From the IMG/VR virus record IMGVR_UViG_3300034122_000710: 64,000 bases of DNA; one strand, 5' to 3'. The position numbers and the translations under genes are program-made. This stretch comes from an uncultured virus (IMG/VR IMGVR_UViG_3300034122_000710). Taxonomy: Duplodnaviria; Heunggongvirae; Uroviricota; Caudoviricetes. The notes beneath the pieces were generated by a model, which made no database searches, was not told the DNA's origin, and saw only the letters and a program-made list of their open reading frames with translations. The first letter of the stretch is position 1. Every line of letters starts with the position of its first letter. Below are positions 1-64,000 of this stretch, piece after piece.

Positions 1-256
1 AAGTCCCGACATCATCACGGAATAGTTCGTCGATCTCCGTCTTAGTCCAGACACGGCTGTCCTCCGGCTTCAGCGGGAACTCAGAGCGGAGCATCCCGGT
101 ATACCCTTCTTTGCGGATAACCGGGAGCCTGATCTGCTCTTGGTATAGGACATGGCCGTAGCCAATCGTCCAGATGTGGGCAGGGCAAAGGTAGGGTTTA
201 CTCCTAAACCCCTCATACTTGTGCATGAGGTCTTCGCCCGCCTTGCTCAGTTTCAC
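1..256 (-). CDS. Endolysin (lysozyme), 5' part, truncated by window edge; duplicate of 63368-63871
   Basis: Identical to the N-terminal half of ORF 63368..63871. Confidence 0.9.
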   Translation of the reverse strand, partial: MKLSKAGEDLMHKYEGFRSKPYLCPAHIWTIGYGHVLYQEQIRLPVIRKEGYTGMLRSEFPLKPEDSRVWTKTEIDELFRDDVGT

Positions 257-385
257 TTCTTACTCCACTGGCGAGAACCGAACCAGTAGCCGATGATGCC
301 CCCGAGGATCGCCATCTCGTCGGCAGAGAAGATCAGGTCAGAGTACAGGATGATGTCGTCCATGCTCTGAATGAGCGTCGGATGG
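1..385. repeat. Terminal/circular redundancy, copy 1 (matches 63616-64000)
   Basis: 1-339 reads identically to 63616-63954; 340-385 differs from 63955-64000 at 8 of 46 positions. Confidence 0.95.
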
Positions 386-756
386 TTCCACAGGTACCAC
401 GCCATGAAGGCGTTGATGGCCACCAACTCAAACACGAAGATGTAGGTAACCGTAGGCCGGACGGTGCCGGTGTAGTTCACCACCCACCGGGAAGCCTTGT
501 CCATGATCTTCTGGTCGTGCGCCAGAGCAGCCTCGGTCATCCGGGCGTCAGTCTCCATCGCCACCTGCTCGGTGCGAATCTCCTCCATCCGGGCCTGGGC
601 TGCAAAACCTGCCGCTGCCAGTTGAAGTTCGCGCTCGGTCTGAACCTGAGCCAACTTCAGTTCATGGGCTTGATCTGCCTTGTTCTGGAAGTATTCAAGC
701 AATTTGGGCAGGCCCGAGAGCAGCAAGCCCCCGAGGGTGGAAAGAAGCGACAGCAT
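253..756 (-). CDS. Putative holin-like membrane protein
   Basis: Directly upstream of lysozyme; hydrophobic N-terminus, coiled coil, VRP motif, two TM segments and a basic YWFGSR..KK tail. Confidence 0.65.
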   Translation of the reverse strand: MLSLLSTLGGLLLSGLPKLLEYFQNKADQAHELKLAQVQTERELQLAAAGFAAQARMEEIRTEQVAMETDARMTEAALAHDQKIMDKASRWVVNYTGTVRPTVTYIFVFELVAINAFMAWYLWNHPTLIQSMDDIILYSDLIFSADEMAILGGIIGYWFGSRQWSKK

Positions 757-757
757 C

Positions 758-1234
758 TCAGGCTCCTAGAGCAAAGAAAAACAGAAGCACCCCAACCGCC
801 CCCACGCCGATGGAGGCATAGAACAGGCTCAGGGTGACGGCCAGGATGGCCGCAGAGGACAGGACGATGGCCAGTTGCAGTGCCATGCCGGAGTAGGAGT
901 AGTAGGAAGACTTGGCCTTGGCAGCATCGCGCTTGGCTTCAGCCGCACGGGCCTTTTCCATGATCTCGTCCATGTCGGCGCGTTGCTTCGTGGCCTTCTG
1001 CTCGTTGTTGGTGACCTCGTAGATGGTCGCCCGAACATTCTTGGCCTGATACCACGCCCACAGGTTGTTGGACTCTATGGTTCCGTTGAGAACCGCAGAT
1101 GAGTTCCTTCCGGCAAAGTAATTTGTAACAGCAAGGAGTAGAGCAAGCAGGCTAATAGAAACCGCAGCAAGAGCCTTGACATGGGCCTCCCTCTCTGAAC
1201 GGCTTGCACCCTCCGGCGGCTTCCTGAAACTCAT
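758..1234 (-). CDS. Membrane protein, DUF4337-like
   Basis: N-terminal TM, WAWYQAKNVR motif, two C-terminal TM helices (LQLAIVLSS). Confidence 0.6.
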   Translation of the reverse strand: MSFRKPPEGASRSEREAHVKALAAVSISLLALLLAVTNYFAGRNSSAVLNGTIESNNLWAWYQAKNVRATIYEVTNNEQKATKQRADMDEIMEKARAAEAKRDAAKAKSSYYSYSGMALQLAIVLSSAAILAVTLSLFYASIGVGAVGVLLFFFALGA

Positions 1235-1725
1235 TGCTGTGCCTTGTCGATTAAGTAGTAACCCACCGCGATCAGGGCGGTTGCCACGAAGGCAATCGCT
1301 GCGCCGTACTTGGCGTTGAGCATGAACTCCTGCTGCCGCAGGCGGTGCTCTCGGTCTTTCTTCTCGCGCTCCTTCTTGAGTCGGATGCGCTCCATGATCA
1401 TCTCGTTGTACACGTTCTCACCGTAGTGAGCGATGATCAACAACTTCAGTTCGTACTCCTGCTTGACCAACGCCTGCTTGTGCATCGTGATCTGCAAGGC
1501 TTCCTGCTCGATACTGCCGTCGTGCAACAGGCGCTTAAAGACAGAGGGCTTCTTGTTGGCCTTCTCGTTGGCTAGGCGGTTGAAGTCCCCGAAAGCGCCG
1601 TACCACTTACCAATCTGACCGGCAACGTCCTGAATCTCGCGGCCTGTGGCGACGAGTTTCTTAACGGCCCCAAATGCAGCATTCGCCGCTGATACTGCCG
1701 CGAGAATGCCGGTTATCGGTTCCAT
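1231..1725 (-). CDS. Hypothetical protein with C-terminal TM helix (lysis region)
   Basis: ORF overlaps or abuts neighbours; MEPITGILAA N-terminus, coiled coil, C-terminal hydrophobic helix. Confidence 0.7.
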   Translation of the reverse strand: MEPITGILAAVSAANAAFGAVKKLVATGREIQDVAGQIGKWYGAFGDFNRLANEKANKKPSVFKRLLHDGSIEQEALQITMHKQALVKQEYELKLLIIAHYGENVYNEMIMERIRLKKEREKKDREHRLRQQEFMLNAKYGAAIAFVATALIAVGYYLIDKAQQ

Positions 1726-1728
1726 ACA

Positions 1729-2004
1729 CTACTTGTTCCCCTTGGCGATGCGCTCGCGTTCCTCAAGCAGCCTGACCTTGACTTGCAACTCGTTGATGTG
1801 CGCCATCAGTTGCTCTTTCAGGATCGCCCTGCGTTCTGCGCTGATTGGGCTGTCGGTGGGCACGCCTTCCTTGGTGATGAGCGCGGGCATCTGCCCCTCA
1901 ATCTTGGTCAGACGCTCGGAGAAGGATGCCACTTGACCGAGTAGCCACGCCAGTGCGGCCACCACGATGGGAATGACTGCTTTGAGAACATCTGACCATG
2001 CCAT
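1729..2004 (-). CDS. Small membrane-anchored coiled-coil protein
   Basis: N-terminal TM helix then heptad-rich region; packed in operon. Confidence 0.7.
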   Translation of the reverse strand: MAWSDVLKAVIPIVVAALAWLLGQVASFSERLTKIEGQMPALITKEGVPTDSPISAERRAILKEQLMAHINELQVKVRLLEERERIAKGNK

Positions 2005-2005
2005 G

Positions 2006-2203
2006 TCACAACCCTAGAAGTTTCTTCACCACTTCTGCCATTGCGCCAGGGCCGAGCAGGACCGCGCCTAGCGTGATGTACAGCCAGATTTCGATGCGGC
2101 TCATACGCCTGCTGCCGTCGTCAAGACGCTTCTCAATAGCCTCGTACCGTTGGGCGCAGACTGCTTCATGCACCGCCACGCGGACTTCAACTGACTCTTC
2201 CAC
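2006..2203 (-). CDS. Small coiled-coil/TM protein (holin-associated type)
   Basis: GTG start 7 nt after AGGAG; HEAVCAQRY motif and C-terminal TM. Confidence 0.7.
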   Translation of the reverse strand: MEESVEVRVAVHEAVCAQRYEAIEKRLDDGSRRMSRIEIWLYITLGAVLLGPGAMAEVVKKLLGL

Positions 2204-2235
2204 AATCAAACTCCTGTTAGCTATGCATGCCCGAC

Positions 2236-2949
2236 CTACGGAGTGACGTAAGTAAGCGTCACGCTCCCGCTTATGGTGCCGAAAACTGATGTGTAGGTTG
2301 AGGGAACAATCACGCTGTAAGCTGTGCCTGGAACAACAGCTTGGCTTGCCAAAACTATTGTTGTCGGAGAACCGCTCGGGGCTATACCGCCTGCCGCAGA
2401 TGAGCCAAACATGATTGTTGCCCCACCGTCTTGTGCGTCGCGGTACACCTCGATACCGTTACTGGAGTTATAAGCGAAGAAGGTTTTGAAAGAGGTGTTT
2501 ATCTGCGCAGGATAAAAAGTGGTTCCTGCAAACGTACCGCGAATCGTGTACGTAGGGCCATAAAACGTCACATTGTCCGCTATAAGCGTTGTGTCGCCGT
2601 TACTGAGCAGCCACGATGTTTGACCTACAGCACCTGATATTGTGCGTACCCCGGGGGCACCCACATCAAATACGGGAGTGGCGTTAGCCACCCAAGCGGC
2701 GATACCGTTATCAACACTGGCCTGTGTAGGCGGTGTTGAACTTGTGTACTCTCCACGAGGGCCAATAAGCGGATAATCCCAATAGGCCGGGATTACGGGT
2801 TGCCCAATAAGCACTGCGCGAACATTCGTAACGCCTGCCGGGGCTGTCCACGAACTCGTTGTGAAAAACGATACGGTGGTTGCGGTGCCACCAGACAAAA
2901 AGCCCAAGGCTTTTGCCGACGCCACGCCGCGAGTGCTTATTACTGGCAT
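2236..2949 (-). CDS. Putative receptor-binding/fibre-tip protein
   Basis: Start MPVISTRGVASAKALGF directly after fibre gene; FTTSSWTAPAGVTNV motif; T/S/G-rich; variable low-GC interior. Confidence 0.6.
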   Translation of the reverse strand: MPVISTRGVASAKALGFLSGGTATTVSFFTTSSWTAPAGVTNVRAVLIGQPVIPAYWDYPLIGPRGEYTSSTPPTQASVDNGIAAWVANATPVFDVGAPGVRTISGAVGQTSWLLSNGDTTLIADNVTFYGPTYTIRGTFAGTTFYPAQINTSFKTFFAYNSSNGIEVYRDAQDGGATIMFGSSAAGGIAPSGSPTTIVLASQAVVPGTAYSVIVPSTYTSVFGTISGSVTLTYVTP

Positions 2950-2950
2950 A

Positions 2951-3973
2951 TCAAGCAAACCTCGTTTGAGACGCAAGTACGGTGAACGTGGCCGAAGCTG
3001 TCTTGATTATTGTGTATGAGTACACATCAATGCCGTTTGCGTTACCTGAAATTGGCGTGTTGCCGTTCTGCCACTTAGGTGTTACCGAGACGCCGTCCAC
3101 TTGTATGACGTTGTTGTAGTATGCGGTGCTGCCTTGAGTGACAAGAAACGCGGCGGTTACAGACTCGCCAACAGCCAGTGCGGTATTTAGGCTTGTGCCG
3201 CTTGATGCTCGGAAGTTGACCGTCCAGTTTCCAGATGCGTTCGTCGTGTAGTAGACGACGGACTGTGTCGTCAAGTCGTAGTTAATCGTTCCTGTTGCGG
3301 CAGTGGCACTGACAGTAACGGCCTCAATAGCGTTGAGCAACTTGGTGCCAAGCGTACTGGTGCTGCCGGTAAAGGTCTGCTTAGCCGTAAAGTTTGTGGC
3401 TGTGCCAGGAGCGACATAGTCCGTACCCGCAGTGGCGGCGCTAAGCGCTGTGCCATTACCTTTGACAAGCCCGTTGACCGTGGTGGACAGCGTAAGCGTG
3501 GGAGTTGATCCGCCGCTGCTTGTACCGGCAAGCCCGTTGGACGATGCCACTGCGACCGAAGAAATCCCGATGCTTGAAGACAGCTTTACAAAATCGCTGC
3601 CGTTCCAAGCAACGATTGCATTCTCACTGACACCAACAGTGACGCCCGTGGTCGGGCCTGCGCCACGAATCTTGACCGTGTACGTGCCGGAGGTGTTGAT
3701 CACCACATAGGTTTTACTCGCCGCCGGGGCGGTAACGGTGATGTTGGCTACATGCCCCGACGCGATGATGATGGCGTACTGAGAAGACGTGGAGCCTAGC
3801 GATGTGCCCGTAGTCTTGGTCAGCGTGGTGTCGGCGTTGACTGTCAGCGCACCGGCCACCGAAGCGTCGAGGTACGACGTGATGTAGTTGTTGACGGTGT
3901 CACCCCAGGTGCCCGACAGTTCGCCCGTGACTGGCAGCGCCAGACCGAGCAGGGAGGTGTACGCGGTGGTCAT
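2951..3973 (-). CDS. Tail fibre protein
   Basis: T/S/G/A-rich beta-structure; N-terminal LALPVTGELSGTWG; C-terminal VTPKWQNG...DVYSYTIIKT domain typical of phage fibres. Confidence 0.75.
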   Translation of the reverse strand: MTTAYTSLLGLALPVTGELSGTWGDTVNNYITSYLDASVAGALTVNADTTLTKTTGTSLGSTSSQYAIIIASGHVANITVTAPAASKTYVVINTSGTYTVKIRGAGPTTGVTVGVSENAIVAWNGSDFVKLSSSIGISSVAVASSNGLAGTSSGGSTPTLTLSTTVNGLVKGNGTALSAATAGTDYVAPGTATNFTAKQTFTGSTSTLGTKLLNAIEAVTVSATAATGTINYDLTTQSVVYYTTNASGNWTVNFRASSGTSLNTALAVGESVTAAFLVTQGSTAYYNNVIQVDGVSVTPKWQNGNTPISGNANGIDVYSYTIIKTASATFTVLASQTRFA

Positions 3974-3983
3974 TCAAGTCTCC

Positions 3984-4361
3984 TTACGCCAACAAGTCCC
4001 ACTGTTGGGCGTCTTCATTCCAGACATAACGCTTGAGCGCTTCAGGCGTCCCAATGTCCGTGGGGAACGGAACGGGCGCATACCACTGACAAGTATCCTC
4101 GTTCAGCAGCCAAGAAGCAAACGGCTTGGGCGGGATGAACGCATCGCGGGTGCTGTCGTAGGTGAAACCCTGACCCGCGTAGTTCTTGCGCTTGTTGCCG
4201 TTGTATGACGTTTGCACCCAGGTGCCGCCAAACAGATTGCGGCAGAACTCTGCGCCCTTGGCTTCCTGCTCAACACCGTGCTCATCAAGAAGTTCGTTGT
4301 TGTGCACGACGATGACGCGAAGCACCGTGTTGTTCAGACCGATCTCAGCAAAGTGGGCCAC
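3984..4361 (-). CDS. Conserved small phage protein (MAHFAE family), putative fibre/adhesin assembly factor
   Basis: GTG start after GAGGAG; WVQTSYNG..RKNYAG.G.TYD..RDAFIPPKPF motif recalled from phage tail regions. Confidence 0.7.
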   Translation of the reverse strand: MAHFAEIGLNNTVLRVIVVHNNELLDEHGVEQEAKGAEFCRNLFGGTWVQTSYNGNKRKNYAGQGFTYDSTRDAFIPPKPFASWLLNEDTCQWYAPVPFPTDIGTPEALKRYVWNEDAQQWDLLA

Positions 4362-4371
4362 GCATTTCTCC

Positions 4372-4701
4372 TCAGATGGTAATGCTGCCGCTATTGCTGC
4401 CCACCGTAATAGTGTCAGCAGAACTTCCGGCAAAGATAATATCTCCGCCAAGGTTGACCTCAACCACAGGTAGCACTTCTTCCACGGGCGCGGCCATCCA
4501 CTTCTGCTCTGACTGGCTCCAGTTGTAGACCATGCCGGGTTCGTTGGGGCACACAGGCCGCACCACCCATCCGGGCGGGAACCACCACACCACCTCCTGA
4601 CCTTCGCCGGGAGTCGGGGCTACCTCGACTTCGATCCACCCTTCGGTGCCGTCAGTCTCAGTCTTGGGGATAGAGCCGTTCTTGGAGTAAAGCATGGTCA
4701 T
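4372..4701 (-). CDS. Small Trp/Pro-rich protein, putative tail-fibre chaperone
   Basis: Follows LamG gene; VVWW.PPGW and YNWSQSEQKW resemble tail-fibre assembly proteins. Confidence 0.55.
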   Translation of the reverse strand: MTMLYSKNGSIPKTETDGTEGWIEVEVAPTPGEGQEVVWWFPPGWVVRPVCPNEPGMVYNWSQSEQKWMAAPVEEVLPVVEVNLGGDIIFAGSSADTITVGSNSGSITI

Positions 4702-4703
4702 CC

Positions 4704-6761
4704 TCAGAGAAGCGGGAATGCCGTGGTCGGCGGCGTGAAGTTGGCGGTGTACCGGGCATAGCCCTTGGTGATGCGGAGGTCGTCGATGTATCCGTTGAGC
4801 GAGAACGCCGCATTCGATGCGCCGCCGATGGATAGGGGGTCTGTAGTCACAGCGGGCGACCCCGTATAACTGCCAGACCCAACATTAGTCCCGTTTGAGT
4901 AAATGGTTACTGTGTTTCCGTTACGGACAACAGCAACATGAACCCAACTCCCAACGGTGTATGCTGATCCAGAAGAGTTAACTACGAGCGAAAAACCAGC
5001 CCCGTTGTCGCTTAAATACACATTTATTTGACCACCGGATAACTGAACAACGTACGGGTTAAATGTGCTGCTTGAGCCTTTTGATACAACATCCGCTCGA
5101 CTGGTGTTGTTTGCGTATACCCAAAACTCAATCGTCCAATTACCCGTGCCAAAGTTCATCCAGGGCGCGTTTGCTGTTACACACACATCACCCGTGCCAT
5201 CAAACAACATCGACGCCCCACCGAACTTGCTCTGCGCGGTGCTGATTTGCGTAGCGCCAACCGTTTCAAGGTTGTTCATCATCGCGTTGTCGATGATGCC
5301 TGCGTTGGTGAAGTTCAGCAGGAGGCTAGTGTTGGTAATTGCTGTGACAGGCGAAGAAGGGGGTGTGAAACTACTTGTATAGACAGCAGAACCTTGAACA
5401 ACGCGCAAATTACTAAGGTAGCCAGTAAGCAATGCCGCGCCGGTACCAAGGTAAGTTACAGCGCTTGTTGTTGATATCGCTCCAGACACAGTTATTGTGG
5501 AACTGGACACTACGCCGTTCAAAAATAGACGAACTGTAGTTCCTGAGCGCGTCAACGCAACATGATTCCATTGTCCCGCCACGGCTGTACTTTGATGGGT
5601 CAAGGTTGTGGATGTCGCCCCATCTGTTGAAACATCGGCACGCAACGCAGAACTAAAAGAAACTTGTATGCTTACAAGTGGGTATGCATCACCGCTTCTG
5701 TACAAATAAAACGGTGTGCTAATAGCGGTTGAATAAACCCAAAATTCAATATCAAAGTCTCCATTGAAAGATGGCAGACTGCTAGTGGTCAGCGAATCCC
5801 CACTCCCATCAAAGTAACCACTCCCGCCATCAGTGCCTGCGGCATAGGGCGCAGTCGGAGAGAACGGGCTGAAGCGTTGGATGCTCACATCGCCGTTGCG
5901 CGTGATGGTTAGTGCGTTGGTGCTATTGTCGATAAAGCGATTGCTTTGGCAGGTCAGCAGCGAGGTATTAGTGACAGCGGTGAGCGGTGAAGTTGGTACG
6001 GTGAAGTTGGCAGTATAAAGAGCGGTGCCTTTAACAAACCGAAGATTGGAGATATAGCCGTTGAGTCTGGTTGTAGAAGCGGGGGATTCGCTGTTTGCTC
6101 CAATTGTCAATGCCGCCGAATTTGTCACTAACGCTCCGCTAAGCGTTCCGGTGGAACCGACCGAAGTTCCGTTCAAGAACATATATACGGTGTTGCTAGA
6201 ACGAGTTACAGCAACATGATACCAAGTTCCAGTTGCCAAAGCTGTAGTAGAAAGCGGGCCAACTTCCCAGTTACTACCAGAAGTTGACATATATAAGTTT
6301 AACACCCCGCCTGCAGACAAAAACATATTGAACGGAGCGTAAATCGATTCGTCTGCTCGTTTACTCAATAAACCGACTGCCGAGCCAGACGGTATACGAT
6401 TGACATAAAACCAATACTCAATCGTAAAGTTTCCAGAACCAAACTCAAATGCCGAATTAGTAGGCGAAGATAGCCAATCTCCGGTTCCGTCAAAATAATT
6501 ACCCCAGTTGCTCCCATACGGCGCAAAGGTGCCCTGGCTCGTGTTGCCGTTGCGGGTGATGGTGAAGTTGTTGGTGCTGCTGTCGAGGAACGTGTTGTTC
6601 TGCGCCCCGTTGGTGCCGTCTCCTGGGAGCAGCATCGTGACGTACTCAAAGTATGGATCGGGAAGAATCAGCGGTGGCCAGTTATCGCCTTGCTCTGCAC
6701 GCTTCTGTTTCTTCAGCGTCCAGATGCCTGACGCAGAGGATTGGGACGGGAACTGAGCCAT
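4704..6761 (-). CDS. Receptor-binding protein with three LamG/concanavalin-A-like domains
   Basis: Three repeats of FDG(T/S)GD...(T/D)IE(F/Y)W...W.HVA..R...GY(I/L)(S/D)(N/D)LR; shared 29-aa N-terminal peptide. Confidence 0.85.
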   Translation of the reverse strand: MAQFPSQSSASGIWTLKKQKRAEQGDNWPPLILPDPYFEYVTMLLPGDGTNGAQNNTFLDSSTNNFTITRNGNTSQGTFAPYGSNWGNYFDGTGDWLSSPTNSAFEFGSGNFTIEYWFYVNRIPSGSAVGLLSKRADESIYAPFNMFLSAGGVLNLYMSTSGSNWEVGPLSTTALATGTWYHVAVTRSSNTVYMFLNGTSVGSTGTLSGALVTNSAALTIGANSESPASTTRLNGYISNLRFVKGTALYTANFTVPTSPLTAVTNTSLLTCQSNRFIDNSTNALTITRNGDVSIQRFSPFSPTAPYAAGTDGGSGYFDGSGDSLTTSSLPSFNGDFDIEFWVYSTAISTPFYLYRSGDAYPLVSIQVSFSSALRADVSTDGATSTTLTHQSTAVAGQWNHVALTRSGTTVRLFLNGVVSSSTITVSGAISTTSAVTYLGTGAALLTGYLSNLRVVQGSAVYTSSFTPPSSPVTAITNTSLLLNFTNAGIIDNAMMNNLETVGATQISTAQSKFGGASMLFDGTGDVCVTANAPWMNFGTGNWTIEFWVYANNTSRADVVSKGSSSTFNPYVVQLSGGQINVYLSDNGAGFSLVVNSSGSAYTVGSWVHVAVVRNGNTVTIYSNGTNVGSGSYTGSPAVTTDPLSIGGASNAAFSLNGYIDDLRITKGYARYTANFTPPTTAFPLL

Positions 6762-6764
6762 GCG

Positions 6765-7157
6765 TTACTCCGGCTGCGTAGGCCACTGCACGTTCCAAGG
6801 GAACCCCGGCTGTGAAGGCACATCCCGAAGTGCTTGACGGTACGTTGCCCATACCGCCTTATCCGCAGGGGAGTCAGCAAGCTGAGTCCAGTCAGTCGCG
6901 GCCAACTTAGCGTCGCGCTGCTTACGGACCTTTGTCGCCATCTCATCCGCAGGAATCTGCGCGACAACCCAGTTCATACGCCACTGGCCGTCTTGCTGCA
7001 CGGGAGCACCCTCATACAGCCGCTCAGTATCCCGATTGAAACTCGGTGGGTCAACCCACTCGACGGGCGCGTAGTCCGCCATGCCTGCCGGATCAACCTC
7101 GATATCCCCGATATGGCGAGGGTACTCAAGCGTGGAGAGTTTGATGTATGCGCTCAT
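6765..7157 (-). CDS. Tail fibre assembly chaperone (Tfa/APC-like)
   Basis: C-terminal RDAKLAATDWTQLAD...W..YRQALRDVP...P..V.WP motif; ATG overlaps upstream stop. Confidence 0.85.
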   Translation of the reverse strand: MSAYIKLSTLEYPRHIGDIEVDPAGMADYAPVEWVDPPSFNRDTERLYEGAPVQQDGQWRMNWVVAQIPADEMATKVRKQRDAKLAATDWTQLADSPADKAVWATYRQALRDVPSQPGFPWNVQWPTQPE

Positions 7158-8485
7158 AGGGATGCTGTTGTTGAGGTGAGAGTGGAGTCTGACGACGTAA
7201 ACGACGTCGCGGTGTCTGTCAGCGAAGACGCTGATGAAGTCAGACCCGACGCTGTGGCAGTGAATGAGCCCGCAGCATCTGTCAATGAACTGGCGGCGTA
7301 AGTGCTTGAGAACGAGCCAACCGCATACGAGCCCGTCTTGCCACCGTTCGACGGAAGTTTCCAAATCACTGCAGAGTTATTTGCTGCGGCGGTGCCACCA
7401 ATGTTGGCCTGCGCGATTAAATGTAAAACGCCTGCGGAATCAATTGCCAAATTGTTATATGAAGCACTGCTGACACGCAAGTTGCTAAAGCTCCGCTGCC
7501 ATTGAATGACGCCGCTATCGTTGTACTTTGCAAGCACCTGAATGCCAGGCGTCGAATAATCAAAGCCCGTTACGTACACGTTACCCGCTGAATCCACGGT
7601 GGCTCCAAGCGCAGTCTTTGTGGTGCCCGTGGTCAGAGTTCGCGACCATTGGAGCGTGCCGCTGGAATTGAATTTCGCCAGAATAAAGCAGGCAAAAGGG
7701 TTATATCCTTCGCCAAAAACATAGACGTTCTCTGACGAATCTATAGCAACAGAACGCCCCCATTCCGTCGTAGAGTCCATGCTCCTCTGCCACTGAATGG
7801 TGCCGAAGGTATCGTATTTTGCGACTTGGACATCAAACGTCCCGGACTGAATGCTGTACCCGACCGTGTACACGTTTCCGGCAGAAGAAACCTTTACACT
7901 ATATGCGATAGCATCATTTCCGCTCGTGGTGGAAAGCGTTCTTTGCCACTGAATATTGCCGTTGGCGTCATACTTGGCTATCAGTTGCAAATACTTGGAG
8001 CCGTTATATGTGACACCGGTAATGTAGACGTTGTTTGAAGAGTCGGTAGATATGCCGTAAGCGTAGTCGTATCCCGCATAGGCCGAAGCAAGTTGCCGTT
8101 GCCACAACACCGTGCCGCTCGGGTTGTACTTTACGAGGCCGCCGCTTCCGCTGGAATAATAGAATGAGACATAAATGTTCGACGCCGAATCAACAGCGAC
8201 GGCGTATCCTGTTGCGTAGTATTCCAACTGCTTTTGCCACTGCAGAACGCCAGTCAAGTTAAACTTTTGTACGTACAACGCGGTACTTGGGTTACCTCCC
8301 GCTGTGTAGACATTCCCGGAAGAGTCAACAGCAATACCTCTGCCGTAGAGGCCGATGGGGACGCCGGTCAGGGTGCTTACCCAATACGAAGTCGAGTCGG
8401 GCCAATTCCCGCCCGCCTGCGCTCGGTACTGATCCATCAGACTCCAAACGTCTGATGCCGATGTGGTGCTTGGGAATTGGGCCAT
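7154..8485 (-). CDS. Receptor-binding protein, seven-bladed beta-propeller (SBBP-like repeats)
   Basis: Seven repeats of approx. (G/A)..(I/V)A(V/I)DS.GNVY..G...KY...G..QWQR; shared 29-aa N-terminal peptide. Confidence 0.85.
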   Translation of the reverse strand: MAQFPSTTSASDVWSLMDQYRAQAGGNWPDSTSYWVSTLTGVPIGLYGRGIAVDSSGNVYTAGGNPSTALYVQKFNLTGVLQWQKQLEYYATGYAVAVDSASNIYVSFYYSSGSGGLVKYNPSGTVLWQRQLASAYAGYDYAYGISTDSSNNVYITGVTYNGSKYLQLIAKYDANGNIQWQRTLSTTSGNDAIAYSVKVSSAGNVYTVGYSIQSGTFDVQVAKYDTFGTIQWQRSMDSTTEWGRSVAIDSSENVYVFGEGYNPFACFILAKFNSSGTLQWSRTLTTGTTKTALGATVDSAGNVYVTGFDYSTPGIQVLAKYNDSGVIQWQRSFSNLRVSSASYNNLAIDSAGVLHLIAQANIGGTAAANNSAVIWKLPSNGGKTGSYAVGSFSSTYAASSLTDAAGSFTATASGLTSSASSLTDTATSFTSSDSTLTSTTASL

Positions 8486-8487
8486 GA

Positions 8488-9384
8488 TCAGAACGTGATT
8501 GAGCCAGAGGCTGTGAACGTATAGATGGTGCGACCGCCGGAAGATGTAACGCTAGGAGAACCGGTCGTTGCAGATGCCGCTTGAGAAGCGCTGATGATCA
8601 CGACACCGGAGCCGCCAGACCCACCTGTACCGCCCGTATGAGACTGCGACGCTCCTCCGCCACCGCCAGTATTTGCTGTGCCAGAAGTACCATTCGTGCC
8701 CCCCGCAGCGCCGCCACCGCCACTGCCGCCGCTGCCGCCGGTTATGGTGTATGCCGAGCCGCCACCGCCACCGGCATAAGTGACGCTTGACCCTGTAATG
8801 GATGAGGCTGAACCACTGCCACCATTACCACCGGCTGAACTGGTACCGCTGCCGCCGACTGCCCCTGCACCACCGCCGCCACCGCAACCGTAGTAGGGGC
8901 CGGCGGATTGTGTAGAACCGCCCGCGCTGCCTTGTCCGCTTACTGCGGAGCCGCCCGAGTAAAAACTGCCATAACTATTATTGCCCGCACCGCCGCCAGA
9001 ACCGCCCGATTTTCCCGGAGCAACAGACTCACTGCCGTAAGTGCCCGCACCGCCGCCGCCAGTAGTGGACGCTATAGCGCCAAACGCAGAATTGTTCCCG
9101 TTAGCACCTTGCGTGGCGTATGAGGAGTTACCTGTACCGCCTGCACCAACAGTTATGGTGTAGGTGGTTCCCGGGGTTAAAGACTGATTACTACCACTTA
9201 GCAGTCCCCCCGCGCCCCCACCACCCGAGTGATAATTACCAGGGCCACCCGCGCCACCGCCCGCGACAACAAGGTAGTTGACGAGCACGGCCACTCCGGG
9301 CCAGTTATCCCCCATGCGCGCATCCCGCACATCCATGAGGTTCCACCGCCCGTAGGCGCTGGTGGTGGAGGGAAAGTCAGGCAT
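8488..9384 (-). CDS. Glycine-rich adhesin-like protein
   Basis: YLVVAGGG, GGGGAGG, YAGGGGG, NTGGGGG, GGSGVVII motifs; shared 29-aa N-terminal peptide. Confidence 0.85.
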   Translation of the reverse strand: MPDFPSTTSAYGRWNLMDVRDARMGDNWPGVAVLVNYLVVAGGGAGGPGNYHSGGGGAGGLLSGSNQSLTPGTTYTITVGAGGTGNSSYATQGANGNNSAFGAIASTTGGGGAGTYGSESVAPGKSGGSGGGAGNNSYGSFYSGGSAVSGQGSAGGSTQSAGPYYGCGGGGGAGAVGGSGTSSAGGNGGSGSASSITGSSVTYAGGGGGSAYTITGGSGGSGGGGAAGGTNGTSGTANTGGGGGASQSHTGGTGGSGGSGVVIISASQAASATTGSPSVTSSGGRTIYTFTASGSITF

Positions 9385-9737
9385 TACGAGATGTCTTCGT
9401 AGGAGCAGACGGCTTCAATGGTCGTATTGGCGTTAGCCGTCAAACGAAGCGAGTCGTTCTCTTCCAGATACACAGGCTGACTCAGCACATCAAGCGTGGC
9501 GTTGGTCGGCACCGTGATTTGATATGCGATATCAAACGCTGTCGTACCGTTCTTGAAGACATCTACTGTCACCCAACCATTGCTTGCCGCTACGTTAGAG
9601 CAATACAGGGCGTTGATCTTCAATACTTTATTGGAACTCGCTGCGTTACTGACAATTGCAGAAGCAGACGTGGTGACCGCCAACCCAGAAGTTTTACCTG
9701 TGATGGTGGTGGCGTTGATGATATTTGGCGCAGCCAT
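9384..9737 (-). CDS. Conserved small beta-rich virion protein, putative adaptor
   Basis: MAAPNIIN...YLEENDSL...SYEDIS; lies between the short fibre base and the payload genes. Confidence 0.7.
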   Translation of the reverse strand: MAAPNIINATTITGKTSGLAVTTSASAIVSNAASSNKVLKINALYCSNVAASNGWVTVDVFKNGTTAFDIAYQITVPTNATLDVLSQPVYLEENDSLRLTANANTTIEAVCSYEDIS

Positions 9738-9749
9738 TAATTTCTCCGA

Positions 9750-10097
9750 TCATCCAAAAACGAGCGCCATGCCGGTGACACGGGCCTTGGTTGCGGACGG
9801 TGCCGCCGGATAGGTGACAAACACGTCCTTAGCACCTGCACTGAAGTTGACCAGAGAGCCGCTGTTTGACGAAGACAGCACTGTATCCCGGGACAGCGTG
9901 GTGCCCGATGAGGTGTAGGTTCCGATGCCAACCTCCCACTCGTTGCCTGTCTGCCCCGCAATCGTGTAGTACGTGTTGTTGCCGTTACCGATAGCACTAA
10001 ACGACTGGAAGCCCGTGGCTGCACCGGCAAGCGTTACTGTGCCTGTACCTGTGGTGGTTGTGGTTTCCTTAACCCGATCTGCGACTACAAATGGCAT
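9750..10097 (-). CDS. Short tail-fibre base/anchor protein
   Basis: ADRVKETTTTTGTG...WEVGIGTY...LSRDTVL...F.AG.KDVFVTYPA fibre N-domain ending in hydrophobic GMALVFG. Confidence 0.75.
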   Translation of the reverse strand: MPFVVADRVKETTTTTGTGTVTLAGAATGFQSFSAIGNGNNTYYTIAGQTGNEWEVGIGTYTSSGTTLSRDTVLSSSNSGSLVNFSAGAKDVFVTYPAAPSATKARVTGMALVFG

Positions 10098-10106
10098 GGT
10101 TGCTCC

Positions 10107-11036
10107 TTATGTTTCCGTGGTAATCAGTTCCCAATCAGAAACTTCGGCTGTGTCTATATTCTGCCAATCGGCGATTTCGCTGTCATCAATCAGACTCCAA
10201 TAACGCAGCCCCATCGTTCCGACTTGGCCTGTTGCGCCAACACCCGTAAGTGCTACGGTGCGTGCGCCTATCACGTTTCCAACAGTGCCGGTTGCCTCAT
10301 TGCCGGTAATTTGAAGCTGGAAGACAACGGTTCCAACCTCGCCCGATGCGCCAACACCAGTAAGCGCAACCGTACGAGAACCACTGACACTCCCAACTTG
10401 GCCGTGGGCAACAACACCATCTTCGCCTTCGGACGTGATTGCCGCAACAGTACCAACCCCGCCAGAAGCCGAGACTCCGGTGAGTGCAACCGTGCGCGAA
10501 GAGGCGGATACGGAACCAACTGCGCCATCTGCCTGTACGCCAGTTGGGAAAACAGGGGTGGCAAACTGAACATTTCCCACCGCCCCCGACGCCGATACGC
10601 CCGTTAAGGCAACGACATGGGAAGACGCAACAGCACCAAGGTAGCCATCTGCATGAACTTCTTGGATTTCTGGGTTGGGGAATGGGTCCACTCCACCAAC
10701 AAACCCCTCTGCAGAAACAGAGGTAAGCGCAATCAGCGGTGTAGCAACTGCTGTCCCAACCTCACCGGAGGCAGAAACCCCCGTGATGGCAACTACATTG
10801 TCTTGGGCGACGCTGCCAACTTCACCAGACGCAGACACCCCGGTGAGTGCAACCGAGATGGACTGTGTTACAGATCCAACGGCACCATAGGCAACAACGC
10901 CGTCTTCGGTTGGGCTGTTGATCTCGGCAACCGTGCCTACTCCGCCGGAGGCCGAAACCCCGGTAAGAGCAACCGTGACATTGCCCCCCGCAAGCGAGGA
11001 GAACGGCGCTTCGGAGAAGGCGGATATACCGAACAT
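10107..11036 (-). CDS. Repetitive virion structural protein (VALTGVSASG.VG repeats)
   Basis: About ten imperfect ~19-22 aa repeats; acidic Trp-containing C-terminus. Confidence 0.75.
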   Translation of the reverse strand: MFGISAFSEAPFSSLAGGNVTVALTGVSASGGVGTVAEINSPTEDGVVAYGAVGSVTQSISVALTGVSASGEVGSVAQDNVVAITGVSASGEVGTAVATPLIALTSVSAEGFVGGVDPFPNPEIQEVHADGYLGAVASSHVVALTGVSASGAVGNVQFATPVFPTGVQADGAVGSVSASSRTVALTGVSASGGVGTVAAITSEGEDGVVAHGQVGSVSGSRTVALTGVGASGEVGTVVFQLQITGNEATGTVGNVIGARTVALTGVGATGQVGTMGLRYWSLIDDSEIADWQNIDTAEVSDWELITTET

Positions 11037-11067
11037 GGCTACTCAGGCGGACTTGCCGCCTGCCTCT

Positions 11068-11559
11068 TTAGGTGGTAGCCAAGCGGATAAGCGCAGTCGT
11101 CGTCGTGTTGGCGGGCATCGTCAGGGTGAACGTACCGGCGGTCACCGTCTGGGAACCGAACGTGTGCACGCTCACAGCCTTGTTGCCTTGCGTCGAGTTA
11201 TAGATCAGCACTGCATCAAACGCCGTAGACAGTGTGACGTTGGTGTAGGTGATCGAAGCAGACGGCGTCCAGTACGCAACGCCCGCCGTAGAAGACGTGT
11301 TGCTCGATGCAGGGCCAGTGGCGTTGGTGATGGTCACACCGCCAGGGGTGTAGTTCGTGCCAGTCACCTCGCCCGTAGACGAGTACACCGTCGTAGAAGC
11401 GTTGACCGTGGCCGAAGCCAGATACAGCGCGGCCTTGAACGTATCCGTCGTAGGGTTGGTAAGACTGCTACGAGAGGTCAGGGTCGTGGAACCAAATTGA
11501 TGTCCGCCGACAAGCAACTCGCCCATGAACGAGGTGCACATGCTTTGTGTATTTGCCAT
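11068..11559 (-). CDS. Virion structural protein (paralog of 11763-12194)
   Basis: DTFK.ALY...GTNYT.GG...LIYN...FG...ALIRLA shared with neighbour. Confidence 0.75.
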   Translation of the reverse strand: MANTQSMCTSFMGELLVGGHQFGSTTLTSRSSLTNPTTDTFKAALYLASATVNASTTVYSSTGEVTGTNYTPGGVTITNATGPASSNTSSTAGVAYWTPSASITYTNVTLSTAFDAVLIYNSTQGNKAVSVHTFGSQTVTAGTFTLTMPANTTTTALIRLATT

Positions 11560-11568
11560 GATGTTTCC

Positions 11569-11763
11569 TTACACAATGGATGCTGCTTCAGCGAACAGCG
11601 GGGGAGATTGCTTCAAACGAACATGAACCGAACGGTGGACAAGTTCGCCCTCGTGCCAGTATTCAACCCAAGTCGTATGTTCGATGTCATTATCGACGGA
11701 GCCTTCTTTTTTCTCAAGAAGAGCATCGTCCATTACGCCTTTGGTGGTGTTAACGAGAGCCAT
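11569..11763 (-). CDS. Small conserved hypothetical protein
   Basis: ATG overlaps upstream stop; WVEYW..GELVHRSVHV motif. Confidence 0.7.
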   Translation of the reverse strand: MALVNTTKGVMDDALLEKKEGSVDNDIEHTTWVEYWHEGELVHRSVHVRLKQSPPLFAEAASIV

Positions 11764-12194
11764 TATGCGATCCTTATGATTGCGTTGGTGTTGTCCGCAG
11801 TGGGAAACTGAACTTGGAAAGACGTGGTGCAAGTCTTATCCCCGCCAAAGTCGAGAACGCACACAGTAGGGTTGCCGCTGCCTACCTTGTAGATCAGCGC
11901 CCCACGGCATGTAAACGCTGCCGGGTTCCAAGTCACATTACTGAACGATAGATACGCCACCGTGTTCTGCGGATTGCTGCCCGTAGTGGGGGCAACGCTG
12001 ACTGTGAGCGTCTCTCCGCCTGCGGTATAGCCCGTGCCGCTTGTCTCACCCGTGGTCGTATACGCAGCCGTGTTGGCGCCAATAGATGCGCCCCCGGTGT
12101 AAAGCGCCATCTTGAACGTGTCAGTGCTGAAGTTGAACTGGCCAGAAGCCAAGCCCACCTTGAACTGATTGGTCGCGCCTTGCTCGATGGGCAT
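11763..12194 (-). CDS. Virion structural protein (paralog of 11068-11559)
   Basis: DTFKMALYT...GYTAGG...RGALIY...VLDFGGDKT...AIIRIA. Confidence 0.75.
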   Translation of the reverse strand: MPIEQGATNQFKVGLASGQFNFSTDTFKMALYTGGASIGANTAAYTTTGETSGTGYTAGGETLTVSVAPTTGSNPQNTVAYLSFSNVTWNPAAFTCRGALIYKVGSGNPTVCVLDFGGDKTCTTSFQVQFPTADNTNAIIRIA

Positions 12195-12901
12195 TACTTG
12201 ACCCCGTTATTCTGCGGCAGCGGAGCCAGACGCGATTGGCCACTGCGGTATGCATCGCTGCGCTCCAGACCATCACCCAGGCGCTTGGCAAGGGCCAGTG
12301 CTTCCTTGTACTTGCCGTCGTACAACGCGATCATGTCCTGCTCACCCTTCATGTAGGTGTAGGCTTCAACAAGCGAGCCGTACAGCAGCACAGAGTCAAA
12401 ATTGTCCCCAAGCCAGGACGTGTTTGCCGTCGTGATTGACTCCGGGTAATAGTAGTAGTGCAACTCGACGTTGTAACTGGCGTCAGGCGTTGGGCCAAGA
12501 ATGAACGACAACTCGGTCGTGATGGTGCTGCCATTCACCGTAGGGCCGAACAGCGCGTAGTAACGCGGCAAGCCAGTATCTTGCGGGGACGGATACGACT
12601 GGCGGATGAAGTTCACGTCCTTGTTCAACAGGTACTCGTACGTGCCGGTATCAATGTCACCGCCCGTAACGTCTGTGATGACTGCCATCGAGTACACAGC
12701 CAAAAAGTCCGTGGGACACGACAAGTACTTGTTGTTGATGCTCACAACGCCCTTGACGTTTTTACGCAAGGACGGGAACTGAACCGTGTTGTAGATGCGC
12801 TGCTCAGCTTGTTGAACGAAAACGGGTATCTGAGCAACGAAATCGCTGCTCACGTTCTCGGTGTACGCCTGGATGGCGTTGCTGAGTTGCGTGTAGTTCA
12901 C
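12194..12901 (-). CDS. Head-tail adaptor / tail tubular protein A-like
   Basis: MNY..L...I..Y...F...AEQRI, G.PRYYA, GPTPD..Y.VEL.YYY.P, LLYGSLVEA. Confidence 0.7.
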   Translation of the reverse strand: MNYTQLSNAIQAYTENVSSDFVAQIPVFVQQAEQRIYNTVQFPSLRKNVKGVVSINNKYLSCPTDFLAVYSMAVITDVTGGDIDTGTYEYLLNKDVNFIRQSYPSPQDTGLPRYYALFGPTVNGSTITTELSFILGPTPDASYNVELHYYYYPESITTANTSWLGDNFDSVLLYGSLVEAYTYMKGEQDMIALYDGKYKEALALAKRLGDGLERSDAYRSGQSRLAPLPQNNGVK

Positions 12902-13095
12902 GCCATCGGTCCCCTGGCCATCGTGCCCTTGGTAGCGCAGCCGTTACCACGGGTCTTGATACCCGAAGTCTTAGTCGGCTTGTATTCGTTGGCGTGCATG
13001 TTGGCCACGGACACGTCCATGCGCAGCGCCTTCTTGATGTCGTCAGCGCCAACAACCGGTGTGGCCACCGGCTTGGGAGTCTTGTAGGTTGCCAT
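12898..13095 (-). CDS. Small basic hypothetical protein
   Basis: RG.G.ATKG..ARGPMA C-terminus; tightly packed in operon. Confidence 0.7.
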   Translation of the reverse strand: MATYKTPKPVATPVVGADDIKKALRMDVSVANMHANEYKPTKTSGIKTRGNGCATKGTMARGPMA

Positions 13096-13096
13096 G

Positions 13097-13291
13097 TCAG
13101 CCTCCGCGATTTGACTTCTTGTAGGTGTAACCGGGCGACTTCTGATTGGCGACCTTGGCCAGATTACGGCCCATCTTCAGCATGTCGCTGTTGGTCTTGC
13201 CACCCGCCCGCATTTTCTTCACGTCGGCATCAGGGTGCGCACCAGCGCCCTTGGCCATGTGCTTCTTCAGCATTTCTTTAACGCCTGCCAT
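13097..13291 (-). CDS. Small basic protein with MxxGG motif
   Basis: K-rich, MRAGG; AGGAG upstream. Confidence 0.7.
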   Translation of the reverse strand: MAGVKEMLKKHMAKGAGAHPDADVKKMRAGGKTNSDMLKMGRNLAKVANQKSPGYTYKKSNRGG

Positions 13292-13300
13292 TTTTCGCTC

Positions 13301-13729
13301 CTATGCCGTCACAACCGTGACTGTACCAATTTGAACCGTCAACACCAAGTAGTTTGGCGTCAACCCAGCATCGGGGCCACGCGACCCACCAACCGGATTC
13401 CAACCCCACTGAAAGTCTCGACTGCCTTCACTCGGGAAACCCACTGCGTCCTGCGTGGTTGCCGTCGTGTCTACGACTTGTAGCCCCGTGTTGCCCGACT
13501 GCACATAACTCAGATCAGGGCGCGGGTTGCGCAAGCCTTGCGGGTCATCAACCGGATACATGCCCAACTGCAACTGCGGTTGGTCGGGGTCCCAGCAGAC
13601 CGGGCAGACCAAGAGGTTGTAAGTCTTGGTCTTGATAACTTCCTTGCGCAGTTGCGTGAGCTTGAACCGAAAGTCGCAGCGGTCACACTGCGCAATCGCA
13701 TTCTTGCCTGACGCAAACCGGTTGCCCAT
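13301..13729 (-). CDS. Conserved virion-associated protein with Cys4 motif
   Basis: CDRC...CPVCWDPDQPQL...DPQ.LRNPRPD. Confidence 0.75.
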   Translation of the reverse strand: MGNRFASGKNAIAQCDRCDFRFKLTQLRKEVIKTKTYNLLVCPVCWDPDQPQLQLGMYPVDDPQGLRNPRPDLSYVQSGNTGLQVVDTTATTQDAVGFPSEGSRDFQWGWNPVGGSRGPDAGLTPNYLVLTVQIGTVTVVTA

Positions 13730-14680
13730 TTAGGTGCCGCTCCCGATGTACATCTGCCGGGGCACAAATCGCACCGCTGCCTTTTCCTGATCCTCGCCTG
13801 CGGCGATCATCCAAGCCTCGTCGTACTGCTCTTTAAGAATCTGCAGGCGTTGGATGCCATCAGGAATCTTCAGAGCGATGTAGTACGCCAGACCGGCCAC
13901 AAGGCAGGGCAGGAAACGGAAGGGCACGTCAAACGTCTTGATGCCACTGTTGGTAGCGTCTTGAATACGGCGCATGCGCCAGTACACAAACTGATACGTC
14001 GTGCCAGGGTTGGGCGTTGGCCAGACCGTGATGCTGTTCTTCTGCGCCAACGTGATGGCCGCACCCGAAGAGTGGCCTACGGCGGTTGTTCCGTCTTGGC
14101 CACGGGCGCAGTTCAACAACAGTGCTGGGTTGCCCCCACTGGCGGGCTGAACCTCGTTGAATGCGATCAACTCACTGCCAATCTTGATGAAGCCCGCGTT
14201 GGGCACCCCGGCAAGCGAGGTGATGGGAATTGAGGTGGTCGTGGCCAGTATGGTCGCCTGCAGCGTCCCGGCAAGCACAGAGTCCGACGCAGTCAGGCGT
14301 TGAATCCAAACCTGAATAGGTCGGCCCGTGATCAGCTTGTTTGGGATCGTAGCGTACGTAGAGACGCTGATCCGGGTGATGGTCAGGTCGGCTTGATTGG
14401 TGGGGACGTTCTGGTTGGTGCGAATGACGTGATCGAGCAAGTCCACCGTATCGTCAGGCAGCGCGTAGGTCGGCTGACCAGTAGCCAAGGTGATGGCGTT
14501 TTGCTCAAACGTCCACATGTTCACGCCACGGTTGCCCCAGTCAGCGAACAACAAGTTCATGCTGCGGCGAGCCGTGCGCAAGTCATAGCCGGTGCGAAGC
14601 TCACCGCCTGCACGCTCAAACGCTTCCTCAACAATCTCGTTGAGATCGAGGTTAAAGTTGGCTACGCCTGAAGTAGTCAT
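13730..14680 (-). CDS. Head-tail connector/adaptor protein with inserted beta domain
   Basis: EIVEEAFER.G...ARRSMNLLFA.W.NRG.N.W; insertion IKIGSELI...CARGQDGT; P.RFLPCLVAGLAYY. Confidence 0.7.
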   Translation of the reverse strand: MTTSGVANFNLDLNEIVEEAFERAGGELRTGYDLRTARRSMNLLFADWGNRGVNMWTFEQNAITLATGQPTYALPDDTVDLLDHVIRTNQNVPTNQADLTITRISVSTYATIPNKLITGRPIQVWIQRLTASDSVLAGTLQATILATTTSIPITSLAGVPNAGFIKIGSELIAFNEVQPASGGNPALLLNCARGQDGTTAVGHSSGAAITLAQKNSITVWPTPNPGTTYQFVYWRMRRIQDATNSGIKTFDVPFRFLPCLVAGLAYYIALKIPDGIQRLQILKEQYDEAWMIAAGEDQEKAAVRFVPRQMYIGSGT

Positions 14681-14913
14681 CTGAATCTCGCGGTCTTCTT
14701 AGCGATGGCCTTGGGTTGCGCTACGAACTGCTTGCCGGAGGCTTTGCCTGCTCGCTTTGCTCGGGTTGAGGCGGCGTACTCTTGGGGGGAAAGAGCTTTG
14801 ATCGCAGCTTCTGGAAGGTATCGCTCACCAGTTTTACTAGACGGCTTACCACTTTTGGTCCTCCACTTTTGTGCAGTCCAATCCTTTAGCGACTGCTGCG
14901 ACGGCTTAGTCAC
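14677..14913 (-). CDS. Small basic protein, DUF5872-like C-terminal half
   Basis: GTG start overlapping upstream gene; QSLKDWTAQKWRTKSGK...GERYLP...KQFVAQP. Confidence 0.65.
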   Translation of the reverse strand: MTKPSQQSLKDWTAQKWRTKSGKPSSKTGERYLPEAAIKALSPQEYAASTRAKRAGKASGKQFVAQPKAIAKKTARFR

Positions 14914-15196
14914 GGTACCCGCCACCCTTGGCCTTGTACTGCTTGGCCAGAAGCTGCGCTTTGCGGGCGCTCCACTGACCTGCCGCCGTGCCCTGCACAG
15001 CCTGCCCCTTGATCTTCTCAAAGAGCGACTTGCGCATACCGGGCTTGGTGTAGTTGCCCGCTTCGTTGACCTTGGACTTGGTAGTCCCGCCTTCGGCGTA
15101 CATGTCAACGTCGTTCGGGTCATCCTTGCGTCGGATGACCTTCTTCTTGGGCATCTTGGAGGGGGCGATGGCCCCCATCCCCCGGCTCGGCATCAT
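14906..15196 (-). CDS. Small basic protein, DUF5872-like N-terminal half
   Basis: NYTKP.MRK...GQWSARKAQLLAKQYKAKGGGY; YAEGG motif. Confidence 0.7.
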   Translation of the reverse strand: MMPSRGMGAIAPSKMPKKKVIRRKDDPNDVDMYAEGGTTKSKVNEAGNYTKPGMRKSLFEKIKGQAVQGTAAGQWSARKAQLLAKQYKAKGGGYRD

Positions 15197-15197
15197 G

Positions 15198-15698
15198 TCA
15201 GCACTTGCCGCCGCGCTTCATGCCCAGGGGCGTGCTTCCGGCCATCTTGATCATGGTGCCCTTGGTCTTGCCCTTGGTGGCCACACCATCGCGGCTCGGA
15301 GCAGCGGTCTTCACAGTGCCCATCTTGGCCTTGGTGATGCCGGTACCGGCGCTGCCACCCATAGCCATTTTCTTCATGCCCTTCATTTCGGATTCCTCAT
15401 GTTTGATCATTGACTTAGGAGCACCGGCCTTCTTCATAAAGCCGATCTCTTTCTTAACCATCGCCTTGGACTCTTTCACGTTGCCACCTCTTGCAAGAAT
15501 TGCCGACTTGCCGTGCTCGGTCTTCGGCTTGTTGATGGACTGGACGTCTGCGCGACTCCCAGAACCGAACTTACGGCCCTTGTCGGCCTTTACAAACTCT
15601 GCGCCAACAGACTGCGGAATGCCAACACGCTTGGCAGCGGCGGGGTCATTAGCCACCATCGCCATCAAGTTGTGTTGAGCTTTGCTTTTGCTTGGCAT
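15198..15698 (-). CDS. Basic M/K/G-rich protein with three MxxGG-type motifs
   Basis: MPSKSKAQHNLM N-terminus; LARGG, MAMGG, MKRGG. Confidence 0.75.
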   Translation of the reverse strand: MPSKSKAQHNLMAMVANDPAAAKRVGIPQSVGAEFVKADKGRKFGSGSRADVQSINKPKTEHGKSAILARGGNVKESKAMVKKEIGFMKKAGAPKSMIKHEESEMKGMKKMAMGGSAGTGITKAKMGTVKTAAPSRDGVATKGKTKGTMIKMAGSTPLGMKRGGKC

Positions 15699-15699
15699 A

Positions 15700-15954
15700 T
15701 CAGCAGTTCCACGCCCTCAAGGATTTGTTAATCCTCGAATTCGGATCGTTTGCGGTTTTTTCGCTCGTCAACTTCTTTTTCATGCCTTTCATACGGGCGC
15801 AAAAAGAGTCGCGGCGTGGACCGCCCTCCGGCTGAGGTGCCTTCAGTCCAGGCTTCCCTGGATTCGCGGCGTTGTAGGAGGCTCGCCCCTTGGCGTTCAG
15901 TCCGCCCTTGGGGTTCTTGCCTTCTTTCCTCTGCCATGCCGGGGTCTTAGCCAT
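15700..15954 (-). CDS. Small basic protein (DUF6321-like)
   Basis: AWQRKEGKNPKGGLNAKGRAS...SFCARM.GM...SRINKSLRAWNC. Confidence 0.7.
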   Translation of the reverse strand: MAKTPAWQRKEGKNPKGGLNAKGRASYNAANPGKPGLKAPQPEGGPRRDSFCARMKGMKKKLTSEKTANDPNSRINKSLRAWNC

Positions 15955-16447
15955 AAAAGATCGTCGTGGTGACGTTACTGACCAAGCCAACGTAGATACC
16001 GTTCTCAGCCAAGATACCTTCACCGGGAATGATCACGTTGAACGCTGTCGGGTTGTACGAGTCGGCCTCCAACAAGAGATCGGCGTACATGGTGACCGCA
16101 GGGCTTCCAGTGATGGTGCCCGACGCAGTATCCGTAACCGTGAACGTGTTGGCGTTGGTAACCGTCACAGAGTACACGTTGGTCGTCGCCGTGCCGCCAG
16201 TGCCTGCCGAGAAAGACAGCCACACGCGGTCGCCGTTAGCGAGTCCGTGATTTGTGATGGTCACCGTGACTGTATTGGTCGAACGACCGTAAGTGCCGGT
16301 CTGAGCCAAATTGTTGGCGTACACCGTGTTGCGCGTGGCAGCACTGGCATTGGCCGAAACAATCGCACCCTTGAGACGCGTACGGTAAGTGACCGCTACA
16401 CCAGACGCAGCCATGTGCGCTGATTTAACGTCGTATTGCATCGCCAT
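15947..16447 (-). CDS. Putative capsid decoration/fibre protein with inserted beta domain
   Basis: T-rich; TVTITNHGLANGDRV insertion; IPGEGIL..NGIY C-terminus. Confidence 0.65.
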   Translation of the reverse strand: MAMQYDVKSAHMAASGVAVTYRTRLKGAIVSANASAATRNTVYANNLAQTGTYGRSTNTVTVTITNHGLANGDRVWLSFSAGTGGTATTNVYSVTVTNANTFTVTDTASGTITGSPAVTMYADLLLEADSYNPTAFNVIIPGEGILAENGIYVGLVSNVTTTIFYG

Positions 16448-16459
16448 GATGCGCTCCTA

Positions 16460-16792
16460 TTAGGTAGCGGTGGTGATGGCAATCCAAGCAGACGCGCCGC
16501 GCACATAGATGCGGTCGTTGGTGGTGGTGCCGTCAGTACGCAGGTAAAGCGAACCCTGAGCAGCCGTCACGGTGGGGGCACCGGAGCCAACAAAGACGCC
16601 CAAGTTTGCAGTGGAGGACATCAGAACTGCCGACATACCGCCTGCTGCGGGGGCCGTGCCGCTGTCAGCGGTCAGATTGCCCGTGGCAGAAACAGAAGTT
16701 GCAGTAACCGTGGTAGCGGTGACAGCGCCAGTGATAGCACCAACAAAACCATTATTGGATACAACTGGCCCGCTGAAGGTCGTGGTTCCCAT
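16460..16792 (-). CDS. Putative head fibre/decoration protein
   Basis: MGTTTFSGPV.S.NGF N-terminus; GSGAP...GSLYLRTDG. Confidence 0.7.
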   Translation of the reverse strand: MGTTTFSGPVVSNNGFVGAITGAVTATTVTATSVSATGNLTADSGTAPAAGGMSAVLMSSTANLGVFVGSGAPTVTAAQGSLYLRTDGTTTNDRIYVRGASAWIAITTAT

Positions 16793-16800
16793 GTGGAACG

Positions 16801-16856
16801 CTCCTCAAATTGCGCTTGCTGTCTCTGAGGTCAGTCCGCCAAGTCGGTCAGCAAGC
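16801..16856 (-). ncRNA. Structured RNA downstream of capsid gene, probably the Mu-gpT-DE motif
   Basis: 8-bp stem GCTTGCTG/CAGCAAGC (16849-56 with 16814-21); internal CCTCA complementary to the downstream TGAGG RBS; position matches the described motif (recalled, not searched). Confidence 0.55.
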
Positions 16857-16882
16857 AGGTTGAAAATCTTGGGACTGTGTTG

Positions 16883-16911
16883 AATATAGGGCAAAAAGAA
16901 AGGGGGCACAA
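16883..16911 (-). promoter_or_regulatory. Putative sigma70 promoter embedded in terminator
   Basis: TTGTGC-17 nt-TATATT on minus strand. Confidence 0.5.
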
Positions 16912-16922
16912 GGCCCCCTTTC
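16893..16922 (-). terminator. Intrinsic terminator after major capsid gene
   Basis: GAAAGGGGGC-CTTGT-GCCCCCTTTC followed by TTTTT on minus strand. Confidence 0.85.
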
Positions 16923-16939
16923 CCGATTTCCGACGCTGA

Positions 16940-17869
16940 TTAGGCGCCAGCAGAACCCCAGATTCCCAGGGGATCAGACCAGCCGAACGAATAACGCTCG
17001 CGGGCCTTGTAGCGCACGTTGCCGGTGTCGAAGTCACCGTCCATCGAGGTGGACATGGCCACACGCTCGAAGTGCTTCAGACCGTTAGGCACGTCCGTGG
17101 TCAGGAACCAAGCGTTGACGTCGGTCAAGAAGTGGTTGACGGTGAAGCCACCGGGGATCGCACCCATCTGCTTAATAGCGTTGATGTCGTTATCAGCAGT
17201 GGCCACGCGCAGTTCCGTGTCAAGCAGACGCTTGGCAACGAACATCAGGCTGGGCGGAATGACCAGCTTGACCGGCTTGGCAGCGATCAGCAGACCACGT
17301 TCGTCCGTCCACGCAGCGATTTGAATCACAGCGTTTTCGAGCGAAGTCTCGTTCAGGTCCACGGCAACAGACGGGCTGTTGTAGTTCACACCACCGGAAA
17401 CCAGGGGGTGACCCACGCGAGTGGCCGAAGCGTTAACGCCAAACAGCGACACACCGTCACCGCCGGGGTAAGCGCCGTTGAAGCCGTTGTTCAGAACGGC
17501 AGCGGCCTTAACCTGCTTGGTGTAAGACATCGCACGAGCCAGAGCCTTGGTGTAGCGGGCAGACAGACTGTCATACAGGTTGTCTTCCACTGCTTCCTCG
17601 GTGATCGAGAAGCCAAGGGCGATAGTCTCGTGGTTGTAACGAGCGGTGAAGGCTTCCTGCGCATTGTCATACGCGATGGCCTGACCTTCGTTCTTCACCG
17701 GAGCGGCACTAAAGCCAGCCAGCTTGGTTTCTTCTTCAAAGGAACGCTCGGACTTTTCAGTCTCGTAGATTTCCTTGTGCTCTTCGCCGTAGCGAGCGTA
17801 CTCCATGCCGAACAGGGCGTTCAGACCGGGCAGGAGTTCCTTGAGTAGTTGGGCACGAGAAATTGCCAT
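16940..17869 (-). CDS. Major capsid protein (Mu gpT-like)
   Basis: MAISRAQLLKELLPGLNALFG...ITEEAVEDNLY...RYKARERYSFGWSDP signature; follows portal and scaffold. Confidence 0.9.
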   Translation of the reverse strand: MAISRAQLLKELLPGLNALFGMEYARYGEEHKEIYETEKSERSFEEETKLAGFSAAPVKNEGQAIAYDNAQEAFTARYNHETIALGFSITEEAVEDNLYDSLSARYTKALARAMSYTKQVKAAAVLNNGFNGAYPGGDGVSLFGVNASATRVGHPLVSGGVNYNSPSVAVDLNETSLENAVIQIAAWTDERGLLIAAKPVKLVIPPSLMFVAKRLLDTELRVATADNDINAIKQMGAIPGGFTVNHFLTDVNAWFLTTDVPNGLKHFERVAMSTSMDGDFDTGNVRYKARERYSFGWSDPLGIWGSAGA

Positions 17870-17885
17870 TTCAGATCACTCCTTA

Positions 17886-18494
17886 TCAGGCAACGCCAGT
17901 TGCATTCGTGTACGAATGCTGGCCGATGTTGAACTTCACCAACACATCGGTCTTGGCATCACCAACAGTCGAGAACGGACCGTTGACAAAACCGACCAGA
18001 CGGAAACCCGCAGTGAGGGCTTGCGTCGTGGCGCTAAGGGCCGACAGCGAATTGCCCGTGGTGGTGGAGCCACCCGTGCCTGCCGTACCGCTCTGAGCAG
18101 CGGCGAAGAGCATGTTTTGACCCAGTTGAGTCTGCGTCACAGGGCCATCGGCCTGGGCTTGGAACACGGCGCGGTCATCATCGATGACGTACGCAACAGC
18201 GTTCAGCGAACCCGAGGGATAGTACTGCGAGAAGACCGTCTGGCCTTGCGCGTTGACGTACGAGCAGCCCACGAAGACACCGATGGTGCCAGCGGGGAAT
18301 GCGTCGCCGGTGCCACCAGTCTCAGTCACGAGGCGGATGTAACCGTCAGTGTGGATTTTCACCACTTGGCCGTAGAAGAGGTTGCTCGAATAGCCGGCGG
18401 GGTCAATCAGAAACTGACGCGTTTCGCCTGCGTACGGCAGACCGTCAACTCGGTTTACAGCCCGTAGGCCGTAGGGAGCAGCAGTAGATGCCAT
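17886..18494 (-). CDS. Capsid-associated (decoration/cement) protein
   Basis: APYGLR...IGVFVGCSY...AYVIDD..AVFQAQ; directly upstream of MCP. Confidence 0.7.
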   Translation of the reverse strand: MASTAAPYGLRAVNRVDGLPYAGETRQFLIDPAGYSSNLFYGQVVKIHTDGYIRLVTETGGTGDAFPAGTIGVFVGCSYVNAQGQTVFSQYYPSGSLNAVAYVIDDDRAVFQAQADGPVTQTQLGQNMLFAAAQSGTAGTGGSTTTGNSLSALSATTQALTAGFRLVGFVNGPFSTVGDAKTDVLVKFNIGQHSYTNATGVA

Positions 18495-18509
18495 TTAAGG
18501 ACTCCTAAG

Positions 18510-18968
18510 TTACTTTGAACCAGAACCGAATCCACCTCCGCGCGTCGTGCTGGACTTGCGGTCCGAGAACAACGGCATCCGTGGATCATTGTTTCGCATG
18601 AAGTGGTTGTCCACTGAATCCATCTGAGCTTGTGCTTGACGACCGTAGTAATCATCCCGTGAGCGTGCAAGTTCAGCGGGCATCTTGCAAAGCATGAGGC
18701 CACCAATCTCCACGTTCCCGGTCTTCTCGTTTCCGGCCAGCATAAGTTCAGGATGGTCAACCGCCTTTACCGGCTCCCAACCCTCACGCATCTTTTTGGA
18801 TACGTTGGTGGGGTCGGCCTGTCCCAGGACGTGCGTCGCAATCCAGCGAAACACAACGCCCGGCTCAGGTGTCGGATCAGGCAGTGCACTCGAAGGTGTA
18901 TACACCATACGAGCAGTTTTTTCGCGTGACTGCATGTCACGGGGGATACGGTTTTGAGTTTCAGCCAT
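18510..18968 (-). CDS. Conserved head-module protein
   Basis: LPDP.PEPG..FRWI...NVSKKMREGWEPV...GGLMLCKMP. Confidence 0.75.
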   Translation of the reverse strand: MAETQNRIPRDMQSREKTARMVYTPSSALPDPTPEPGVVFRWIATHVLGQADPTNVSKKMREGWEPVKAVDHPELMLAGNEKTGNVEIGGLMLCKMPAELARSRDDYYGRQAQAQMDSVDNHFMRNNDPRMPLFSDRKSSTTRGGGFGSGSK

Positions 18969-19917
18969 TTTGGTTCTCCAGTTTTGCCACTTGAGCAGCG
19001 TATTGCTGCGGGGTCAGGCCCAGTTTCTTCGCCAACGCAACTTGCGTCTGAGTCAGTCGAATTTTTCCGGCACTCGTCGTACGAGTGGCGGGAGCCACGA
19101 CCGTTGTGGGTTTCTTTTGAACCTCACCCGTTCTCGGCCTGTCTTCGTTACCACCGAATAACTCGGGGAACTTCGACTTCATGCGACCATCGATCTGGTC
19201 GAAATACTCATCGGAGCGGGGATCAGTACCCCCGGTGACTAGCTTTTGATGCAGCCCTAGTGCATAGCTGGTGTATTCCTCAAACCCCGGTTGCCCGAAC
19301 CACTGGTTTTTTGCCTGCCAGCGCAGGGATTTCTCGTCGGGTTGAACCTGAGTTTGCGGTTGTTGTTGAGTTTGTACCGGAATTTCCGTGGCTTGTAAAG
19401 CCTGCGGACGGAATCTTTTTGCTTCCTCAACACGGTATTTGGCCTCGGCCAAGGCTTCCTGCGCGGCAATGATGGCGTCAGTGTCAAAAGACTCCTGGGC
19501 CTCCTTTAGTTTGCGGCGAGCCATTTCTAGATCACCTTCCGCTTCCTTACGGGCGGTGTGAACCAGAACCTCTTGGCCCTCGTTATAGCTGCGTTTGAGC
19601 CTGTTGTTCTCGTCGATCAACTGCTGTGCAAGACGCTCAAGCTCGGCTTTCTCCCGGGCTACAGCCTCTTTCTGACGGCGTTCGTCGTGACGTGCGTGGG
19701 TCAACTCCTTGATCCGTGACTGCACGTTGGCCGAGTAGGACTCGATCTCGTCGTCGGTCGGGTCAGCAACCTCCCTGTCCAGAGGCTTGCGACCTCTGTC
19801 TCTCTCGGGAGTGTCGTCTACGACCTCAATCTCGACATCGGTTTCACCCGAAGTCTCGACTTTGACCTCGTTCTCCTGCTCGTCAGGGAACTTGTACTCT
19901 TCCTTATCAATCGCCAT
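18961..19917 (-). CDS. Putative scaffolding protein
   Basis: Acidic N-terminus, long coiled coil, C-terminal LT..QVALAKKLGLTP.QYA. Confidence 0.75.
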   Translation of the reverse strand: MAIDKEEYKFPDEQENEVKVETSGETDVEIEVVDDTPERDRGRKPLDREVADPTDDEIESYSANVQSRIKELTHARHDERRQKEAVAREKAELERLAQQLIDENNRLKRSYNEGQEVLVHTARKEAEGDLEMARRKLKEAQESFDTDAIIAAQEALAEAKYRVEEAKRFRPQALQATEIPVQTQQQPQTQVQPDEKSLRWQAKNQWFGQPGFEEYTSYALGLHQKLVTGGTDPRSDEYFDQIDGRMKSKFPELFGGNEDRPRTGEVQKKPTTVVAPATRTTSAGKIRLTQTQVALAKKLGLTPQQYAAQVAKLENQNG

Positions 19918-19928
19918 CTTTCACTCCT

Positions 19929-20369
19929 TCAAGCGCGGGTGAGTCCGCGAGGGTCTTGCACAACAGCATCGACCTGATCGTCATTGATCAGACGAAACTC
20001 CTTACCAAAAATCTTGAACCGGGTACCCGAGTAGGTACGCACCAGCACAAAATCTCCGGGTTTACACCAAGCTCCCGTGGGGAAACGCTCGGGGTCTTTG
20101 TAGGCCGAAGGGCCTTGTTTGAGCACGAACAGCACCGTAGTGGCGTGTTCTTCCTGCTTCATGTACGTGTCGGCCTTGATCAGACTGGAGTTCTCGAACG
20201 TGTCTGAAACGTCCGGCACGATGCACAGCAGTTTGTGTCCCGCAGGCTCGGGAAGGGCTGTGGCCTTCTCTTCAGGAGCGATGTTCTCGTCCTGCTCTTC
20301 CTTGGGCTGAATGGTCTTGGGCAGGCTGATGCCTGGGGGGAGGATGATTCCCGCTTCACTCGTCTGCAT
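19929..20369 (-). CDS. groES: GroES-like co-chaperonin
   Basis: P.G.KLL...VL..GP.AY......WCK.GDFVL...YSGTRFKI.G.EFRLINDD.V.AVV. Confidence 0.8.
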   Translation of the reverse strand: MQTSEAGIILPPGISLPKTIQPKEEQDENIAPEEKATALPEPAGHKLLCIVPDVSDTFENSSLIKADTYMKQEEHATTVLFVLKQGPSAYKDPERFPTGAWCKPGDFVLVRTYSGTRFKIFGKEFRLINDDQVDAVVQDPRGLTRA

Positions 20370-20550
20370 CTTCAACTTTCTTTGCAAGGTCAAGTACGTA
20401 ACGCTCTGCCATCGCCAGACCTTGAATGACGCCGCAGAGCTTCTGGTATTCCTCAAAAGTGCGACACGAACCCCCCGCCAAGTCATCGGCGTAGTTGTTC
20501 ATATCGGTGCGTATTTGTTCGCGCAATACGCGTGCGAAGTCTTGAATCAC
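20356..20550 (-). CDS. Small conserved protein after portal
   Basis: LAGG....EEY.KLCG.IQGL motif; overlaps both neighbours. Confidence 0.75.
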   Translation of the reverse strand: MIQDFARVLREQIRTDMNNYADDLAGGSCRTFEEYQKLCGVIQGLAMAERYVLDLAKKVEDADE

Positions 20551-23036
20551 TTAGTGCTTGACCCTTTCTGCCGCTGTGCGGCTTCTTGTGTTTTGGCCCG
20601 TGCAATGTCGATGCCCATGCGGACACCCTCACGCTCTTGTTGCGCCACGAGCAGCGCCTTGTCCTTCTCGATGTCAGCCTGCGTCTTCATGGCGCGAAGC
20701 TCCAAGTCACCCTTGACGCGCTCCGTCTCAAGCTCCAACTTGTCAGACTGCGCAGTGATGTCGGCCATGAGCTTCTGTGCTTTGAGCTTGGCCTCCTCCT
20801 GCTTGATCTGCAACTCCTGAGCACGAAGCTGCAACTCTTGCTGCTGCATCTGAATGACCGGGTCTTGCGCCTGCTGCTGAGCCTGCATCTGCGCGGCTTG
20901 CTGCTGACCCTGCTGCACCACCTGGGCTGCGGCCTGCGCCATCATCGAAGACAGCGCGATCTCCATCTGCGGCGGGAGCTTCTCGTCCTCGGGGGGCAGC
21001 GGCATGCCCAACTGCGCCTCGATCTGCTTGCGCATCTTGTAGCCGATGTGCTCCGCGATGTGTGCTTGCAGCGATGCGGCCAACTGCTGCGCCTGCGGGT
21101 TCTGACCCAACTGCGCGGCGATCAGCGGGTCTTGCATCATCATGTTGTGCACGGCGATGTGAGCGTCGTGGTCTTGGTGCAAGAACGCCTTGACCGGCTT
21201 CATCTTGAGGATGTTCTGGTTCTCCGTGACCGGGTCAATCGGCTTCTGATCGTCCTCAAGCGGGATGATCTTCTCAGCGTTCTTGATACCCAGCACCTCA
21301 AGCATGCCCCGATGAAGCTCAGGCAGGTTGTAAATCTGCGGGGCCATCTGCGCCATCTGGATGGCAGCTTGGAACTGAACAACGCGCTGCGACATCGTGG
21401 CAGCGTTGGGATCACTGACGGGGATGACATCTACGAGGTCATAGTCAGACTGCTTTGCGCGCTTGTTGCCGTACTCGGGATCGTAGGTGTAGTCCGGGTC
21501 CGTGTAGTCGCGGATGAGCGACTTGAGGAGTTTTAACTCCTGCTTGAGCGAGAAGTGTGTGCGGGCCTGGACTGCTGTGAGGACTTTGAGTTGGCGTTCG
21601 AGAAGGGCGAGGGTTGTACCCACCGGAGCCTGCGCCGACATGTCGGCCACCTTCATGTCTGCGGTGGCAGCGAAGCGACGCCCTTCCTCAACAATATTTC
21701 CCAACAACTGGTACAGAACGCCGGACGGCTCCTTGTACGGCAGCGGCAGGATGCTGTCGCGGATGTTGCCACTAGCGACGTCCACATCGCGGAACTCGCC
21801 AGGGGCGATAGGGGTGTCGTCTCCCTTGATGCGCAGTCCGCGTGACTTCAAACCCCCCGGCAAATTACTCAGAGTACCTGCATCCACCAGTTGTCTCATC
21901 AGAGACGTTGCGGACTTAGCGAACCCGCCAATCAGATGGAACAAGCCAAAGCCATACGCCCCAAATCCGGGGACGTACTGGTAGTGCACAAAGTGTTGGC
22001 GCTTGAGCTTGAGGGGGTCGTCCTCACTCCAATTTCTCCTTATTGCCAGCACGTCGTTCGTGCCCTTGATCATCGTCACTACGTACGGCAGCGCGATCTC
22101 GGAGTCTTCTCCTTCGCCGTAGGTGTCTTTCTTGATGTTCAGGTCTACGTGAATTTCGTAGAGCGTGAAGCGGTCGTCGTTGAGGTCGTTGAACCCAGTT
22201 TCTTTGTCCTTGGCCTTCTGAATGTCGGTCTTGTTCTTGTCCGGCTCACCAAGCTCGACGTCCCGATAAAAGCCCGCTGCCTGCAGCTTGAGGATGTCGT
22301 TCTTGGTTTTCCGCATGACGTGCGTCAGGCGGTAGCAGGTGTCCATGTCGGTCGTGCCGTACGGCAGGATGATGTCCTCTGCAGGCACGAACATGGAGAC
22401 TTGCCGACCCAGGTTGGGGTCGTAGTAGACCTTCTTGAACGCCGAGCCGGTGGCAGGCAGGCTCCACAGCAGGCGCTCGTGCTCGGGCCGGAACTCCTTC
22501 ATCACTTCCGTGAGTTCGTAGTTCATGTCGTCCTGCACACGGATGGCGGCTTCCTTCACATCGGGCGTGTCTTTGCCAATGATCTTGGTCTTCACTGGCC
22601 CCGCTGCGGGGAACGTCTCGGTAATCATCTCGGACTGGAACTTGACCACGGCCTCCGTGATCATCGGGTGGAATACGCCGCATGCGCCGTTCCAAGGCTC
22701 CGTCCTCTCTTCGATCTGCAAGCCCAGCAGCTTCAGGCCATCGACGTACGCCTTCTCCCACTCCTTGCGGGAACCCACGTCTTGGGTGATGTCGCCGGAG
22801 AGATCAGAGCCCAAGCCTTCGACGAACGAAGCGTCAAGCTCTTCTGCCAAGTTGGCATCAAACCCGCCGCCTTCTGTCTCCTCGTCGCCTGGGCGCAGGC
22901 TAATCTCTAGCCCATCGATGCCGATGTTGACCTCTTCGGGATCAATGATCTCGATCTCAATGGGCGCTTCTTCAGCGGCCATCTCTTCCAGACCCACGGG
23001 CGCGCCGTACAGCGCTTTGTCGATGTTCGTTGCCAT
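20547..23036 (-). CDS. Portal protein
   Basis: 829 aa after terL; GSAFKKVYYD, YGFGL.HLIG, LRQLVDAGTLSNLP; Q-rich coiled C-terminus. Confidence 0.9.
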   Translation of the reverse strand: MATNIDKALYGAPVGLEEMAAEEAPIEIEIIDPEEVNIGIDGLEISLRPGDEETEGGGFDANLAEELDASFVEGLGSDLSGDITQDVGSRKEWEKAYVDGLKLLGLQIEERTEPWNGACGVFHPMITEAVVKFQSEMITETFPAAGPVKTKIIGKDTPDVKEAAIRVQDDMNYELTEVMKEFRPEHERLLWSLPATGSAFKKVYYDPNLGRQVSMFVPAEDIILPYGTTDMDTCYRLTHVMRKTKNDILKLQAAGFYRDVELGEPDKNKTDIQKAKDKETGFNDLNDDRFTLYEIHVDLNIKKDTYGEGEDSEIALPYVVTMIKGTNDVLAIRRNWSEDDPLKLKRQHFVHYQYVPGFGAYGFGLFHLIGGFAKSATSLMRQLVDAGTLSNLPGGLKSRGLRIKGDDTPIAPGEFRDVDVASGNIRDSILPLPYKEPSGVLYQLLGNIVEEGRRFAATADMKVADMSAQAPVGTTLALLERQLKVLTAVQARTHFSLKQELKLLKSLIRDYTDPDYTYDPEYGNKRAKQSDYDLVDVIPVSDPNAATMSQRVVQFQAAIQMAQMAPQIYNLPELHRGMLEVLGIKNAEKIIPLEDDQKPIDPVTENQNILKMKPVKAFLHQDHDAHIAVHNMMMQDPLIAAQLGQNPQAQQLAASLQAHIAEHIGYKMRKQIEAQLGMPLPPEDEKLPPQMEIALSSMMAQAAAQVVQQGQQQAAQMQAQQQAQDPVIQMQQQELQLRAQELQIKQEEAKLKAQKLMADITAQSDKLELETERVKGDLELRAMKTQADIEKDKALLVAQQEREGVRMGIDIARAKTQEAAQRQKGSSTK

Positions 23037-23052
23037 GTCTGGCCTTTCCTAA

Positions 23053-24591
23053 TCAGTAGTACGCCGCCTTGCGTGGCGTGAAGTAGCCCTGCTCGGCTTC
23101 ATCAGACTCAAGGCTGATGAAGCCCCCTTGACGGAAGCGCAGGAGCGCCTGGGTCGTAGTGTCCACGAAGTCGTCGTTCTCGCCTACAGGGAACGCCGCC
23201 ATCTCCTCGATGACCTCCCGCGCCCAGCGCGTGTCGGGCGCCCAGACTTTCCCCGAGAAGAACAAGTCCGCCACTGCGTTCATACGCACCACCTTGTCGT
23301 TGCCACGCGACGGTGTGTACTCAGCCACGGGGATGCCCATGTTTCTGAGTTCGTAGATCAGCGGGGCACCCGCTGCCTTCTTTTCCACGATGAACGCGTC
23401 TGGCTCCCACTCTTTGTAGTGCTTGAACGCGACTTGCTTGAGTTCCGGGAACGCCATCCGATCCTTAAACGCGTCCAGCAGAATCAACTGCGGGGCGTCG
23501 CCCTCTTCCTCGTTATAGAACACGCCCCACGTTGTGCAGGCGCTGAAGTCGGAAGTGGTCTTTGTCTCGAACGCCGTGTCCCAAGACTGGATCACGTACT
23601 CGCACCGGGGCGGATCGTCCTTTGGCCACATGCGCCAGTGATGGCGCCCCACGATGGCAGAGGAGTCTGCCGTGGGCTGCTGCATGTACTGCGCGTTCCA
23701 GAACCTGGGGTCGAGGTTGGCCTTTTTAGACTTGAGTTGGTCCAGTGGCCACTGCTCTGGCCACAGAGACTTTTCGTTGTCGGTGTTTTCGTTCAAGATC
23801 GCGGGTAGCTCCACGATCTCCCACTGGTCGGCGTCGGGGTTTTTGGTCTGGTAGTCGATTAGACGCCCGGTGAGGTCAAGAAGTGACCACCTCGTCATGA
23901 TGACGATGATGGCGCCCCCGGGCATCAAGCGCTGCAAAGGGCCAGTTTGGAACCAGTTCCACGCCGTGTCGAAGGCGAGGCGGCTGTTGATCTTTACGTC
24001 TTGCTCAGAGTGAGGATCGTCAATAACGAACAGATCAGCACCGCGACCAGCCAGAGCACCACCGACACCAGCAGCGTAATACTGGCCTCCTCGGGACGTA
24101 GACCACTTGCCTGCCGCTTTTTGGTCTTCGGCAATGATGGTTTCGGGGTACAACTCGGCGTACTCATCGGAATGGATCAGGTTTCTGATGCGGCGTCCGA
24201 AGTCCTCCGACAGGCCCGCTGTGTGCGTGCCCATGATGATCTTCTTCTCAGGGAAGCGTCCCAAGAAGTATGCGGGGAAGAGGTAGCTAGAGAATTCGGA
24301 CTTACCCATACGCGGGGCGATGTTGATGATCACCCGCTTTTTGGCCCCAGAGAGCACGTCTTCAAAGATTTTGGCGAGTTTGCGGTGGTGCGGACCCACC
24401 TTGAACCCCGGATAGACGTGTTTTGCGAACCCAATGAGGTTGGTTTTGGCCAACTGGCGGGACATCCGGCGCTCTTTTTCCTCCAACGCCTCGAAAAGCT
24501 CCATCTTTTCTTGGAGCGATAGCGTCGGCAGCGCCGCTTGAATGGCGCTGAGTTCCCGTGGGGTCAGGCTAGTCAGATTTTGCAGGTTCAT
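23053..24591 (-). CDS. terL: Terminase large subunit
   Basis: INIAPRMGKS (Walker A), FVIDDPH (Walker B), IMTRW, SWDTA, DDFVDTTTQAL nuclease motifs. Confidence 0.95.
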   Translation of the reverse strand: MNLQNLTSLTPRELSAIQAALPTLSLQEKMELFEALEEKERRMSRQLAKTNLIGFAKHVYPGFKVGPHHRKLAKIFEDVLSGAKKRVIINIAPRMGKSEFSSYLFPAYFLGRFPEKKIIMGTHTAGLSEDFGRRIRNLIHSDEYAELYPETIIAEDQKAAGKWSTSRGGQYYAAGVGGALAGRGADLFVIDDPHSEQDVKINSRLAFDTAWNWFQTGPLQRLMPGGAIIVIMTRWSLLDLTGRLIDYQTKNPDADQWEIVELPAILNENTDNEKSLWPEQWPLDQLKSKKANLDPRFWNAQYMQQPTADSSAIVGRHHWRMWPKDDPPRCEYVIQSWDTAFETKTTSDFSACTTWGVFYNEEEGDAPQLILLDAFKDRMAFPELKQVAFKHYKEWEPDAFIVEKKAAGAPLIYELRNMGIPVAEYTPSRGNDKVVRMNAVADLFFSGKVWAPDTRWAREVIEEMAAFPVGENDDFVDTTTQALLRFRQGGFISLESDEAEQGYFTPRKAAYY

Positions 24592-25168
24592 CCGGGGTTT
24601 CCGGGCTGTTTTCTTCTGTGCTTGCCACGTCGATCACGTCGGTTACCTGCATGAAGCGGTTGATCTTCTCCTTGATCTTGGCTTCGATCTCGGCGTCAGT
24701 CAGATCAGTCTTCTTAACCTCCACCCGCTCCGTGAACAGCGCCACTTCCGTCACCCGCCCGAGCATGTCGAGCGCCTTCAACCGGATTTTTGCGTCGGGG
24801 TGCTTGGTTTCCTCAAGGATTTGGCTCACGGCGTAGCCGCGAAGCTCCTTGGCCTGCTGCACAAACTCCCAGTCATAGGCGGTGAGCATGCCGGTGAGGT
24901 GCCTGACCGCTGCCGGAGTCTTTATTTGAACGAGCGCCTTGCGCTGCTCTTCCGGGGTTTGGGTCGTGAGGGATTGAAATGCTTGTTGGGCGGCAGCAGT
25001 GGCTGCTGCGGCCTGGGCCTGATCCGTGGTGGGCGCGCCCACTTCCTCCAACCACTGCGCCGTATTTAGCTGAGCGGCGACTATGTCCTCCGGCGAAGCG
25101 TCCGCAAGCGGTTTGACGCTCTGCGGGGTGGCCGGGGGTGGAGTGAAGTCAATCAAATGTTCAAGCAT
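24569..25168 (-). CDS. terS: Terminase small subunit (putative)
   Basis: Directly upstream of terL; RLKALDMLG..V.LFTERVE motif; ATG at 25168 preferred over the longer ORF call. Confidence 0.7.
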   Translation of the reverse strand: MLEHLIDFTPPPATPQSVKPLADASPEDIVAAQLNTAQWLEEVGAPTTDQAQAAAATAAAQQAFQSLTTQTPEEQRKALVQIKTPAAVRHLTGMLTAYDWEFVQQAKELRGYAVSQILEETKHPDAKIRLKALDMLGRVTEVALFTERVEVKKTDLTDAEIEAKIKEKINRFMQVTDVIDVASTEENSPETPDEPAKSD

Positions 25169-25239
25169 TTCAAGCGGGGCTTGTGACCGAATAGCGCGGA
25201 GTGTATATTCGCAACCGGCATGTACGCAAGTTGGTTCAT
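25153..25239 (-). CDS. Possible 28-aa upstream peptide (MNQLAYMPVANIHSALFGHKPRLKCLNI)
   Basis: Exact AGGAGAAAGC motif immediately before ATG; stop lies inside the first codons of terS. Confidence 0.3.
   Translation of the reverse strand: MNQLAYMPVANIHSALFGHKPRLKCLNI
25200..25229 (-). promoter_or_regulatory. Possible late promoter for terS
   Basis: TTGCGT-18 nt-TACACT on minus strand. Confidence 0.35.
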
Positions 25240-25272
25240 GCTTTCTCCTCTCTGTTGCAGGTTGCAACGTTC

Positions 25273-25302
25273 GCCCCGGCTGCAAAGCGCGGGGCTTTTT
25301 TT
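25273..25302 (+). terminator. Intrinsic terminator (plus strand) at arm boundary
   Basis: GCCCCG...CGGGGC stem followed by T7. Confidence 0.7.
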
Positions 25303-25312
25303 CGCCGGTGTG

Positions 25313-25328
25313 TGTCAAAGGTTGGACT
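25313..25328. promoter_or_regulatory. TGTCYA-N4-TRGACA-type box (degenerate)
   Basis: TGTCAA-AGGT-TGGACT next to ACTATAGT. Confidence 0.45.
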
Positions 25329-25619
25329 ATAGTTATTGGGATTTTTTTGGGGTATAGGGGGGTATTTATTTTGGAAATATATGGGGGTGGGGGGGTTATT
25401 TTGGCGGGCTTGAGGTGGAGTTTTTGGAAAATGCGGGGTGTGGTTGGGGATTAGTGTTCATGTCGGGCTGTCCCTGTCGCTGCAATATCGGGGGGTGGGG
25501 GGTAGGTGGGGGTCGAAATACCCCGAAATCGAGTATCCGGCCCGACCCCGCTTAGGGGGGTTGACCCCTTATATGAAGGGGCTCGATTCACAGGGATCGA
25601 GCTAGACCTTCGCAAACCC

Positions 25620-25639
25620 ATTGCGACATTTGTCGCAAT
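25620..25639. repeat. Palindrome A, copy 1
   Basis: ATTGCGACA-TT-TGTCGCAAT, just upstream of the first early RBS. Confidence 0.9.
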
Positions 25640-25656
25640 CACCCAGGAGAGAAACC

Positions 25657-26082
25657 ATGAGCACCAAGACAATCACCACGATCATCACCGAAGCACTCGA
25701 CTCGGTGCATGCCTACGATGCGGCCATCAGTCAGGCCAGGGAACTGCTCAAGGGCAAGGATCGGGACACCATCAAGGTCACGCTGCTGCCCATCGTGGCC
25801 GCGTACCCCAAGTACGCTGTGCCCATCGTGGACGGCGAAGGCAAGGCCAAGGGCAAGAAGGTGATGGACGGCAAGCATGCCAAGTACAAGACGGCAAGCA
25901 AGGCCCTGGAGCGACTCATCGACGACATCATGGGCAAGGCCGCAAACAAGGGCGAGCAGTACGAAATCCCCGAGGAGCTTCTCGCTGCTGCGGTGACCCT
26001 GGTCAAGCGCGCCCGTGGCTACGACGAGAAGGTCATGCGCACCCTGGCCGCTCAAGCCCTGGCCCATGCATGGACGCTGTGA
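25657..26082 (+). CDS. First early-arm hypothetical protein (141 aa)
   Basis: AGGAG RBS, strongly biased codons; stop codon overlaps palindrome A copy 2. Confidence 0.8.
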   Translation: MSTKTITTIITEALDSVHAYDAAISQARELLKGKDRDTIKVTLLPIVAAYPKYAVPIVDGEGKAKGKKVMDGKHAKYKTASKALERLIDDIMGKAANKGEQYEIPEELLAAAVTLVKRARGYDEKVMRTLAAQALAHAWTL

Positions 26083-26102
26083 TTGCGACAAATGTCGCAA
26101 TC
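26081..26102. repeat. Palindrome A, copy 2
   Basis: GATTGCGACA-AA-TGTCGCAATC. Confidence 0.9.
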
Positions 26103-26186
26103 GAATTTCCCGGCGCAACCCCGAACGCGAGGGGGGTTGCGTTATTCCACCTGTTTCCTCGCCACTTTTGACACGGAGCCTGAACC

Positions 26187-26525
26187 ATGCAAACCATCCA
26201 CCTCGAACAACGCCTGAGCCACCGCTATGTGGACACCTACGACCACCTCGACGAGTGGCAGGACATCGGCACAGCCAAGCTCACCCCACCCAAGCTCGTG
26301 CGTGAAGGCAACAGCTACGACGAGGGCGGAACATACCTGCGGTGGGCAACCATCCCCAGGGGACAGAACCTCAAGCTATCCGCCGCCGCCCTGGCCGACT
26401 CGCTGACCCGCGTGGGATGCCACCACGAGTGGGACTGCTGTGGCTGTGAGTCTGTCCGCACCCGTGTGCTGCACCGCAAGGGGCGGCGCTTCGTTCTCGA
26501 AACCACCGTTGGATACAACTACTGA
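26187..26525 (+). CDS. Hypothetical protein with CxHEWDCCGC motif
   Basis: GGAG RBS; Cys/His cluster. Confidence 0.75.
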   Translation: MQTIHLEQRLSHRYVDTYDHLDEWQDIGTAKLTPPKLVREGNSYDEGGTYLRWATIPRGQNLKLSAAALADSLTRVGCHHEWDCCGCESVRTRVLHRKGRRFVLETTVGYNY

Positions 26526-26535
26526 GGAGTGAACC

Positions 26536-26712
26536 ATGCCCCACATCAACCGCCACCAACAGCGTGCCCTGCCCCTGCGCGGGCACCCAAACCCCAAGGC
26601 CCAGGAAGACCTGCGCCGCATACGCGAGCGCCTGATCAGGGAAATAGAAGAGAAAGAAGGCAAGGAGGAGATCAAGTACTGGGAGCGCAGGACTTGGCTG
26701 CGCACCCCTTGA
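26536..26712 (+). CDS. Small charged hypothetical protein (58 aa, MPHINRHQQR...)
   Basis: GAGGAG RBS; below ORF-track cutoff; TGA overlaps palindrome A copy 3. Confidence 0.7.
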   Translation: MPHINRHQQRALPLRGHPNPKAQEDLRRIRERLIREIEEKEGKEEIKYWERRTWLRTP

Positions 26713-26732
26713 TTGCGACATTTGTCGCAATC
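26711..26732. repeat. Palindrome A, copy 3
   Basis: GATTGCGACA-TT-TGTCGCAATC. Confidence 0.9.
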
Positions 26733-26812
26733 GCCGCCGCCTTTGTCGCCCGGCCCAGGGTCGGGCGACATTTTGTAAGGTTCTTGGTAGCAACCACCCT
26801 TTTCACCCATGC

Positions 26813-27060
26813 TGGACACGCGTTGGGTAGCGTAAGTGCTTGATTCCACACGGTGTCCTCTCTCTACTACATCTATATCTATATCTATTTATGTATGTAG
26901 TAGTAGTAGTATTTTTGTGTGTGTGTGGGGCTTTCCTTTTTCCTCAGCCTCAGCCTTTTTCTTTTAGGTGCACTGGGCTTCAAAAAAACCATGCCATTTG
27001 ATTCAGTCCCGCAACTAGACATAGGAAGATCAAGAACTTATGCTACCCAAGACCTGTCCA
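26813..27060. other. Candidate replication origin / nucleoprotein site: 32-bp inverted repeat around AT-rich microsatellite core
   Basis: Arms 26813-26844 and 27029-27060 match at 27/32, each with an IHF-like ATCAA-N4-TTA; core has ATCTAT, TAG and GT repeats. Confidence 0.55.
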
Positions 27061-27124
27061 CCACCCCGTAAACGATGGACGCAACCGGCCAATCCTGGCC
27101 ACTTTTCAACCGAAGGAGCCCTTC

Positions 27125-27898
27125 ATGACTCGCCCCATTGCGTCTCGCGTGTGCCCTGAGTGTGCCGCCGAGCGACCCTTGAGAGACTTCCGCCGATGGC
27201 ACGGCGCGTACCGTGTGCTGCATGAGGTGTGCAACGTGTGCCGTCCTGAGCGCAAGCTCAGCGAGATGAGCGACCGCGAGCGCACCGATGTGATCAACCT
27301 GCGCCAGCTTTCTTACCGGGCCATCGAGCGCATCAACCGTTCGGTGGAGTACCGCAAGCGACTCAGTCGCAGCGACGCCATGCGCCGCAGCACCCACATG
27401 CGCAAGCTCGACCGGATCAGGAACTGGAACGCCGCCATTGGTGACGCCGTGCGCGAGGAACTAGAGACGGCCAACCGCAAGCGCGACTCGTACCGCAACA
27501 TGGCCTCGCTCTACAACGACCCCAACCCGAAGATACATCTAAGCAGGGCACAAACCGCCGCTCGCTTGCGGCACGGCGCCTGGGCTGCGGATACCTGGAT
27601 ACCGTTCTACACGCGGTACGCCGAGATACTGGAGCGAGTGCGCGACCAGATTAAATACCGTGCCAATATCGTTGGCAATTCAATTACTCCAACCGAGGAG
27701 GAGACGAAGCTCGAAACCTATATAACCCCGGAGGAAATACTCGAACTGAAAAACCTGTACACGCAGGGCACAGTTATTCCCGGCGTGCGGCATCGAATAC
27801 CCTGGGTAATCGAAGGCCGGTATGCCAAGACCAAGCAACGGAGAAAACCGATTGCGACAAATGTCGCAATCACAACCAACGAAGGAGAAAGCAAATGA
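27125..27898 (+). CDS. Hypothetical protein with N-terminal CxxC...CxxC zinc finger
   Basis: AAGGAG RBS; CPEC...CNVC; basic, helical. Confidence 0.75.
   Translation: MTRPIASRVCPECAAERPLRDFRRWHGAYRVLHEVCNVCRPERKLSEMSDRERTDVINLRQLSYRAIERINRSVEYRKRLSRSDAMRRSTHMRKLDRIRNWNAAIGDAVREELETANRKRDSYRNMASLYNDPNPKIHLSRAQTAARLRHGAWAADTWIPFYTRYAEILERVRDQIKYRANIVGNSITPTEEETKLETYITPEEILELKNLYTQGTVIPGVRHRIPWVIEGRYAKTKQRRKPIATNVAITTNEGESK
27850..27871. repeat. Palindrome A, copy 4
   Basis: GATTGCGACA-AA-TGTCGCAATC in 3' end of previous gene, ahead of the GP88-like RBS. Confidence 0.9.
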
Positions 27899-28536
27899 AG
27901 ATCAGCGTGACGAGCAAGCTCGACGGCATCAAGTCTTGGTCGCTTGAGGCGTTGGATACCTGCCCGGGCAGTAAAAACAAAGACGGCACGCTAGTGCCTG
28001 CGTGCAGCGGGTGCTACGCCACAACGGGGCGCTACATCATGCCCACAACCAAGGCACCACGCATCCACAACAAGGAGGACTGGCGCCGTCCCGCGTGGGT
28101 CACGGACATGGTGGCTGCGCTCAGTGGGGAAAAGTATTTCAGGTGGTTCGACAGCGGCGACATGTACGCCTTGGGTCTGGCCAAAAAGATTCTCGCTGTC
28201 ATGCAGCAGACGCCCGACACCAAGCACTGGCTACCCACCCGGATGGCGAAGTTCCCCAAGTTCCAGGCTGTCATCGACGAGATGCGGGCGCTGCCCAATG
28301 TGATGGTCAGGTTCAGCGCGGACAGCGTCGATGGTGGGTACACACCCGGGCTACACGGCAGCACGATAGCGCCGTCGGGGGTCAAGCCCAAACACACCTT
28401 CATCTGCGGCGCCTACGACCGCGAAGGCAAGTGCGACGGGTGCCGCGCCTGTTGGGACAAGTCCATCAACGTCATCACCTACCCCGCACACGGCAGGAAG
28501 ATGGCCAAGGTCATTCAGATTTCCGGGTCACGGTGA
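27895..28536 (+). CDS. GP88-like protein (divergent radical-SAM-like Fe-S protein)
   Basis: TSKL...SWSL.A..TCPG...C.GCYA, RWFDSGD, HWLPTR, C.....GKC.GCRACWD. Confidence 0.75.
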   Translation: MKISVTSKLDGIKSWSLEALDTCPGSKNKDGTLVPACSGCYATTGRYIMPTTKAPRIHNKEDWRRPAWVTDMVAALSGEKYFRWFDSGDMYALGLAKKILAVMQQTPDTKHWLPTRMAKFPKFQAVIDEMRALPNVMVRFSADSVDGGYTPGLHGSTIAPSGVKPKHTFICGAYDREGKCDGCRACWDKSINVITYPAHGRKMAKVIQISGSR

Positions 28537-28548
28537 CCCGGTCTTAAC

Positions 28549-28570
28549 GGGGGTGACGCCACCCCCTTTT
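28549..28570 (+). terminator. Intrinsic terminator
   Basis: GGGGGTG-ACGC-CACCCCC-TTTT. Confidence 0.7.
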
Positions 28571-28610
28571 CATCGGGGCTTCGGCCCCATTCAACTAGGA
28601 GAAAGCAACC

Positions 28611-29126
28611 ATGAACAAGATTCAAACAGCACAACGCAACGCCACCATCGCCCTGCACAAGCAGGCCCTGCGGATCGAGCTTGCTCGCCACCCCGAAGTC
28701 AAGAACATCCTCATGATGTTCCCCCCTGCCCTGCGCAAGGAGGTGCGCTTGCATCTCAGCGACTACGGCGACAGCGTCAACTTCACGCTCACCATGCGCG
28801 ACCTGGAGTCCTTCAAGGACAAGCAACTGACCAAGCTCCTGGCCAAGTTCGCAGGTGACGAGTGGCAAACGCAGACCTCTGACTACACCTACAGCGACGC
28901 ACCCAACCGGGACTTCAGCTTCAACCGCACCATCGCCTGGACGCCCAAGCCAAGCAAGCACACACGCTGGTTGGACACCAACGAAGAACCCATTCCCAAC
29001 ACCTTCCGCGTCTACATCACCCTCTACACCTACGTGAAGAGCGACTCGCCGACCTGCCGCATAGTGGTCGAGGGCTACGAGGAAGAAGTCGTGCGCAAGG
29101 AGATCAAGAAGATCGTCTGCGCCTAA
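28611..29126 (+). CDS. Hypothetical early protein (171 aa)
   Basis: AGGAGAAAGC RBS motif; C-terminal CRIVV.G...V...IKKIVC. Confidence 0.8.
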   Translation: MNKIQTAQRNATIALHKQALRIELARHPEVKNILMMFPPALRKEVRLHLSDYGDSVNFTLTMRDLESFKDKQLTKLLAKFAGDEWQTQTSDYTYSDAPNRDFSFNRTIAWTPKPSKHTRWLDTNEEPIPNTFRVYITLYTYVKSDSPTCRIVVEGYEEEVVRKEIKKIVCA

Positions 29127-29173
29127 CCAACCCGGGGCGGCATGTCGCCGCCCCACAACCCAAGGAGAAAGCC

Positions 29174-29371
29174 ATGAACGAAGTTCTTATGCAGACCTAC
29201 GACAACGAAGAGTTCCTCTACACCTACCAGATCGTCGGCAACGAGGGTGCGTACAAGGTGTGGAAGTCCACCGGCCCCATCACTGGGGGCTACATCAACA
29301 AGGGCGAGAGCTTCGACACCGCCATCGATGCGATGGAAGCGCTTGTCGAGTACATCAAGAAAGGAGAGTGA
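29174..29371 (+). CDS. Hypothetical early protein
   Basis: AGGAGAAAGC RBS motif. Confidence 0.75.
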   Translation: MNEVLMQTYDNEEFLYTYQIVGNEGAYKVWKSTGPITGGYINKGESFDTAIDAMEALVEYIKKGE

Positions 29372-29373
29372 CC

Positions 29374-29553
29374 ATGAAAGTGAAAGACCTGATCGAAGCA
29401 CTGCAAGAAGCTGGCGTCAACGGCGACGCCGAGGTATATGTGTGGGTGGCGGGCACGCGCTATCGCATCGCCGCCGACTACCCTGTTGACCCCTGGGATG
29501 GGGTTGGCCGACTCGTGGACATCAACACAGAAGGAGATGAGGTGCCAGCATGA
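29374..29553 (+). CDS. Small protein, MKVKDLIEAL family
   Basis: AAGGAG RBS; ATG at 29374. Confidence 0.7.
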   Translation: MKVKDLIEALQEAGVNGDAEVYVWVAGTRYRIAADYPVDPWDGVGRLVDINTEGDEVPA

Positions 29554-29765
29554 AAGACAACATCACCGCACTACCCGTGCGCCCCACCAAGGACGACGAC
29601 TACCTGCACGCTGCGCTGTGCATGATCGGTGAGGGGGGTGACTTCGCTAAGAGCATCGGCAAGGCGTATGTCCACGCCGACAGCCACAACAACGCACGCC
29701 TACGCGCTGCCTTCCCCGACCTGTTCACTCAGTTCTACATCAAGTACCAGGAACACAGGTCATGA
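29550..29765 (+). CDS. Small conserved phage protein
   Basis: GG.FA..IG.AY..AD..N...L..AFPDLF..F motif; ATGA overlap. Confidence 0.75.
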   Translation: MKDNITALPVRPTKDDDYLHAALCMIGEGGDFAKSIGKAYVHADSHNNARLRAAFPDLFTQFYIKYQEHRS

Positions 29766-29941
29766 AGGTCAAGGAACTGATCGAGTACCTACGCAGCGCG
29801 GCTGATCTCGATGCTGAGATGCTACCGGGTATGACCTACTGCCAAGTCATCGAGGAACTGAGCAAGCGCGACCCCGAGGACGAGGTCAGCGTACGCAACG
29901 GCGACAGGGTCTACACCATCGAGCGTGGGCCTTTGCATTGA
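29762..29941 (+). CDS. Small protein, MKVKELIEYL family with internal duplication (59 aa)
   Basis: ATGA overlap; below ORF-track cutoff; translated by hand. Confidence 0.65.
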   Translation: MKVKELIEYLRSAADLDAEMLPGMTYCQVIEELSKRDPEDEVSVRNGDRVYTIERGPLH

Positions 29942-29992
29942 AACCCCGTGGCCACTGCGGTTCAGTGGCACATCAACTAGGAGAAAGCAACC

Positions 29993-30400
29993 ATGATTGA
30001 CATCAACACCATCTTCAACAACGCCGTCACTGCCGCCGTCGAGGCGCACATCACGGCCATCCAGCAACAGCACGCCAACATCGTGGGAGAACTGGCTCAG
30101 CGCATCGCTGCACTAGAAACCCGACTGACCGAGGCTTCGCTCTTTCAGAAGGAGACGAACGTCACCGTAGACATGGACGCCCTGCGTGAACTGGTCACCC
30201 CGCTGGTGGGCAGCATGGTCGAGGCCAAGATCGAGGAAGCCATCCGCGCCCACGAGGAAGAGTACGACCATGACGAGTACGACAGGATGCTCCGCACAAT
30301 GGAAGACCATGACCTCGACGACTTCGTAAAGCAGCACGAGTTGGAGGATGCCGTCAAGGACGCAGTGCGCGACCTGACCTTCGAGGTCAGCGTCAGCTAA
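29993..30400 (+). CDS. Hypothetical acidic helical protein
   Basis: AGGAGAAAGC RBS motif; D/E-rich C-terminal half. Confidence 0.8.
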   Translation: MIDINTIFNNAVTAAVEAHITAIQQQHANIVGELAQRIAALETRLTEASLFQKETNVTVDMDALRELVTPLVGSMVEAKIEEAIRAHEEEYDHDEYDRMLRTMEDHDLDDFVKQHELEDAVKDAVRDLTFEVSVS

Positions 30401-30411
30401 GGAGAAAGCAA

Positions 30412-30627
30412 ATGACCAACGGAGTAACCAAAGACTTCATCGATTCGCTTACTGCGAAAGAACGCGCTGACCTGCTTGCAGGACTGACGAACTTGCATCT
30501 GAAGCGCACCGCAAGCGACGCGCTGATGACGGCGAGCCTGCTCACGCACTGCCTCAGAGCGTTGGGCATGCACGAGGAGGCGGAGTACGTGGCCAACCTG
30601 CAGCACCGCTTGTTCGACCTGACCTGA
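30412..30627 (+). CDS. Hypothetical protein
   Basis: AGGAGAAAGC RBS motif. Confidence 0.75.
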   Translation: MTNGVTKDFIDSLTAKERADLLAGLTNLHLKRTASDALMTASLLTHCLRALGMHEEAEYVANLQHRLFDLT

Positions 30628-30646
30628 AATTTTTTTCACCCGACCC

Positions 30647-30690
30647 TTCCCATATCTGTGGGAAGGGGTTACACTGTCCACATCTGGACA
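30647..30690 (+). promoter_or_regulatory. Putative sigma70 promoter with overlapping operator-like box
   Basis: TTCCCA-17-TACACT; perfect TGTCCA-CATC-TGGACA at 30675-30690. Confidence 0.6.
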
Positions 30691-30737
30691 CCCGTAGCCG
30701 CTGCGGATCAGCGGCAATCTCAACTAGGAGAAAGCAA

Positions 30738-31712
30738 ATGGCACATCAAATCGCAATCACCAACGGCGTCGCCCAGTACGCCTCCACGCAACGCGAGTGG
30801 CACGGCCTGGGGCAGTTGATGCTGCCCGGGCAGTCCATTGAGAAATGGCAAGAGGAAGCCGGTATGAACTATGAAGTGCAGCGTGGCTATGTGCGCTACG
30901 CCACCGAGCGTGGGCAGAACGCCGATCAGATGAAGGTAGTGAAGGACAAGGTGGTGCTGTTCCGCAGCGACACCAAGGACGCCCTGGGCGTGGTGTCGGA
31001 TTCGTATAAGGTTGTTCAGCCCCGTGAGGTGCTGGAGTTCTTCCGTGACTGGGCGCAAGCCGGTGGCATGACGATTGAGTCAGCCGGTGTTTTGTTTGGG
31101 GGTAAGCGTTATTTCGCCACCGCCAAGCTCGCCGAAGGCGTATGCGTCGATGGGTACTCCGACAAGGTTGTGCCCTACGCTCTCCTGTCTACCTCCGCCG
31201 ATGGCTCCCTGGCCACCGAGGCCCGGTGGACTACCGTCCGGGTTGTGTGCAACAACACCCTGAGCATGGCACGCGAGGGCAAGGCCGCAGTGCGGGTGAC
31301 GCACCGCAGCGAGTTCAAGCCTGAAGAAGTCCAATCAGTATTGGAGAACGCCAACGCTGAGTTCCATGCCTTCATGGAGATGAGCAGGCAACTGGCGGGT
31401 ATCCGCCTGTCCCGTCCCTTGGCAGAAGACCTCACGCTCCACCTGTTCAAGACTGGCACAACCAAGGATGCCGACAAGGTCAAGGAGTCGCGTGGTTATG
31501 TTCGAGTTCTCGAACTCTTCAACGGCGCGGCCAAGGGCGCCATGCTTGAGACAGCGCAGGAGACTGCGTGGGGTTGGCTCAACGCGGTGACCGAGTACGC
31601 TGACCACCACATCCGCGCTCACTCGGATGAGAACCGCACTGCCTCTGCTCTGTGGGGCCAGGGCGATACGCTCAAGAACCGTGCGGTGGAGTTGGCTCTG
31701 GCTGCGGCTTGA
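30738..31712 (+). CDS. DUF932 / phage-plasmid TIGR03299-like protein
   Basis: WHGLG, LGVVSDSYKVVQP.E...F, ESAG.L.GG, TTVRVVCNNTL, TAWGWLNAVTEYADH. Confidence 0.85.
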   Translation: MAHQIAITNGVAQYASTQREWHGLGQLMLPGQSIEKWQEEAGMNYEVQRGYVRYATERGQNADQMKVVKDKVVLFRSDTKDALGVVSDSYKVVQPREVLEFFRDWAQAGGMTIESAGVLFGGKRYFATAKLAEGVCVDGYSDKVVPYALLSTSADGSLATEARWTTVRVVCNNTLSMAREGKAAVRVTHRSEFKPEEVQSVLENANAEFHAFMEMSRQLAGIRLSRPLAEDLTLHLFKTGTTKDADKVKESRGYVRVLELFNGAAKGAMLETAQETAWGWLNAVTEYADHHIRAHSDENRTASALWGQGDTLKNRAVELALAAA

Positions 31713-31760
31713 GAAGGCTCACTATCAACAGCCACTATCAACATCTTCTCTTCCGGGGGC

Positions 31761-31795
31761 TTGCGCCCTCGGTTGAGTTTGTCTAAACTTGGACT
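31761..31795 (+). promoter_or_regulatory. Putative sigma70 promoter with overlapping operator-like box
   Basis: TTGCGC-17-TAAACT; TGTCTA-AACT-TGGACT at 31780-31795. Confidence 0.6.
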
Positions 31796-31818
31796 TCCCA
31801 CAACCAAAGGAGAAAGCA

Positions 31819-32205
31819 ATGACCGAAACCATCATTAAAACCAAGACCAACAAGGCCGCGCTAATCCGCGAGCTTCTCAAAGACAAAACCAAGAGCCGCG
31901 CGCAGATCGCCGAGGAGGTGGGCTGCAAGGTGCAGTACGTCTTCAGCGTGCAGAACCATGACCGAGTGAAAGCGAAGAAGCTCAAGGCCAAGAAAGCGTA
32001 CGAGCGCAAGCTGGAGCGCCTCAAGGGCGCATCGAAGCGCAAGTACGTCAAGAGTGGCAAGTACGCGAAGAAGGTTCCCGCGCCCACCACGCCGGTGGTG
32101 GAGCCGATTGTGAAGACCCAGTACATCGAGATCGAGGTACCGCAGCCGCACTACAACCTCACATGGCGCCAGCGTTTCACTGCGCTGTTTTTCGGGAGGG
32201 TCTGA
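31819..32205 (+). CDS. Basic HTH DNA-binding protein
   Basis: NKAALIRELL...SRAQIAEEVGCKVQYVFSV; AGGAGAAAGC RBS. Confidence 0.7.
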   Translation: MTETIIKTKTNKAALIRELLKDKTKSRAQIAEEVGCKVQYVFSVQNHDRVKAKKLKAKKAYERKLERLKGASKRKYVKSGKYAKKVPAPTTPVVEPIVKTQYIEIEVPQPHYNLTWRQRFTALFFGRV

Positions 32206-32207
32206 GC

Positions 32208-32399
32208 ATGAAGTTCTACGAGGTCGAACTCAAACGCGAGTCCTACATCACCATCGTTGTCGCCGCCTACTCCAAGGAGGAAGCGGAAGCGAAGGCATGG
32301 CAAGAGATCGAGCATAACCGTGCCGACATCAACGACGCCAACTGGGACATCGAATCCATTGAAGAAGCGGAAAGAACAGAAGAGGAGAGAGCCGAATGA
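32208..32399 (+). CDS. Small acidic protein (DpnD/PcfM-like pattern)
   Basis: YEVE.......V.A.S.EEAE.KA pattern. Confidence 0.65.
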   Translation: MKFYEVELKRESYITIVVAAYSKEEAEAKAWQEIEHNRADINDANWDIESIEEAERTEEERAE

Positions 32400-32557
32400 A
32401 GACACGAGCATTGAAGATGGTGCGCCAGTTGTTCGCGGTGGACTACGTACCTATCCACACGCAGCGCCACAACCAACGGCAGTGGGTCAAGAGCGTTCGA
32501 CAACTGGGTGACCGATGGCTACTCGCAAAGCCCCTCGACGTGCAAAAGAAGCACTAG
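32396..32557 (+). CDS. Small conserved phage protein (53 aa)
   Basis: GAGGAG RBS; RHNQRQWVKSVRQLGDRWLLA; translated by hand. Confidence 0.65.
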   Translation: MKTRALKMVRQLFAVDYVPIHTQRHNQRQWVKSVRQLGDRWLLAKPLDVQKKH

Positions 32558-32667
32558 ACCCGCCGCCCAAGGTCTGGCCCTTCCCAACGTGGAAGGGTCA
32601 GCCGTACAAACCAAGGAAACAACCAAAGCCGAAGGCATGGGAAGCCATGCCCGAGGCGCTGATGTAG
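32515..32667 (+). CDS. Small Pro-rich protein (WPFP motif, 50 aa)
   Basis: Translated by hand; WPFP...PEALM; start uncertain. Confidence 0.45.
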   Translation: MATRKAPRRAKEALDPPPKVWPFPTWKGQPYKPRKQPKPKAWEAMPEALM

Positions 32668-32676
32668 GAGAAACAA

Positions 32677-32799
32677 ATGCAACGCTATGAAGACGATGGC
32701 CTGGACGATCTGGGCTGGCTCATCCTCATGCTGATGGCACTGGGCTTTCTGTTCTTTGCCGTGGTGACGTTCATCGCGTGGATGGGGTGGCTGACATGA
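32677..32799 (+). CDS. Small single-TM membrane protein (40 aa)
   Basis: AGGAG RBS; acidic N-terminus plus hydrophobic helix. Confidence 0.6.
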   Translation: MQRYEDDGLDDLGWLILMLMALGFLFFAVVTFIAWMGWLT

Positions 32800-33017
32800 A
32801 CCTACGAGAAGCAGCGCAGCAGGCGCTTGAGGCAATGGCCTGTATGCGCGACATGGTTGCTCATCCCGACAACCTTCAGTTCATTGACAACGCAATCACC
32901 GCCCTCCGAGCCGCGCTTGCGGAGCCTCAAGAAAAGTACACACGGGGCACCCCGCTGCTAGATGCTTTCCTGTTGGCACCTAAACCGGGGCAACTCAAAG
33001 ACAGGGGAAAGGAATGA
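32796..33017 (+). CDS. Hypothetical protein (LREAAQQALEA...AITALRAALAEP family)
   Basis: ATGA overlap; motif common in phage accessory genes. Confidence 0.7.
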   Translation: MNLREAAQQALEAMACMRDMVAHPDNLQFIDNAITALRAALAEPQEKYTRGTPLLDAFLLAPKPGQLKDRGKE

Positions 33018-33220
33018 GCGGCGATCACAACGCAATACTGGCACAGATAGATGCACAACCCAAGCCAAGACAGAAGGTATCTGAGAGATCAGTGCGGGTC
33101 ACCATTGGCATGATGAGAACCCTCGCACGCAACATCCCCGTAAGTCCGTTTCACCTGCACGCCGCAGACCAGATGGAGCGGATGTTGGAAGAACTAATTA
33201 ACTTGAGGAAACAGAAATGA
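33014..33220 (+). CDS. Hypothetical protein
   Basis: ATGA overlaps at both ends. Confidence 0.65.
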   Translation: MSGDHNAILAQIDAQPKPRQKVSERSVRVTIGMMRTLARNIPVSPFHLHAADQMERMLEELINLRKQK

Positions 33221-33447
33221 CCAAGACTATTAAAGACAATGATGACGGCGCACGCGTGTTCGCCGATGGCCGCAACCTCGCTGTTGGCAAAGGGCGCATC
33301 CTGTGGGGCACCGCCACGCAGACGAGCCGCAACATGGTGTACGAGGAAGGCTGGGTTCTGCCCGGTGGTCAACGCACAAAAAACTACGATGTCGCGCAAG
33401 CCTACGCCAGTTGGATTGACGAGCAGTGCAGGGCGTGGGGTCGTTGA
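33217..33447 (+). CDS. Hypothetical protein (EGWVLPGG motif)
   Basis: ATGA overlap; GAGG RBS. Confidence 0.65.
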   Translation: MTKTIKDNDDGARVFADGRNLAVGKGRILWGTATQTSRNMVYEEGWVLPGGQRTKNYDVAQAYASWIDEQCRAWGR

Positions 33448-33869
33448 TGCCGTACACGCCTGTACCACCAAACCAGAAAGGCAGGCGGCAGATCAAGATC
33501 AACGCGCTCACGCAGGCCCAACTGATCAAGCTCCTCCTCGAAGGCACATACACGTGTGCCGAACTGGCCGAGATGACGGGCCTTCACTACGTGACCGTAC
33601 TCCAATACACACGGGAACTCCACCGTGCGGGCGCTGCCCACATCAGCGGGTGGGAGAAAGACCGGCGAGGGTGTGATGTGGCTAAGATTTACAAACTTGG
33701 TGTAGGCAACGACAAGCGGCGTCAGCGCAAGTCTGACGCAGAAAAGCAAGCCGCCTACCGAACCAAGAAGAAGCAAATCAAAGTCATGGAGATGTTGACA
33801 TCATGCAGTGCCCAGAGTGTGGAGCGAAAGCCCACGCCCTTGAAGTTAGAGCCACAACTGGTGGCCTGA
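33447..33869 (+). CDS. Winged-HTH DNA-binding protein
   Basis: TCAELAEMTGLHYVTV.QY.RELH..G..HI.GW; TGATG coupling. Confidence 0.7.
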   Translation: MPYTPVPPNQKGRRQIKINALTQAQLIKLLLEGTYTCAELAEMTGLHYVTVLQYTRELHRAGAAHISGWEKDRRGCDVAKIYKLGVGNDKRRQRKSDAEKQAAYRTKKKQIKVMEMLTSCSAQSVERKPTPLKLEPQLVA

Positions 33870-34144
33870 AGCGAAGGAGATACGAGTGTCAGACGTGCGC
33901 GTTTCGATTTACGACAGTGGGGACACCGCAGGACCTGCGGCTGGACATGCACAACAACCCGCACCGCCACGAGCAGGCAGTGAGGACATCAAGGCAGGAG
34001 AAAGCCTACTACGCGCAAATGATCGCCAGGAAGGAGGCACCCATTACAAGCAGTTCAGATACGAAACCTGGGACGTTATCGTTGACTGGAATCTTGGCTA
34101 CTTGGATGGCAACGCCGTCAAGTACCTCAGCCGATGGCGACTGA
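33803..34144 (+). CDS. NrdR-like zinc-ribbon protein
   Basis: MQCPECG...RRRYEC..C.FRFTT; C-terminal extent doubtful. Confidence 0.6.
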   Translation: MQCPECGAKAHALEVRATTGGLKRRRYECQTCAFRFTTVGTPQDLRLDMHNNPHRHEQAVRTSRQEKAYYAQMIARKEAPITSSSDTKPGTLSLTGILATWMATPSSTSADGD

Positions 34145-34224
34145 AGGGTGGCATACAAGACCTGAAGAAGGCGCGCCACTACATCGACAAACTCATCGAA
34201 ACAGAAGAAGCAAAGAATTCATAG
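33886..34224 (+). CDS. DUF3310 (SaV-like) protein; start uncertain
   Basis: ANDRQ.GG.HYK...GNAVKYLSRW..KGG.QDLKKARHYIDKLIE; domain begins ~34012. Confidence 0.75.
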   Translation: MSDVRVSIYDSGDTAGPAAGHAQQPAPPRAGSEDIKAGESLLRANDRQEGGTHYKQFRYETWDVIVDWNLGYLDGNAVKYLSRWRLKGGIQDLKKARHYIDKLIETEEAKNS

Positions 34225-34239
34225 GCGGCGCGTTGGTTT

Positions 34240-34367
34240 GGTAACGGTGGCAAGCCTTGCAGATGCGACCCACTATTGCCGCTTGCGCAGTGCCGCTTGG
34301 AAAGTACTTGCTGCGCAAGCATCCGTTTACCTAGACCGAGGGGGCTAGGAATCTGCATCACCCCCTC
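34240..34367 (+). ncRNA. Predicted highly structured intergenic RNA (junction plus pseudoknots)
   Basis: Six helices found by eye, each using a distinct segment (see findings); strand inferred from operon direction. Confidence 0.55.
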
Positions 34368-34408
34368 ACCTTCATGTTCAACCTCACCCACAACTACAGG
34401 AGAAAGCA

Positions 34409-34894
34409 ATGGAAATAAGCACCACAATCGAAGCGATGCGTCGCCGCTGGGGCGAGACGATACGCCACGGAGGCGGATACTGCCCTGTGTGCACCCGATG
34501 GGGCAGCATCTACAAGCGGGGCATCAACCGCACGATGGCGCGCTCCCTGATCTGGCTCAACATGCAGCAGGGTGACGAGGACGGGTGGGTGGACGTGCCT
34601 GCCACCGGCCCCAAGGATGTGCTGCGCACCAACCAGTTGTCCACCCTCAAGTGGTGGGGGCTGATCCAGCGCAAGCCCAACGACGATCCGAAGAAGCGGT
34701 GCTCGGGCATCTGGCGCGTGACGGACAAGGGCAAAGACTTCATCAGCAGCGCCGTCCGCGTGCCCAAGTACGTCTACACCTACAACGACGAGGTTGCGTT
34801 CTACGGTGATGAAACCGTGGCGCTGAGCGACTGCTTCCTCGACAACTTCGACTACCGAGAAGTGATGGGGATTCCTCATGGCAGCGACGCCTGA
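34409..34894 (+). CDS. Zn-knuckle / winged-helix-like hypothetical protein
   Basis: CPVC...YKR.I; L..LKWWGLI...G.WRVT.KG..F; AGGAGAAAGC RBS. Confidence 0.75.
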   Translation: MEISTTIEAMRRRWGETIRHGGGYCPVCTRWGSIYKRGINRTMARSLIWLNMQQGDEDGWVDVPATGPKDVLRTNQLSTLKWWGLIQRKPNDDPKKRCSGIWRVTDKGKDFISSAVRVPKYVYTYNDEVAFYGDETVALSDCFLDNFDYREVMGIPHGSDA

Positions 34895-35189
34895 AGTCAA
34901 GGTCAAGAAGCAGTGCGTGGCACTGCTCAACGCACATGGGGTTTACTACTTCTTCCCCGTGGCCTCGGGCTACGGTAGGGTGGGCATCCCCGACATCATC
35001 GCCTGCTGCGACGGCCACTTCCTGGCCATCGAGTGCAAGGCAGGCAAGAACAAACCAACCGCTCTGCAGGAAGCCGAGATGCTCAAGATACGCACGGCAG
35101 GCGGCACGACCCTCGTGATCAACGAGGACAACATCAACGAACTACAGGGGTGGTTAGATGCTAGGAGTCCACTACATGAACAACGATGA
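34878..35189 (+). CDS. VRR-NUC domain nuclease (putative Holliday-junction resolvase)
   Basis: TPE.KVK...G.PDII.C..G.FLAIECKAG...TALQ. Confidence 0.85.
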   Translation: MAATPEVKVKKQCVALLNAHGVYYFFPVASGYGRVGIPDIIACCDGHFLAIECKAGKNKPTALQEAEMLKIRTAGGTTLVINEDNINELQGWLDARSPLHEQR

Positions 35190-35448
35190 ATACGGACGCT
35201 ACATGGAGGCGCAGGTCGCCAACATGGAGCCGGAGAAGAAGGAGGCGCTGATCCACGCCATCAAGACGCTGTTCCGCGCCTTCTCGGAAGACAACACGCA
35301 AGGCGTGCTCATACTGCTGGAGAAGGGCGAGTGCATGACCACGATGGGGCTGAACGCCACATACGACGAGTCGGTGCGCATAGTCAACACGGCGCTCAAC
35401 GTCTTCATCGAGGACGCGATAACGACTGAGACAGAAACAAAACACTAA
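35176..35448 (+). CDS. Hypothetical protein
   Basis: AGGAG RBS before ATG at 35176. Confidence 0.65.
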   Translation: MNNDEYGRYMEAQVANMEPEKKEALIHAIKTLFRAFSEDNTQGVLILLEKGECMTTMGLNATYDESVRIVNTALNVFIEDAITTETETKH

Positions 35449-35456
35449 GGAGAAGC

Positions 35457-37433
35457 ATGAGCCTACCTTTCACGCGAGTGATCGCGCTTGACTTTGAGAC
35501 TGCCTGGGACAGGAAGGAATACACCCTGTCCAAGATGACCACCGAGGAGTACGTCCGCGACCCGCGCTTCAAGGCATGGGGCCTGTGCTGGAAAGAAGTG
35601 GGGGAAGACGCATACCCCATGTGGGTTCGAGGCGAAGCCATCTCCGAGTGGGCTTCGGAAATCAATTGGGAAGAGACAGCAGTCCTGGCACACAACGCCC
35701 AGTTCGACGTGACGATTTTGAGTTGGGTGTATGGGATACAACCAGCCTTCATCTTCGACACGCTCAGCATGGCCCGCGCGCTGCGCGGCATCGAGGTGGG
35801 CAACTCCCTCGCACAACTGGCGCAAGACTTCGGCCTGCCGCCCAAGGGTCAAGCGGTTCACAGCACAGACGGGATGCTAGACGAGATCAGCGAGGAGGTT
35901 GAGCGCGAGTTGGCTGACTACTGCGCACACGACACCGTCCTGTGCGAAGCGATCTTTGATCGCTTGATGCCAGGGTTCCCGCCCAAGGAACTGCGCCTCA
36001 TCGACATCACGCTCAAGATGTACACAAGGCCGCTGCTGGAACTCGACAAGGGGATGCTGCAAGCGGCCATCGTAGAAGAAAGGGAAGCCCGTGAAGGGCT
36101 GTTAAAGAAGCTCGGTGTAGATGAGGCTGCGCTTGCGTCGAACGATAAATTTGCCGAAACGCTGCGCGCTCTTGGCATCGAGCCGCCAACGAAGATCAGC
36201 AAGACCACGGGACTTGAAGCGTACGCCTTGGCCAAGAATGATGCGCTGTTCCAGGCGCTGCTCAACAGCGACAACGAAGACGTGATGCTGCTGTGCCAAG
36301 CACGGCTCAAGGTCAAGTCCACATCCGAGCGCACGCGTGCACAACGCTTCCTCGACATCGCGCACCGTGGCCGGTTGCCGGTCCCGCTGAGTTACTTCGG
36401 CGCAGGCACTGGCCGGTGGACGGCGAGCAAGGGCAGCGCCATCAACATGCAGAACCTCAAGCGTGGCAGCTTCCTGCGCAACGCCATCATGGCGCCCGAG
36501 GGCCACCTGCTGGTGGCCGGTGACCTCTCTCAGATCGAGCCGCGTGTGCTCGGCGTGCTGTCGGACAACACGGCGCTGTTGGATATCTTTCGCTCGGGCA
36601 ACGACGCCTACGCCCAGTTCGGCTCCATCATGTTCGGCATCGTCGGCCTGACCAAGGACACGCACCCCGTGGAGCGGCAAGCCGCCAAGAGCGCGCTGAT
36701 CGGGGCGGGCTACCAGTTGGGCTGGGCGTCGTTCGCTGCGCAGCTTCTGGTGGGGTTCCTGGGCGCCAAGCCGCTGCGCTACACCAAGGACGAGGCCCGG
36801 GTGCTGGGCGTCACGGGCGAGGATGTCAGGCGCTTCCTTGAGTGGGACGAGAACCTCAAGAAGATGGAGACCATCCCGCACACCTGCAGCGACGTCGAAC
36901 TGGCCATCCACTGCCTCGCAGCCAAGGCCATTATCGACAAGTACCGAGCCGCCTCGCAGCCCGTGGTGGAGTTCTGGAACTTGTGCCAGGAACTGATCGA
37001 GTACAGCCTGTACCGGGGCAAGGAATACAAGCACAAGTGCATCACGTTCCGCAAGGAGCAAATCATCTTGCCAAGTGGCATGGCGATGCGGTATCCTGAT
37101 CTCCGCCAGGACAAAGACGAGGGTGGTCGACCCCAGTGGTCGTACGCTGATGGCAAGAAGCGCATCAAGCTGTACGCCGGGAAGATCACCAACAACATTG
37201 TTCAGGGCACGGCGCGCTGCGTCATGACAGACGGGATGCTAAGGGTTGCGAAGAAGTACCCTTTGGTAGGCACGGTGCATGACGAATTGATCGCCGTGAT
37301 ACCGGAAGGAGACGAAGATTACGCTAAGACTTGGGTCTTGGCGCAGATGACTATGGAGCCGCCGTATTTACCGGGCATCCCGCTTGATGCGGGAGTCGGT
37401 GTTCACAAGCGGTATGGAATGACCAAAGACTAA
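35457..37433 (+). CDS. DNA polymerase family A with 3'-5' exonuclease
   Basis: DFET, AHNAQFD, YC.HD exonuclease motifs; TGRW, DLSQIEPR (A), R..AKS...G.GY (B), TVHDE (C). Confidence 0.95.
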   Translation: MSLPFTRVIALDFETAWDRKEYTLSKMTTEEYVRDPRFKAWGLCWKEVGEDAYPMWVRGEAISEWASEINWEETAVLAHNAQFDVTILSWVYGIQPAFIFDTLSMARALRGIEVGNSLAQLAQDFGLPPKGQAVHSTDGMLDEISEEVERELADYCAHDTVLCEAIFDRLMPGFPPKELRLIDITLKMYTRPLLELDKGMLQAAIVEEREAREGLLKKLGVDEAALASNDKFAETLRALGIEPPTKISKTTGLEAYALAKNDALFQALLNSDNEDVMLLCQARLKVKSTSERTRAQRFLDIAHRGRLPVPLSYFGAGTGRWTASKGSAINMQNLKRGSFLRNAIMAPEGHLLVAGDLSQIEPRVLGVLSDNTALLDIFRSGNDAYAQFGSIMFGIVGLTKDTHPVERQAAKSALIGAGYQLGWASFAAQLLVGFLGAKPLRYTKDEARVLGVTGEDVRRFLEWDENLKKMETIPHTCSDVELAIHCLAAKAIIDKYRAASQPVVEFWNLCQELIEYSLYRGKEYKHKCITFRKEQIILPSGMAMRYPDLRQDKDEGGRPQWSYADGKKRIKLYAGKITNNIVQGTARCVMTDGMLRVAKKYPLVGTVHDELIAVIPEGDEDYAKTWVLAQMTMEPPYLPGIPLDAGVGVHKRYGMTKD

Positions 37434-37447
37434 ACAAAGGAGAGAGC

Positions 37448-37753
37448 ATGCCCAACATCCCCGTTCGCATCCGCGTAGGCAAGCAGATGTATTCCGTTGA
37501 CGTGGTCGAGTCCATGCGCCGCAAGGCGACGATGGGTCGCACTTACTACGACCTGGGTCGCATCGAAATCGGTGTCAACAGCAACGTCACTGGGCGCAAG
37601 TTCACCGACGCCGAGATCGACGACACCTTCTGGCACGAGGTCACGCACGCCATCCTCTACGACATGGGGCACCGCCTGCACGACGACGAGCACTTCGTCA
37701 CCGAGTTCTCAGGGCGCCTTGCCAAGGCCATCAAGTCAGCGAAGTTCAAATGA
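37448..37753 (+). CDS. Small HExxH metallopeptidase-like protein
   Basis: DTFWHEVTHAIL...DE.FV. Confidence 0.7.
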   Translation: MPNIPVRIRVGKQMYSVDVVESMRRKATMGRTYYDLGRIEIGVNSNVTGRKFTDAEIDDTFWHEVTHAILYDMGHRLHDDEHFVTEFSGRLAKAIKSAKFK

Positions 37754-38421
37754 CAGACACCAACATCACGTGGAGCCACAGCGGCCTGAAGGATTTCGAG
37801 GGTTGCGCTCGGCGCTACCACGAGGTCAAGGTTCTAAAGAACTACCCGTTCCAAGAGACGACGCACACCATCTACGGGAAGGATGTGCACAAGGCCATCG
37901 AGGACTACGGCAAGGACGGCACGCCCATCCCCGAGAAGTACGCGCAGTTCAAGCCGGTGGTGGATGCAGTGCTCAACAAGCCCGGGCGCAAGTTGTTCGA
38001 GCACGAGATGGGTGTGACCCGGGACCTGCAGCCTTGTGGCTTTAACGACCCCAATCGCTGGGTGCGCGGCATCGCCGACCTGCTGATCATTGACGACGAC
38101 AACCTCACCGCCAAGGTGGTGGACTGGAAGACGGGCAACAACAAGTACCCGGATAAAGACCAGTTGGTCTTGATGTCTCTCATGGTGTTCGCCCACTTCC
38201 CCCACATCAGGCAGGTCAAGTCGGCGCTGTTCTTTCTCGTCAAGGAAACGATGACCACCCACGCCATGCTGCGCGGTGAGGCTGAGGAGGCGTGGTGGCG
38301 TTACCGTGAGCGTGTGGCCAAGCTCGAAGCAGCGCACGCCACCGAGGTGTGGAACCCATCACAGTCCCCGCTGTGCGGATGGTGCCCTGTGGCCACCTGC
38401 ACGTTCAACCCCAAGCACTAG
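37750..38421 (+). CDS. PD-(D/E)XK (Cas4/RecB-like) exonuclease
   Basis: WSHS.L..F..C, RGIADL, VVDWKTG, QL, LCGWCP...C. Confidence 0.85.
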   Translation: MTDTNITWSHSGLKDFEGCARRYHEVKVLKNYPFQETTHTIYGKDVHKAIEDYGKDGTPIPEKYAQFKPVVDAVLNKPGRKLFEHEMGVTRDLQPCGFNDPNRWVRGIADLLIIDDDNLTAKVVDWKTGNNKYPDKDQLVLMSLMVFAHFPHIRQVKSALFFLVKETMTTHAMLRGEAEEAWWRYRERVAKLEAAHATEVWNPSQSPLCGWCPVATCTFNPKH

Positions 38422-38430
38422 GAGCCAAGC

Positions 38431-38661
38431 ATGGCCACGCGTGACTACAAGAAGGAATACGCCGAGTACCACGGCAAGCCCGAACAGATCGCCAACCGAG
38501 CCGAGCGCGTCAAGGCACGGCGCGTGATGGAGAAGACGGGTGCAGCCAAGAAGGGTGACGGCAAGGACGTAGATCACATCAGACCGCTCAGCAAGGGCGG
38601 CACCTCCGCGAAGACCAACCTGCGCATGCGCAGCGTTAAGGCCAATCGCGGAGACAAGTAA
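38431..38661 (+). CDS. Small HNH-like protein
   Basis: RDYKKEY...GDGKDVDH.RPLSKGG....NL......NR. Confidence 0.75.
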   Translation: MATRDYKKEYAEYHGKPEQIANRAERVKARRVMEKTGAAKKGDGKDVDHIRPLSKGGTSAKTNLRMRSVKANRGDK

Positions 38662-38675
38662 CAACAGGAGAAAGC

Positions 38676-40244
38676 ATGGAAGTCGTTGAGAACCGGTTGC
38701 TCGTCTTCAAGACGCGCAACCCGGATAAGTATTCCCTCATCCCCAAGAGCAAGGCGCTGCCCCGTGAAGGCGGCGGCTACGACGTAGCCGTGTACTGGGG
38801 CCTGGACGAAGCGCGTGTGCTGCGCAACCTGGGGGTGAAGAACGTACCGTCTCCCATCTATGGGCGCTACGAGTGGCCCGGGCGCTACACGCCGATGTCT
38901 CACCAGAAGGAGACTGCCTCCTTCCTCACGCTGCACCGCCGTGCGTTCGTCTTCAACGATCCCGGTACGGGCAAGACGCTATCTGCCCTGTGGGCAGCAG
39001 ACTACCTGATGAAGCGTGGCGACGTTAGGAGGGTTTTGATTTTGTGTCCGCTGTCGATCATGCACAGCGCCTGGATGCAGGACTTGGGTAACAGCGTCAT
39101 CCATCGCAGCGCGGTGGTGGCGCACCATGCCCAAGCAGCCAAAAGAATAGAACTCATTCAAGAGAACTACGAGTTCGTCATCATCAACTACGAGGGCCTG
39201 AGCCTGATTGCCAACGAGGTCAAGGCCGATGGTAGGTTTGACTTGGTGATTGTGGACGAAGCCAACGCCTACAAGAATCCACAGACCAAGCGGTGGAAGG
39301 CGCTTAACTCCATCCTCAAGCCTGACACCTACCTGTGGATGATGACCGGCACGCCTGCTTCCCAGAGTCCTGTGGACGCCTACGGTCTGGCCAAGCTGGT
39401 CAACCCCAACGGGGTGCCAAAGTTCTACACCGCATGGCGCGATGCCGTGATGAACAAGATCACGATGTTCAAGTGGGCGCCCAAGCTCGACGCTGCCGAC
39501 AAGGTGTACGAGGCGCTGCAGCCCGCCATCCGCTACAGCAAAGCGCAGTGCCTGGACCTGCCGCCCGTGGTGACGATGACCCGCGAGGTGCCACTCACGC
39601 CGCAGCAAGCCAAGTACTACAACCTGCTCAAGACCCAGATGCTGGTGATGGCTGCAGGCGAGACGATCACGGCAGTCAACGCTGCCGCTGCGTTAAATAA
39701 ACTCCTGCAAATCTCAGCAGGCGTGGCCTACACCGACAACAAGGAGGTGGTTGAGTTCGACGCTACCCCGCGTCTGAACGTCCTGATGGAAGCACTCGAA
39801 CAGACGGACAGGAAGGTGATCATCTTCGCCCTGTTCCGCTCCGCCATCGACGCCATCAGCGAGTACCTCAACAAGAACGGAATCGCCAACGAGCAGATTC
39901 ACGGCGGCGTGACCGCCACCAAGCGCGGCGACATCATCAAGCGTTTCCAGACGCAGCCCAACCCGAGGGTGCTCGTCATGCAGCCTGCGGCTACAGCGCA
40001 CGGCATCACGCTGACCGCTGCCGACACGGTGATCTTTTACGGCCCGCTGATGAGCGTGGAGCAGTACACCCAGTGCATCGCACGGGCTGACCGCAAGGGG
40101 CAGAACGCCGACAAGGTGACCGTCATCCACATCGAGGGCTCGCCCGTGGAGAAGAAGATGTTCAAGGCGCTCACCGCCAAGGTGGACGACAACGCACTGC
40201 TCGTTGACCTGTTCAACAGCGAAATTAAAGAAAGGGGGTTGTAA
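38676..40244 (+). CDS. SNF2-family (SF2) helicase
   Basis: DPGTGKT, VIVDEAN, MTGTP, HGITLTAA, Q...RADRKGQ. Confidence 0.9.
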   Translation: MEVVENRLLVFKTRNPDKYSLIPKSKALPREGGGYDVAVYWGLDEARVLRNLGVKNVPSPIYGRYEWPGRYTPMSHQKETASFLTLHRRAFVFNDPGTGKTLSALWAADYLMKRGDVRRVLILCPLSIMHSAWMQDLGNSVIHRSAVVAHHAQAAKRIELIQENYEFVIINYEGLSLIANEVKADGRFDLVIVDEANAYKNPQTKRWKALNSILKPDTYLWMMTGTPASQSPVDAYGLAKLVNPNGVPKFYTAWRDAVMNKITMFKWAPKLDAADKVYEALQPAIRYSKAQCLDLPPVVTMTREVPLTPQQAKYYNLLKTQMLVMAAGETITAVNAAAALNKLLQISAGVAYTDNKEVVEFDATPRLNVLMEALEQTDRKVIIFALFRSAIDAISEYLNKNGIANEQIHGGVTATKRGDIIKRFQTQPNPRVLVMQPAATAHGITLTAADTVIFYGPLMSVEQYTQCIARADRKGQNADKVTVIHIEGSPVEKKMFKALTAKVDDNALLVDLFNSEIKERGL

Positions 40245-40274
40245 TCGACTCTGGACACTGTATACTCTTAGACA
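40239..40274 (+). promoter_or_regulatory. Putative sigma70 promoter with overlapping operator-like box
   Basis: TTGTAA-16-TATACT; TGTATA-CTCT-TAGACA at 40259-40274 plus extra TGGACA half-site at 40252. Confidence 0.6.
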
Positions 40275-40293
40275 CAAAGATAAGGAGAAAGCA

Positions 40294-40683
40294 ATGACTG
40301 AAGACACCATCCCGATGGACAAGCTCGTGCGCATGTACACCAAGATGCGCACGGCCATCCAAGACCTCGACAAGCAGATCGAAAACATCAAGGAGCAGCA
40401 GCAAGAGGTGAAGAACGCCATGAAGGATCAGATGATGGCGCTCGGTACCAAGTCTGTTCGCACCGACTTCGGCACGATCACGCTCAAGGAGAAGACCCGG
40501 TACTACACCCAGGACTGGGACAGCTTCAAGAAGTTTGTGATCGAGCACGACGCTGTCGATCTGCTTGAGAAGCGCATCGCGCAAACCAACATGCAGACGT
40601 TCTTGGAAGAGAACCCCAGCCTGCATCCCCCTGGACTCAGCAATACTGCCGAGTTCGATATCGCTGTTACCAAGCCTCGTTAA
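40294..40683 (+). CDS. Conserved replication-module protein (coiled coil plus SVRT..GT motif)
   Basis: AGGAGAAAGC RBS; DW..F..F......DLLEKRI.Q. Confidence 0.75.
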   Translation: MTEDTIPMDKLVRMYTKMRTAIQDLDKQIENIKEQQQEVKNAMKDQMMALGTKSVRTDFGTITLKEKTRYYTQDWDSFKKFVIEHDAVDLLEKRIAQTNMQTFLEENPSLHPPGLSNTAEFDIAVTKPR

Positions 40684-40695
40684 GGAGAAAGCACC

Positions 40696-41592
40696 ATGAG
40701 CAACATCGCTCTTTTTTCTGGTTCCAATGTTCCCGCCTTCGCCAAGAAAGGCGAACTGTCCGACCTCGCCAAGTCCCTCGCAGGTGGCACTGGTGGTGGC
40801 GGCGGCAAGCGGGTGTCGATCAAAGGCGGCGTCTTCCGTCTACTCGTAGGTGGCAAGGAGGTCGCTGCAATTGATGAACGCTATCTGGACGTGGTTGTCG
40901 TCAACGCTGCCCCCAAGATCGGTCGTACCTTCTACGCCAAGGCGTACGACGGTGAGACGCTCTCTGGCCCGGACTGCTGGTCTGCGGATGGCGAGACGCC
41001 TAGCCCCGAGGCTGCGAACAGGCAATCAGATCGCTGCGCGACCTGCCCCCAGAACGTCAAGGGCTCCGGTATGGGCGAGTCTCGTGCCTGCCGGTTTAGT
41101 CAGCGCCTCGCTGTTGTTCTTGCTAATGATATTGACGGCGACGTGATGCAGTTGCAGTTGCCCGCCACGTCGATCTTCGGCAAGGAGGAAGGCGACAAGC
41201 GCCCGCTGCAAGCCTACGCTCGCTACCTCGCCGCACAAGGCGTGAGCCCCGAGACGCTGGTCACCCGCATGCAGTTCGACACCAAGGCCGAGGCACCCAA
41301 GCTCTTCTTCAAGCCGATGCGTTGGCTGACCGAGGAGGAGTACGAAAGCTCTGTGCGCCAGGGCCAGACCGAAGACGCCAAGCGCGCCGTTACCATGACG
41401 GTGGCCAAGACGGACAAGGTCGCGGCTCCCCTGGCCCTGGAGGGTACCAAGCCCAAGGCTAAGGCCGAGGCGCCCGCAGCCGAGGAAGAAGAGAACGCCC
41501 CGCCGACCAAGCGCAAGAGCAAGTCGGAAGAACCCGCAACCGCAGGCAAGCCGAATCTGGCTAAGCTCGCGGCTCAGTGGGACGATGAGTAA
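40696..41592 (+). CDS. Putative ssDNA-binding / annealing protein
   Basis: RVSIKGG.F, PDCWS.DG..P, C..CP.N.KGS...CR; acidic/aromatic WDDE C-terminus. Confidence 0.65.
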   Translation: MSNIALFSGSNVPAFAKKGELSDLAKSLAGGTGGGGGKRVSIKGGVFRLLVGGKEVAAIDERYLDVVVVNAAPKIGRTFYAKAYDGETLSGPDCWSADGETPSPEAANRQSDRCATCPQNVKGSGMGESRACRFSQRLAVVLANDIDGDVMQLQLPATSIFGKEEGDKRPLQAYARYLAAQGVSPETLVTRMQFDTKAEAPKLFFKPMRWLTEEEYESSVRQGQTEDAKRAVTMTVAKTDKVAAPLALEGTKPKAKAEAPAAEEEENAPPTKRKSKSEEPATAGKPNLAKLAAQWDDE

Positions 41593-41598
41593 TCAACC

Positions 41599-41616
41599 GG
41601 GGGCTTCGGCCCCCTT
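41599..41616 (+). terminator. UUCG hairpin, possible weak terminator/stabiliser
   Basis: GGGGGC-TTCG-GCCCCC, short T tail; same core hairpin at 28575-28588. Confidence 0.5.
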
Positions 41617-41621
41617 CCACC

Positions 41622-41903
41622 ATGTCCTATTCAGTCAAGACTGTTAAGGCCGTAAAGGCATCACCCAAAACGCTCGGGAGTCAACTCGGGCGTTGGGCCG
41701 TACATTTGGACTTCTCGGTCATCCGCATCGCCCAGGTTACGGGCGCATCGCGTCAGACTGTATACAACTGGATCACTGGCAAGAACACCGTGCTCGCGCC
41801 TTATCGGCCTGCCGTTGAGCAACTGCTGGAGATTCTGATGAAGTCCAACGATAACGAACAAGCATGGAGCAAAGCATGTCAGGAATTCAGTATCAAAGCC
41901 TGA
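41622..41903 (+). CDS. Cro-like HTH protein
   Basis: SVIRIAQVTGASRQTVYNWITG. Confidence 0.75.
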   Translation: MSYSVKTVKAVKASPKTLGSQLGRWAVHLDFSVIRIAQVTGASRQTVYNWITGKNTVLAPYRPAVEQLLEILMKSNDNEQAWSKACQEFSIKA

Positions 41904-42073
41904 GCGACGACGAGTTCGCTAGGCAGATTCAAGCCATCATCGACAAGGCGGGCGTGCTGCCGTCTGAAGTGATTAACGAATTGGTCTACCGCGTGGACAA
42001 CGGCGGGCGAGACAAAGAGCACGAACGGGCGCGTACCAACCCCAACCAACTGCCGCTGCCCTTCAACGAATAA
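41876..42073 (+). CDS. Small protein with C-terminal QLPLPF motif
   Basis: GGAGCAAAGC-ATG (variant of RBS motif); clamp-binding-like C-terminus. Confidence 0.65.
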   Translation: MSGIQYQSLSDDEFARQIQAIIDKAGVLPSEVINELVYRVDNGGRDKEHERARTNPNQLPLPFNE

Positions 42074-42085
42074 CTCGGGACATTC

Positions 42086-44965
42086 ATGGAACCGCTAGAT
42101 TTCTTAGCGGCGGTTTTGCCGTCTCCGGGTCACGGGTATTACTGTGCGGCAGAACTCTCCTCACCCAAGAAACAGCACGTCTTCACCGAAGACTTGGCTG
42201 AGATACCCACACACGCACGAAGCTGGCTTGAGGGGCAGCAGGATGTGTATTTCGCGCTTGCTACGTTTGCGGATCGGGGTAAGCGCACCGCCGACAACGC
42301 CGAGTACATCAAGTCCCTGTTCATCGACATGGACGGGTACGACAGCCGCGAGGCTGCGCAAGCTGCACTTGATGCGTTCCTAGCCGATACTGGGCTGGAC
42401 GCCTATGGCAACCCGTGGGTCGTCGCTTCTGGCGGCGGGCTGCACTGCTACTGGCCATTCGACAAACCCCTGACTGTGGCCCAGTGGAAGCCCATCGCGG
42501 AGGCGTTCAAGCGCCTGTGCAAGCAACGCTCCCTGGCCATCGACAACACGGTCACGGCAGACGCCGCCCGGGTGCTGCGCATCCCTGGCACCAAGAACTT
42601 CAAGAAGAAATACGGCGAGCCCAGGCCGGTGGAAGTCCTGTCGCAAGGCGCGGCGGTCCTCGATGCTGACGAGTTCTTCGCCAAGCTCAGCAGCCTGTTG
42701 GGCACAGCCGTGCCCACCCCCGCACCCCTGATTGATCTCCCAGGCAAGCGCCCAATCAACGCCACCAAGACGGGCGTGCAGATGCTGGCCAACAGCGTCG
42801 TGCGTTTCGGCACGATCATGAAGCGCACCAGTAGCGGAGACGGCTGCGCGCAGTTGGCCCACTACGTGGAGAACGCTGAAGACGACGGCATGGAGCCGCT
42901 GTGGCGCGGGCTGCTGAGTCAGGCCAAGTACTGCGCGGATGGGGACAAGGCGGCGGTCATGCTCAGCCAACTGCACCCGTACGACGAAGACCGGATGCAC
43001 GCCAAGCTGCGCGATATCAAAGGCCCCTACCCCTGCATCAAGTTCGATAGCGAAAACCCAGGCGTTTGCCAGAACTGCAAGCACTTCGGCAAGATCACCA
43101 ACCCCCTGGCCCTGGGCCGGGAGGTCATGGCTGACACGTCGGAGAAGGAACTGGAGATCACCCCGGCTGACCCGGACGATCCCGATGCGCCCACCATCAA
43201 GGTGGTGCGCCCGACGCCTCCCCGGGGATACGCCTACGGAGTCAACGGCGGCGTGTACGTGGAGAAGATGGTCGAGGACGCGGACGGGAACAAGCGCAAG
43301 CAGCAGGTCATGATCTTGCCCTACGACATGTTCGTGGTGGACATCCTGAACAAGGAGAACGAGCACACTGTTCACATGATCGCGCACCGCCCAGGCAAGC
43401 CTGCGGATGTCCTGTTCCCACAGAAGGCGTCGGTCAGCAAGGACGAGTTGATCAAGGCCCTGGCCGCGCAGAACATCATGGCCTCCTACGGGTCAGGCAA
43501 CGACAAGAACCTGTTCGAGTACGTCCGGGCCTGCGTCGAAGAGGCCAGCGTCAACAAGAAGACCGTCAAGATTCCTGGCCAGTACGGGTGGCAAGAGGAC
43601 GGCACCTTCGTCTACAGCGGCAAGATTTACCTGCAAGACGGCACCACCCGCACGGTGCCCATGCCCGACCTGCAGAACATCACCCGCATCACGCGCTCGG
43701 CGGGTAACCTGGAGAAGTGGCGGCGCTTCCCTCAGATGCTGATCAAGCGGGAGTTGTACGACCTGTTGGCGATCTCGTGCATCTCCTTCGGCGCTCCGCT
43801 CATGCGCTTCACCCAGATGCCCTGCCTGACGTTTCATGCAGGCTCAACCCAGTCGGGTACGGGTAAATCCCTAGCGCTGTCGCTGCTCAATTCGGTGTGG
43901 GGTCACCCGGTGCGATATCGCACAGGCAAAAGCACCTCCCCCGTTACGATGCAGCAGCGGATTGGCAATCTTAACTCACTCCCCTTCACATCGGACGAAA
44001 TCACGCACAAGTCGCGTCACGACATGGAGTGGTTCCCGGGCATGGTGTTCGACCTGTCCGAGGGCCAGGGCAAGGAGAAGTCAGAGGTTCACCATAACCG
44101 CGAGCGCATCAACCTCGTGTCGTGGGCGACCCTGGCGCTCTTCACGTCCAACACACACATGCAGGACTACATGGCTGGTGTGCGAGCGCACACTTCCCAA
44201 GGCGAGTTACTGCGGATGCTGGAGTGGACGCCCGAGGAGAAGCTGAACTGGACGCCTGAAGAAGAGCAGACCATCCGCGTCCTGCAGGAGAACTACGGTG
44301 TGGCCGGTGAAGCCTACGTGCGTTGGCTCGTGCAGAACCAAGAGACGGCTGAGCGCGTGACCCGGGAAACCATCGCCATGATCAAGCGCGACTGGCAGAT
44401 GACTGGTGATGAGCGTTTCTGGGCCGGTGGCTGCGGCGCGATGATCGCAAGCGCCATCCTCGTCTCGTCCAAGTACGCAGGCATCATCGACCTGCCTGTC
44501 GCGGAGATCATCAAGAGTCTCAAGCGCATGGTGGACAAGGCCCGCCGCGTGGTGCGCAACGGCGTGCGCACGGCAGAGGATGTGCTCAACGCTTTCACCC
44601 GTGACAGCTACGGTCAGTTCGTCGTGATCAAGAAGAGCGACGGCAAGGTGTTGGCTGCACTGGGCAGCGGGGAGATCATCGACCAGACGATCACGCGCAA
44701 CAAAGTCTTGGGGCGCGTGGAGCACGAGATCGAGGTAGCCGGGTACGTGGACTACTTCATCGAGGAGCAGGTCATCCGCTCACACTGCGTGGCGATGTCG
44801 TTCGGTTACGAAGACTTCAAGAAACAGTTGGAGCAGATCGACGGCTACACCGTGTCGTACATGCGCAAGGACATGATGGCCCGCACCAGAGGACCGCAGA
44901 TGCGCATCCGAGCCATGTGCATCAGGCGCAGGGTTGAGCGTGATGCTCCCGTGGAAGACGCTTGA
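42086..44965 (+). CDS. Primase-helicase (AEP-like primase N-terminus, DUF927-like region, P-loop helicase)
   Basis: FIDMD, SGGGLHCYW, D.ARVLRIPGT.N, Cys cluster, QYGW, SGTGKS, DEIT. Confidence 0.85.
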   Translation: MEPLDFLAAVLPSPGHGYYCAAELSSPKKQHVFTEDLAEIPTHARSWLEGQQDVYFALATFADRGKRTADNAEYIKSLFIDMDGYDSREAAQAALDAFLADTGLDAYGNPWVVASGGGLHCYWPFDKPLTVAQWKPIAEAFKRLCKQRSLAIDNTVTADAARVLRIPGTKNFKKKYGEPRPVEVLSQGAAVLDADEFFAKLSSLLGTAVPTPAPLIDLPGKRPINATKTGVQMLANSVVRFGTIMKRTSSGDGCAQLAHYVENAEDDGMEPLWRGLLSQAKYCADGDKAAVMLSQLHPYDEDRMHAKLRDIKGPYPCIKFDSENPGVCQNCKHFGKITNPLALGREVMADTSEKELEITPADPDDPDAPTIKVVRPTPPRGYAYGVNGGVYVEKMVEDADGNKRKQQVMILPYDMFVVDILNKENEHTVHMIAHRPGKPADVLFPQKASVSKDELIKALAAQNIMASYGSGNDKNLFEYVRACVEEASVNKKTVKIPGQYGWQEDGTFVYSGKIYLQDGTTRTVPMPDLQNITRITRSAGNLEKWRRFPQMLIKRELYDLLAISCISFGAPLMRFTQMPCLTFHAGSTQSGTGKSLALSLLNSVWGHPVRYRTGKSTSPVTMQQRIGNLNSLPFTSDEITHKSRHDMEWFPGMVFDLSEGQGKEKSEVHHNRERINLVSWATLALFTSNTHMQDYMAGVRAHTSQGELLRMLEWTPEEKLNWTPEEEQTIRVLQENYGVAGEAYVRWLVQNQETAERVTRETIAMIKRDWQMTGDERFWAGGCGAMIASAILVSSKYAGIIDLPVAEIIKSLKRMVDKARRVVRNGVRTAEDVLNAFTRDSYGQFVVIKKSDGKVLAALGSGEIIDQTITRNKVLGRVEHEIEVAGYVDYFIEEQVIRSHCVAMSFGYEDFKKQLEQIDGYTVSYMRKDMMARTRGPQMRIRAMCIRRRVERDAPVEDA

Positions 44966-45170
44966 GAAGGGGCAGGGGTTCTTCATCCCTGCCCTAGACC
45001 TCGACGCCACGCGTGAGGCGGGGCTAGTGGACGCTGTCAGGCAGCGGGTGGTGGACGCGCACGCTATGTACGCCATCCACCAGGGCATGCAGGGTGTGCT
45101 GTTTTACCGGCACACCAAGCACGTCACATCTCCCTCAACTTTGCGGCGTCCGAAGCGTCCCGCACCATAG
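44943..45170 (+). CDS. Small hypothetical protein ending the early arm
   Basis: PW..LE.GQGFFIP motif; 3' end overlaps the convergent giant gene. Confidence 0.55.
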   Translation: MLPWKTLEKGQGFFIPALDLDATREAGLVDAVRQRVVDAHAMYAIHQGMQGVLFYRHTKHVTSPSTLRRPKRPAP

Positions 45171-48100
45171 ACGACAGCTTGATCTTCACCTGCTGAATCC
45201 GATCCAACAGCGCGCGCTTCTCGTCTGGCGTCTTGTTGGATGCCCGGATGGCAGCTTCGACCTGCGTCAACTCACCCATCTCCTGTCGGTAGTAGCCCGC
45301 CAGTTCAGCACGGGCGTACTCGTTGGCACGGGCGTCGAGCAGCGCACGGGCCTCAGCCTTGTCACCCCGATTGACCAACTCGTTGAACGACGACTGAACC
45401 TTGCGCGAGTCGTCCAGGGCGTCATAGGTGCTGTTGATGACCCACCGGGCATCGTTGGGCTGGAAGGCGCTGCCAACCACCGGCATGTCGGACAGGCGCT
45501 TGGTGGCCTTCTCCGGCGTGTCCTTTGTGGGAATCGGCAGGCTTGCCGCCTGCAGCAGCGCCATACCCATCGTGCTGAAGTAGCCGCTGATGAGCGCCTC
45601 CAGTTTGATGGGGCTGACGCCCGCCGCACCACCGAAGAGCTTGGCCAGTTCGGTCGTCTTCTCGCGGTACTGATACTCCGGCAGCAGTGCCTGCTCCTTG
45701 GCCGACAGCAGCGGGCGCTCGGTAAACATCGAGTAGTTGGTCATTACCTCGATGGCGGGCTTCATGGCTTGCGGGATGAAGTAAGCAGAGCCGCCAGGGA
45801 TGGTGTTTCGCAAGATGCCGAGCAGTGCCTCCTTGGCTTGCTCCCCGCCACGCTCGTTGACGATGGTGTTGTAGAGCGCCTCGGGCAACGCCTTAAAGAT
45901 GTAGCCGATTTCAAACGGGATCGGAATGCGCAGGGGCTCCGACACGCCGGGAAGGCGGATGAACCAATTGCCGTACTTCTCAGCAGGCAGTGCGTTCTTG
46001 TATGCCTCGTCGTCCTGCATTGCGTGGGCGTAGGCCAGGGTAGCCGCCATCAGCATGGCGCCGCGCGTGATGAGCTTAGCCTTGATCCGAGCACGCTCGC
46101 CTGCCGTAATCTGGCCGAACATAGCCCGGTACAGCACGTTCAGGCCCTGCACCTGCGCGTTGAAGAACGGGTACAAGGAGTTCGCCATGTGGACACTGGG
46201 CGACGCGCCGCGCTTGTTGAAGTTCATCGACTCCAGCGAGAGCAGCGTGGCCTCCATCTCGGACATGCCCTGCTTGATGTAGCTGTTGTACTGAGCGCGG
46301 CGGGTCAAAGCGTCAGCTTCCATACCCGCCCACTCCAGCGCGCCGAGGGTCTTGGTAAGGGCTGACCGGCCCCCGACAAGATCACGCATGATCTTGCTCA
46401 GGTCTTCCTGCGTGCCCGTGAACATCTGCCCACCGGTGATGCCGCGCCGCTCAAGCGTGCCCTTGGCAGAACTCTCAATCTCACGGAGCGCGCCCAGCAC
46501 GGGCGGGAAGTCAGCACCAGACGCAATCGAAGCGGCCAGTGAGTCACGCATCAACTGACGCACCATGTACAGCGGGTTCAGTGTCACAGCGCGGCGCAGC
46601 AACTGCGTCGGAATCGTAACGGCGCGCAGGATGCCCGTGGTCTGGAGCGGGATGCCCTCCATGCCTTTGACCAGGATGTCCGCGTTGACGCCCGTGTTGA
46701 CCTTCTTACCGCCGACTTCAACAGTATCGGTTTCAAGAACCGCGTAGCGGTCTTCGCCGTTGTGCTTGAACCGCACAACCTCCGGGCCGTCAACAGGCTT
46801 GGATGTGATCTTGGCCATGCCCAGATCAAGCAACTCGAACATCGCGTTGCGAGTGGCCAGATTGCGCAGCGCCAAGTCCACCATCATATTGGTGTTCTGC
46901 ACCGAACTGATCATGAAGTCGAGGATCGGCTTATCGCCGCCCACCAACTCCTGCAGGTGCGGCATGTCCTTGACGTTGCCCAGCTTGATCGGAGTCAGCC
47001 CACCAAGCGCCAGTTCAGCAACGCCGTTGCGCTCGCGGTACCAGGGAATGTAGTCCTTGGATGCAAGCAGTGCGTCTGCGTCTTTCTTGCTCAACACGCC
47101 CGCCTTTTGGGCGAAGCGCACGAGGTTCTCGTTGTACTGGTTGTAGATATCCCGAGCGTTGTCGAAGATGTCCTGCAGCCCCTCGACAGACCTAACCTGA
47201 GCCACGGTATCCCGCAGCTTCTGCTCAGTGATCTTGGGGTCGCGCAGGTCGAGCTTGTCGAAGCCCACACGCTCAGCGCGCTTTGCGGCCAGATACAGGG
47301 TGAACAGACGGCTCGTAGCATCGACATCGCCGACAAGGCGTGCTGCACCCTTAAGCGTAGTTGCCACCTGCCGCAGGCTGGGGCCAGTCTGGCTCTCGAC
47401 AATAAACTCGCGCTCACCATCCCTACGCTGGACTTCGCGGACGTCCAGTGCGCCGTTGGCCACAGACTGCGCCGTGAAGTTCATGCGCTGGTCGTACATG
47501 CGCAGGTAGTACATCATCTGCGTACCCTTGAGCTTGTCCATGTATTTGGACAGCCGCTCGAACCCGGCAAAACGATCTACCAGACCCGTCTCCATCGCCA
47601 GACCGCTGGACTTGGCGCGGATGGGTTGCCACCAAGATTGGTTGCCCGCAACGATGCTGCGCCCGAACGCATCCGCCTCGGCCAGGGCCGGGTTCAGGTT
47701 GCGCGGACGATTGAGCATCTTCGGCGCCAACAGCGCGTTGTCAGCCTGGGTCGGACGCGGCACCTTCGTCATCAGGTTATCAACCGCAGCCAACGTGGCT
47801 TCGAGCATGTTCTCCGGCGTCTTGATGCCGAGCAGTCGCAGCAGTGCGCTCTTGAACGAGTCCCACATGTGGCGCAGCGTCCACTTCTGCTGCCGCATCT
47901 CTGCCTGCATCACGTCGTCAGACAGCGCCTCAGACGCAAACTCACTCAAAGATGTTTTGGCGTTCGCGTTTGTCGCACCGCGTAACTTCTTATACGCCTC
48001 GAAGAGTTCTTCCAGTTCCCGCTTGGCGCGGCGCTGGTCATCCGTAAGCTGGTCTTCCGGCATCTGGATGACGCGCTCGGTGGCAGCGTGGACGCCTTCG

Positions 48101-51100
48101 TGGATGAACGTGCGCTCGTTCAGACCGTACTTGGCATCCAGGCGGATGAAGGAACCGTCAGCCGCAGCCTGACCGTATGCTGCCTGCCCATCCGGGTCAC
48201 GCAGGTCTTTGACGATTTCGACGCGGGTGTTGCCCAGGAGCAGCTTCAGTCGGTCTGCAACAGCGCGGGCAATCTCGGTGCTGCCCGTATCTGCCACGTT
48301 AGCTGCAACGACCGCTGCGCTCTTCTCGCTATCAACATCTTCTTTCAGCGCAGGCCCTTGCGACGCAGTCGCAGCCAGTTGCTGCAGCGTGTCAGGTTTA
48401 TCAAACAGTGCGTCGAGGTCTTCGGTTCCGGTTTTCAGAATGCCGGTGTCCGCAACTTCTTCAGCGTCAAACTCAGCGCGCTCCTGCTCAAGCGCCTTCT
48501 CTGCCAGTTCTTCACTGGTGAGTTCTTCTTCGCCCTCTTCTTCGCGGCGCTGACGCTCGACTTCGCTTTCTTTGGTGGGCTTGCGGCTGCGACGGTAATC
48601 CGTCAGCAGCATCTGCTCCAGTTCAGTCAGCGGCTCCTTGCGCTCTTGCTTGTCGCGAGCCTGCTCAACAAGGGTGAGTTCGGCAAGTCGAGCCTTCTCT
48701 TTGGCAGTTGGCGTTTTCTTCAGAAGCGCCTGCTTTTCCCGCTTAATCCGCGCGGCCTCTGTCGTTATTGCCGTTTCTTGCCCCACGCCCTTGCTGCTGT
48801 AGCGCGTGCCCTTGGGCTTGCGCTCCTTCTCAATCTCCGACTTAGTTGTGGCGGTGATATCCAGCTTGGGCGCGCCTTCACGTGCCGCAGCCTCGGCAAG
48901 TTCTTTCTGATTCAGGACGTCCTGAATTTCCTTGAGTTCGGCTTCGGTCTTGCGCTTGCGCGGCTTGGGCGGCTCAGCGACTTCTACTTCGCCACGATCA
49001 ACCAGCCCCTTCAGCCACGCCTCACGACGCAGCATCTCAGACAGTGCTGCTTGATAGCCAACCAGACCCTTGGGCATTACCCGGGCGTTAAGCGCGTTGG
49101 TGACCGCGTCGTTGTATGCCTTCTCTAGTGCATTAACAATAGGCATCAAGTTGGCGCGAGCCTGTGACGTCTTAGCCGCACTATATGCACGCAACGCAGC
49201 TTCGTAGGGCGCTCGCTCCTTTACTCCTTCAACGGTCTGCGCACGAGCCTTGTCGTAGGCTTCCTTCAACGCCTTGGTGATCGTGGTGATGTAGGCGCGA
49301 TAGCCCTTGAGCACTTGCTGCGGATTGCCCCGCACCTGCCGCATCTCGTCGGCCAAGATAGTGGGCGTGTCGTCATCCCGTGCCGCGCGCTGTGCGTCGG
49401 TAATGGGGTCGTACGCCATTGATCGCAGGGGCTGACCAAACCGATCCACACCCTCCGGCGCTTTCTGCTGACGCTCAAGCGCAGCTTGCTGCGCAAGGTA
49501 GCCTTCGGTGCGCTTGAGATCGGCTTTGGCTCTGTCGGCGGCGTTTGCTGCGCGCCGCGCCGCCGCCTCTTGCGCGGCTGTACGCCCCTCGATGGAGCCA
49601 ATCTCTTTGGTCAGCTTGGATGCCGCCGCTTGGGCAGAACGCAGTTCTTTTTTGGCTGCGGCAAGCGCAGCGCGATCCACCGCTTCCTGGCTTTCGTACT
49701 GATAGGCTTTGAGTTCGGCGTTGGTCAAACGCGCTATTGCGTCAACACGCGCCAGTGCCGCACCAATTGCGTCGAACTGTTGGGTCAGCGCGTTGATGTG
49801 TTTGCCGACAGCGGTCTTGCCCTCTTCCGCAACAAGCTGCTCCTTGAGCAGCGACTTGTCTTTGTCAGAGATGTTGAACTTGTCGATGAAGTCCGACGCT
49901 TGATTGCGCGGAATCTTGAGTTCGACAAGCGCGGCACCCAGTTCACCCTGGCGCGCCACTGCGGTCAGCACGCTGCCAAAGTTTTCCTGCACGTTAGCCA
50001 GTTCTCTGCGCAGCGAATCGGGGTCAAGTCCGGCGCTGCCAAACTGTTTCTCGGCTGCACGCAGTTTTGCCTGCTGCTCCTCGGCAACTTTCAAGTACTC
50101 GCGGATTGCAGCGATGCGGTCGGTGATACCCGTCGTTCCTGAAACTGTAGCCGTCTCAGGAATCTCAAGGGACTCAAGCGCACTCAATTCTTTCTTGAGC
50201 GCCCGAATCTGCGTGGCAGGCAGCATCTCTGCCCGCACGGCTTCAATATCGGCAATGACCGCGTTGAGCTTGGCAATCTTCTCGTTCAGTTCGTCAAGCT
50301 GATTACGCGCCCGCCCCAACTTCTTAGCGTCGGGTTCAAACTGTTTGCGCAGACGATCAGCCTCTGCGCTGTCGAGAAATCGCTGGAACCGACCAGGGGT
50401 AGCGCGCTCGGTGACGATCTTGGCCTGCTCTTCGGGGAACAAGCTCGTCTGCCCCATCTCACCTTCGCGTCCACGCTCGGCCTGCTCCACAAACGGCTCA
50501 AGCTCGGCCTGGAGAGACAGCGGCAGCGCCTTGGTGCTGGGGCCGCGAAGAGTGCCGGGAACAAGTTGATCGCCCTCAACGCGAGTGGGCGTAAAGTCAC
50601 GTGCGGGACGCTTGGTTACTGCAGCCTTGGCCTGCGCCATTTTGCGCAAGTTCTCGGGCACTCGGCCTTCTTCAAAGTCAGCAAAAGACTCAGCACGCGC
50701 CTGCTCGGGCTTCATGCCTGCGTTGACCTTCTGCTGATACAGCGCCTGCTTTATGATGTCTTCTGCCGTAGCACTTTCAGTAGCGGCCACGTCCGCGCGG
50801 CCCTCAGCAGGGAATGCCTGCAACGTAGTCTTGCGACCTGCGCCAGGACGCGCCATGCCCTCTTCGCCGCTTTCAATACGACGAAGCTGTTCATCAAGCA
50901 GGCGGAAAAGGCTGCGTGTAGGCGCGGCTGCTTCACCTTCAGGTGTTATCTTTTTCGGACGGGTTACGTTTGCAATCTGCTCAATATCTACGAGCATTTT
51001 GAGAATCTGCTCGTCGGTTTGTTTTCCTTGCTTACCAAGATTTACCAGGGGAAGTTCTTTACCTTGCCGCACACGCACATCAGCCACGTCAGGCTTAATG

Positions 51101-53586
51101 TTTCTTTGTTCGTCAACAGGGCGAATGATCTCTACCGTAACTTCGCTGCCGTCTTCCAAGCGCGCAGGATAGGAAATCTTTGCTTCTTCCCCGCTTTTGG
51201 CAATTACATATCCTGGCGTAGTGGCACCAGTCGTGTATGTAACGCCCGGTTTGAACGCGCCGGGAACCTGCTCTAGTTCTGCAACCTCACGGTCTTTCTC
51301 AGGGAGCGAACGCTCCATCCGGCTCAGGAACTCGTACGCCTCGTCCGACAGTTTGTTACTGGCCATCGCCCGGGTGAGGCGCTCTTGCAGGTCTTCGCGG
51401 GTAACTTCACGCGCAGCAGGCTCAGCCTCACCAAACAGACGGAACTCGCCCTTGGCGCGGCGGGCTTCGCCCGTGGGCTTGAGGACGTTGCGCGGGACAA
51501 GCCCCTGCTCCCCGAGATCGGTGGTGATGTCGAACAGCCTGCGGTTGACCTCTTTGCCAAGCGCGTTCTGTGCACGCTGAAGCTGATCGGCGCGGCGCTC
51601 AAGGCGAACCTTCTCGTCGCCTTCAGCAGTCTTGGCCTTCTCCTGCACATCGCGCAGGAGTGCCGTCGCGCGGTCGTAGCGCATGGTGGCCGGAGCCATT
51701 GAAAGCTGCTGCGTCAGACTGGCCATCACGCGGTTCTGCTGCGCAGGCTCCGTCGCTGCCATCATCCTATCGATGAGGTCTTCGGCTTCCTTTGGCAGCG
51801 CAAACTCAGGACGGGGGACAACATCGCCCATGCTGCGCTGGAAGCCCGCAACGTCTTGCTGCGGGGCAGTGCTGGCCTCAAAAGCCAAGCGAGCTTGTTC
51901 TTGTTGTGCCGTGCGTGCAGCCGCTTTCTCTTGGCGTTCTGCCTCGTCAGCCTTCTTCTGCTCTTCAAGTGCGTCGAGTTGCAGCTTCAACCCACCAAGA
52001 ATTGCGTTGCTCTCACGCTTCTTAAGACCGGGAATTGGCTCGTTCGCTTCTACAAGCGCCTTCGCCATAGCCGGGTCTTGCATCAGGTAGGCCACATAGA
52101 ACGCAGGGCGCTCATTGGCTTCTCTTGAGTCTACGTACGCCTGTTCGTTTGCAAGATTGATGCGCGACTGTGCGTACGTCAATGCCGGTGAGGGGGGTAG
52201 CCCGAAGTCTTCTTCGCCCGTAAACACCCGCTGTTGTGCGAGGGGGGACGTAAGGTCAACACCGGCCTGCTCCATCTGGTATTCCAGAGGGCTGAGCGCA
52301 GCAATACGCTTTTGTTCGTCGGTCAGTTCAGGCGGCTTCGGCGGTGCCGGGGGCACAAGCGACTTAACTCGGTTGTACTCGGGCGCCTGTTCCTTCAGTT
52401 GCGTCGCCAGTTCGTTGCGGCGCTTCTTCTGGGCCTCATAGGTTTGCTTCTCAGCAAACGAAGCGCCGGGAGGCAGCTTCTGCTTGAGCAGGTCGCCAAG
52501 GTCGTTGTACTCTTTCTGCAGCGCGTCATGCTGCTGCATGAAGTTGATCGCGTACTCAGGGGTCTGCTTCTCCGCCGCAGCCTTTTCTTCGGCCAGACGC
52601 TCCTGCTCGCGCTGCTCTTTCAGCGCCTTGCCACGCTCAAGTTCTTCCCTGACCTCGACCCGCTCACGGGCTGCACCGCGCTCGGCCACACGACCGGCAG
52701 CACCGATAGGCGCAAGCAGACTGGTCTGGTACGCCGTCTCACCATACTCCTTGAGCGCGTCTTCGCTGAGCAGCGGCAGTCCTGCCTGCACACGCTCCAG
52801 CATCTGCTGCGTGACTTCGGTGGGGATTTCGGCCAGTGCGCCAACCGCCGTGCCCTTGGTCAGCGTCTTGAGCAGCGTCTCTTTGGCGAGCTTTTCAGCG
52901 CCTTCTTCAGCGCCTTTCTCCAGCATCTTGGCAACACCGGGGCCCAGCGCCTTACCGGCCAGAGTGCGGCCTAGCGGAACAAAGGTAGCAGCGACGTCCA
53001 GGGCGGCTTGCGGAGCGGCTGCACCATAGGCAGCAGCACGGCTGATGGGTTGGCCCTCAGCGGCTTGGCGCTGAATGTTCCCTCCAGCCTGTTGGAAGAA
53101 CGATGGCGCAACAGCACCGGCAATACCGCCAACAATAGCCCCCGGGACACCAAACGGTGCACCGGCCATAGCACCCAGGCGCGCGCTTGCGAGCGTGGTG
53201 GCGATATTGGGCGCCTGCTCAGCCAAGGCATAAGGCACTTGGCTAATGACCTCTCCGGCAGCGGGCAGCAGGCCGCGCTCTTGGTAGGCTTTCTTGACCC
53301 GGTCAAGGCTGACCTGCTCAGCGTAGCGGCGCTGAATGTCTTCTTCCCGAAGACGCGCTTCTCTTGCCGCCTCCTCGGGGGCGACGACGCCTTTGACACC
53401 TGCGCGCAAGGCGCTCAGTGCAGACTCTGCACCTTTGCCGACAGCGGCAAGAACGCCTTCTGAGGGCTTGGGCTGCTGCGCGATCTGCTGCTTGACTACA
53501 GCAATGATCTGTTCTTCGGAAGCGCCTGCTGGCCCCTCCACATCGTAAATTCTCCCGTCCGGGCCTTGTACGCTGTAAATGGGCAT
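45124..53586 (-). CDS. Giant internal virion/ejection protein (2820 aa) with HExxH motif and LPD38-like C-terminus
   Basis: Y.VQGPDGR.Y.VEGP N-terminus, hydrophobic G/A-rich helices, long coiled region, FIHEGVHAA, NF.KRG...PFFNA.VQG...RIPIPFEIG..FK. Confidence 0.85.
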   Translation of the reverse strand: MPIYSVQGPDGRIYDVEGPAGASEEQIIAVVKQQIAQQPKPSEGVLAAVGKGAESALSALRAGVKGVVAPEEAAREARLREEDIQRRYAEQVSLDRVKKAYQERGLLPAAGEVISQVPYALAEQAPNIATTLASARLGAMAGAPFGVPGAIVGGIAGAVAPSFFQQAGGNIQRQAAEGQPISRAAAYGAAAPQAALDVAATFVPLGRTLAGKALGPGVAKMLEKGAEEGAEKLAKETLLKTLTKGTAVGALAEIPTEVTQQMLERVQAGLPLLSEDALKEYGETAYQTSLLAPIGAAGRVAERGAARERVEVREELERGKALKEQREQERLAEEKAAAEKQTPEYAINFMQQHDALQKEYNDLGDLLKQKLPPGASFAEKQTYEAQKKRRNELATQLKEQAPEYNRVKSLVPPAPPKPPELTDEQKRIAALSPLEYQMEQAGVDLTSPLAQQRVFTGEEDFGLPPSPALTYAQSRINLANEQAYVDSREANERPAFYVAYLMQDPAMAKALVEANEPIPGLKKRESNAILGGLKLQLDALEEQKKADEAERQEKAAARTAQQEQARLAFEASTAPQQDVAGFQRSMGDVVPRPEFALPKEAEDLIDRMMAATEPAQQNRVMASLTQQLSMAPATMRYDRATALLRDVQEKAKTAEGDEKVRLERRADQLQRAQNALGKEVNRRLFDITTDLGEQGLVPRNVLKPTGEARRAKGEFRLFGEAEPAAREVTREDLQERLTRAMASNKLSDEAYEFLSRMERSLPEKDREVAELEQVPGAFKPGVTYTTGATTPGYVIAKSGEEAKISYPARLEDGSEVTVEIIRPVDEQRNIKPDVADVRVRQGKELPLVNLGKQGKQTDEQILKMLVDIEQIANVTRPKKITPEGEAAAPTRSLFRLLDEQLRRIESGEEGMARPGAGRKTTLQAFPAEGRADVAATESATAEDIIKQALYQQKVNAGMKPEQARAESFADFEEGRVPENLRKMAQAKAAVTKRPARDFTPTRVEGDQLVPGTLRGPSTKALPLSLQAELEPFVEQAERGREGEMGQTSLFPEEQAKIVTERATPGRFQRFLDSAEADRLRKQFEPDAKKLGRARNQLDELNEKIAKLNAVIADIEAVRAEMLPATQIRALKKELSALESLEIPETATVSGTTGITDRIAAIREYLKVAEEQQAKLRAAEKQFGSAGLDPDSLRRELANVQENFGSVLTAVARQGELGAALVELKIPRNQASDFIDKFNISDKDKSLLKEQLVAEEGKTAVGKHINALTQQFDAIGAALARVDAIARLTNAELKAYQYESQEAVDRAALAAAKKELRSAQAAASKLTKEIGSIEGRTAAQEAAARRAANAADRAKADLKRTEGYLAQQAALERQQKAPEGVDRFGQPLRSMAYDPITDAQRAARDDDTPTILADEMRQVRGNPQQVLKGYRAYITTITKALKEAYDKARAQTVEGVKERAPYEAALRAYSAAKTSQARANLMPIVNALEKAYNDAVTNALNARVMPKGLVGYQAALSEMLRREAWLKGLVDRGEVEVAEPPKPRKRKTEAELKEIQDVLNQKELAEAAAREGAPKLDITATTKSEIEKERKPKGTRYSSKGVGQETAITTEAARIKREKQALLKKTPTAKEKARLAELTLVEQARDKQERKEPLTELEQMLLTDYRRSRKPTKESEVERQRREEEGEEELTSEELAEKALEQERAEFDAEEVADTGILKTGTEDLDALFDKPDTLQQLAATASQGPALKEDVDSEKSAAVVAANVADTGSTEIARAVADRLKLLLGNTRVEIVKDLRDPDGQAAYGQAAADGSFIRLDAKYGLNERTFIHEGVHAATERVIQMPEDQLTDDQRRAKRELEELFEAYKKLRGATNANAKTSLSEFASEALSDDVMQAEMRQQKWTLRHMWDSFKSALLRLLGIKTPENMLEATLAAVDNLMTKVPRPTQADNALLAPKMLNRPRNLNPALAEADAFGRSIVAGNQSWWQPIRAKSSGLAMETGLVDRFAGFERLSKYMDKLKGTQMMYYLRMYDQRMNFTAQSVANGALDVREVQRRDGEREFIVESQTGPSLRQVATTLKGAARLVGDVDATSRLFTLYLAAKRAERVGFDKLDLRDPKITEQKLRDTVAQVRSVEGLQDIFDNARDIYNQYNENLVRFAQKAGVLSKKDADALLASKDYIPWYRERNGVAELALGGLTPIKLGNVKDMPHLQELVGGDKPILDFMISSVQNTNMMVDLALRNLATRNAMFELLDLGMAKITSKPVDGPEVVRFKHNGEDRYAVLETDTVEVGGKKVNTGVNADILVKGMEGIPLQTTGILRAVTIPTQLLRRAVTLNPLYMVRQLMRDSLAASIASGADFPPVLGALREIESSAKGTLERRGITGGQMFTGTQEDLSKIMRDLVGGRSALTKTLGALEWAGMEADALTRRAQYNSYIKQGMSEMEATLLSLESMNFNKRGASPSVHMANSLYPFFNAQVQGLNVLYRAMFGQITAGERARIKAKLITRGAMLMAATLAYAHAMQDDEAYKNALPAEKYGNWFIRLPGVSEPLRIPIPFEIGYIFKALPEALYNTIVNERGGEQAKEALLGILRNTIPGGSAYFIPQAMKPAIEVMTNYSMFTERPLLSAKEQALLPEYQYREKTTELAKLFGGAAGVSPIKLEALISGYFSTMGMALLQAASLPIPTKDTPEKATKRLSDMPVVGSAFQPNDARWVINSTYDALDDSRKVQSSFNELVNRGDKAEARALLDARANEYARAELAGYYRQEMGELTQVEAAIRASNKTPDEKRALLDRIQQVKIKLSSMVRDASDAAKLREM

Positions 53587-53604
53587 TGCTGCGCTTCCTA
53601 ATTG

Positions 53605-55701
53605 TTAGGGGTTACGTACCCCCAAAACTCTAAACCCGGTTGTATCAACGGACGCCCCGGTGGGTTTAGATGATACTCCACCAGGGGCTTCCAGGCCAAG
53701 CGCCGCAAAGGTCTGCCGCAAAATTTCGTCGTACTTAGCCTTGCGCTGTTCCTCGGTCATCTCCAACTTCTGCAGGGCCGACAGACCCTTCTCCCAGTTG
53801 GCAAACGCCACGTTGGCTTGCTGCAGTGCAGCAGTCTTGCCTCGGGTACCTTCCTCGTACATCGACGCCTTGCCCTCGGCTTCGCGCGTGAGAGCCGCAC
53901 GGTATTTCTCTTCAGACAACGCCTTGGCTTCCTCGCGCTCGACCTTCTCGCGCTCCTTGCGTGCGGCCAGAGCACCAAGACCCGCGCGTCCTGCAGAACC
54001 CAAAAACCCGGCAAACCCTTCTCCGCTTCGGCCCGGATCAGCCATCATGCGCAGGCCGATTTCAATCAAGTCGTCGTTCGTAAACCCTTTGCGGTCTTTC
54101 TTGGGAAGCTCTTCCTTGGCGGTAGCAATCGCTTCTTTCTTGACGTCCTTGGGCAAGTCTTCGCGCTTGATGGGTGCGGGGTAATTCCGGCCTTCGTTGC
54201 TGTAACTGGCCTGCTCAAGCATCGTGGGCAGCGCTGTACGCCCGGATTCACCTTCGCTTGCAACCGCAGCAGCGGTAAGGTTCTTGGCGGTTTGCGCCGC
54301 AGCAACCCTCGGCGACGCCACAGTAGCTGCCCGGGCAGCTTCCCGCGCACGTTCTGCCTGCTGAAGAAGCTGAATGCGCTCAGCCGCTGACGGGGCCTTG
54401 GCTGCTTGCTCGGCAAGACGCTCTGCCATAACTGCCTGCGAAACCGTTTGCGCTTCACCAGACATGGCGCCTGCCATACGCGCAGCCTCTGCGGCGTCTT
54501 CTGCGGCTTTGGTATTCCTACCAGCGGCAGCGGCAACTTGCATAGCCTGAATCTCTTCCGGCGTGAGCGTGCGTGCAGCAGACGGCGAGCCAAAGAATCG
54601 ACGCGTGCCTTCGTACAGCCGCTGAATACCAGAGGCTTCGCCTGCTGCTTTGCCCGGAGCGGTCACCGCTGCCATAGGCGTGGGTGCCATCAGGATGTTG
54701 CCAAGGTTACGCTTGGTTTCCTCGGACATACCGAGACTGGAGCCCATCCGGCTAAAGAAGCCTTCGGGCACGGCAGGCGGCGCCTGAACCGCTTGGCCAG
54801 GGATTTGCGCACCGGAAACCGCTTGTGCAGAAGCCGCCTGTGCAGCCTGGGCCGATCCAACGGGAACCAAACTGGTGAGCGTAGCGGCCAACTTCTTGCC
54901 ATAGTCCGGGTCAGTGGCGTACGTGCCAATCCTGCCAGAAGACAAACCTTCTGTGAATGCGCCAAGATCGCGACCTGCGCCGACAGCGTTGGGGAAGTTG
55001 CGCTTAACCAAGCTCGTGTAGTCCCGCGCAAAATCTTCAGGCGACTTGTAACTCTTGTAGGCAGCTTCGCTGCCTTCCAATTTGTCAAAGGCTTTTTTGC
55101 CCTTGCCGGTCACGTCCTTGATGTTGCCCAGGTTGTATTGACCAATCGTCTTGGTGCCCCAGCCAGACTCAAGGCCCCACTGAGACAGGATGATGTCAGG
55201 ATCAACGCCAAGCTCAGTGCCGACCTTTTCTGCCACGTCGCGGTACTGCTCGACAAAGCGAGACTTAACGTCCCCGCCCTTTTGGTACCGCGCCACCCCA
55301 CCATCGGCCATGCGCACGACAGGCTCACTGCGCTGAGTGAAGTCAAACATGCCGCCGCGAGAGAACGAGTCCTCTGCGCTATCGGCTACACCACCTTCGG
55401 CGTAGCCTGCAATCCCGCCGTCAGCCATGCCCTCCATGTTGGGTGCCTGCAACCCGGCGATGCCCGGTGCGGGCTGCGGAGGGGTACCCATCGCAGCAAG
55501 CGCTTTATCGACCACCTTGGGCTGAGGCTGTGCCATCTGAGCTTGCGCAGCTTGGCGCATCTTTTTGCGCGAAGTGTCCTCAGAGATGACCATCGGCAAG
55601 ATATATGGGTCATTCTTGTACATCTGCGCCATGCGTTGCAGTGCCTGATCCGGCATCATGCGCAGTTGCTCAGTGAGTTGATTGACGTTCAGCATGATCA
55701 A
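53605..55701 (-). CDS. Internal virion protein with FlgJ/GH73-like muramidase domain
   Basis: ILSQWGLESGWG...NLGNIK...Y.S..D...DY...YATDPDY.KKL; five [MFY]xxGG motifs N-terminal to it. Confidence 0.8.
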   Translation of the reverse strand: MIMLNVNQLTEQLRMMPDQALQRMAQMYKNDPYILPMVISEDTSRKKMRQAAQAQMAQPQPKVVDKALAAMGTPPQPAPGIAGLQAPNMEGMADGGIAGYAEGGVADSAEDSFSRGGMFDFTQRSEPVVRMADGGVARYQKGGDVKSRFVEQYRDVAEKVGTELGVDPDIILSQWGLESGWGTKTIGQYNLGNIKDVTGKGKKAFDKLEGSEAAYKSYKSPEDFARDYTSLVKRNFPNAVGAGRDLGAFTEGLSSGRIGTYATDPDYGKKLAATLTSLVPVGSAQAAQAASAQAVSGAQIPGQAVQAPPAVPEGFFSRMGSSLGMSEETKRNLGNILMAPTPMAAVTAPGKAAGEASGIQRLYEGTRRFFGSPSAARTLTPEEIQAMQVAAAAGRNTKAAEDAAEAARMAGAMSGEAQTVSQAVMAERLAEQAAKAPSAAERIQLLQQAERAREAARAATVASPRVAAAQTAKNLTAAAVASEGESGRTALPTMLEQASYSNEGRNYPAPIKREDLPKDVKKEAIATAKEELPKKDRKGFTNDDLIEIGLRMMADPGRSGEGFAGFLGSAGRAGLGALAARKEREKVEREEAKALSEEKYRAALTREAEGKASMYEEGTRGKTAALQQANVAFANWEKGLSALQKLEMTEEQRKAKYDEILRQTFAALGLEAPGGVSSKPTGASVDTTGFRVLGVRNP

Positions 55702-57854
55702 CGACCCATGTTATAGATAGCCAACTCATTCAGGCCAGCAGGACGGCCAACCATCCCCCCACCCGCAAATAAGCCAAGTCCTCTAGCCGCAATACCAGCG
55801 CCCGCAACTTGACCAAGCATTGAGGGTGGTTGCTGATAAATAGCCGCGCCGGTTTGCGACAAAGGTGATCCGCGCAGGATGTCAGACATGAAGCCCAGTT
55901 GCTTGTACGGTTGGTTCTGGTAGTTCAGGAAATCTTGGTACTGGTTGTTCAGAATGTTCTGAGCCTGCTGCTGTTGCTGCGTGCCCAACTGACTCTGAAG
56001 GTTTGTTGCAGCCAACTGCTGACCAAACTGCGCCTGACCCAAGTTGCCCAACTGTTGAGCACCTGTCATCGCCGTCTGCAAACCCTGTAGACCTAAACCT
56101 GCGCCAAACTGGGCTGACTGCTCGTTGAGTTGCTGTGCGGCCTGACCGTACTGAGCGCCCAGTCCTGCGGCCTGCATGGCTTGACCGAACCCAAACTGCT
56201 TAGACTGCTCAGCCAACTGCTGTGCATTCATCGCTGCCTGTTGGTTCGCCAGTTGCGCTTGGAGGTCTTGCTGAGCGCCCAGTTGCTGCGTGCCCAGCGC
56301 GGCACCCAGGTTTTGCTGACCGATGGTCAACCCTGCTTGCTGATTCGCCAATGCAGCCTGCATCGCCTGCTGTGCCGTCATGCCCTGCGCTTGCAGTTGT
56401 GCAGCTTGGTTCTGCACTGCGGCCTGTTGAGCAGCGTTGAGGTTGGCAAGCGATGTTTGCAGACCCGTCTGCACACCCAACTGTTGGGCTTGCATCTGTG
56501 CTTGTTGGTTCTGCAAAGCAGCCTGCTGCTGCGCTTGCTGATTGGCGAGTGCCGTCTGCTGTGCCATCTGTGCAGACATGCCAGACGCCTGAAGAGCGTT
56601 GGCTGCATTCTGCACGTTCGACTGCTGCTGCGCCTGATGATTGGCCAGTGCCACTTGCATGGCGTTCTGCGCCGTCATGCCCTGCGCCTGTAGGCGATTG
56701 GCTTCGTTCTGCACCCGAGACTGCTGCTCGTTGGTCAGGTTAGCCATCTCAACCTGCAACTTCTGGCCAGCGCCCAACTGCTGCACCCCAAGCGCAGCGG
56801 CAAGGTTCTGAATGCCCGTGGTCAGACCGGCCTGTTGATTGGCCTGTGCCGCAGCGAGTTTGGCCTGTTGCTCAGCGTTGAACTGCTGTTGCGCCATCTC
56901 GTACGCAGACTGCAAGCCCTTGGCTTGAATGTCGCTCTTGAGCGTGCCCAGGTTGCGTGCGGCCTCAGCTTCTTCAATCGCTTGCCGCGCACCACCAAAC
57001 GCGCCTGCCTTGGCGTATCGAGCACTGCGGCTCTCGCGGGCAATGTCAGCCTGCCGGGTTGCTTCACGCTGCTGGATGTCCAACACGTTCTGCATGTACG
57101 GCGACATATACATGGACGCGGTCTGCGGACCAACAAACGATCCGGCCTGCACGCGCTCGTACGGCCCCATCTGGAAGGTCTGCAAGTCAGGCCGATACTG
57201 GCTTTGCGCGGCTTGAATAGCGCGAGACTCGATGGCAGACGGTGCGCCCTCAACCTTGGCGGCTTGGATTCGCTCAGCAGTAACCGTGGGTGCAGCAGCG
57301 GCAAGTGAGGCTTGCATCTCAGCAGCCCGCACCTCCGGCGCGTACGTTGTTTGCGCCGCCTGCATCTGCGGAGCCGTGAGTTCGCGGTAGCCGACATCCT
57401 TAACCGGACCCATCTCATAACGGGTGAGGTCGCGGGTACTGACGCCCGGACGCTCAAACGACGACGGCTGAAACTGCTCAGGCGCAACAAACTGATTGGT
57501 TGCTTGCCCGGGGGTATAACCGTAGCCCAGTGCGCGTTGTGCGGCCAGACCGGCGATACCAGAGGCGTCTGCAAGTTGACCTGCCGGAGCCAAGATACCG
57601 GCCTGCGCCATCGCTTGCTGTTGCAGCGGAGAGAACTGAGCAACACGTTCGCCTTGGTACTGTTGGTACGGTTGGAAGCCCTTGATCTTGGGCATCCCAG
57701 AGGCGTCCATGACGATGTTGCCCTGCGCGTCCCGCTCATACTGGAAGACGCTGCCTTCCATCGCGCCGAGCATGCGCTCGGCGTAGGGGGCGATCTGCGG
57801 GGCAAACCCGGTCTGGTACTGGGTAACTTGCGTTGGGGTAGGGGCAGTAGCCAT
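55698..57854 (-). CDS. Q/A-rich DNA ejection (pilot-like) protein
   Basis: YQGERVAQFSPLQ, YMSPY.QNV, GAFGG.R; many ALANQQA repeats. Confidence 0.8.
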   Translation of the reverse strand: MATAPTPTQVTQYQTGFAPQIAPYAERMLGAMEGSVFQYERDAQGNIVMDASGMPKIKGFQPYQQYQGERVAQFSPLQQQAMAQAGILAPAGQLADASGIAGLAAQRALGYGYTPGQATNQFVAPEQFQPSSFERPGVSTRDLTRYEMGPVKDVGYRELTAPQMQAAQTTYAPEVRAAEMQASLAAAAPTVTAERIQAAKVEGAPSAIESRAIQAAQSQYRPDLQTFQMGPYERVQAGSFVGPQTASMYMSPYMQNVLDIQQREATRQADIARESRSARYAKAGAFGGARQAIEEAEAARNLGTLKSDIQAKGLQSAYEMAQQQFNAEQQAKLAAAQANQQAGLTTGIQNLAAALGVQQLGAGQKLQVEMANLTNEQQSRVQNEANRLQAQGMTAQNAMQVALANHQAQQQSNVQNAANALQASGMSAQMAQQTALANQQAQQQAALQNQQAQMQAQQLGVQTGLQTSLANLNAAQQAAVQNQAAQLQAQGMTAQQAMQAALANQQAGLTIGQQNLGAALGTQQLGAQQDLQAQLANQQAAMNAQQLAEQSKQFGFGQAMQAAGLGAQYGQAAQQLNEQSAQFGAGLGLQGLQTAMTGAQQLGNLGQAQFGQQLAATNLQSQLGTQQQQQAQNILNNQYQDFLNYQNQPYKQLGFMSDILRGSPLSQTGAAIYQQPPSMLGQVAGAGIAARGLGLFAGGGMVGRPAGLNELAIYNMGR

Positions 57855-57863
57855 GATGCTTCC

Positions 57864-60107
57864 TTATGCGGGCAGGTACTTGTCGGCGCGGGTGTTCTTA
57901 GCCACCTTGCCCTTACCAGTTGTTTTAGCGCGTGCGCGTTGCACACGATCCATCATTGCGTAGAGCTTACGTGCTCCGGCCTCAGTTGAGCCGTTGCCGA
58001 TCTCAGAAACAATCCTTGCCGGAATCACAAACTCACCATCGGCAAGCCGCGCGGGTTGACGGTTTCCAATCGTAGCGGGGATGCTGTCAGATACGCCGTC
58101 ACCGGGGCCGCGAAGCAAGCGCCCGCCATCGGAGTAACCGCCCAGATTGAATTGGCCACCGCGTGCTGCACCGGCAGCAGCGACATCGGCAAGACCGCCT
58201 CTGCGCATACCGGCCATCATCGCCTTTTCGTCTTCGGTGTATTGATCACCGCTGCCGACATCGTAGTCATAAGCGGCGGGGTCGTACGTACTGACATCAA
58301 CCTGACGCTCGGGCAGGCGATTTATGGTGCGGTCCTCAACGGGCACCTTGCTTGCATCCTGCGTACCAAAGAGGAAGTCGGTAATAGGCGTGCCGGTACC
58401 AGAGGTGTTGGTGGTTGAAAAAGGCGGATTGAAGCTGTAGTTTCTGACGCCCGCAGCAATGGCTGCGGCAGCATTGGCGTAAGGAGCGCCGTTCGGCCCG
58501 TACACAATACCTGTGCCACCCGTTGTGCCACCCGTTGTACCACCAGCCTGTTCCGTTCCACCAGAGCCGGGGGCCACGCGAGGCGTAGGCGTAAAGCCGC
58601 CCGCGTCGTCAAACGTACCTTGCCGTCCATAGAACCCAGGCTGCACCATGCCAACCGACTCGGCATAGGGCTTCATGATGGGGCCACCGCCGGGAATGAC
58701 CGGATTGAGCGGGTATGCACCCTGACCCATTAGGTAGTCATAAGCAGCCTTGCTGCCGCCCGTGACCGTGGGTTTGAAGTCTTTAAGGGTGGGCATCTCA
58801 ACCGTGCCCTTGTACTCCTTGCGGATATCGGCAATCGTTTCGCCAGTCTGTGTGGCTTTGCCGGGGGTTCCCAAATCAGGCGCGACATACTTCGGAATGG
58901 TGATATCACCACCGTAGATTTTGTCTTCGCCTTTGTAGCCTGGGATTGTTTCTTTGCCGATGGGAGACACCACAATAGGCTGTCCGCCACCCACTTGCGT
59001 AGAGGTGCCAGAGGTAACACCGCCACCCGTGACTGGGCCTGGAGTTGTTGGGAACTTCTTCTCGTAGTAGTACGGGTCTTTGTCGTACTCCTTCATGACG
59101 CGGAAGTAGTCACCCTCAGTGAACTTGGTGCCCAATGCCTTGTTCCAGAACTCTGTTGCCTGCGTGGGGTTCATGTTGGTCTTTGACGTGATGTAGTCAA
59201 GACCGCGCTGGGTGGCAACTCCGTGATCTGCGCCACCTTCGTAGATCATCTGCTTAAACTCTTCGGGCGACAAAGGCTTAGAGGCTCCGCCCGCAGCAAG
59301 CGCCACGATACCGCCACTCGCGCCGCCAGGAGGTTGCTGATAACCCGTAGCGGAAATCATCGGCAACTGCTCAAGCGTCTGGCCATACTGATTGAACGCC
59401 ATCGGGCGGATGCGGAAAGGATAGGGCGTTGCACCTGCACCGGGCATTCCAGTAGCAGTAGGCACCATCGCATCAGCCATGATCGGGGCTGCTGCCATCA
59501 TGGCGGGTTTTGCAATCGCACCCAAGCCACCGAACATCCCACCCGGCGCATTTTTAAGCGCGGTAAAGCTGCCCGCTGCCTGATCCATGAACGGCTTAGC
59601 GGCAAAGTCAGCGTAGGCTTTAGTGGCGGCTTGCTGTGCGGCTTCACTAGTTACAGGAAACGCCATGCCCGCATCAGCAGCAGCATTTAATTTAGCAACG
59701 GCATCCCCCGCCGCTGCCGTAGCGCCTGCGCTGCTACCACCTACCAAAGCCCCGGCAAGCTCCGAGCCGCCATAAGCGCCCAGACCGGCCATGATGCCCT
59801 TCTGAAGACTGCCCGTAGCCAAGCCGGTGATGCCACCAACGGTTGCTGCCGCGCCAAGCGAACTCATGATGCCGAACCCGGCGGGGCCAAGCGCGAAGCC
59901 CGCCACCATCGGGAGCACCGACTTGAGCAGACTCTTGAGACTGAAGGCTTCCGGCAGGCCCGTTTCCGGGTTGATGGTCAGTGCGCCGCCTTGAGACAGT
60001 GCAAGTGCATGCAGCCCTTGGACTTCTTCGGGGGACATGTGCACCAGCATCGTGTCGCCGTTGCGACCCTTGGATGCCATGTGATCGGCTAGTACGGCAA
60101 GGCTCAT
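57864..60107 (-). CDS. Internal virion protein with C-terminal GPGDG.SDSIPA...GEFV domain
   Basis: GR.GDTMLVHM...INPETGLPEAF N-terminus; hydrophobic G-rich segment; C-terminal domain resembles tape-measure C-termini. Confidence 0.8.
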   Translation of the reverse strand: MSLAVLADHMASKGRNGDTMLVHMSPEEVQGLHALALSQGGALTINPETGLPEAFSLKSLLKSVLPMVAGFALGPAGFGIMSSLGAAATVGGITGLATGSLQKGIMAGLGAYGGSELAGALVGGSSAGATAAAGDAVAKLNAAADAGMAFPVTSEAAQQAATKAYADFAAKPFMDQAAGSFTALKNAPGGMFGGLGAIAKPAMMAAAPIMADAMVPTATGMPGAGATPYPFRIRPMAFNQYGQTLEQLPMISATGYQQPPGGASGGIVALAAGGASKPLSPEEFKQMIYEGGADHGVATQRGLDYITSKTNMNPTQATEFWNKALGTKFTEGDYFRVMKEYDKDPYYYEKKFPTTPGPVTGGGVTSGTSTQVGGGQPIVVSPIGKETIPGYKGEDKIYGGDITIPKYVAPDLGTPGKATQTGETIADIRKEYKGTVEMPTLKDFKPTVTGGSKAAYDYLMGQGAYPLNPVIPGGGPIMKPYAESVGMVQPGFYGRQGTFDDAGGFTPTPRVAPGSGGTEQAGGTTGGTTGGTGIVYGPNGAPYANAAAAIAAGVRNYSFNPPFSTTNTSGTGTPITDFLFGTQDASKVPVEDRTINRLPERQVDVSTYDPAAYDYDVGSGDQYTEDEKAMMAGMRRGGLADVAAAGAARGGQFNLGGYSDGGRLLRGPGDGVSDSIPATIGNRQPARLADGEFVIPARIVSEIGNGSTEAGARKLYAMMDRVQRARAKTTGKGKVAKNTRADKYLPA

Positions 60108-60137
60108 GTGCGCCCCTTGGATATGGTTTGAGTCATT

Positions 60138-61514
60138 TTATTGGGTCAAGTCCCAGAAAGCGATAGTGCCGTAGCAGTCGCCCTGCGGAGTTGCAGAATC
60201 CACCGTGCGGATGGCAAGCGTCAAGACGTCACTGGCTCCGGCCAAGGACACGCCCAACTGCAAAGCCCAGTTATAGCCCGCCGGATCAACCAGAGGCTGA
60301 GTACCGCCCGAGCCGCTTGAGGACACGTAGTCTGTCTGCACCAGGGTGCCGCCCGTTATGGCTGTGGCAGAGGTATCCATCTCCACGTTGGCGTCAGATG
60401 AGACGGCAGACCAAGAAGCGCCGGTCAGCGTTCCGTTCAAGAACAGGCCCACTTCATAGTTTTGGCTCGTGATGGGAAGCAACTGCATCCGGCCAGGGAG
60501 CACCACCGCACCAAGCGCCGTAGACGCCAGACGGATCGACACCACCGGCTTGAACGTCAGTTGGATGTTGCTGAGTCTGGTCGTGCGCCGCGCCAAATGG
60601 CTCGGAGAATATTGCTCGTAGCCGCCCTCAGAGATGACCGTCGAGCAGATGTGCTTCATGCTCGCGGTGGTGAGGTTGGACAGGTTCTTGATCTCGTAGC
60701 GCACCGGCAGAATGGCCGTGGTCATGTAGACCGAACTGATGTCGTTGGCGTTGTTGAACGTGTGGCAGACGATGTACTGGCCATTGATCACGAACCCAGT
60801 ACGCACCGAGCCCACGCCCAACCACTCGAAGTCACACCAGAAAATCTGCGTCTTTGATACGTCAAGCGTGTAGCCTGATGCCCCGGTACCGTTTAACTTG
60901 TCCCCGTTCCAGTCGGCTTGGTTGACGGTGCGGATATCGCTCGGCGTTCCCGGCGTGGGCAGAGAGTCAGAGCGCATGACCATCGACAGCGTGGTGCCGT
61001 TGGCCTGGAAGAACACGCCGTTCTGGGTGTTGAAGTACCCCACACGCTGCCGGATGTTGGCCGTGGGCGTGTTCATGGCGAAGGTGGCAAGCACCAACAG
61101 GCCCTTGCCCGGTTGGTAGGACATGGAGCGGAACGTCTGCCGCACTGCCTCGGAGTTGGTGGTGCTGTCCACCGACATCAGCACAGAGGACTCGTTGCTC
61201 AGGAATGTGGTGGATGCGCCGTTGACCGTGCTTGTGTCGAACTGATTGTCTGCAGCGTAACGTTGCTGAGAGTCAAAGAGCGTGTAGGGCTGACTGACCC
61301 GCACCCGCCCAAAGGCGTCTACGTTGGTGCCGCCGATTGAGACTGGGATGGGTGAGGTTGTAGCCACGATCTTGTTCAGCAGTGCGTTAAGGCGGTTGAA
61401 GTACAGACGCAGGACGTTGTTGAACTGCTCGTGGTACCGCGACTCGTACGCCGTTGGGGCCAGAGGTAGGTTTGGCGGCGCAGGTACGGTTGCATCTTCG
61501 ATGAGAAATGTCAT
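60138..61514 (-). CDS. Tail/virion structural protein
   Basis: PNLPLAP..Y......NNVLRLYFN N-terminus; DAFGR.RVS.P.TLFD, YQPGK, EWLGVGSVR.GF. Confidence 0.75.
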   Translation of the reverse strand: MTFLIEDATVPAPPNLPLAPTAYESRYHEQFNNVLRLYFNRLNALLNKIVATTSPIPVSIGGTNVDAFGRVRVSQPYTLFDSQQRYAADNQFDTSTVNGASTTFLSNESSVLMSVDSTTNSEAVRQTFRSMSYQPGKGLLVLATFAMNTPTANIRQRVGYFNTQNGVFFQANGTTLSMVMRSDSLPTPGTPSDIRTVNQADWNGDKLNGTGASGYTLDVSKTQIFWCDFEWLGVGSVRTGFVINGQYIVCHTFNNANDISSVYMTTAILPVRYEIKNLSNLTTASMKHICSTVISEGGYEQYSPSHLARRTTRLSNIQLTFKPVVSIRLASTALGAVVLPGRMQLLPITSQNYEVGLFLNGTLTGASWSAVSSDANVEMDTSATAITGGTLVQTDYVSSSGSGGTQPLVDPAGYNWALQLGVSLAGASDVLTLAIRTVDSATPQGDCYGTIAFWDLTQ

Positions 61515-61516
61515 GG

Positions 61517-63352
61517 TCAGCGCCTGCCGTCAGGACGAATATCGATTCGAGGCGCGCCCAACTGCCACGCTGTGTCGAGTTGGTTTGAGTTGATCTTGAA
61601 AATCATCTGGCGCCCGCGCACACGGGTGTAAATCTGCCCGGTGAACTCTTCGGTGATGTTGTATGTGGTGCCCTTGACGACGTTTTGACCTGCGTTATCA
61701 ACACTACCTGAGCCCGAGTTGTACAGCCCGTACAGCGTCATGGTGACGGTGGGCGTGTTGGCCGTTGAGTTGCTGAAAGTCAGGTCAGGCAGTATGCGCC
61801 AGACAAACCCGAAGTTGTGGCCATCACCGATGTCGAACTCCGACGAAGAGATGTTGGCTGCGATTGGGATAGCCGTACCCGTTTCGTTGTCGTTCAGGCC
61901 GTTCTCGTGGTTAACAAGGTTGTTGCTGTAGGTCGCCGCAAACGGATAGTCGCGCAAGCCGGAGTCAAGCCACGCCGTGCGTCCTAGCGTGCCGTAGTAC
62001 CAAATCTTCTCGACGTAGTTGTAGATGACGTAGCGGTCTACGCGGGCATCGTTTGAATTTGCTGAACAGTAGAACCACCAGACTTCATTGAAGCCTTCGT
62101 TTGTCCCTGCAAAAACTTGTGCCGACTGCAACGGGTTGAAGTCTTGGAAGATGTAGCGCCGCAGATCACAGTTGAGCGTTTGCACTCGACCGTCGTAGGC
62201 GTAGAACTTATCCACACCCATCCAGTACACAACGCCAGACGCAATCGCAACAGCGTTCGGCCCCACGATGGAAATGTTGTCACCCAGAAGCTGACTGCCC
62301 CAGACAACCGGCGGCTCCAAATACTGCAACGAGTAAATGGACGAGTCCGTGAACGCCACGATTTCCTGCCGCGCCTGGATAACCGTTACGATCTCAGACC
62401 CGTGAGACAGGCGAATGCTACCGGCTTGGTTGGTGGCCGCAGGCGTCCAGTTGGTGGCGTCTTCTTGTGCCGACCACCGGATCAGCATCGGATCAAGCGT
62501 TGAGGAGCCGTAGTCGTTGCAGCCGAATGCAAACACAAAGCGGTTGGTATCGGACACAAACAGCGTGTTCTGCACCGTGGGGACATCGGACGAACCGACA
62601 GCGGTTGCCAAGTTGTAGCCGCGCACACCCAGGCCCGTCGTGGCATCCCAGTAGTACACACCGCCGCCGCGTGGACCAAAGATCAGGTCTTCCCCCCAGT
62701 TGCTCTGGCTCCAGAGTCGGATAGACGTATTAGACGTACCACCAACACCCCACGCTCCCTCACTCCAACCACCGGCACCCCATCCGTTAAGTGGTACAAC
62801 TACAGCAGGACCGGTATTGATCTGGTATGCAGCCGAGACTGCCGAGCCGCCCGTGGTGCCCGCCGCTACAACAGAAGCCGTGGTGATGCTGTAGGAGTTT
62901 GCGTCGATATAGGTGATCTGGTACTCGGCGTTGAGCAACGTAGCGTAGGTGCCCGTCACACCGCTGAAAGTCACGAAGTCGTTGTTATTTGCGCCATGAG
63001 CAGGCGCGTTGACCACCACCGTAGTGGTGCCGTTTCCGGTAAATGGGTTGGCAGGCAGTGTTGTGGTAGCGCGAATCGGGGTGACGTCGTTATACGCGCC
63101 GCCCCGCTCAATATAGAACTTCAGGTTGGTGCCAACGCCAACAAGGTTCAGGTTACCAAGCGTCACCCAGTTCCACAAAGAGCGGCACAAGCCAAGAAAA
63201 GTGCTAGAAGAAATGCGCTCCCACCCACCAATGATCTCGGGATTGCCTTGGCGAAAGCGCACCTTGTCGCACTCATACCAACCGCCCTCAGTCGTGTACC
63301 GCGTGTTCTCGCGGTTCACTCCGGGCTTGAACAGGATTTTCTGGAGTGGCAT
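61517..63352 (-). CDS. Tail tubular protein B / nozzle-like protein
   Basis: FKPGVNRE.T.Y..EGGW...DKVRF.G.PE.IGGW; IRWS.QE; beta-propeller character; IR.DGRR end. Confidence 0.75.
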   Translation of the reverse strand: MPLQKILFKPGVNRENTRYTTEGGWYECDKVRFRQGNPEIIGGWERISSSTFLGLCRSLWNWVTLGNLNLVGVGTNLKFYIERGGAYNDVTPIRATTTLPANPFTGNGTTTVVVNAPAHGANNNDFVTFSGVTGTYATLLNAEYQITYIDANSYSITTASVVAAGTTGGSAVSAAYQINTGPAVVVPLNGWGAGGWSEGAWGVGGTSNTSIRLWSQSNWGEDLIFGPRGGGVYYWDATTGLGVRGYNLATAVGSSDVPTVQNTLFVSDTNRFVFAFGCNDYGSSTLDPMLIRWSAQEDATNWTPAATNQAGSIRLSHGSEIVTVIQARQEIVAFTDSSIYSLQYLEPPVVWGSQLLGDNISIVGPNAVAIASGVVYWMGVDKFYAYDGRVQTLNCDLRRYIFQDFNPLQSAQVFAGTNEGFNEVWWFYCSANSNDARVDRYVIYNYVEKIWYYGTLGRTAWLDSGLRDYPFAATYSNNLVNHENGLNDNETGTAIPIAANISSSEFDIGDGHNFGFVWRILPDLTFSNSTANTPTVTMTLYGLYNSGSGSVDNAGQNVVKGTTYNITEEFTGQIYTRVRGRQMIFKINSNQLDTAWQLGAPRIDIRPDGRR

Positions 63353-63367
63353 AACCGTATTCTCGTG

Positions 63368-63871
63368 TCAAGACAAGAAAAGGGCAATCTCTGCTTCACG
63401 GCGTTTTACCAGACCCGGCAGGACTTTGCCGCCGCCCATCGTCCACTGGCGGAAGGCGTCTGCCGCCCCGTTCCAGTCGTCCCGGTTGGCCCGCATCCTG
63501 ATCTGACTGCGCTGAAGGTTGCCTAGCCCTGCATTAAAGGCAAAACTGACCAGAGCGTCAAAGCTGCCTTGACGGCCAGATACGCCGGGAACAAGTCGAA
63601 GAACACCGCGTTCAAAAGTCCCGACATCATCACGGAATAGTTCGTCGATCTCCGTCTTAGTCCAGACACGGCTGTCCTCCGGCTTCAGCGGGAACTCAGA
63701 GCGGAGCATCCCGGTATACCCTTCTTTGCGGATAACCGGGAGCCTGATCTGCTCTTGGTATAGGACATGGCCGTAGCCAATCGTCCAGATGTGGGCAGGG
63801 CAAAGGTAGGGTTTACTCCTAAACCCCTCATACTTGTGCATGAGGTCTTCGCCCGCCTTGCTCAGTTTCAC
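63368..63871 (-). CDS. Endolysin, GH24-type phage lysozyme
   Basis: EG.R..PY.C.A..WTIGYGH, FDALVSFAFN.G, GG.VLPGLV.RR.AE. Confidence 0.9.
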   Translation of the reverse strand: MKLSKAGEDLMHKYEGFRSKPYLCPAHIWTIGYGHVLYQEQIRLPVIRKEGYTGMLRSEFPLKPEDSRVWTKTEIDELFRDDVGTFERGVLRLVPGVSGRQGSFDALVSFAFNAGLGNLQRSQIRMRANRDDWNGAADAFRQWTMGGGKVLPGLVKRREAEIALFLS

Positions 63872-64000
63872 TTCTTACTCCACTGGCGAGAACCGAACCA
63901 GTAGCCGATGATGCCCCCGAGGATCGCCATCTCGTCGGCAGAGAAGATCAGGTCCGAATACTTGATGATGTCGTCCATGCTCTGAATCAGATTCGGGTGG
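63616..64000. repeat. Terminal/circular redundancy, copy 2
   Basis: Matches 1-385; divergent after 63954. Confidence 0.95.
63868..64000 (-). CDS. 3' end of a variant allele of the holin-like gene (truncated by window edge)
   Basis: Reads HPNLIQSMDDIIKYSDLIF versus HPTLIQSMDDIILYSDLIF in copy 1. Confidence 0.85.
   Translation of the reverse strand, partial: HPNLIQSMDDIIKYSDLIFSADEMAILGGIIGYWFGSRQWSKK

Follow-up and report, generated by a model that had tools for sequence, protein, structure and literature searches.

Between two genes of the window, as we call the whole 64-kb stretch of tailed-phage DNA analyzed here, lies an RNA of about 145 nt (34223-34367, plus strand) that is real and conserved. 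It is built from six covarying helices, three of which form pseudoknots (A, C and F), and 110 distinct copies, falling into 44 clusters at 80% identity, were found in one clade of uncultured aquatic phages. We put at roughly 55% the probability that it is a stop-codon-gated RNA which captures translation initiation regions in cis and probably acts in trans as well, a reading derived from comparison of its sequence with that of its homologs and their genomes.

Structure of the RNA

A sequence-only reading of the window had described a compact element at 34240-34367 in an intergenic gap of about 185 nt (34225-34408, 184 nt when measured), and every string that it quoted was found where it had been placed. 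The RNA is larger than that element: helix A, the first pseudoknot, had been missed. From the 5′ end, the order of the strands is A, P2, C, P2′, P3, A′, P3′, P4, F, P4′, C′, F′ (Table 1). Four of the six helices proposed from the sequence are conserved among 77 aligned homologs: the perfect 10-bp hairpin, our P3, is paired in 94.7% of cells, with compensatory changes in 9/9 pairs; CCTAG/CTAGG, our P4, in 89.3% (4/5); the pairing of its loop in an H-type pseudoknot, GAGGGGG/CCCCCTC or F, in 93.8% (5/7); and the long-range TGCAGAT/ATCTGCA, helix C, in 98.9% (5/7). The other two, AACGG/CCGTT and GGCAA/TTGCC, paired in 41.9 and 49.7% of cells, stay at about the level of shuffled sequences (jointly 46.0% vs 43.5%, with 23/500 shuffles as high and 66/500 for covariation), so the three-way junction that they had been thought to form is unsupported; P2 is the helix conserved in that part of the RNA.

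With corrected registers, 86.8% of 3088 cells in the 77 homologs are paired, compared to 64.4% after shuffling, and compensatory changes occur in 38/43 pairs, with slid controls 41-50% paired; the covariation check suggested earlier thus found compensatory changes, and more than the 10-bp hairpin is conserved. Because this alignment was fitted to nested helices and its sequences are related to each other, an alignment-free test was added, in which each strand was matched to the partner from its own cluster or from another of the 44 clusters; it gave z values of 16 (A), 17 (P2), 26 (P3), 12 (P4), 14 (C) and 11 (F). Over 34235-34375, the plus strand gives a better fold than its shuffles do (z -3.24, 2/200 as good; minus strand, z -1.70), and the excess of G-U over A-C in P3, 35 vs 8, argues that the plus strand acts as RNA.

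P2 and P3 stack into a single column, with pseudoknot A fastening one end and the C/P4/F domain the other. Since P2 and P3 abut, the single-stranded J1 and J3/4 linker flank their junction and should be neighbors in space. The invariant or nearly invariant nucleotides (A, U of helix C, GGC, an unpaired A and CC) gather at one tertiary junction, and a search of 4.2 Mb of loci with a descriptor that has short fixed anchors yielded 92 distinct matches, all of them within the known set. Helix A is missing in one subfamily, and P2 and the segment before F′ accommodate additional hairpins. The copies with such hairpins, within P2 or between C′ and F′, are L586, L600 and L602 and, separately, L979; L836, L839, L841 and L844 lack pseudoknot A and carry a hairpin in which CAU is paired to an AUG that shares bases with the stop codon; L288 and L321 have tandem duplications in the spacer 3′ of the RNA.

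Neither J1 and the linker (z -0.4) nor the linker and F (z -0.1) covary in the 44 clusters. A conserved P1 between J1 and the linker, seen as 3-4-bp pairs in some lineages only, and a linker-F switch were rejected on these grounds, as was a pairing of CAU with the loop AUG, which varies to AUC or UUG while CAU stays. The 23-codon ORF noticed earlier inside the element, a candidate leader peptide, was also dismissed: it is not conserved, its lengths range from 1 to 100 codons and are mostly 1, its counterpart in about half of the 44 representatives is an AUG followed immediately by a stop, and in 6 the AUG is missing.

TABLE 1. Coordinates of the RNA and of neighboring features in the window.
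Feature	Position	Strand	Remarks
Upstream gene	33886..34224	+	112 aa; PHROG 236 'nucleotide kinase' family
Upstream gene TAG stop	34222-34224	+	Overlaps RNA 5′ end
Helix A 5′ strand, pseudoknot 1	34223..34229	+	Pairs with 34292-34298 in P3 loop; 6/6 pairs compensatory
J1 single strand	34230..34239	+	CGU at 34231-33; CAU in most homologs; proposed anti-AUG/anti-spacer arm
P2 hairpin	34240..34280	+	34240-44/34276-80 (71.9% paired), 34246-50/34270-74 (77.3%)
P2 loop	34254-57, 34258-64, 34265-68	+	Conserved GCCU, helix C 5′ strand, GYGA, respectively
P3 hairpin	34281..34320	+	Stacks on P2, zero linker; A′ (34292-98) in loop
J3/4 linker, single strand	34321..34329	+	Resembles an anti-Shine-Dalgarno, weakly so in the window (AUCCG); most homologs have CUCCU or CCUUUC
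3′ domain	34330..34367	+	P4, H-type pseudoknot F, invariant A34350, helix C 3′ strand
P4	34330-34/34345-49	+	Part of 3′ domain
Pseudoknot F, H-type	34338-44/34361-67	+	Part of 3′ domain
Helix C 3′ strand	34351-57	+	Docks onto P2 loop
Next gene's initiation region	34399..34411	+	GGAG 34399, ATG 34409; nearest possible cis target
First downstream gene	34409-34894	+	PHROG 2693, unknown
VRR-NUC endonuclease	34878-35189	+	
90-aa ORF		+	Between VRR-NUC and polymerase
Family A DNA polymerase	35457-37433	+	
Downstream genes as a set	34409..37433	+	
GGAGAAAGC start-site repeat	27884..40692	+	12 copies; candidate trans targets

Distribution Among Phages

An HMM search found the element in 37/80 IMG/VR loci chosen by the upstream protein and in 5/5 chosen by the downstream protein; pattern scans, which yield sets biased toward the conserved core, found it in 74/120, 56/95 and 107/121 further loci. 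Sets without this bias come from covariance-model searches over whole records: 2 new cases among 43 upstream-protein records without a nearby element, 16/50 records picked by the polymerase, and 14/32 picked by the helicase, with hits judged by eye. The copy number is one per record in 43/43. Two tandem cases occur elsewhere, in G322 (7769-8073) and G323 (2957-3259), where the copies (L981, L983) have diverged and the first is without most of the 5′ part. Three complete relatives (G102, G133 and G294) contain no match, and the element is therefore optional within the clade; a strictly co-occurring protein was sought in 12 phages with the RNA and 6 without it, some incomplete, and none was found.

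A BLASTN search of 50,697 cultured phage records gave chance hits only, and the model matched neither the nearest cultured phages, Rollin, RHph_TM27A and KPP25, nor the nearest record, G001, a 51% fragment. In one betaproteobacterial order 0/151 genomes matched, a weak test in which 19 candidates were scored per genome; a loose-pattern scan of genome contigs, uninformative on bacteria, had 0/120 true among the matches listed, and another pattern had 0/121 true. A 12-bit match in L937 was discarded as antisense to a gene. Three RNA libraries had no cover over the RNA, and one library, probably of DNA, contained a 184-nt contig at a depth of 3.4.

A Closely Placed Stop Codon Upstream and a Varied Context Downstream

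Helix A begins inside the upstream stop codon. Scored by script, a stop lies 25-44 nt before the core anchor in 38/44 clusters, and L231 also fits when its frame is corrected. Helix A starts at a median of 3 nt before the end of the stop, a position that greedy helix extension may put off by a few bases, compared to a median of 21 nt after the stop for the start of 44 terminator hairpins from the same kind of genomes (p 2e-13). Exceptions to the adjacency, or limits on the spacing, are seen in L058, L293, L504, L559, L978 and L222-like copies; in L504, helix A shifts together with the stop. Genome compaction could account for part of this adjacency.

The proteins encoded upstream belong to about 19 BLAST groups. 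Downstream, a VRR-NUC gene is most often found; otherwise, the RNA is followed by other genes, by a terminator (L593, L574, L588), by a promoter-like site before a start that lacks a Shine-Dalgarno (SD) sequence (L227, L304, L246, L504), or by no same-strand gene (L216, L545). The location upstream of nuclease and polymerase genes, given in the sequence-only reading, is correct for the window, but the varying downstream context does not make it a binding constraint. A start codon follows most copies at 9-45 nt, and none lies within 45 nt in 8/44 clusters. In L227, L246, L304, L504 and L593, the VRR-NUC gene after the RNA appears to be served by its own promoter-like site and to have a very short leader or none; an anti-SD RNA would not act on mRNAs of this kind.

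The upstream stop is TAA in 17 clusters, TGA in 14 and TAG in 12, and only 4-6 of 43 are open across the RNA in any one frame, with 4/32 open into the next gene. Recoding by readthrough, frameshifting or a SECIS-type element was rejected because all three stops are used and the frames are closed. The next gene occupies the three frames 11/10/11 times, with neither frame nor distance fixed.

Two Single Strands Resemble the Complement of a Start Site

At a fixed place in J1, 31/44 clusters have CAU, 3 have CGU, which is still able to pair with AUG, and 10 have neither. Among the first 33 clusters CAU was present in 21, with 2.5 expected and a maximum of 9 in 5000 shuffles; it recurred in 8/11 clusters found later by the covariance model in protein-picked contigs and, as judged by eye, in each of the five single-copy types that were new in a third set. 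CAU lies at a median of 10 nt after the stop and is kept in 7/8 of the clusters that have no start codon within 45 nt. The J1 of L831 has CAC instead, which would read GUG, and its best target in its own genome starts with GTG.

The linker contains CUCC, CCUC, UCCU, CCUU or CUUUC in 33/44 clusters, and CCCC in only 2. Its longest match to 16S rRNA 3′ tails is 4.95 nt, compared to 3.84 +/- 0.13 nt in shuffles; one of the two tails compared was taken from a Limnobacter genome. The linker is a conserved anti-SD motif of the RsaE/RNAIII type, unpaired as judged by comparative evidence. The spacing of the two arms implies an SD-AUG distance of 4-9 nt in 24/32 cases, with a mode of 6, and their joint reverse complement resembles a start site, e.g., UAAGGAGGU, a spacer and AUG in L028. 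As sequence, J1 and the linker together read as the complement of a Shine-Dalgarno, a spacer and an AUG.

The copy in the window is atypical in that it has CGU in J1 and a weak anti-SD linker. Its J1 pairs over 8/9 nt with the phage's own AAAGCAAUG start repeat (-7.0 kcal/mol), a pairing available at three gene starts, the next gene's among them.

Fit of the Guides to Start Sites in Their Own Genomes

Guide-by-genome matrices compared own and foreign same-strand starts, with the cis gene left out and kinship ignored; gene starts were called by a script helped by SD scores. The J1 strand fits its own genome (p 0.0008 for 19 genomes, the cis gene excluded; letter-shuffle control, p 0.0025; P3-loop control, p 0.66), a result that stands at p 5e-5 in 30 genomes and p 0.018 in the 11 genomes added later. 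With the whole guide, early-strand starts of the same phage gave a better fit than foreign ones (z 4.3, 34 genomes), the excess being 1.05 kcal vs 0.14-0.39 for three letter-shuffled sets, and 32/50 top targets lie on the strand of the RNA, with 23.5 expected. At least five perfect pairs upstream of the AUG are formed at 19/639 own and 58/18531 foreign start sites. The L730 guide matches one own start site over about 21 nt, that of L835 matches four own starts and that of L005 three; further cases are L606 and L058.

This own-genome signal is carried mostly by a subset of lineages, largely those with GGU-type guides. Without such guides the J1 signal has p 0.11 (22 genomes) and 0.34 (12 genomes), and when related groups are collapsed, p 0.006-0.11; own-start matches with non-GGU guides are found in L835, L836/L841, L730 and L581. 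The linker signal is partly compositional: it is seen on internal ATGs too (p 0.004) and is not significant in the new genomes (p 0.12). The tests in cis gave a mixed picture, with p 0.009 for J1, 0.93 for the linker and 0.36 for the duplex energy. The window's own copy has no excess in the matrices (0.0; -0.7), and the opposite-strand, late genes give no own-genome signal (p 0.42 and 0.19, small n). A single orthologous target across phages was sought and does not exist.

Proposed Function and Alternatives

In the reading that we favor, the RNA would be a module of about 145 nt at the 3′ end of an early gene, in which J1, with CAU and its flanks, pairs with the AUG of an mRNA and the linker with its Shine-Dalgarno, giving a four-way junction; loading of the 30S subunit on the captured SD-AUG region would be blocked. 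A ribosome terminating at the upstream stop would melt helix A and cover CAU, so capture would take place only when the upstream gene is not translated or the RNA has been cut free. Acting in cis, the RNA would couple the next gene to translation of the upstream one; in trans, its effect would be a bulk damping of the phage's early mRNAs and possibly of those of the host. Conservation of CAU, also where no cis start follows, the 16S-like linker, the natural arm spacing, the lack of an internal partner, the own-start matches, the stop adjacency and the subfamily with a CAU/AUG hairpin speak for capture, whereas the dependence on GGU guides, the mixed cis tests, the 10/44 clusters without CAU or CGU and the neutral window copy speak against it. 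The invariant C/P4/F core lies outside the capture model and may leave room for catalysis or protein recruitment. More tentatively, and with odds well below even, the RNA might mimic both the 16S anti-SD and the initiator anticodon CAU, switched by the ribosome, with the core cutting captured mRNAs or recruiting a nuclease to them; by an equally tentative analogy, it would then do with RNA alone, and with a split guide that can be programmed, what RegA and RegB do in T4.

The sequence-only reading had offered a ribozyme, a riboswitch or an sRNA; the evidence points to an RNA that pairs with mRNAs, and a classical riboswitch is argued against by the combination of a varied downstream context with a 5′ end tied to a stop codon. 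No consistent 5′-UTR position with an expression platform was found in the homologs. A riboswitch or a protein-bound translational operator of the downstream replication genes, which the complexity of the fold and the location of most copies 9-45 nt before a start, often that of VRR-NUC, would suit, is very improbable, given that the downstream gene and any expression platform vary, that 8/44 clusters have no start in reach, that the linker and F show no covarying alternative pairing and that no protein strictly co-occurs. A guided or self-cleaving ribozyme is rather doubtful. Its active site would be the C/P4/F core, and J1 and the linker would position the substrate, which might, with the same reservation, be either the start region of an mRNA or, at the stop codon, the 5′ end of the RNA itself. 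Such a ribozyme would explain why invariant nucleotides concentrate at one tertiary junction and why the element is optional and placed between varied genes, but an Rfam ribozyme match is absent, the helix order is unlike the HDV-like fold, and one subfamily does without the 5′ end, helix A.

The same stop adjacency could serve translation positively: the fold might hold the next AUG by the stop and pass the terminating ribosome on, replacing the stop-start overlap of relatives without the RNA. Three such relatives do join the same two genes by overlap, J1 covaries in cis (p 0.009), and weak SDs are more frequent in genes directly after the RNA (31% of 32 vs 11% of 1078, p 1e-5, with a background selected with SD help). 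We nonetheless consider such re-initiation unlikely, as copies followed by a terminator, a promoter or no gene retain CAU, the pairing would conceal a start rather than present it, and the weak-SD comparison, when limited to VRR-NUC genes, shows no difference (15% among 20 vs 19% among 27, with some rows assigned to the wrong class). It is likewise quite improbable that the RNA is a 3′-end stabilizer, a nuclease block or a decoy, whose CAU and CUCC would be tertiary contacts or protein marks that resemble an anti-start by coincidence. The position at the end of early transcripts, directly before a terminator in some phages, and the restriction of own-genome matching to a subset of lineages would fit, yet the natural SD-AUG spacing, the change from CAU to CGU, the own-start matches of 7-21 nt and the CAU/AUG hairpin subfamily would be left unexplained.

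Relation to Known RNAs

A search of the window with Rfam 15 returned 0 matches at the gathering threshold, in line with the earlier failure to assign the element to a known RNA class. On the region itself, E<=10 gave one 17.6-bit chance match, elsewhere than on the RNA, and on 12 diverse homolog loci one 22-bit match fell on the terminator region downstream of the copy in L574. Strong covariation, no Rfam match and one copy per genome in most phages uphold the suggestion of a possibly new structured RNA.

Some parallels are of principle only. Box H/ACA RNAs, like the phage RNA, hold a split guide across a junction, and the dicistrovirus intergenic IRES also has three pseudoknots between two ORFs, but the phage RNA does not keep to one frame or one distance relative to the next gene. 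In the rpmI-rplT pseudoknot and the MS2 coat-replicase pairing, an upstream ribosome melts a pairing that hides a downstream start; these couplings are gene-specific pairings within coding RNA, whereas the phage RNA is a portable module that follows genes for about 19 groups of proteins and retains its arms where there is no cis target. To our knowledge, few small RNAs have three pseudoknots, and those that do mostly perform sophisticated biochemistry.

In RsaE and RNAIII, an unpaired C-rich pyrimidine motif pairs with the Shine-Dalgarno of several mRNAs and blocks initiation, and the phage RNA has a comparable unpaired anti-SD motif; according to the passages cited, RsaE and RNAIII are independently transcribed hairpin sRNAs of Firmicutes (PMC2790875). 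The phage RNA differs in its three pseudoknots, its split guide with an anti-AUG arm and its start on a stop codon; neither a promoter of its own nor a fixed terminator was found. The T4 proteins RegA, acting at the AUG region, and RegB, acting at GGAG, inactivate many early mRNAs, on the account cited, the same job as inferred for the phage RNA (PMC3014915). They are proteins and have no sequence or structural relation to it. HDV-like and theta ribozymes are described, in the sections cited, as a nested double pseudoknot of P1-P4 with a catalytic C in J4/2, adjoining tRNAs in gut phages; the phage RNA is likewise a small multi-pseudoknot RNA whose 5′ end abuts an upstream feature, but its helix order differs, it has three pseudoknots, and the window has no tRNA (PMC10879173). 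The only three-pseudoknot motif named in the part cited of PMC5737381 is the 581-nt ROOL RNA.

Thus, the RNA would work like SD-targeting sRNAs and T4 RegA/RegB, yet it has the defining features of no family tested. No description of the motif was found in the open-access literature, subscription papers being outside the scope, and the RNA is apparently undescribed so far. The DUF3310- and PolA-linked rows compared in Fremin 2023 (39-141 nt, from marine, gut and plant samples) do not fit it; an earlier unannotated listing may exist elsewhere among the 10,006 candidates of that study (PMC10690425). If SD-AUG capture is true, the RNA would add a new way for phages to control translation, would naturally sense when ribosomes terminate and could be put to use as a programmable translation switch; if that function is wrong, the motif is still a solid new candidate ribozyme or structure. 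More than 100 natural variants and a readable hypothesis make it testable with a few oligonucleotides.

The Phage and Its Gene Neighborhood

An early/replication gene block occupies the plus strand of the window at about 25-45 kb, with minus-strand genes on either side, and encodes VRR-NUC, a family A polymerase, an exonuclease, an HNH protein and a SNF2-type helicase. The nearest cultured polymerases, from the Rhizobium RHph_TM27 group and Pseudomonas phages Rollin and KPP25, are about 30% identical to that of the window. ARAGORN found 0 tRNA or tmRNA genes in the window. The PHROG 236 gene upstream of the RNA is one that we take to be DUF3310-like; a 113-aa CxxC ORF (33803-34144, plus strand) with weak matches to PHROG 10675 and 603 overlaps it in a different frame, an overlap found again in homologs.

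Eleven of the 12 GGAGAAAGC copies lie at gene starts (27884, 28598, 29164, 29980, 30401, 30727, 31809, 34399, 38667, 40284 and 40684), and the one at 34399 is the initiation region of the gene that follows the RNA. Related phages carry start repeats of their own, e.g., GGAGTCTCACCATG in L606, L058 and L220; shuffling of gene cassettes could be an alternative source of such repeats. Larger gaps between called genes of the window are found at 32400-32795 and 26713-27235, the latter with a strong terminator-like hairpin at its start (26744-26770) and a promoter-like site at 27016.
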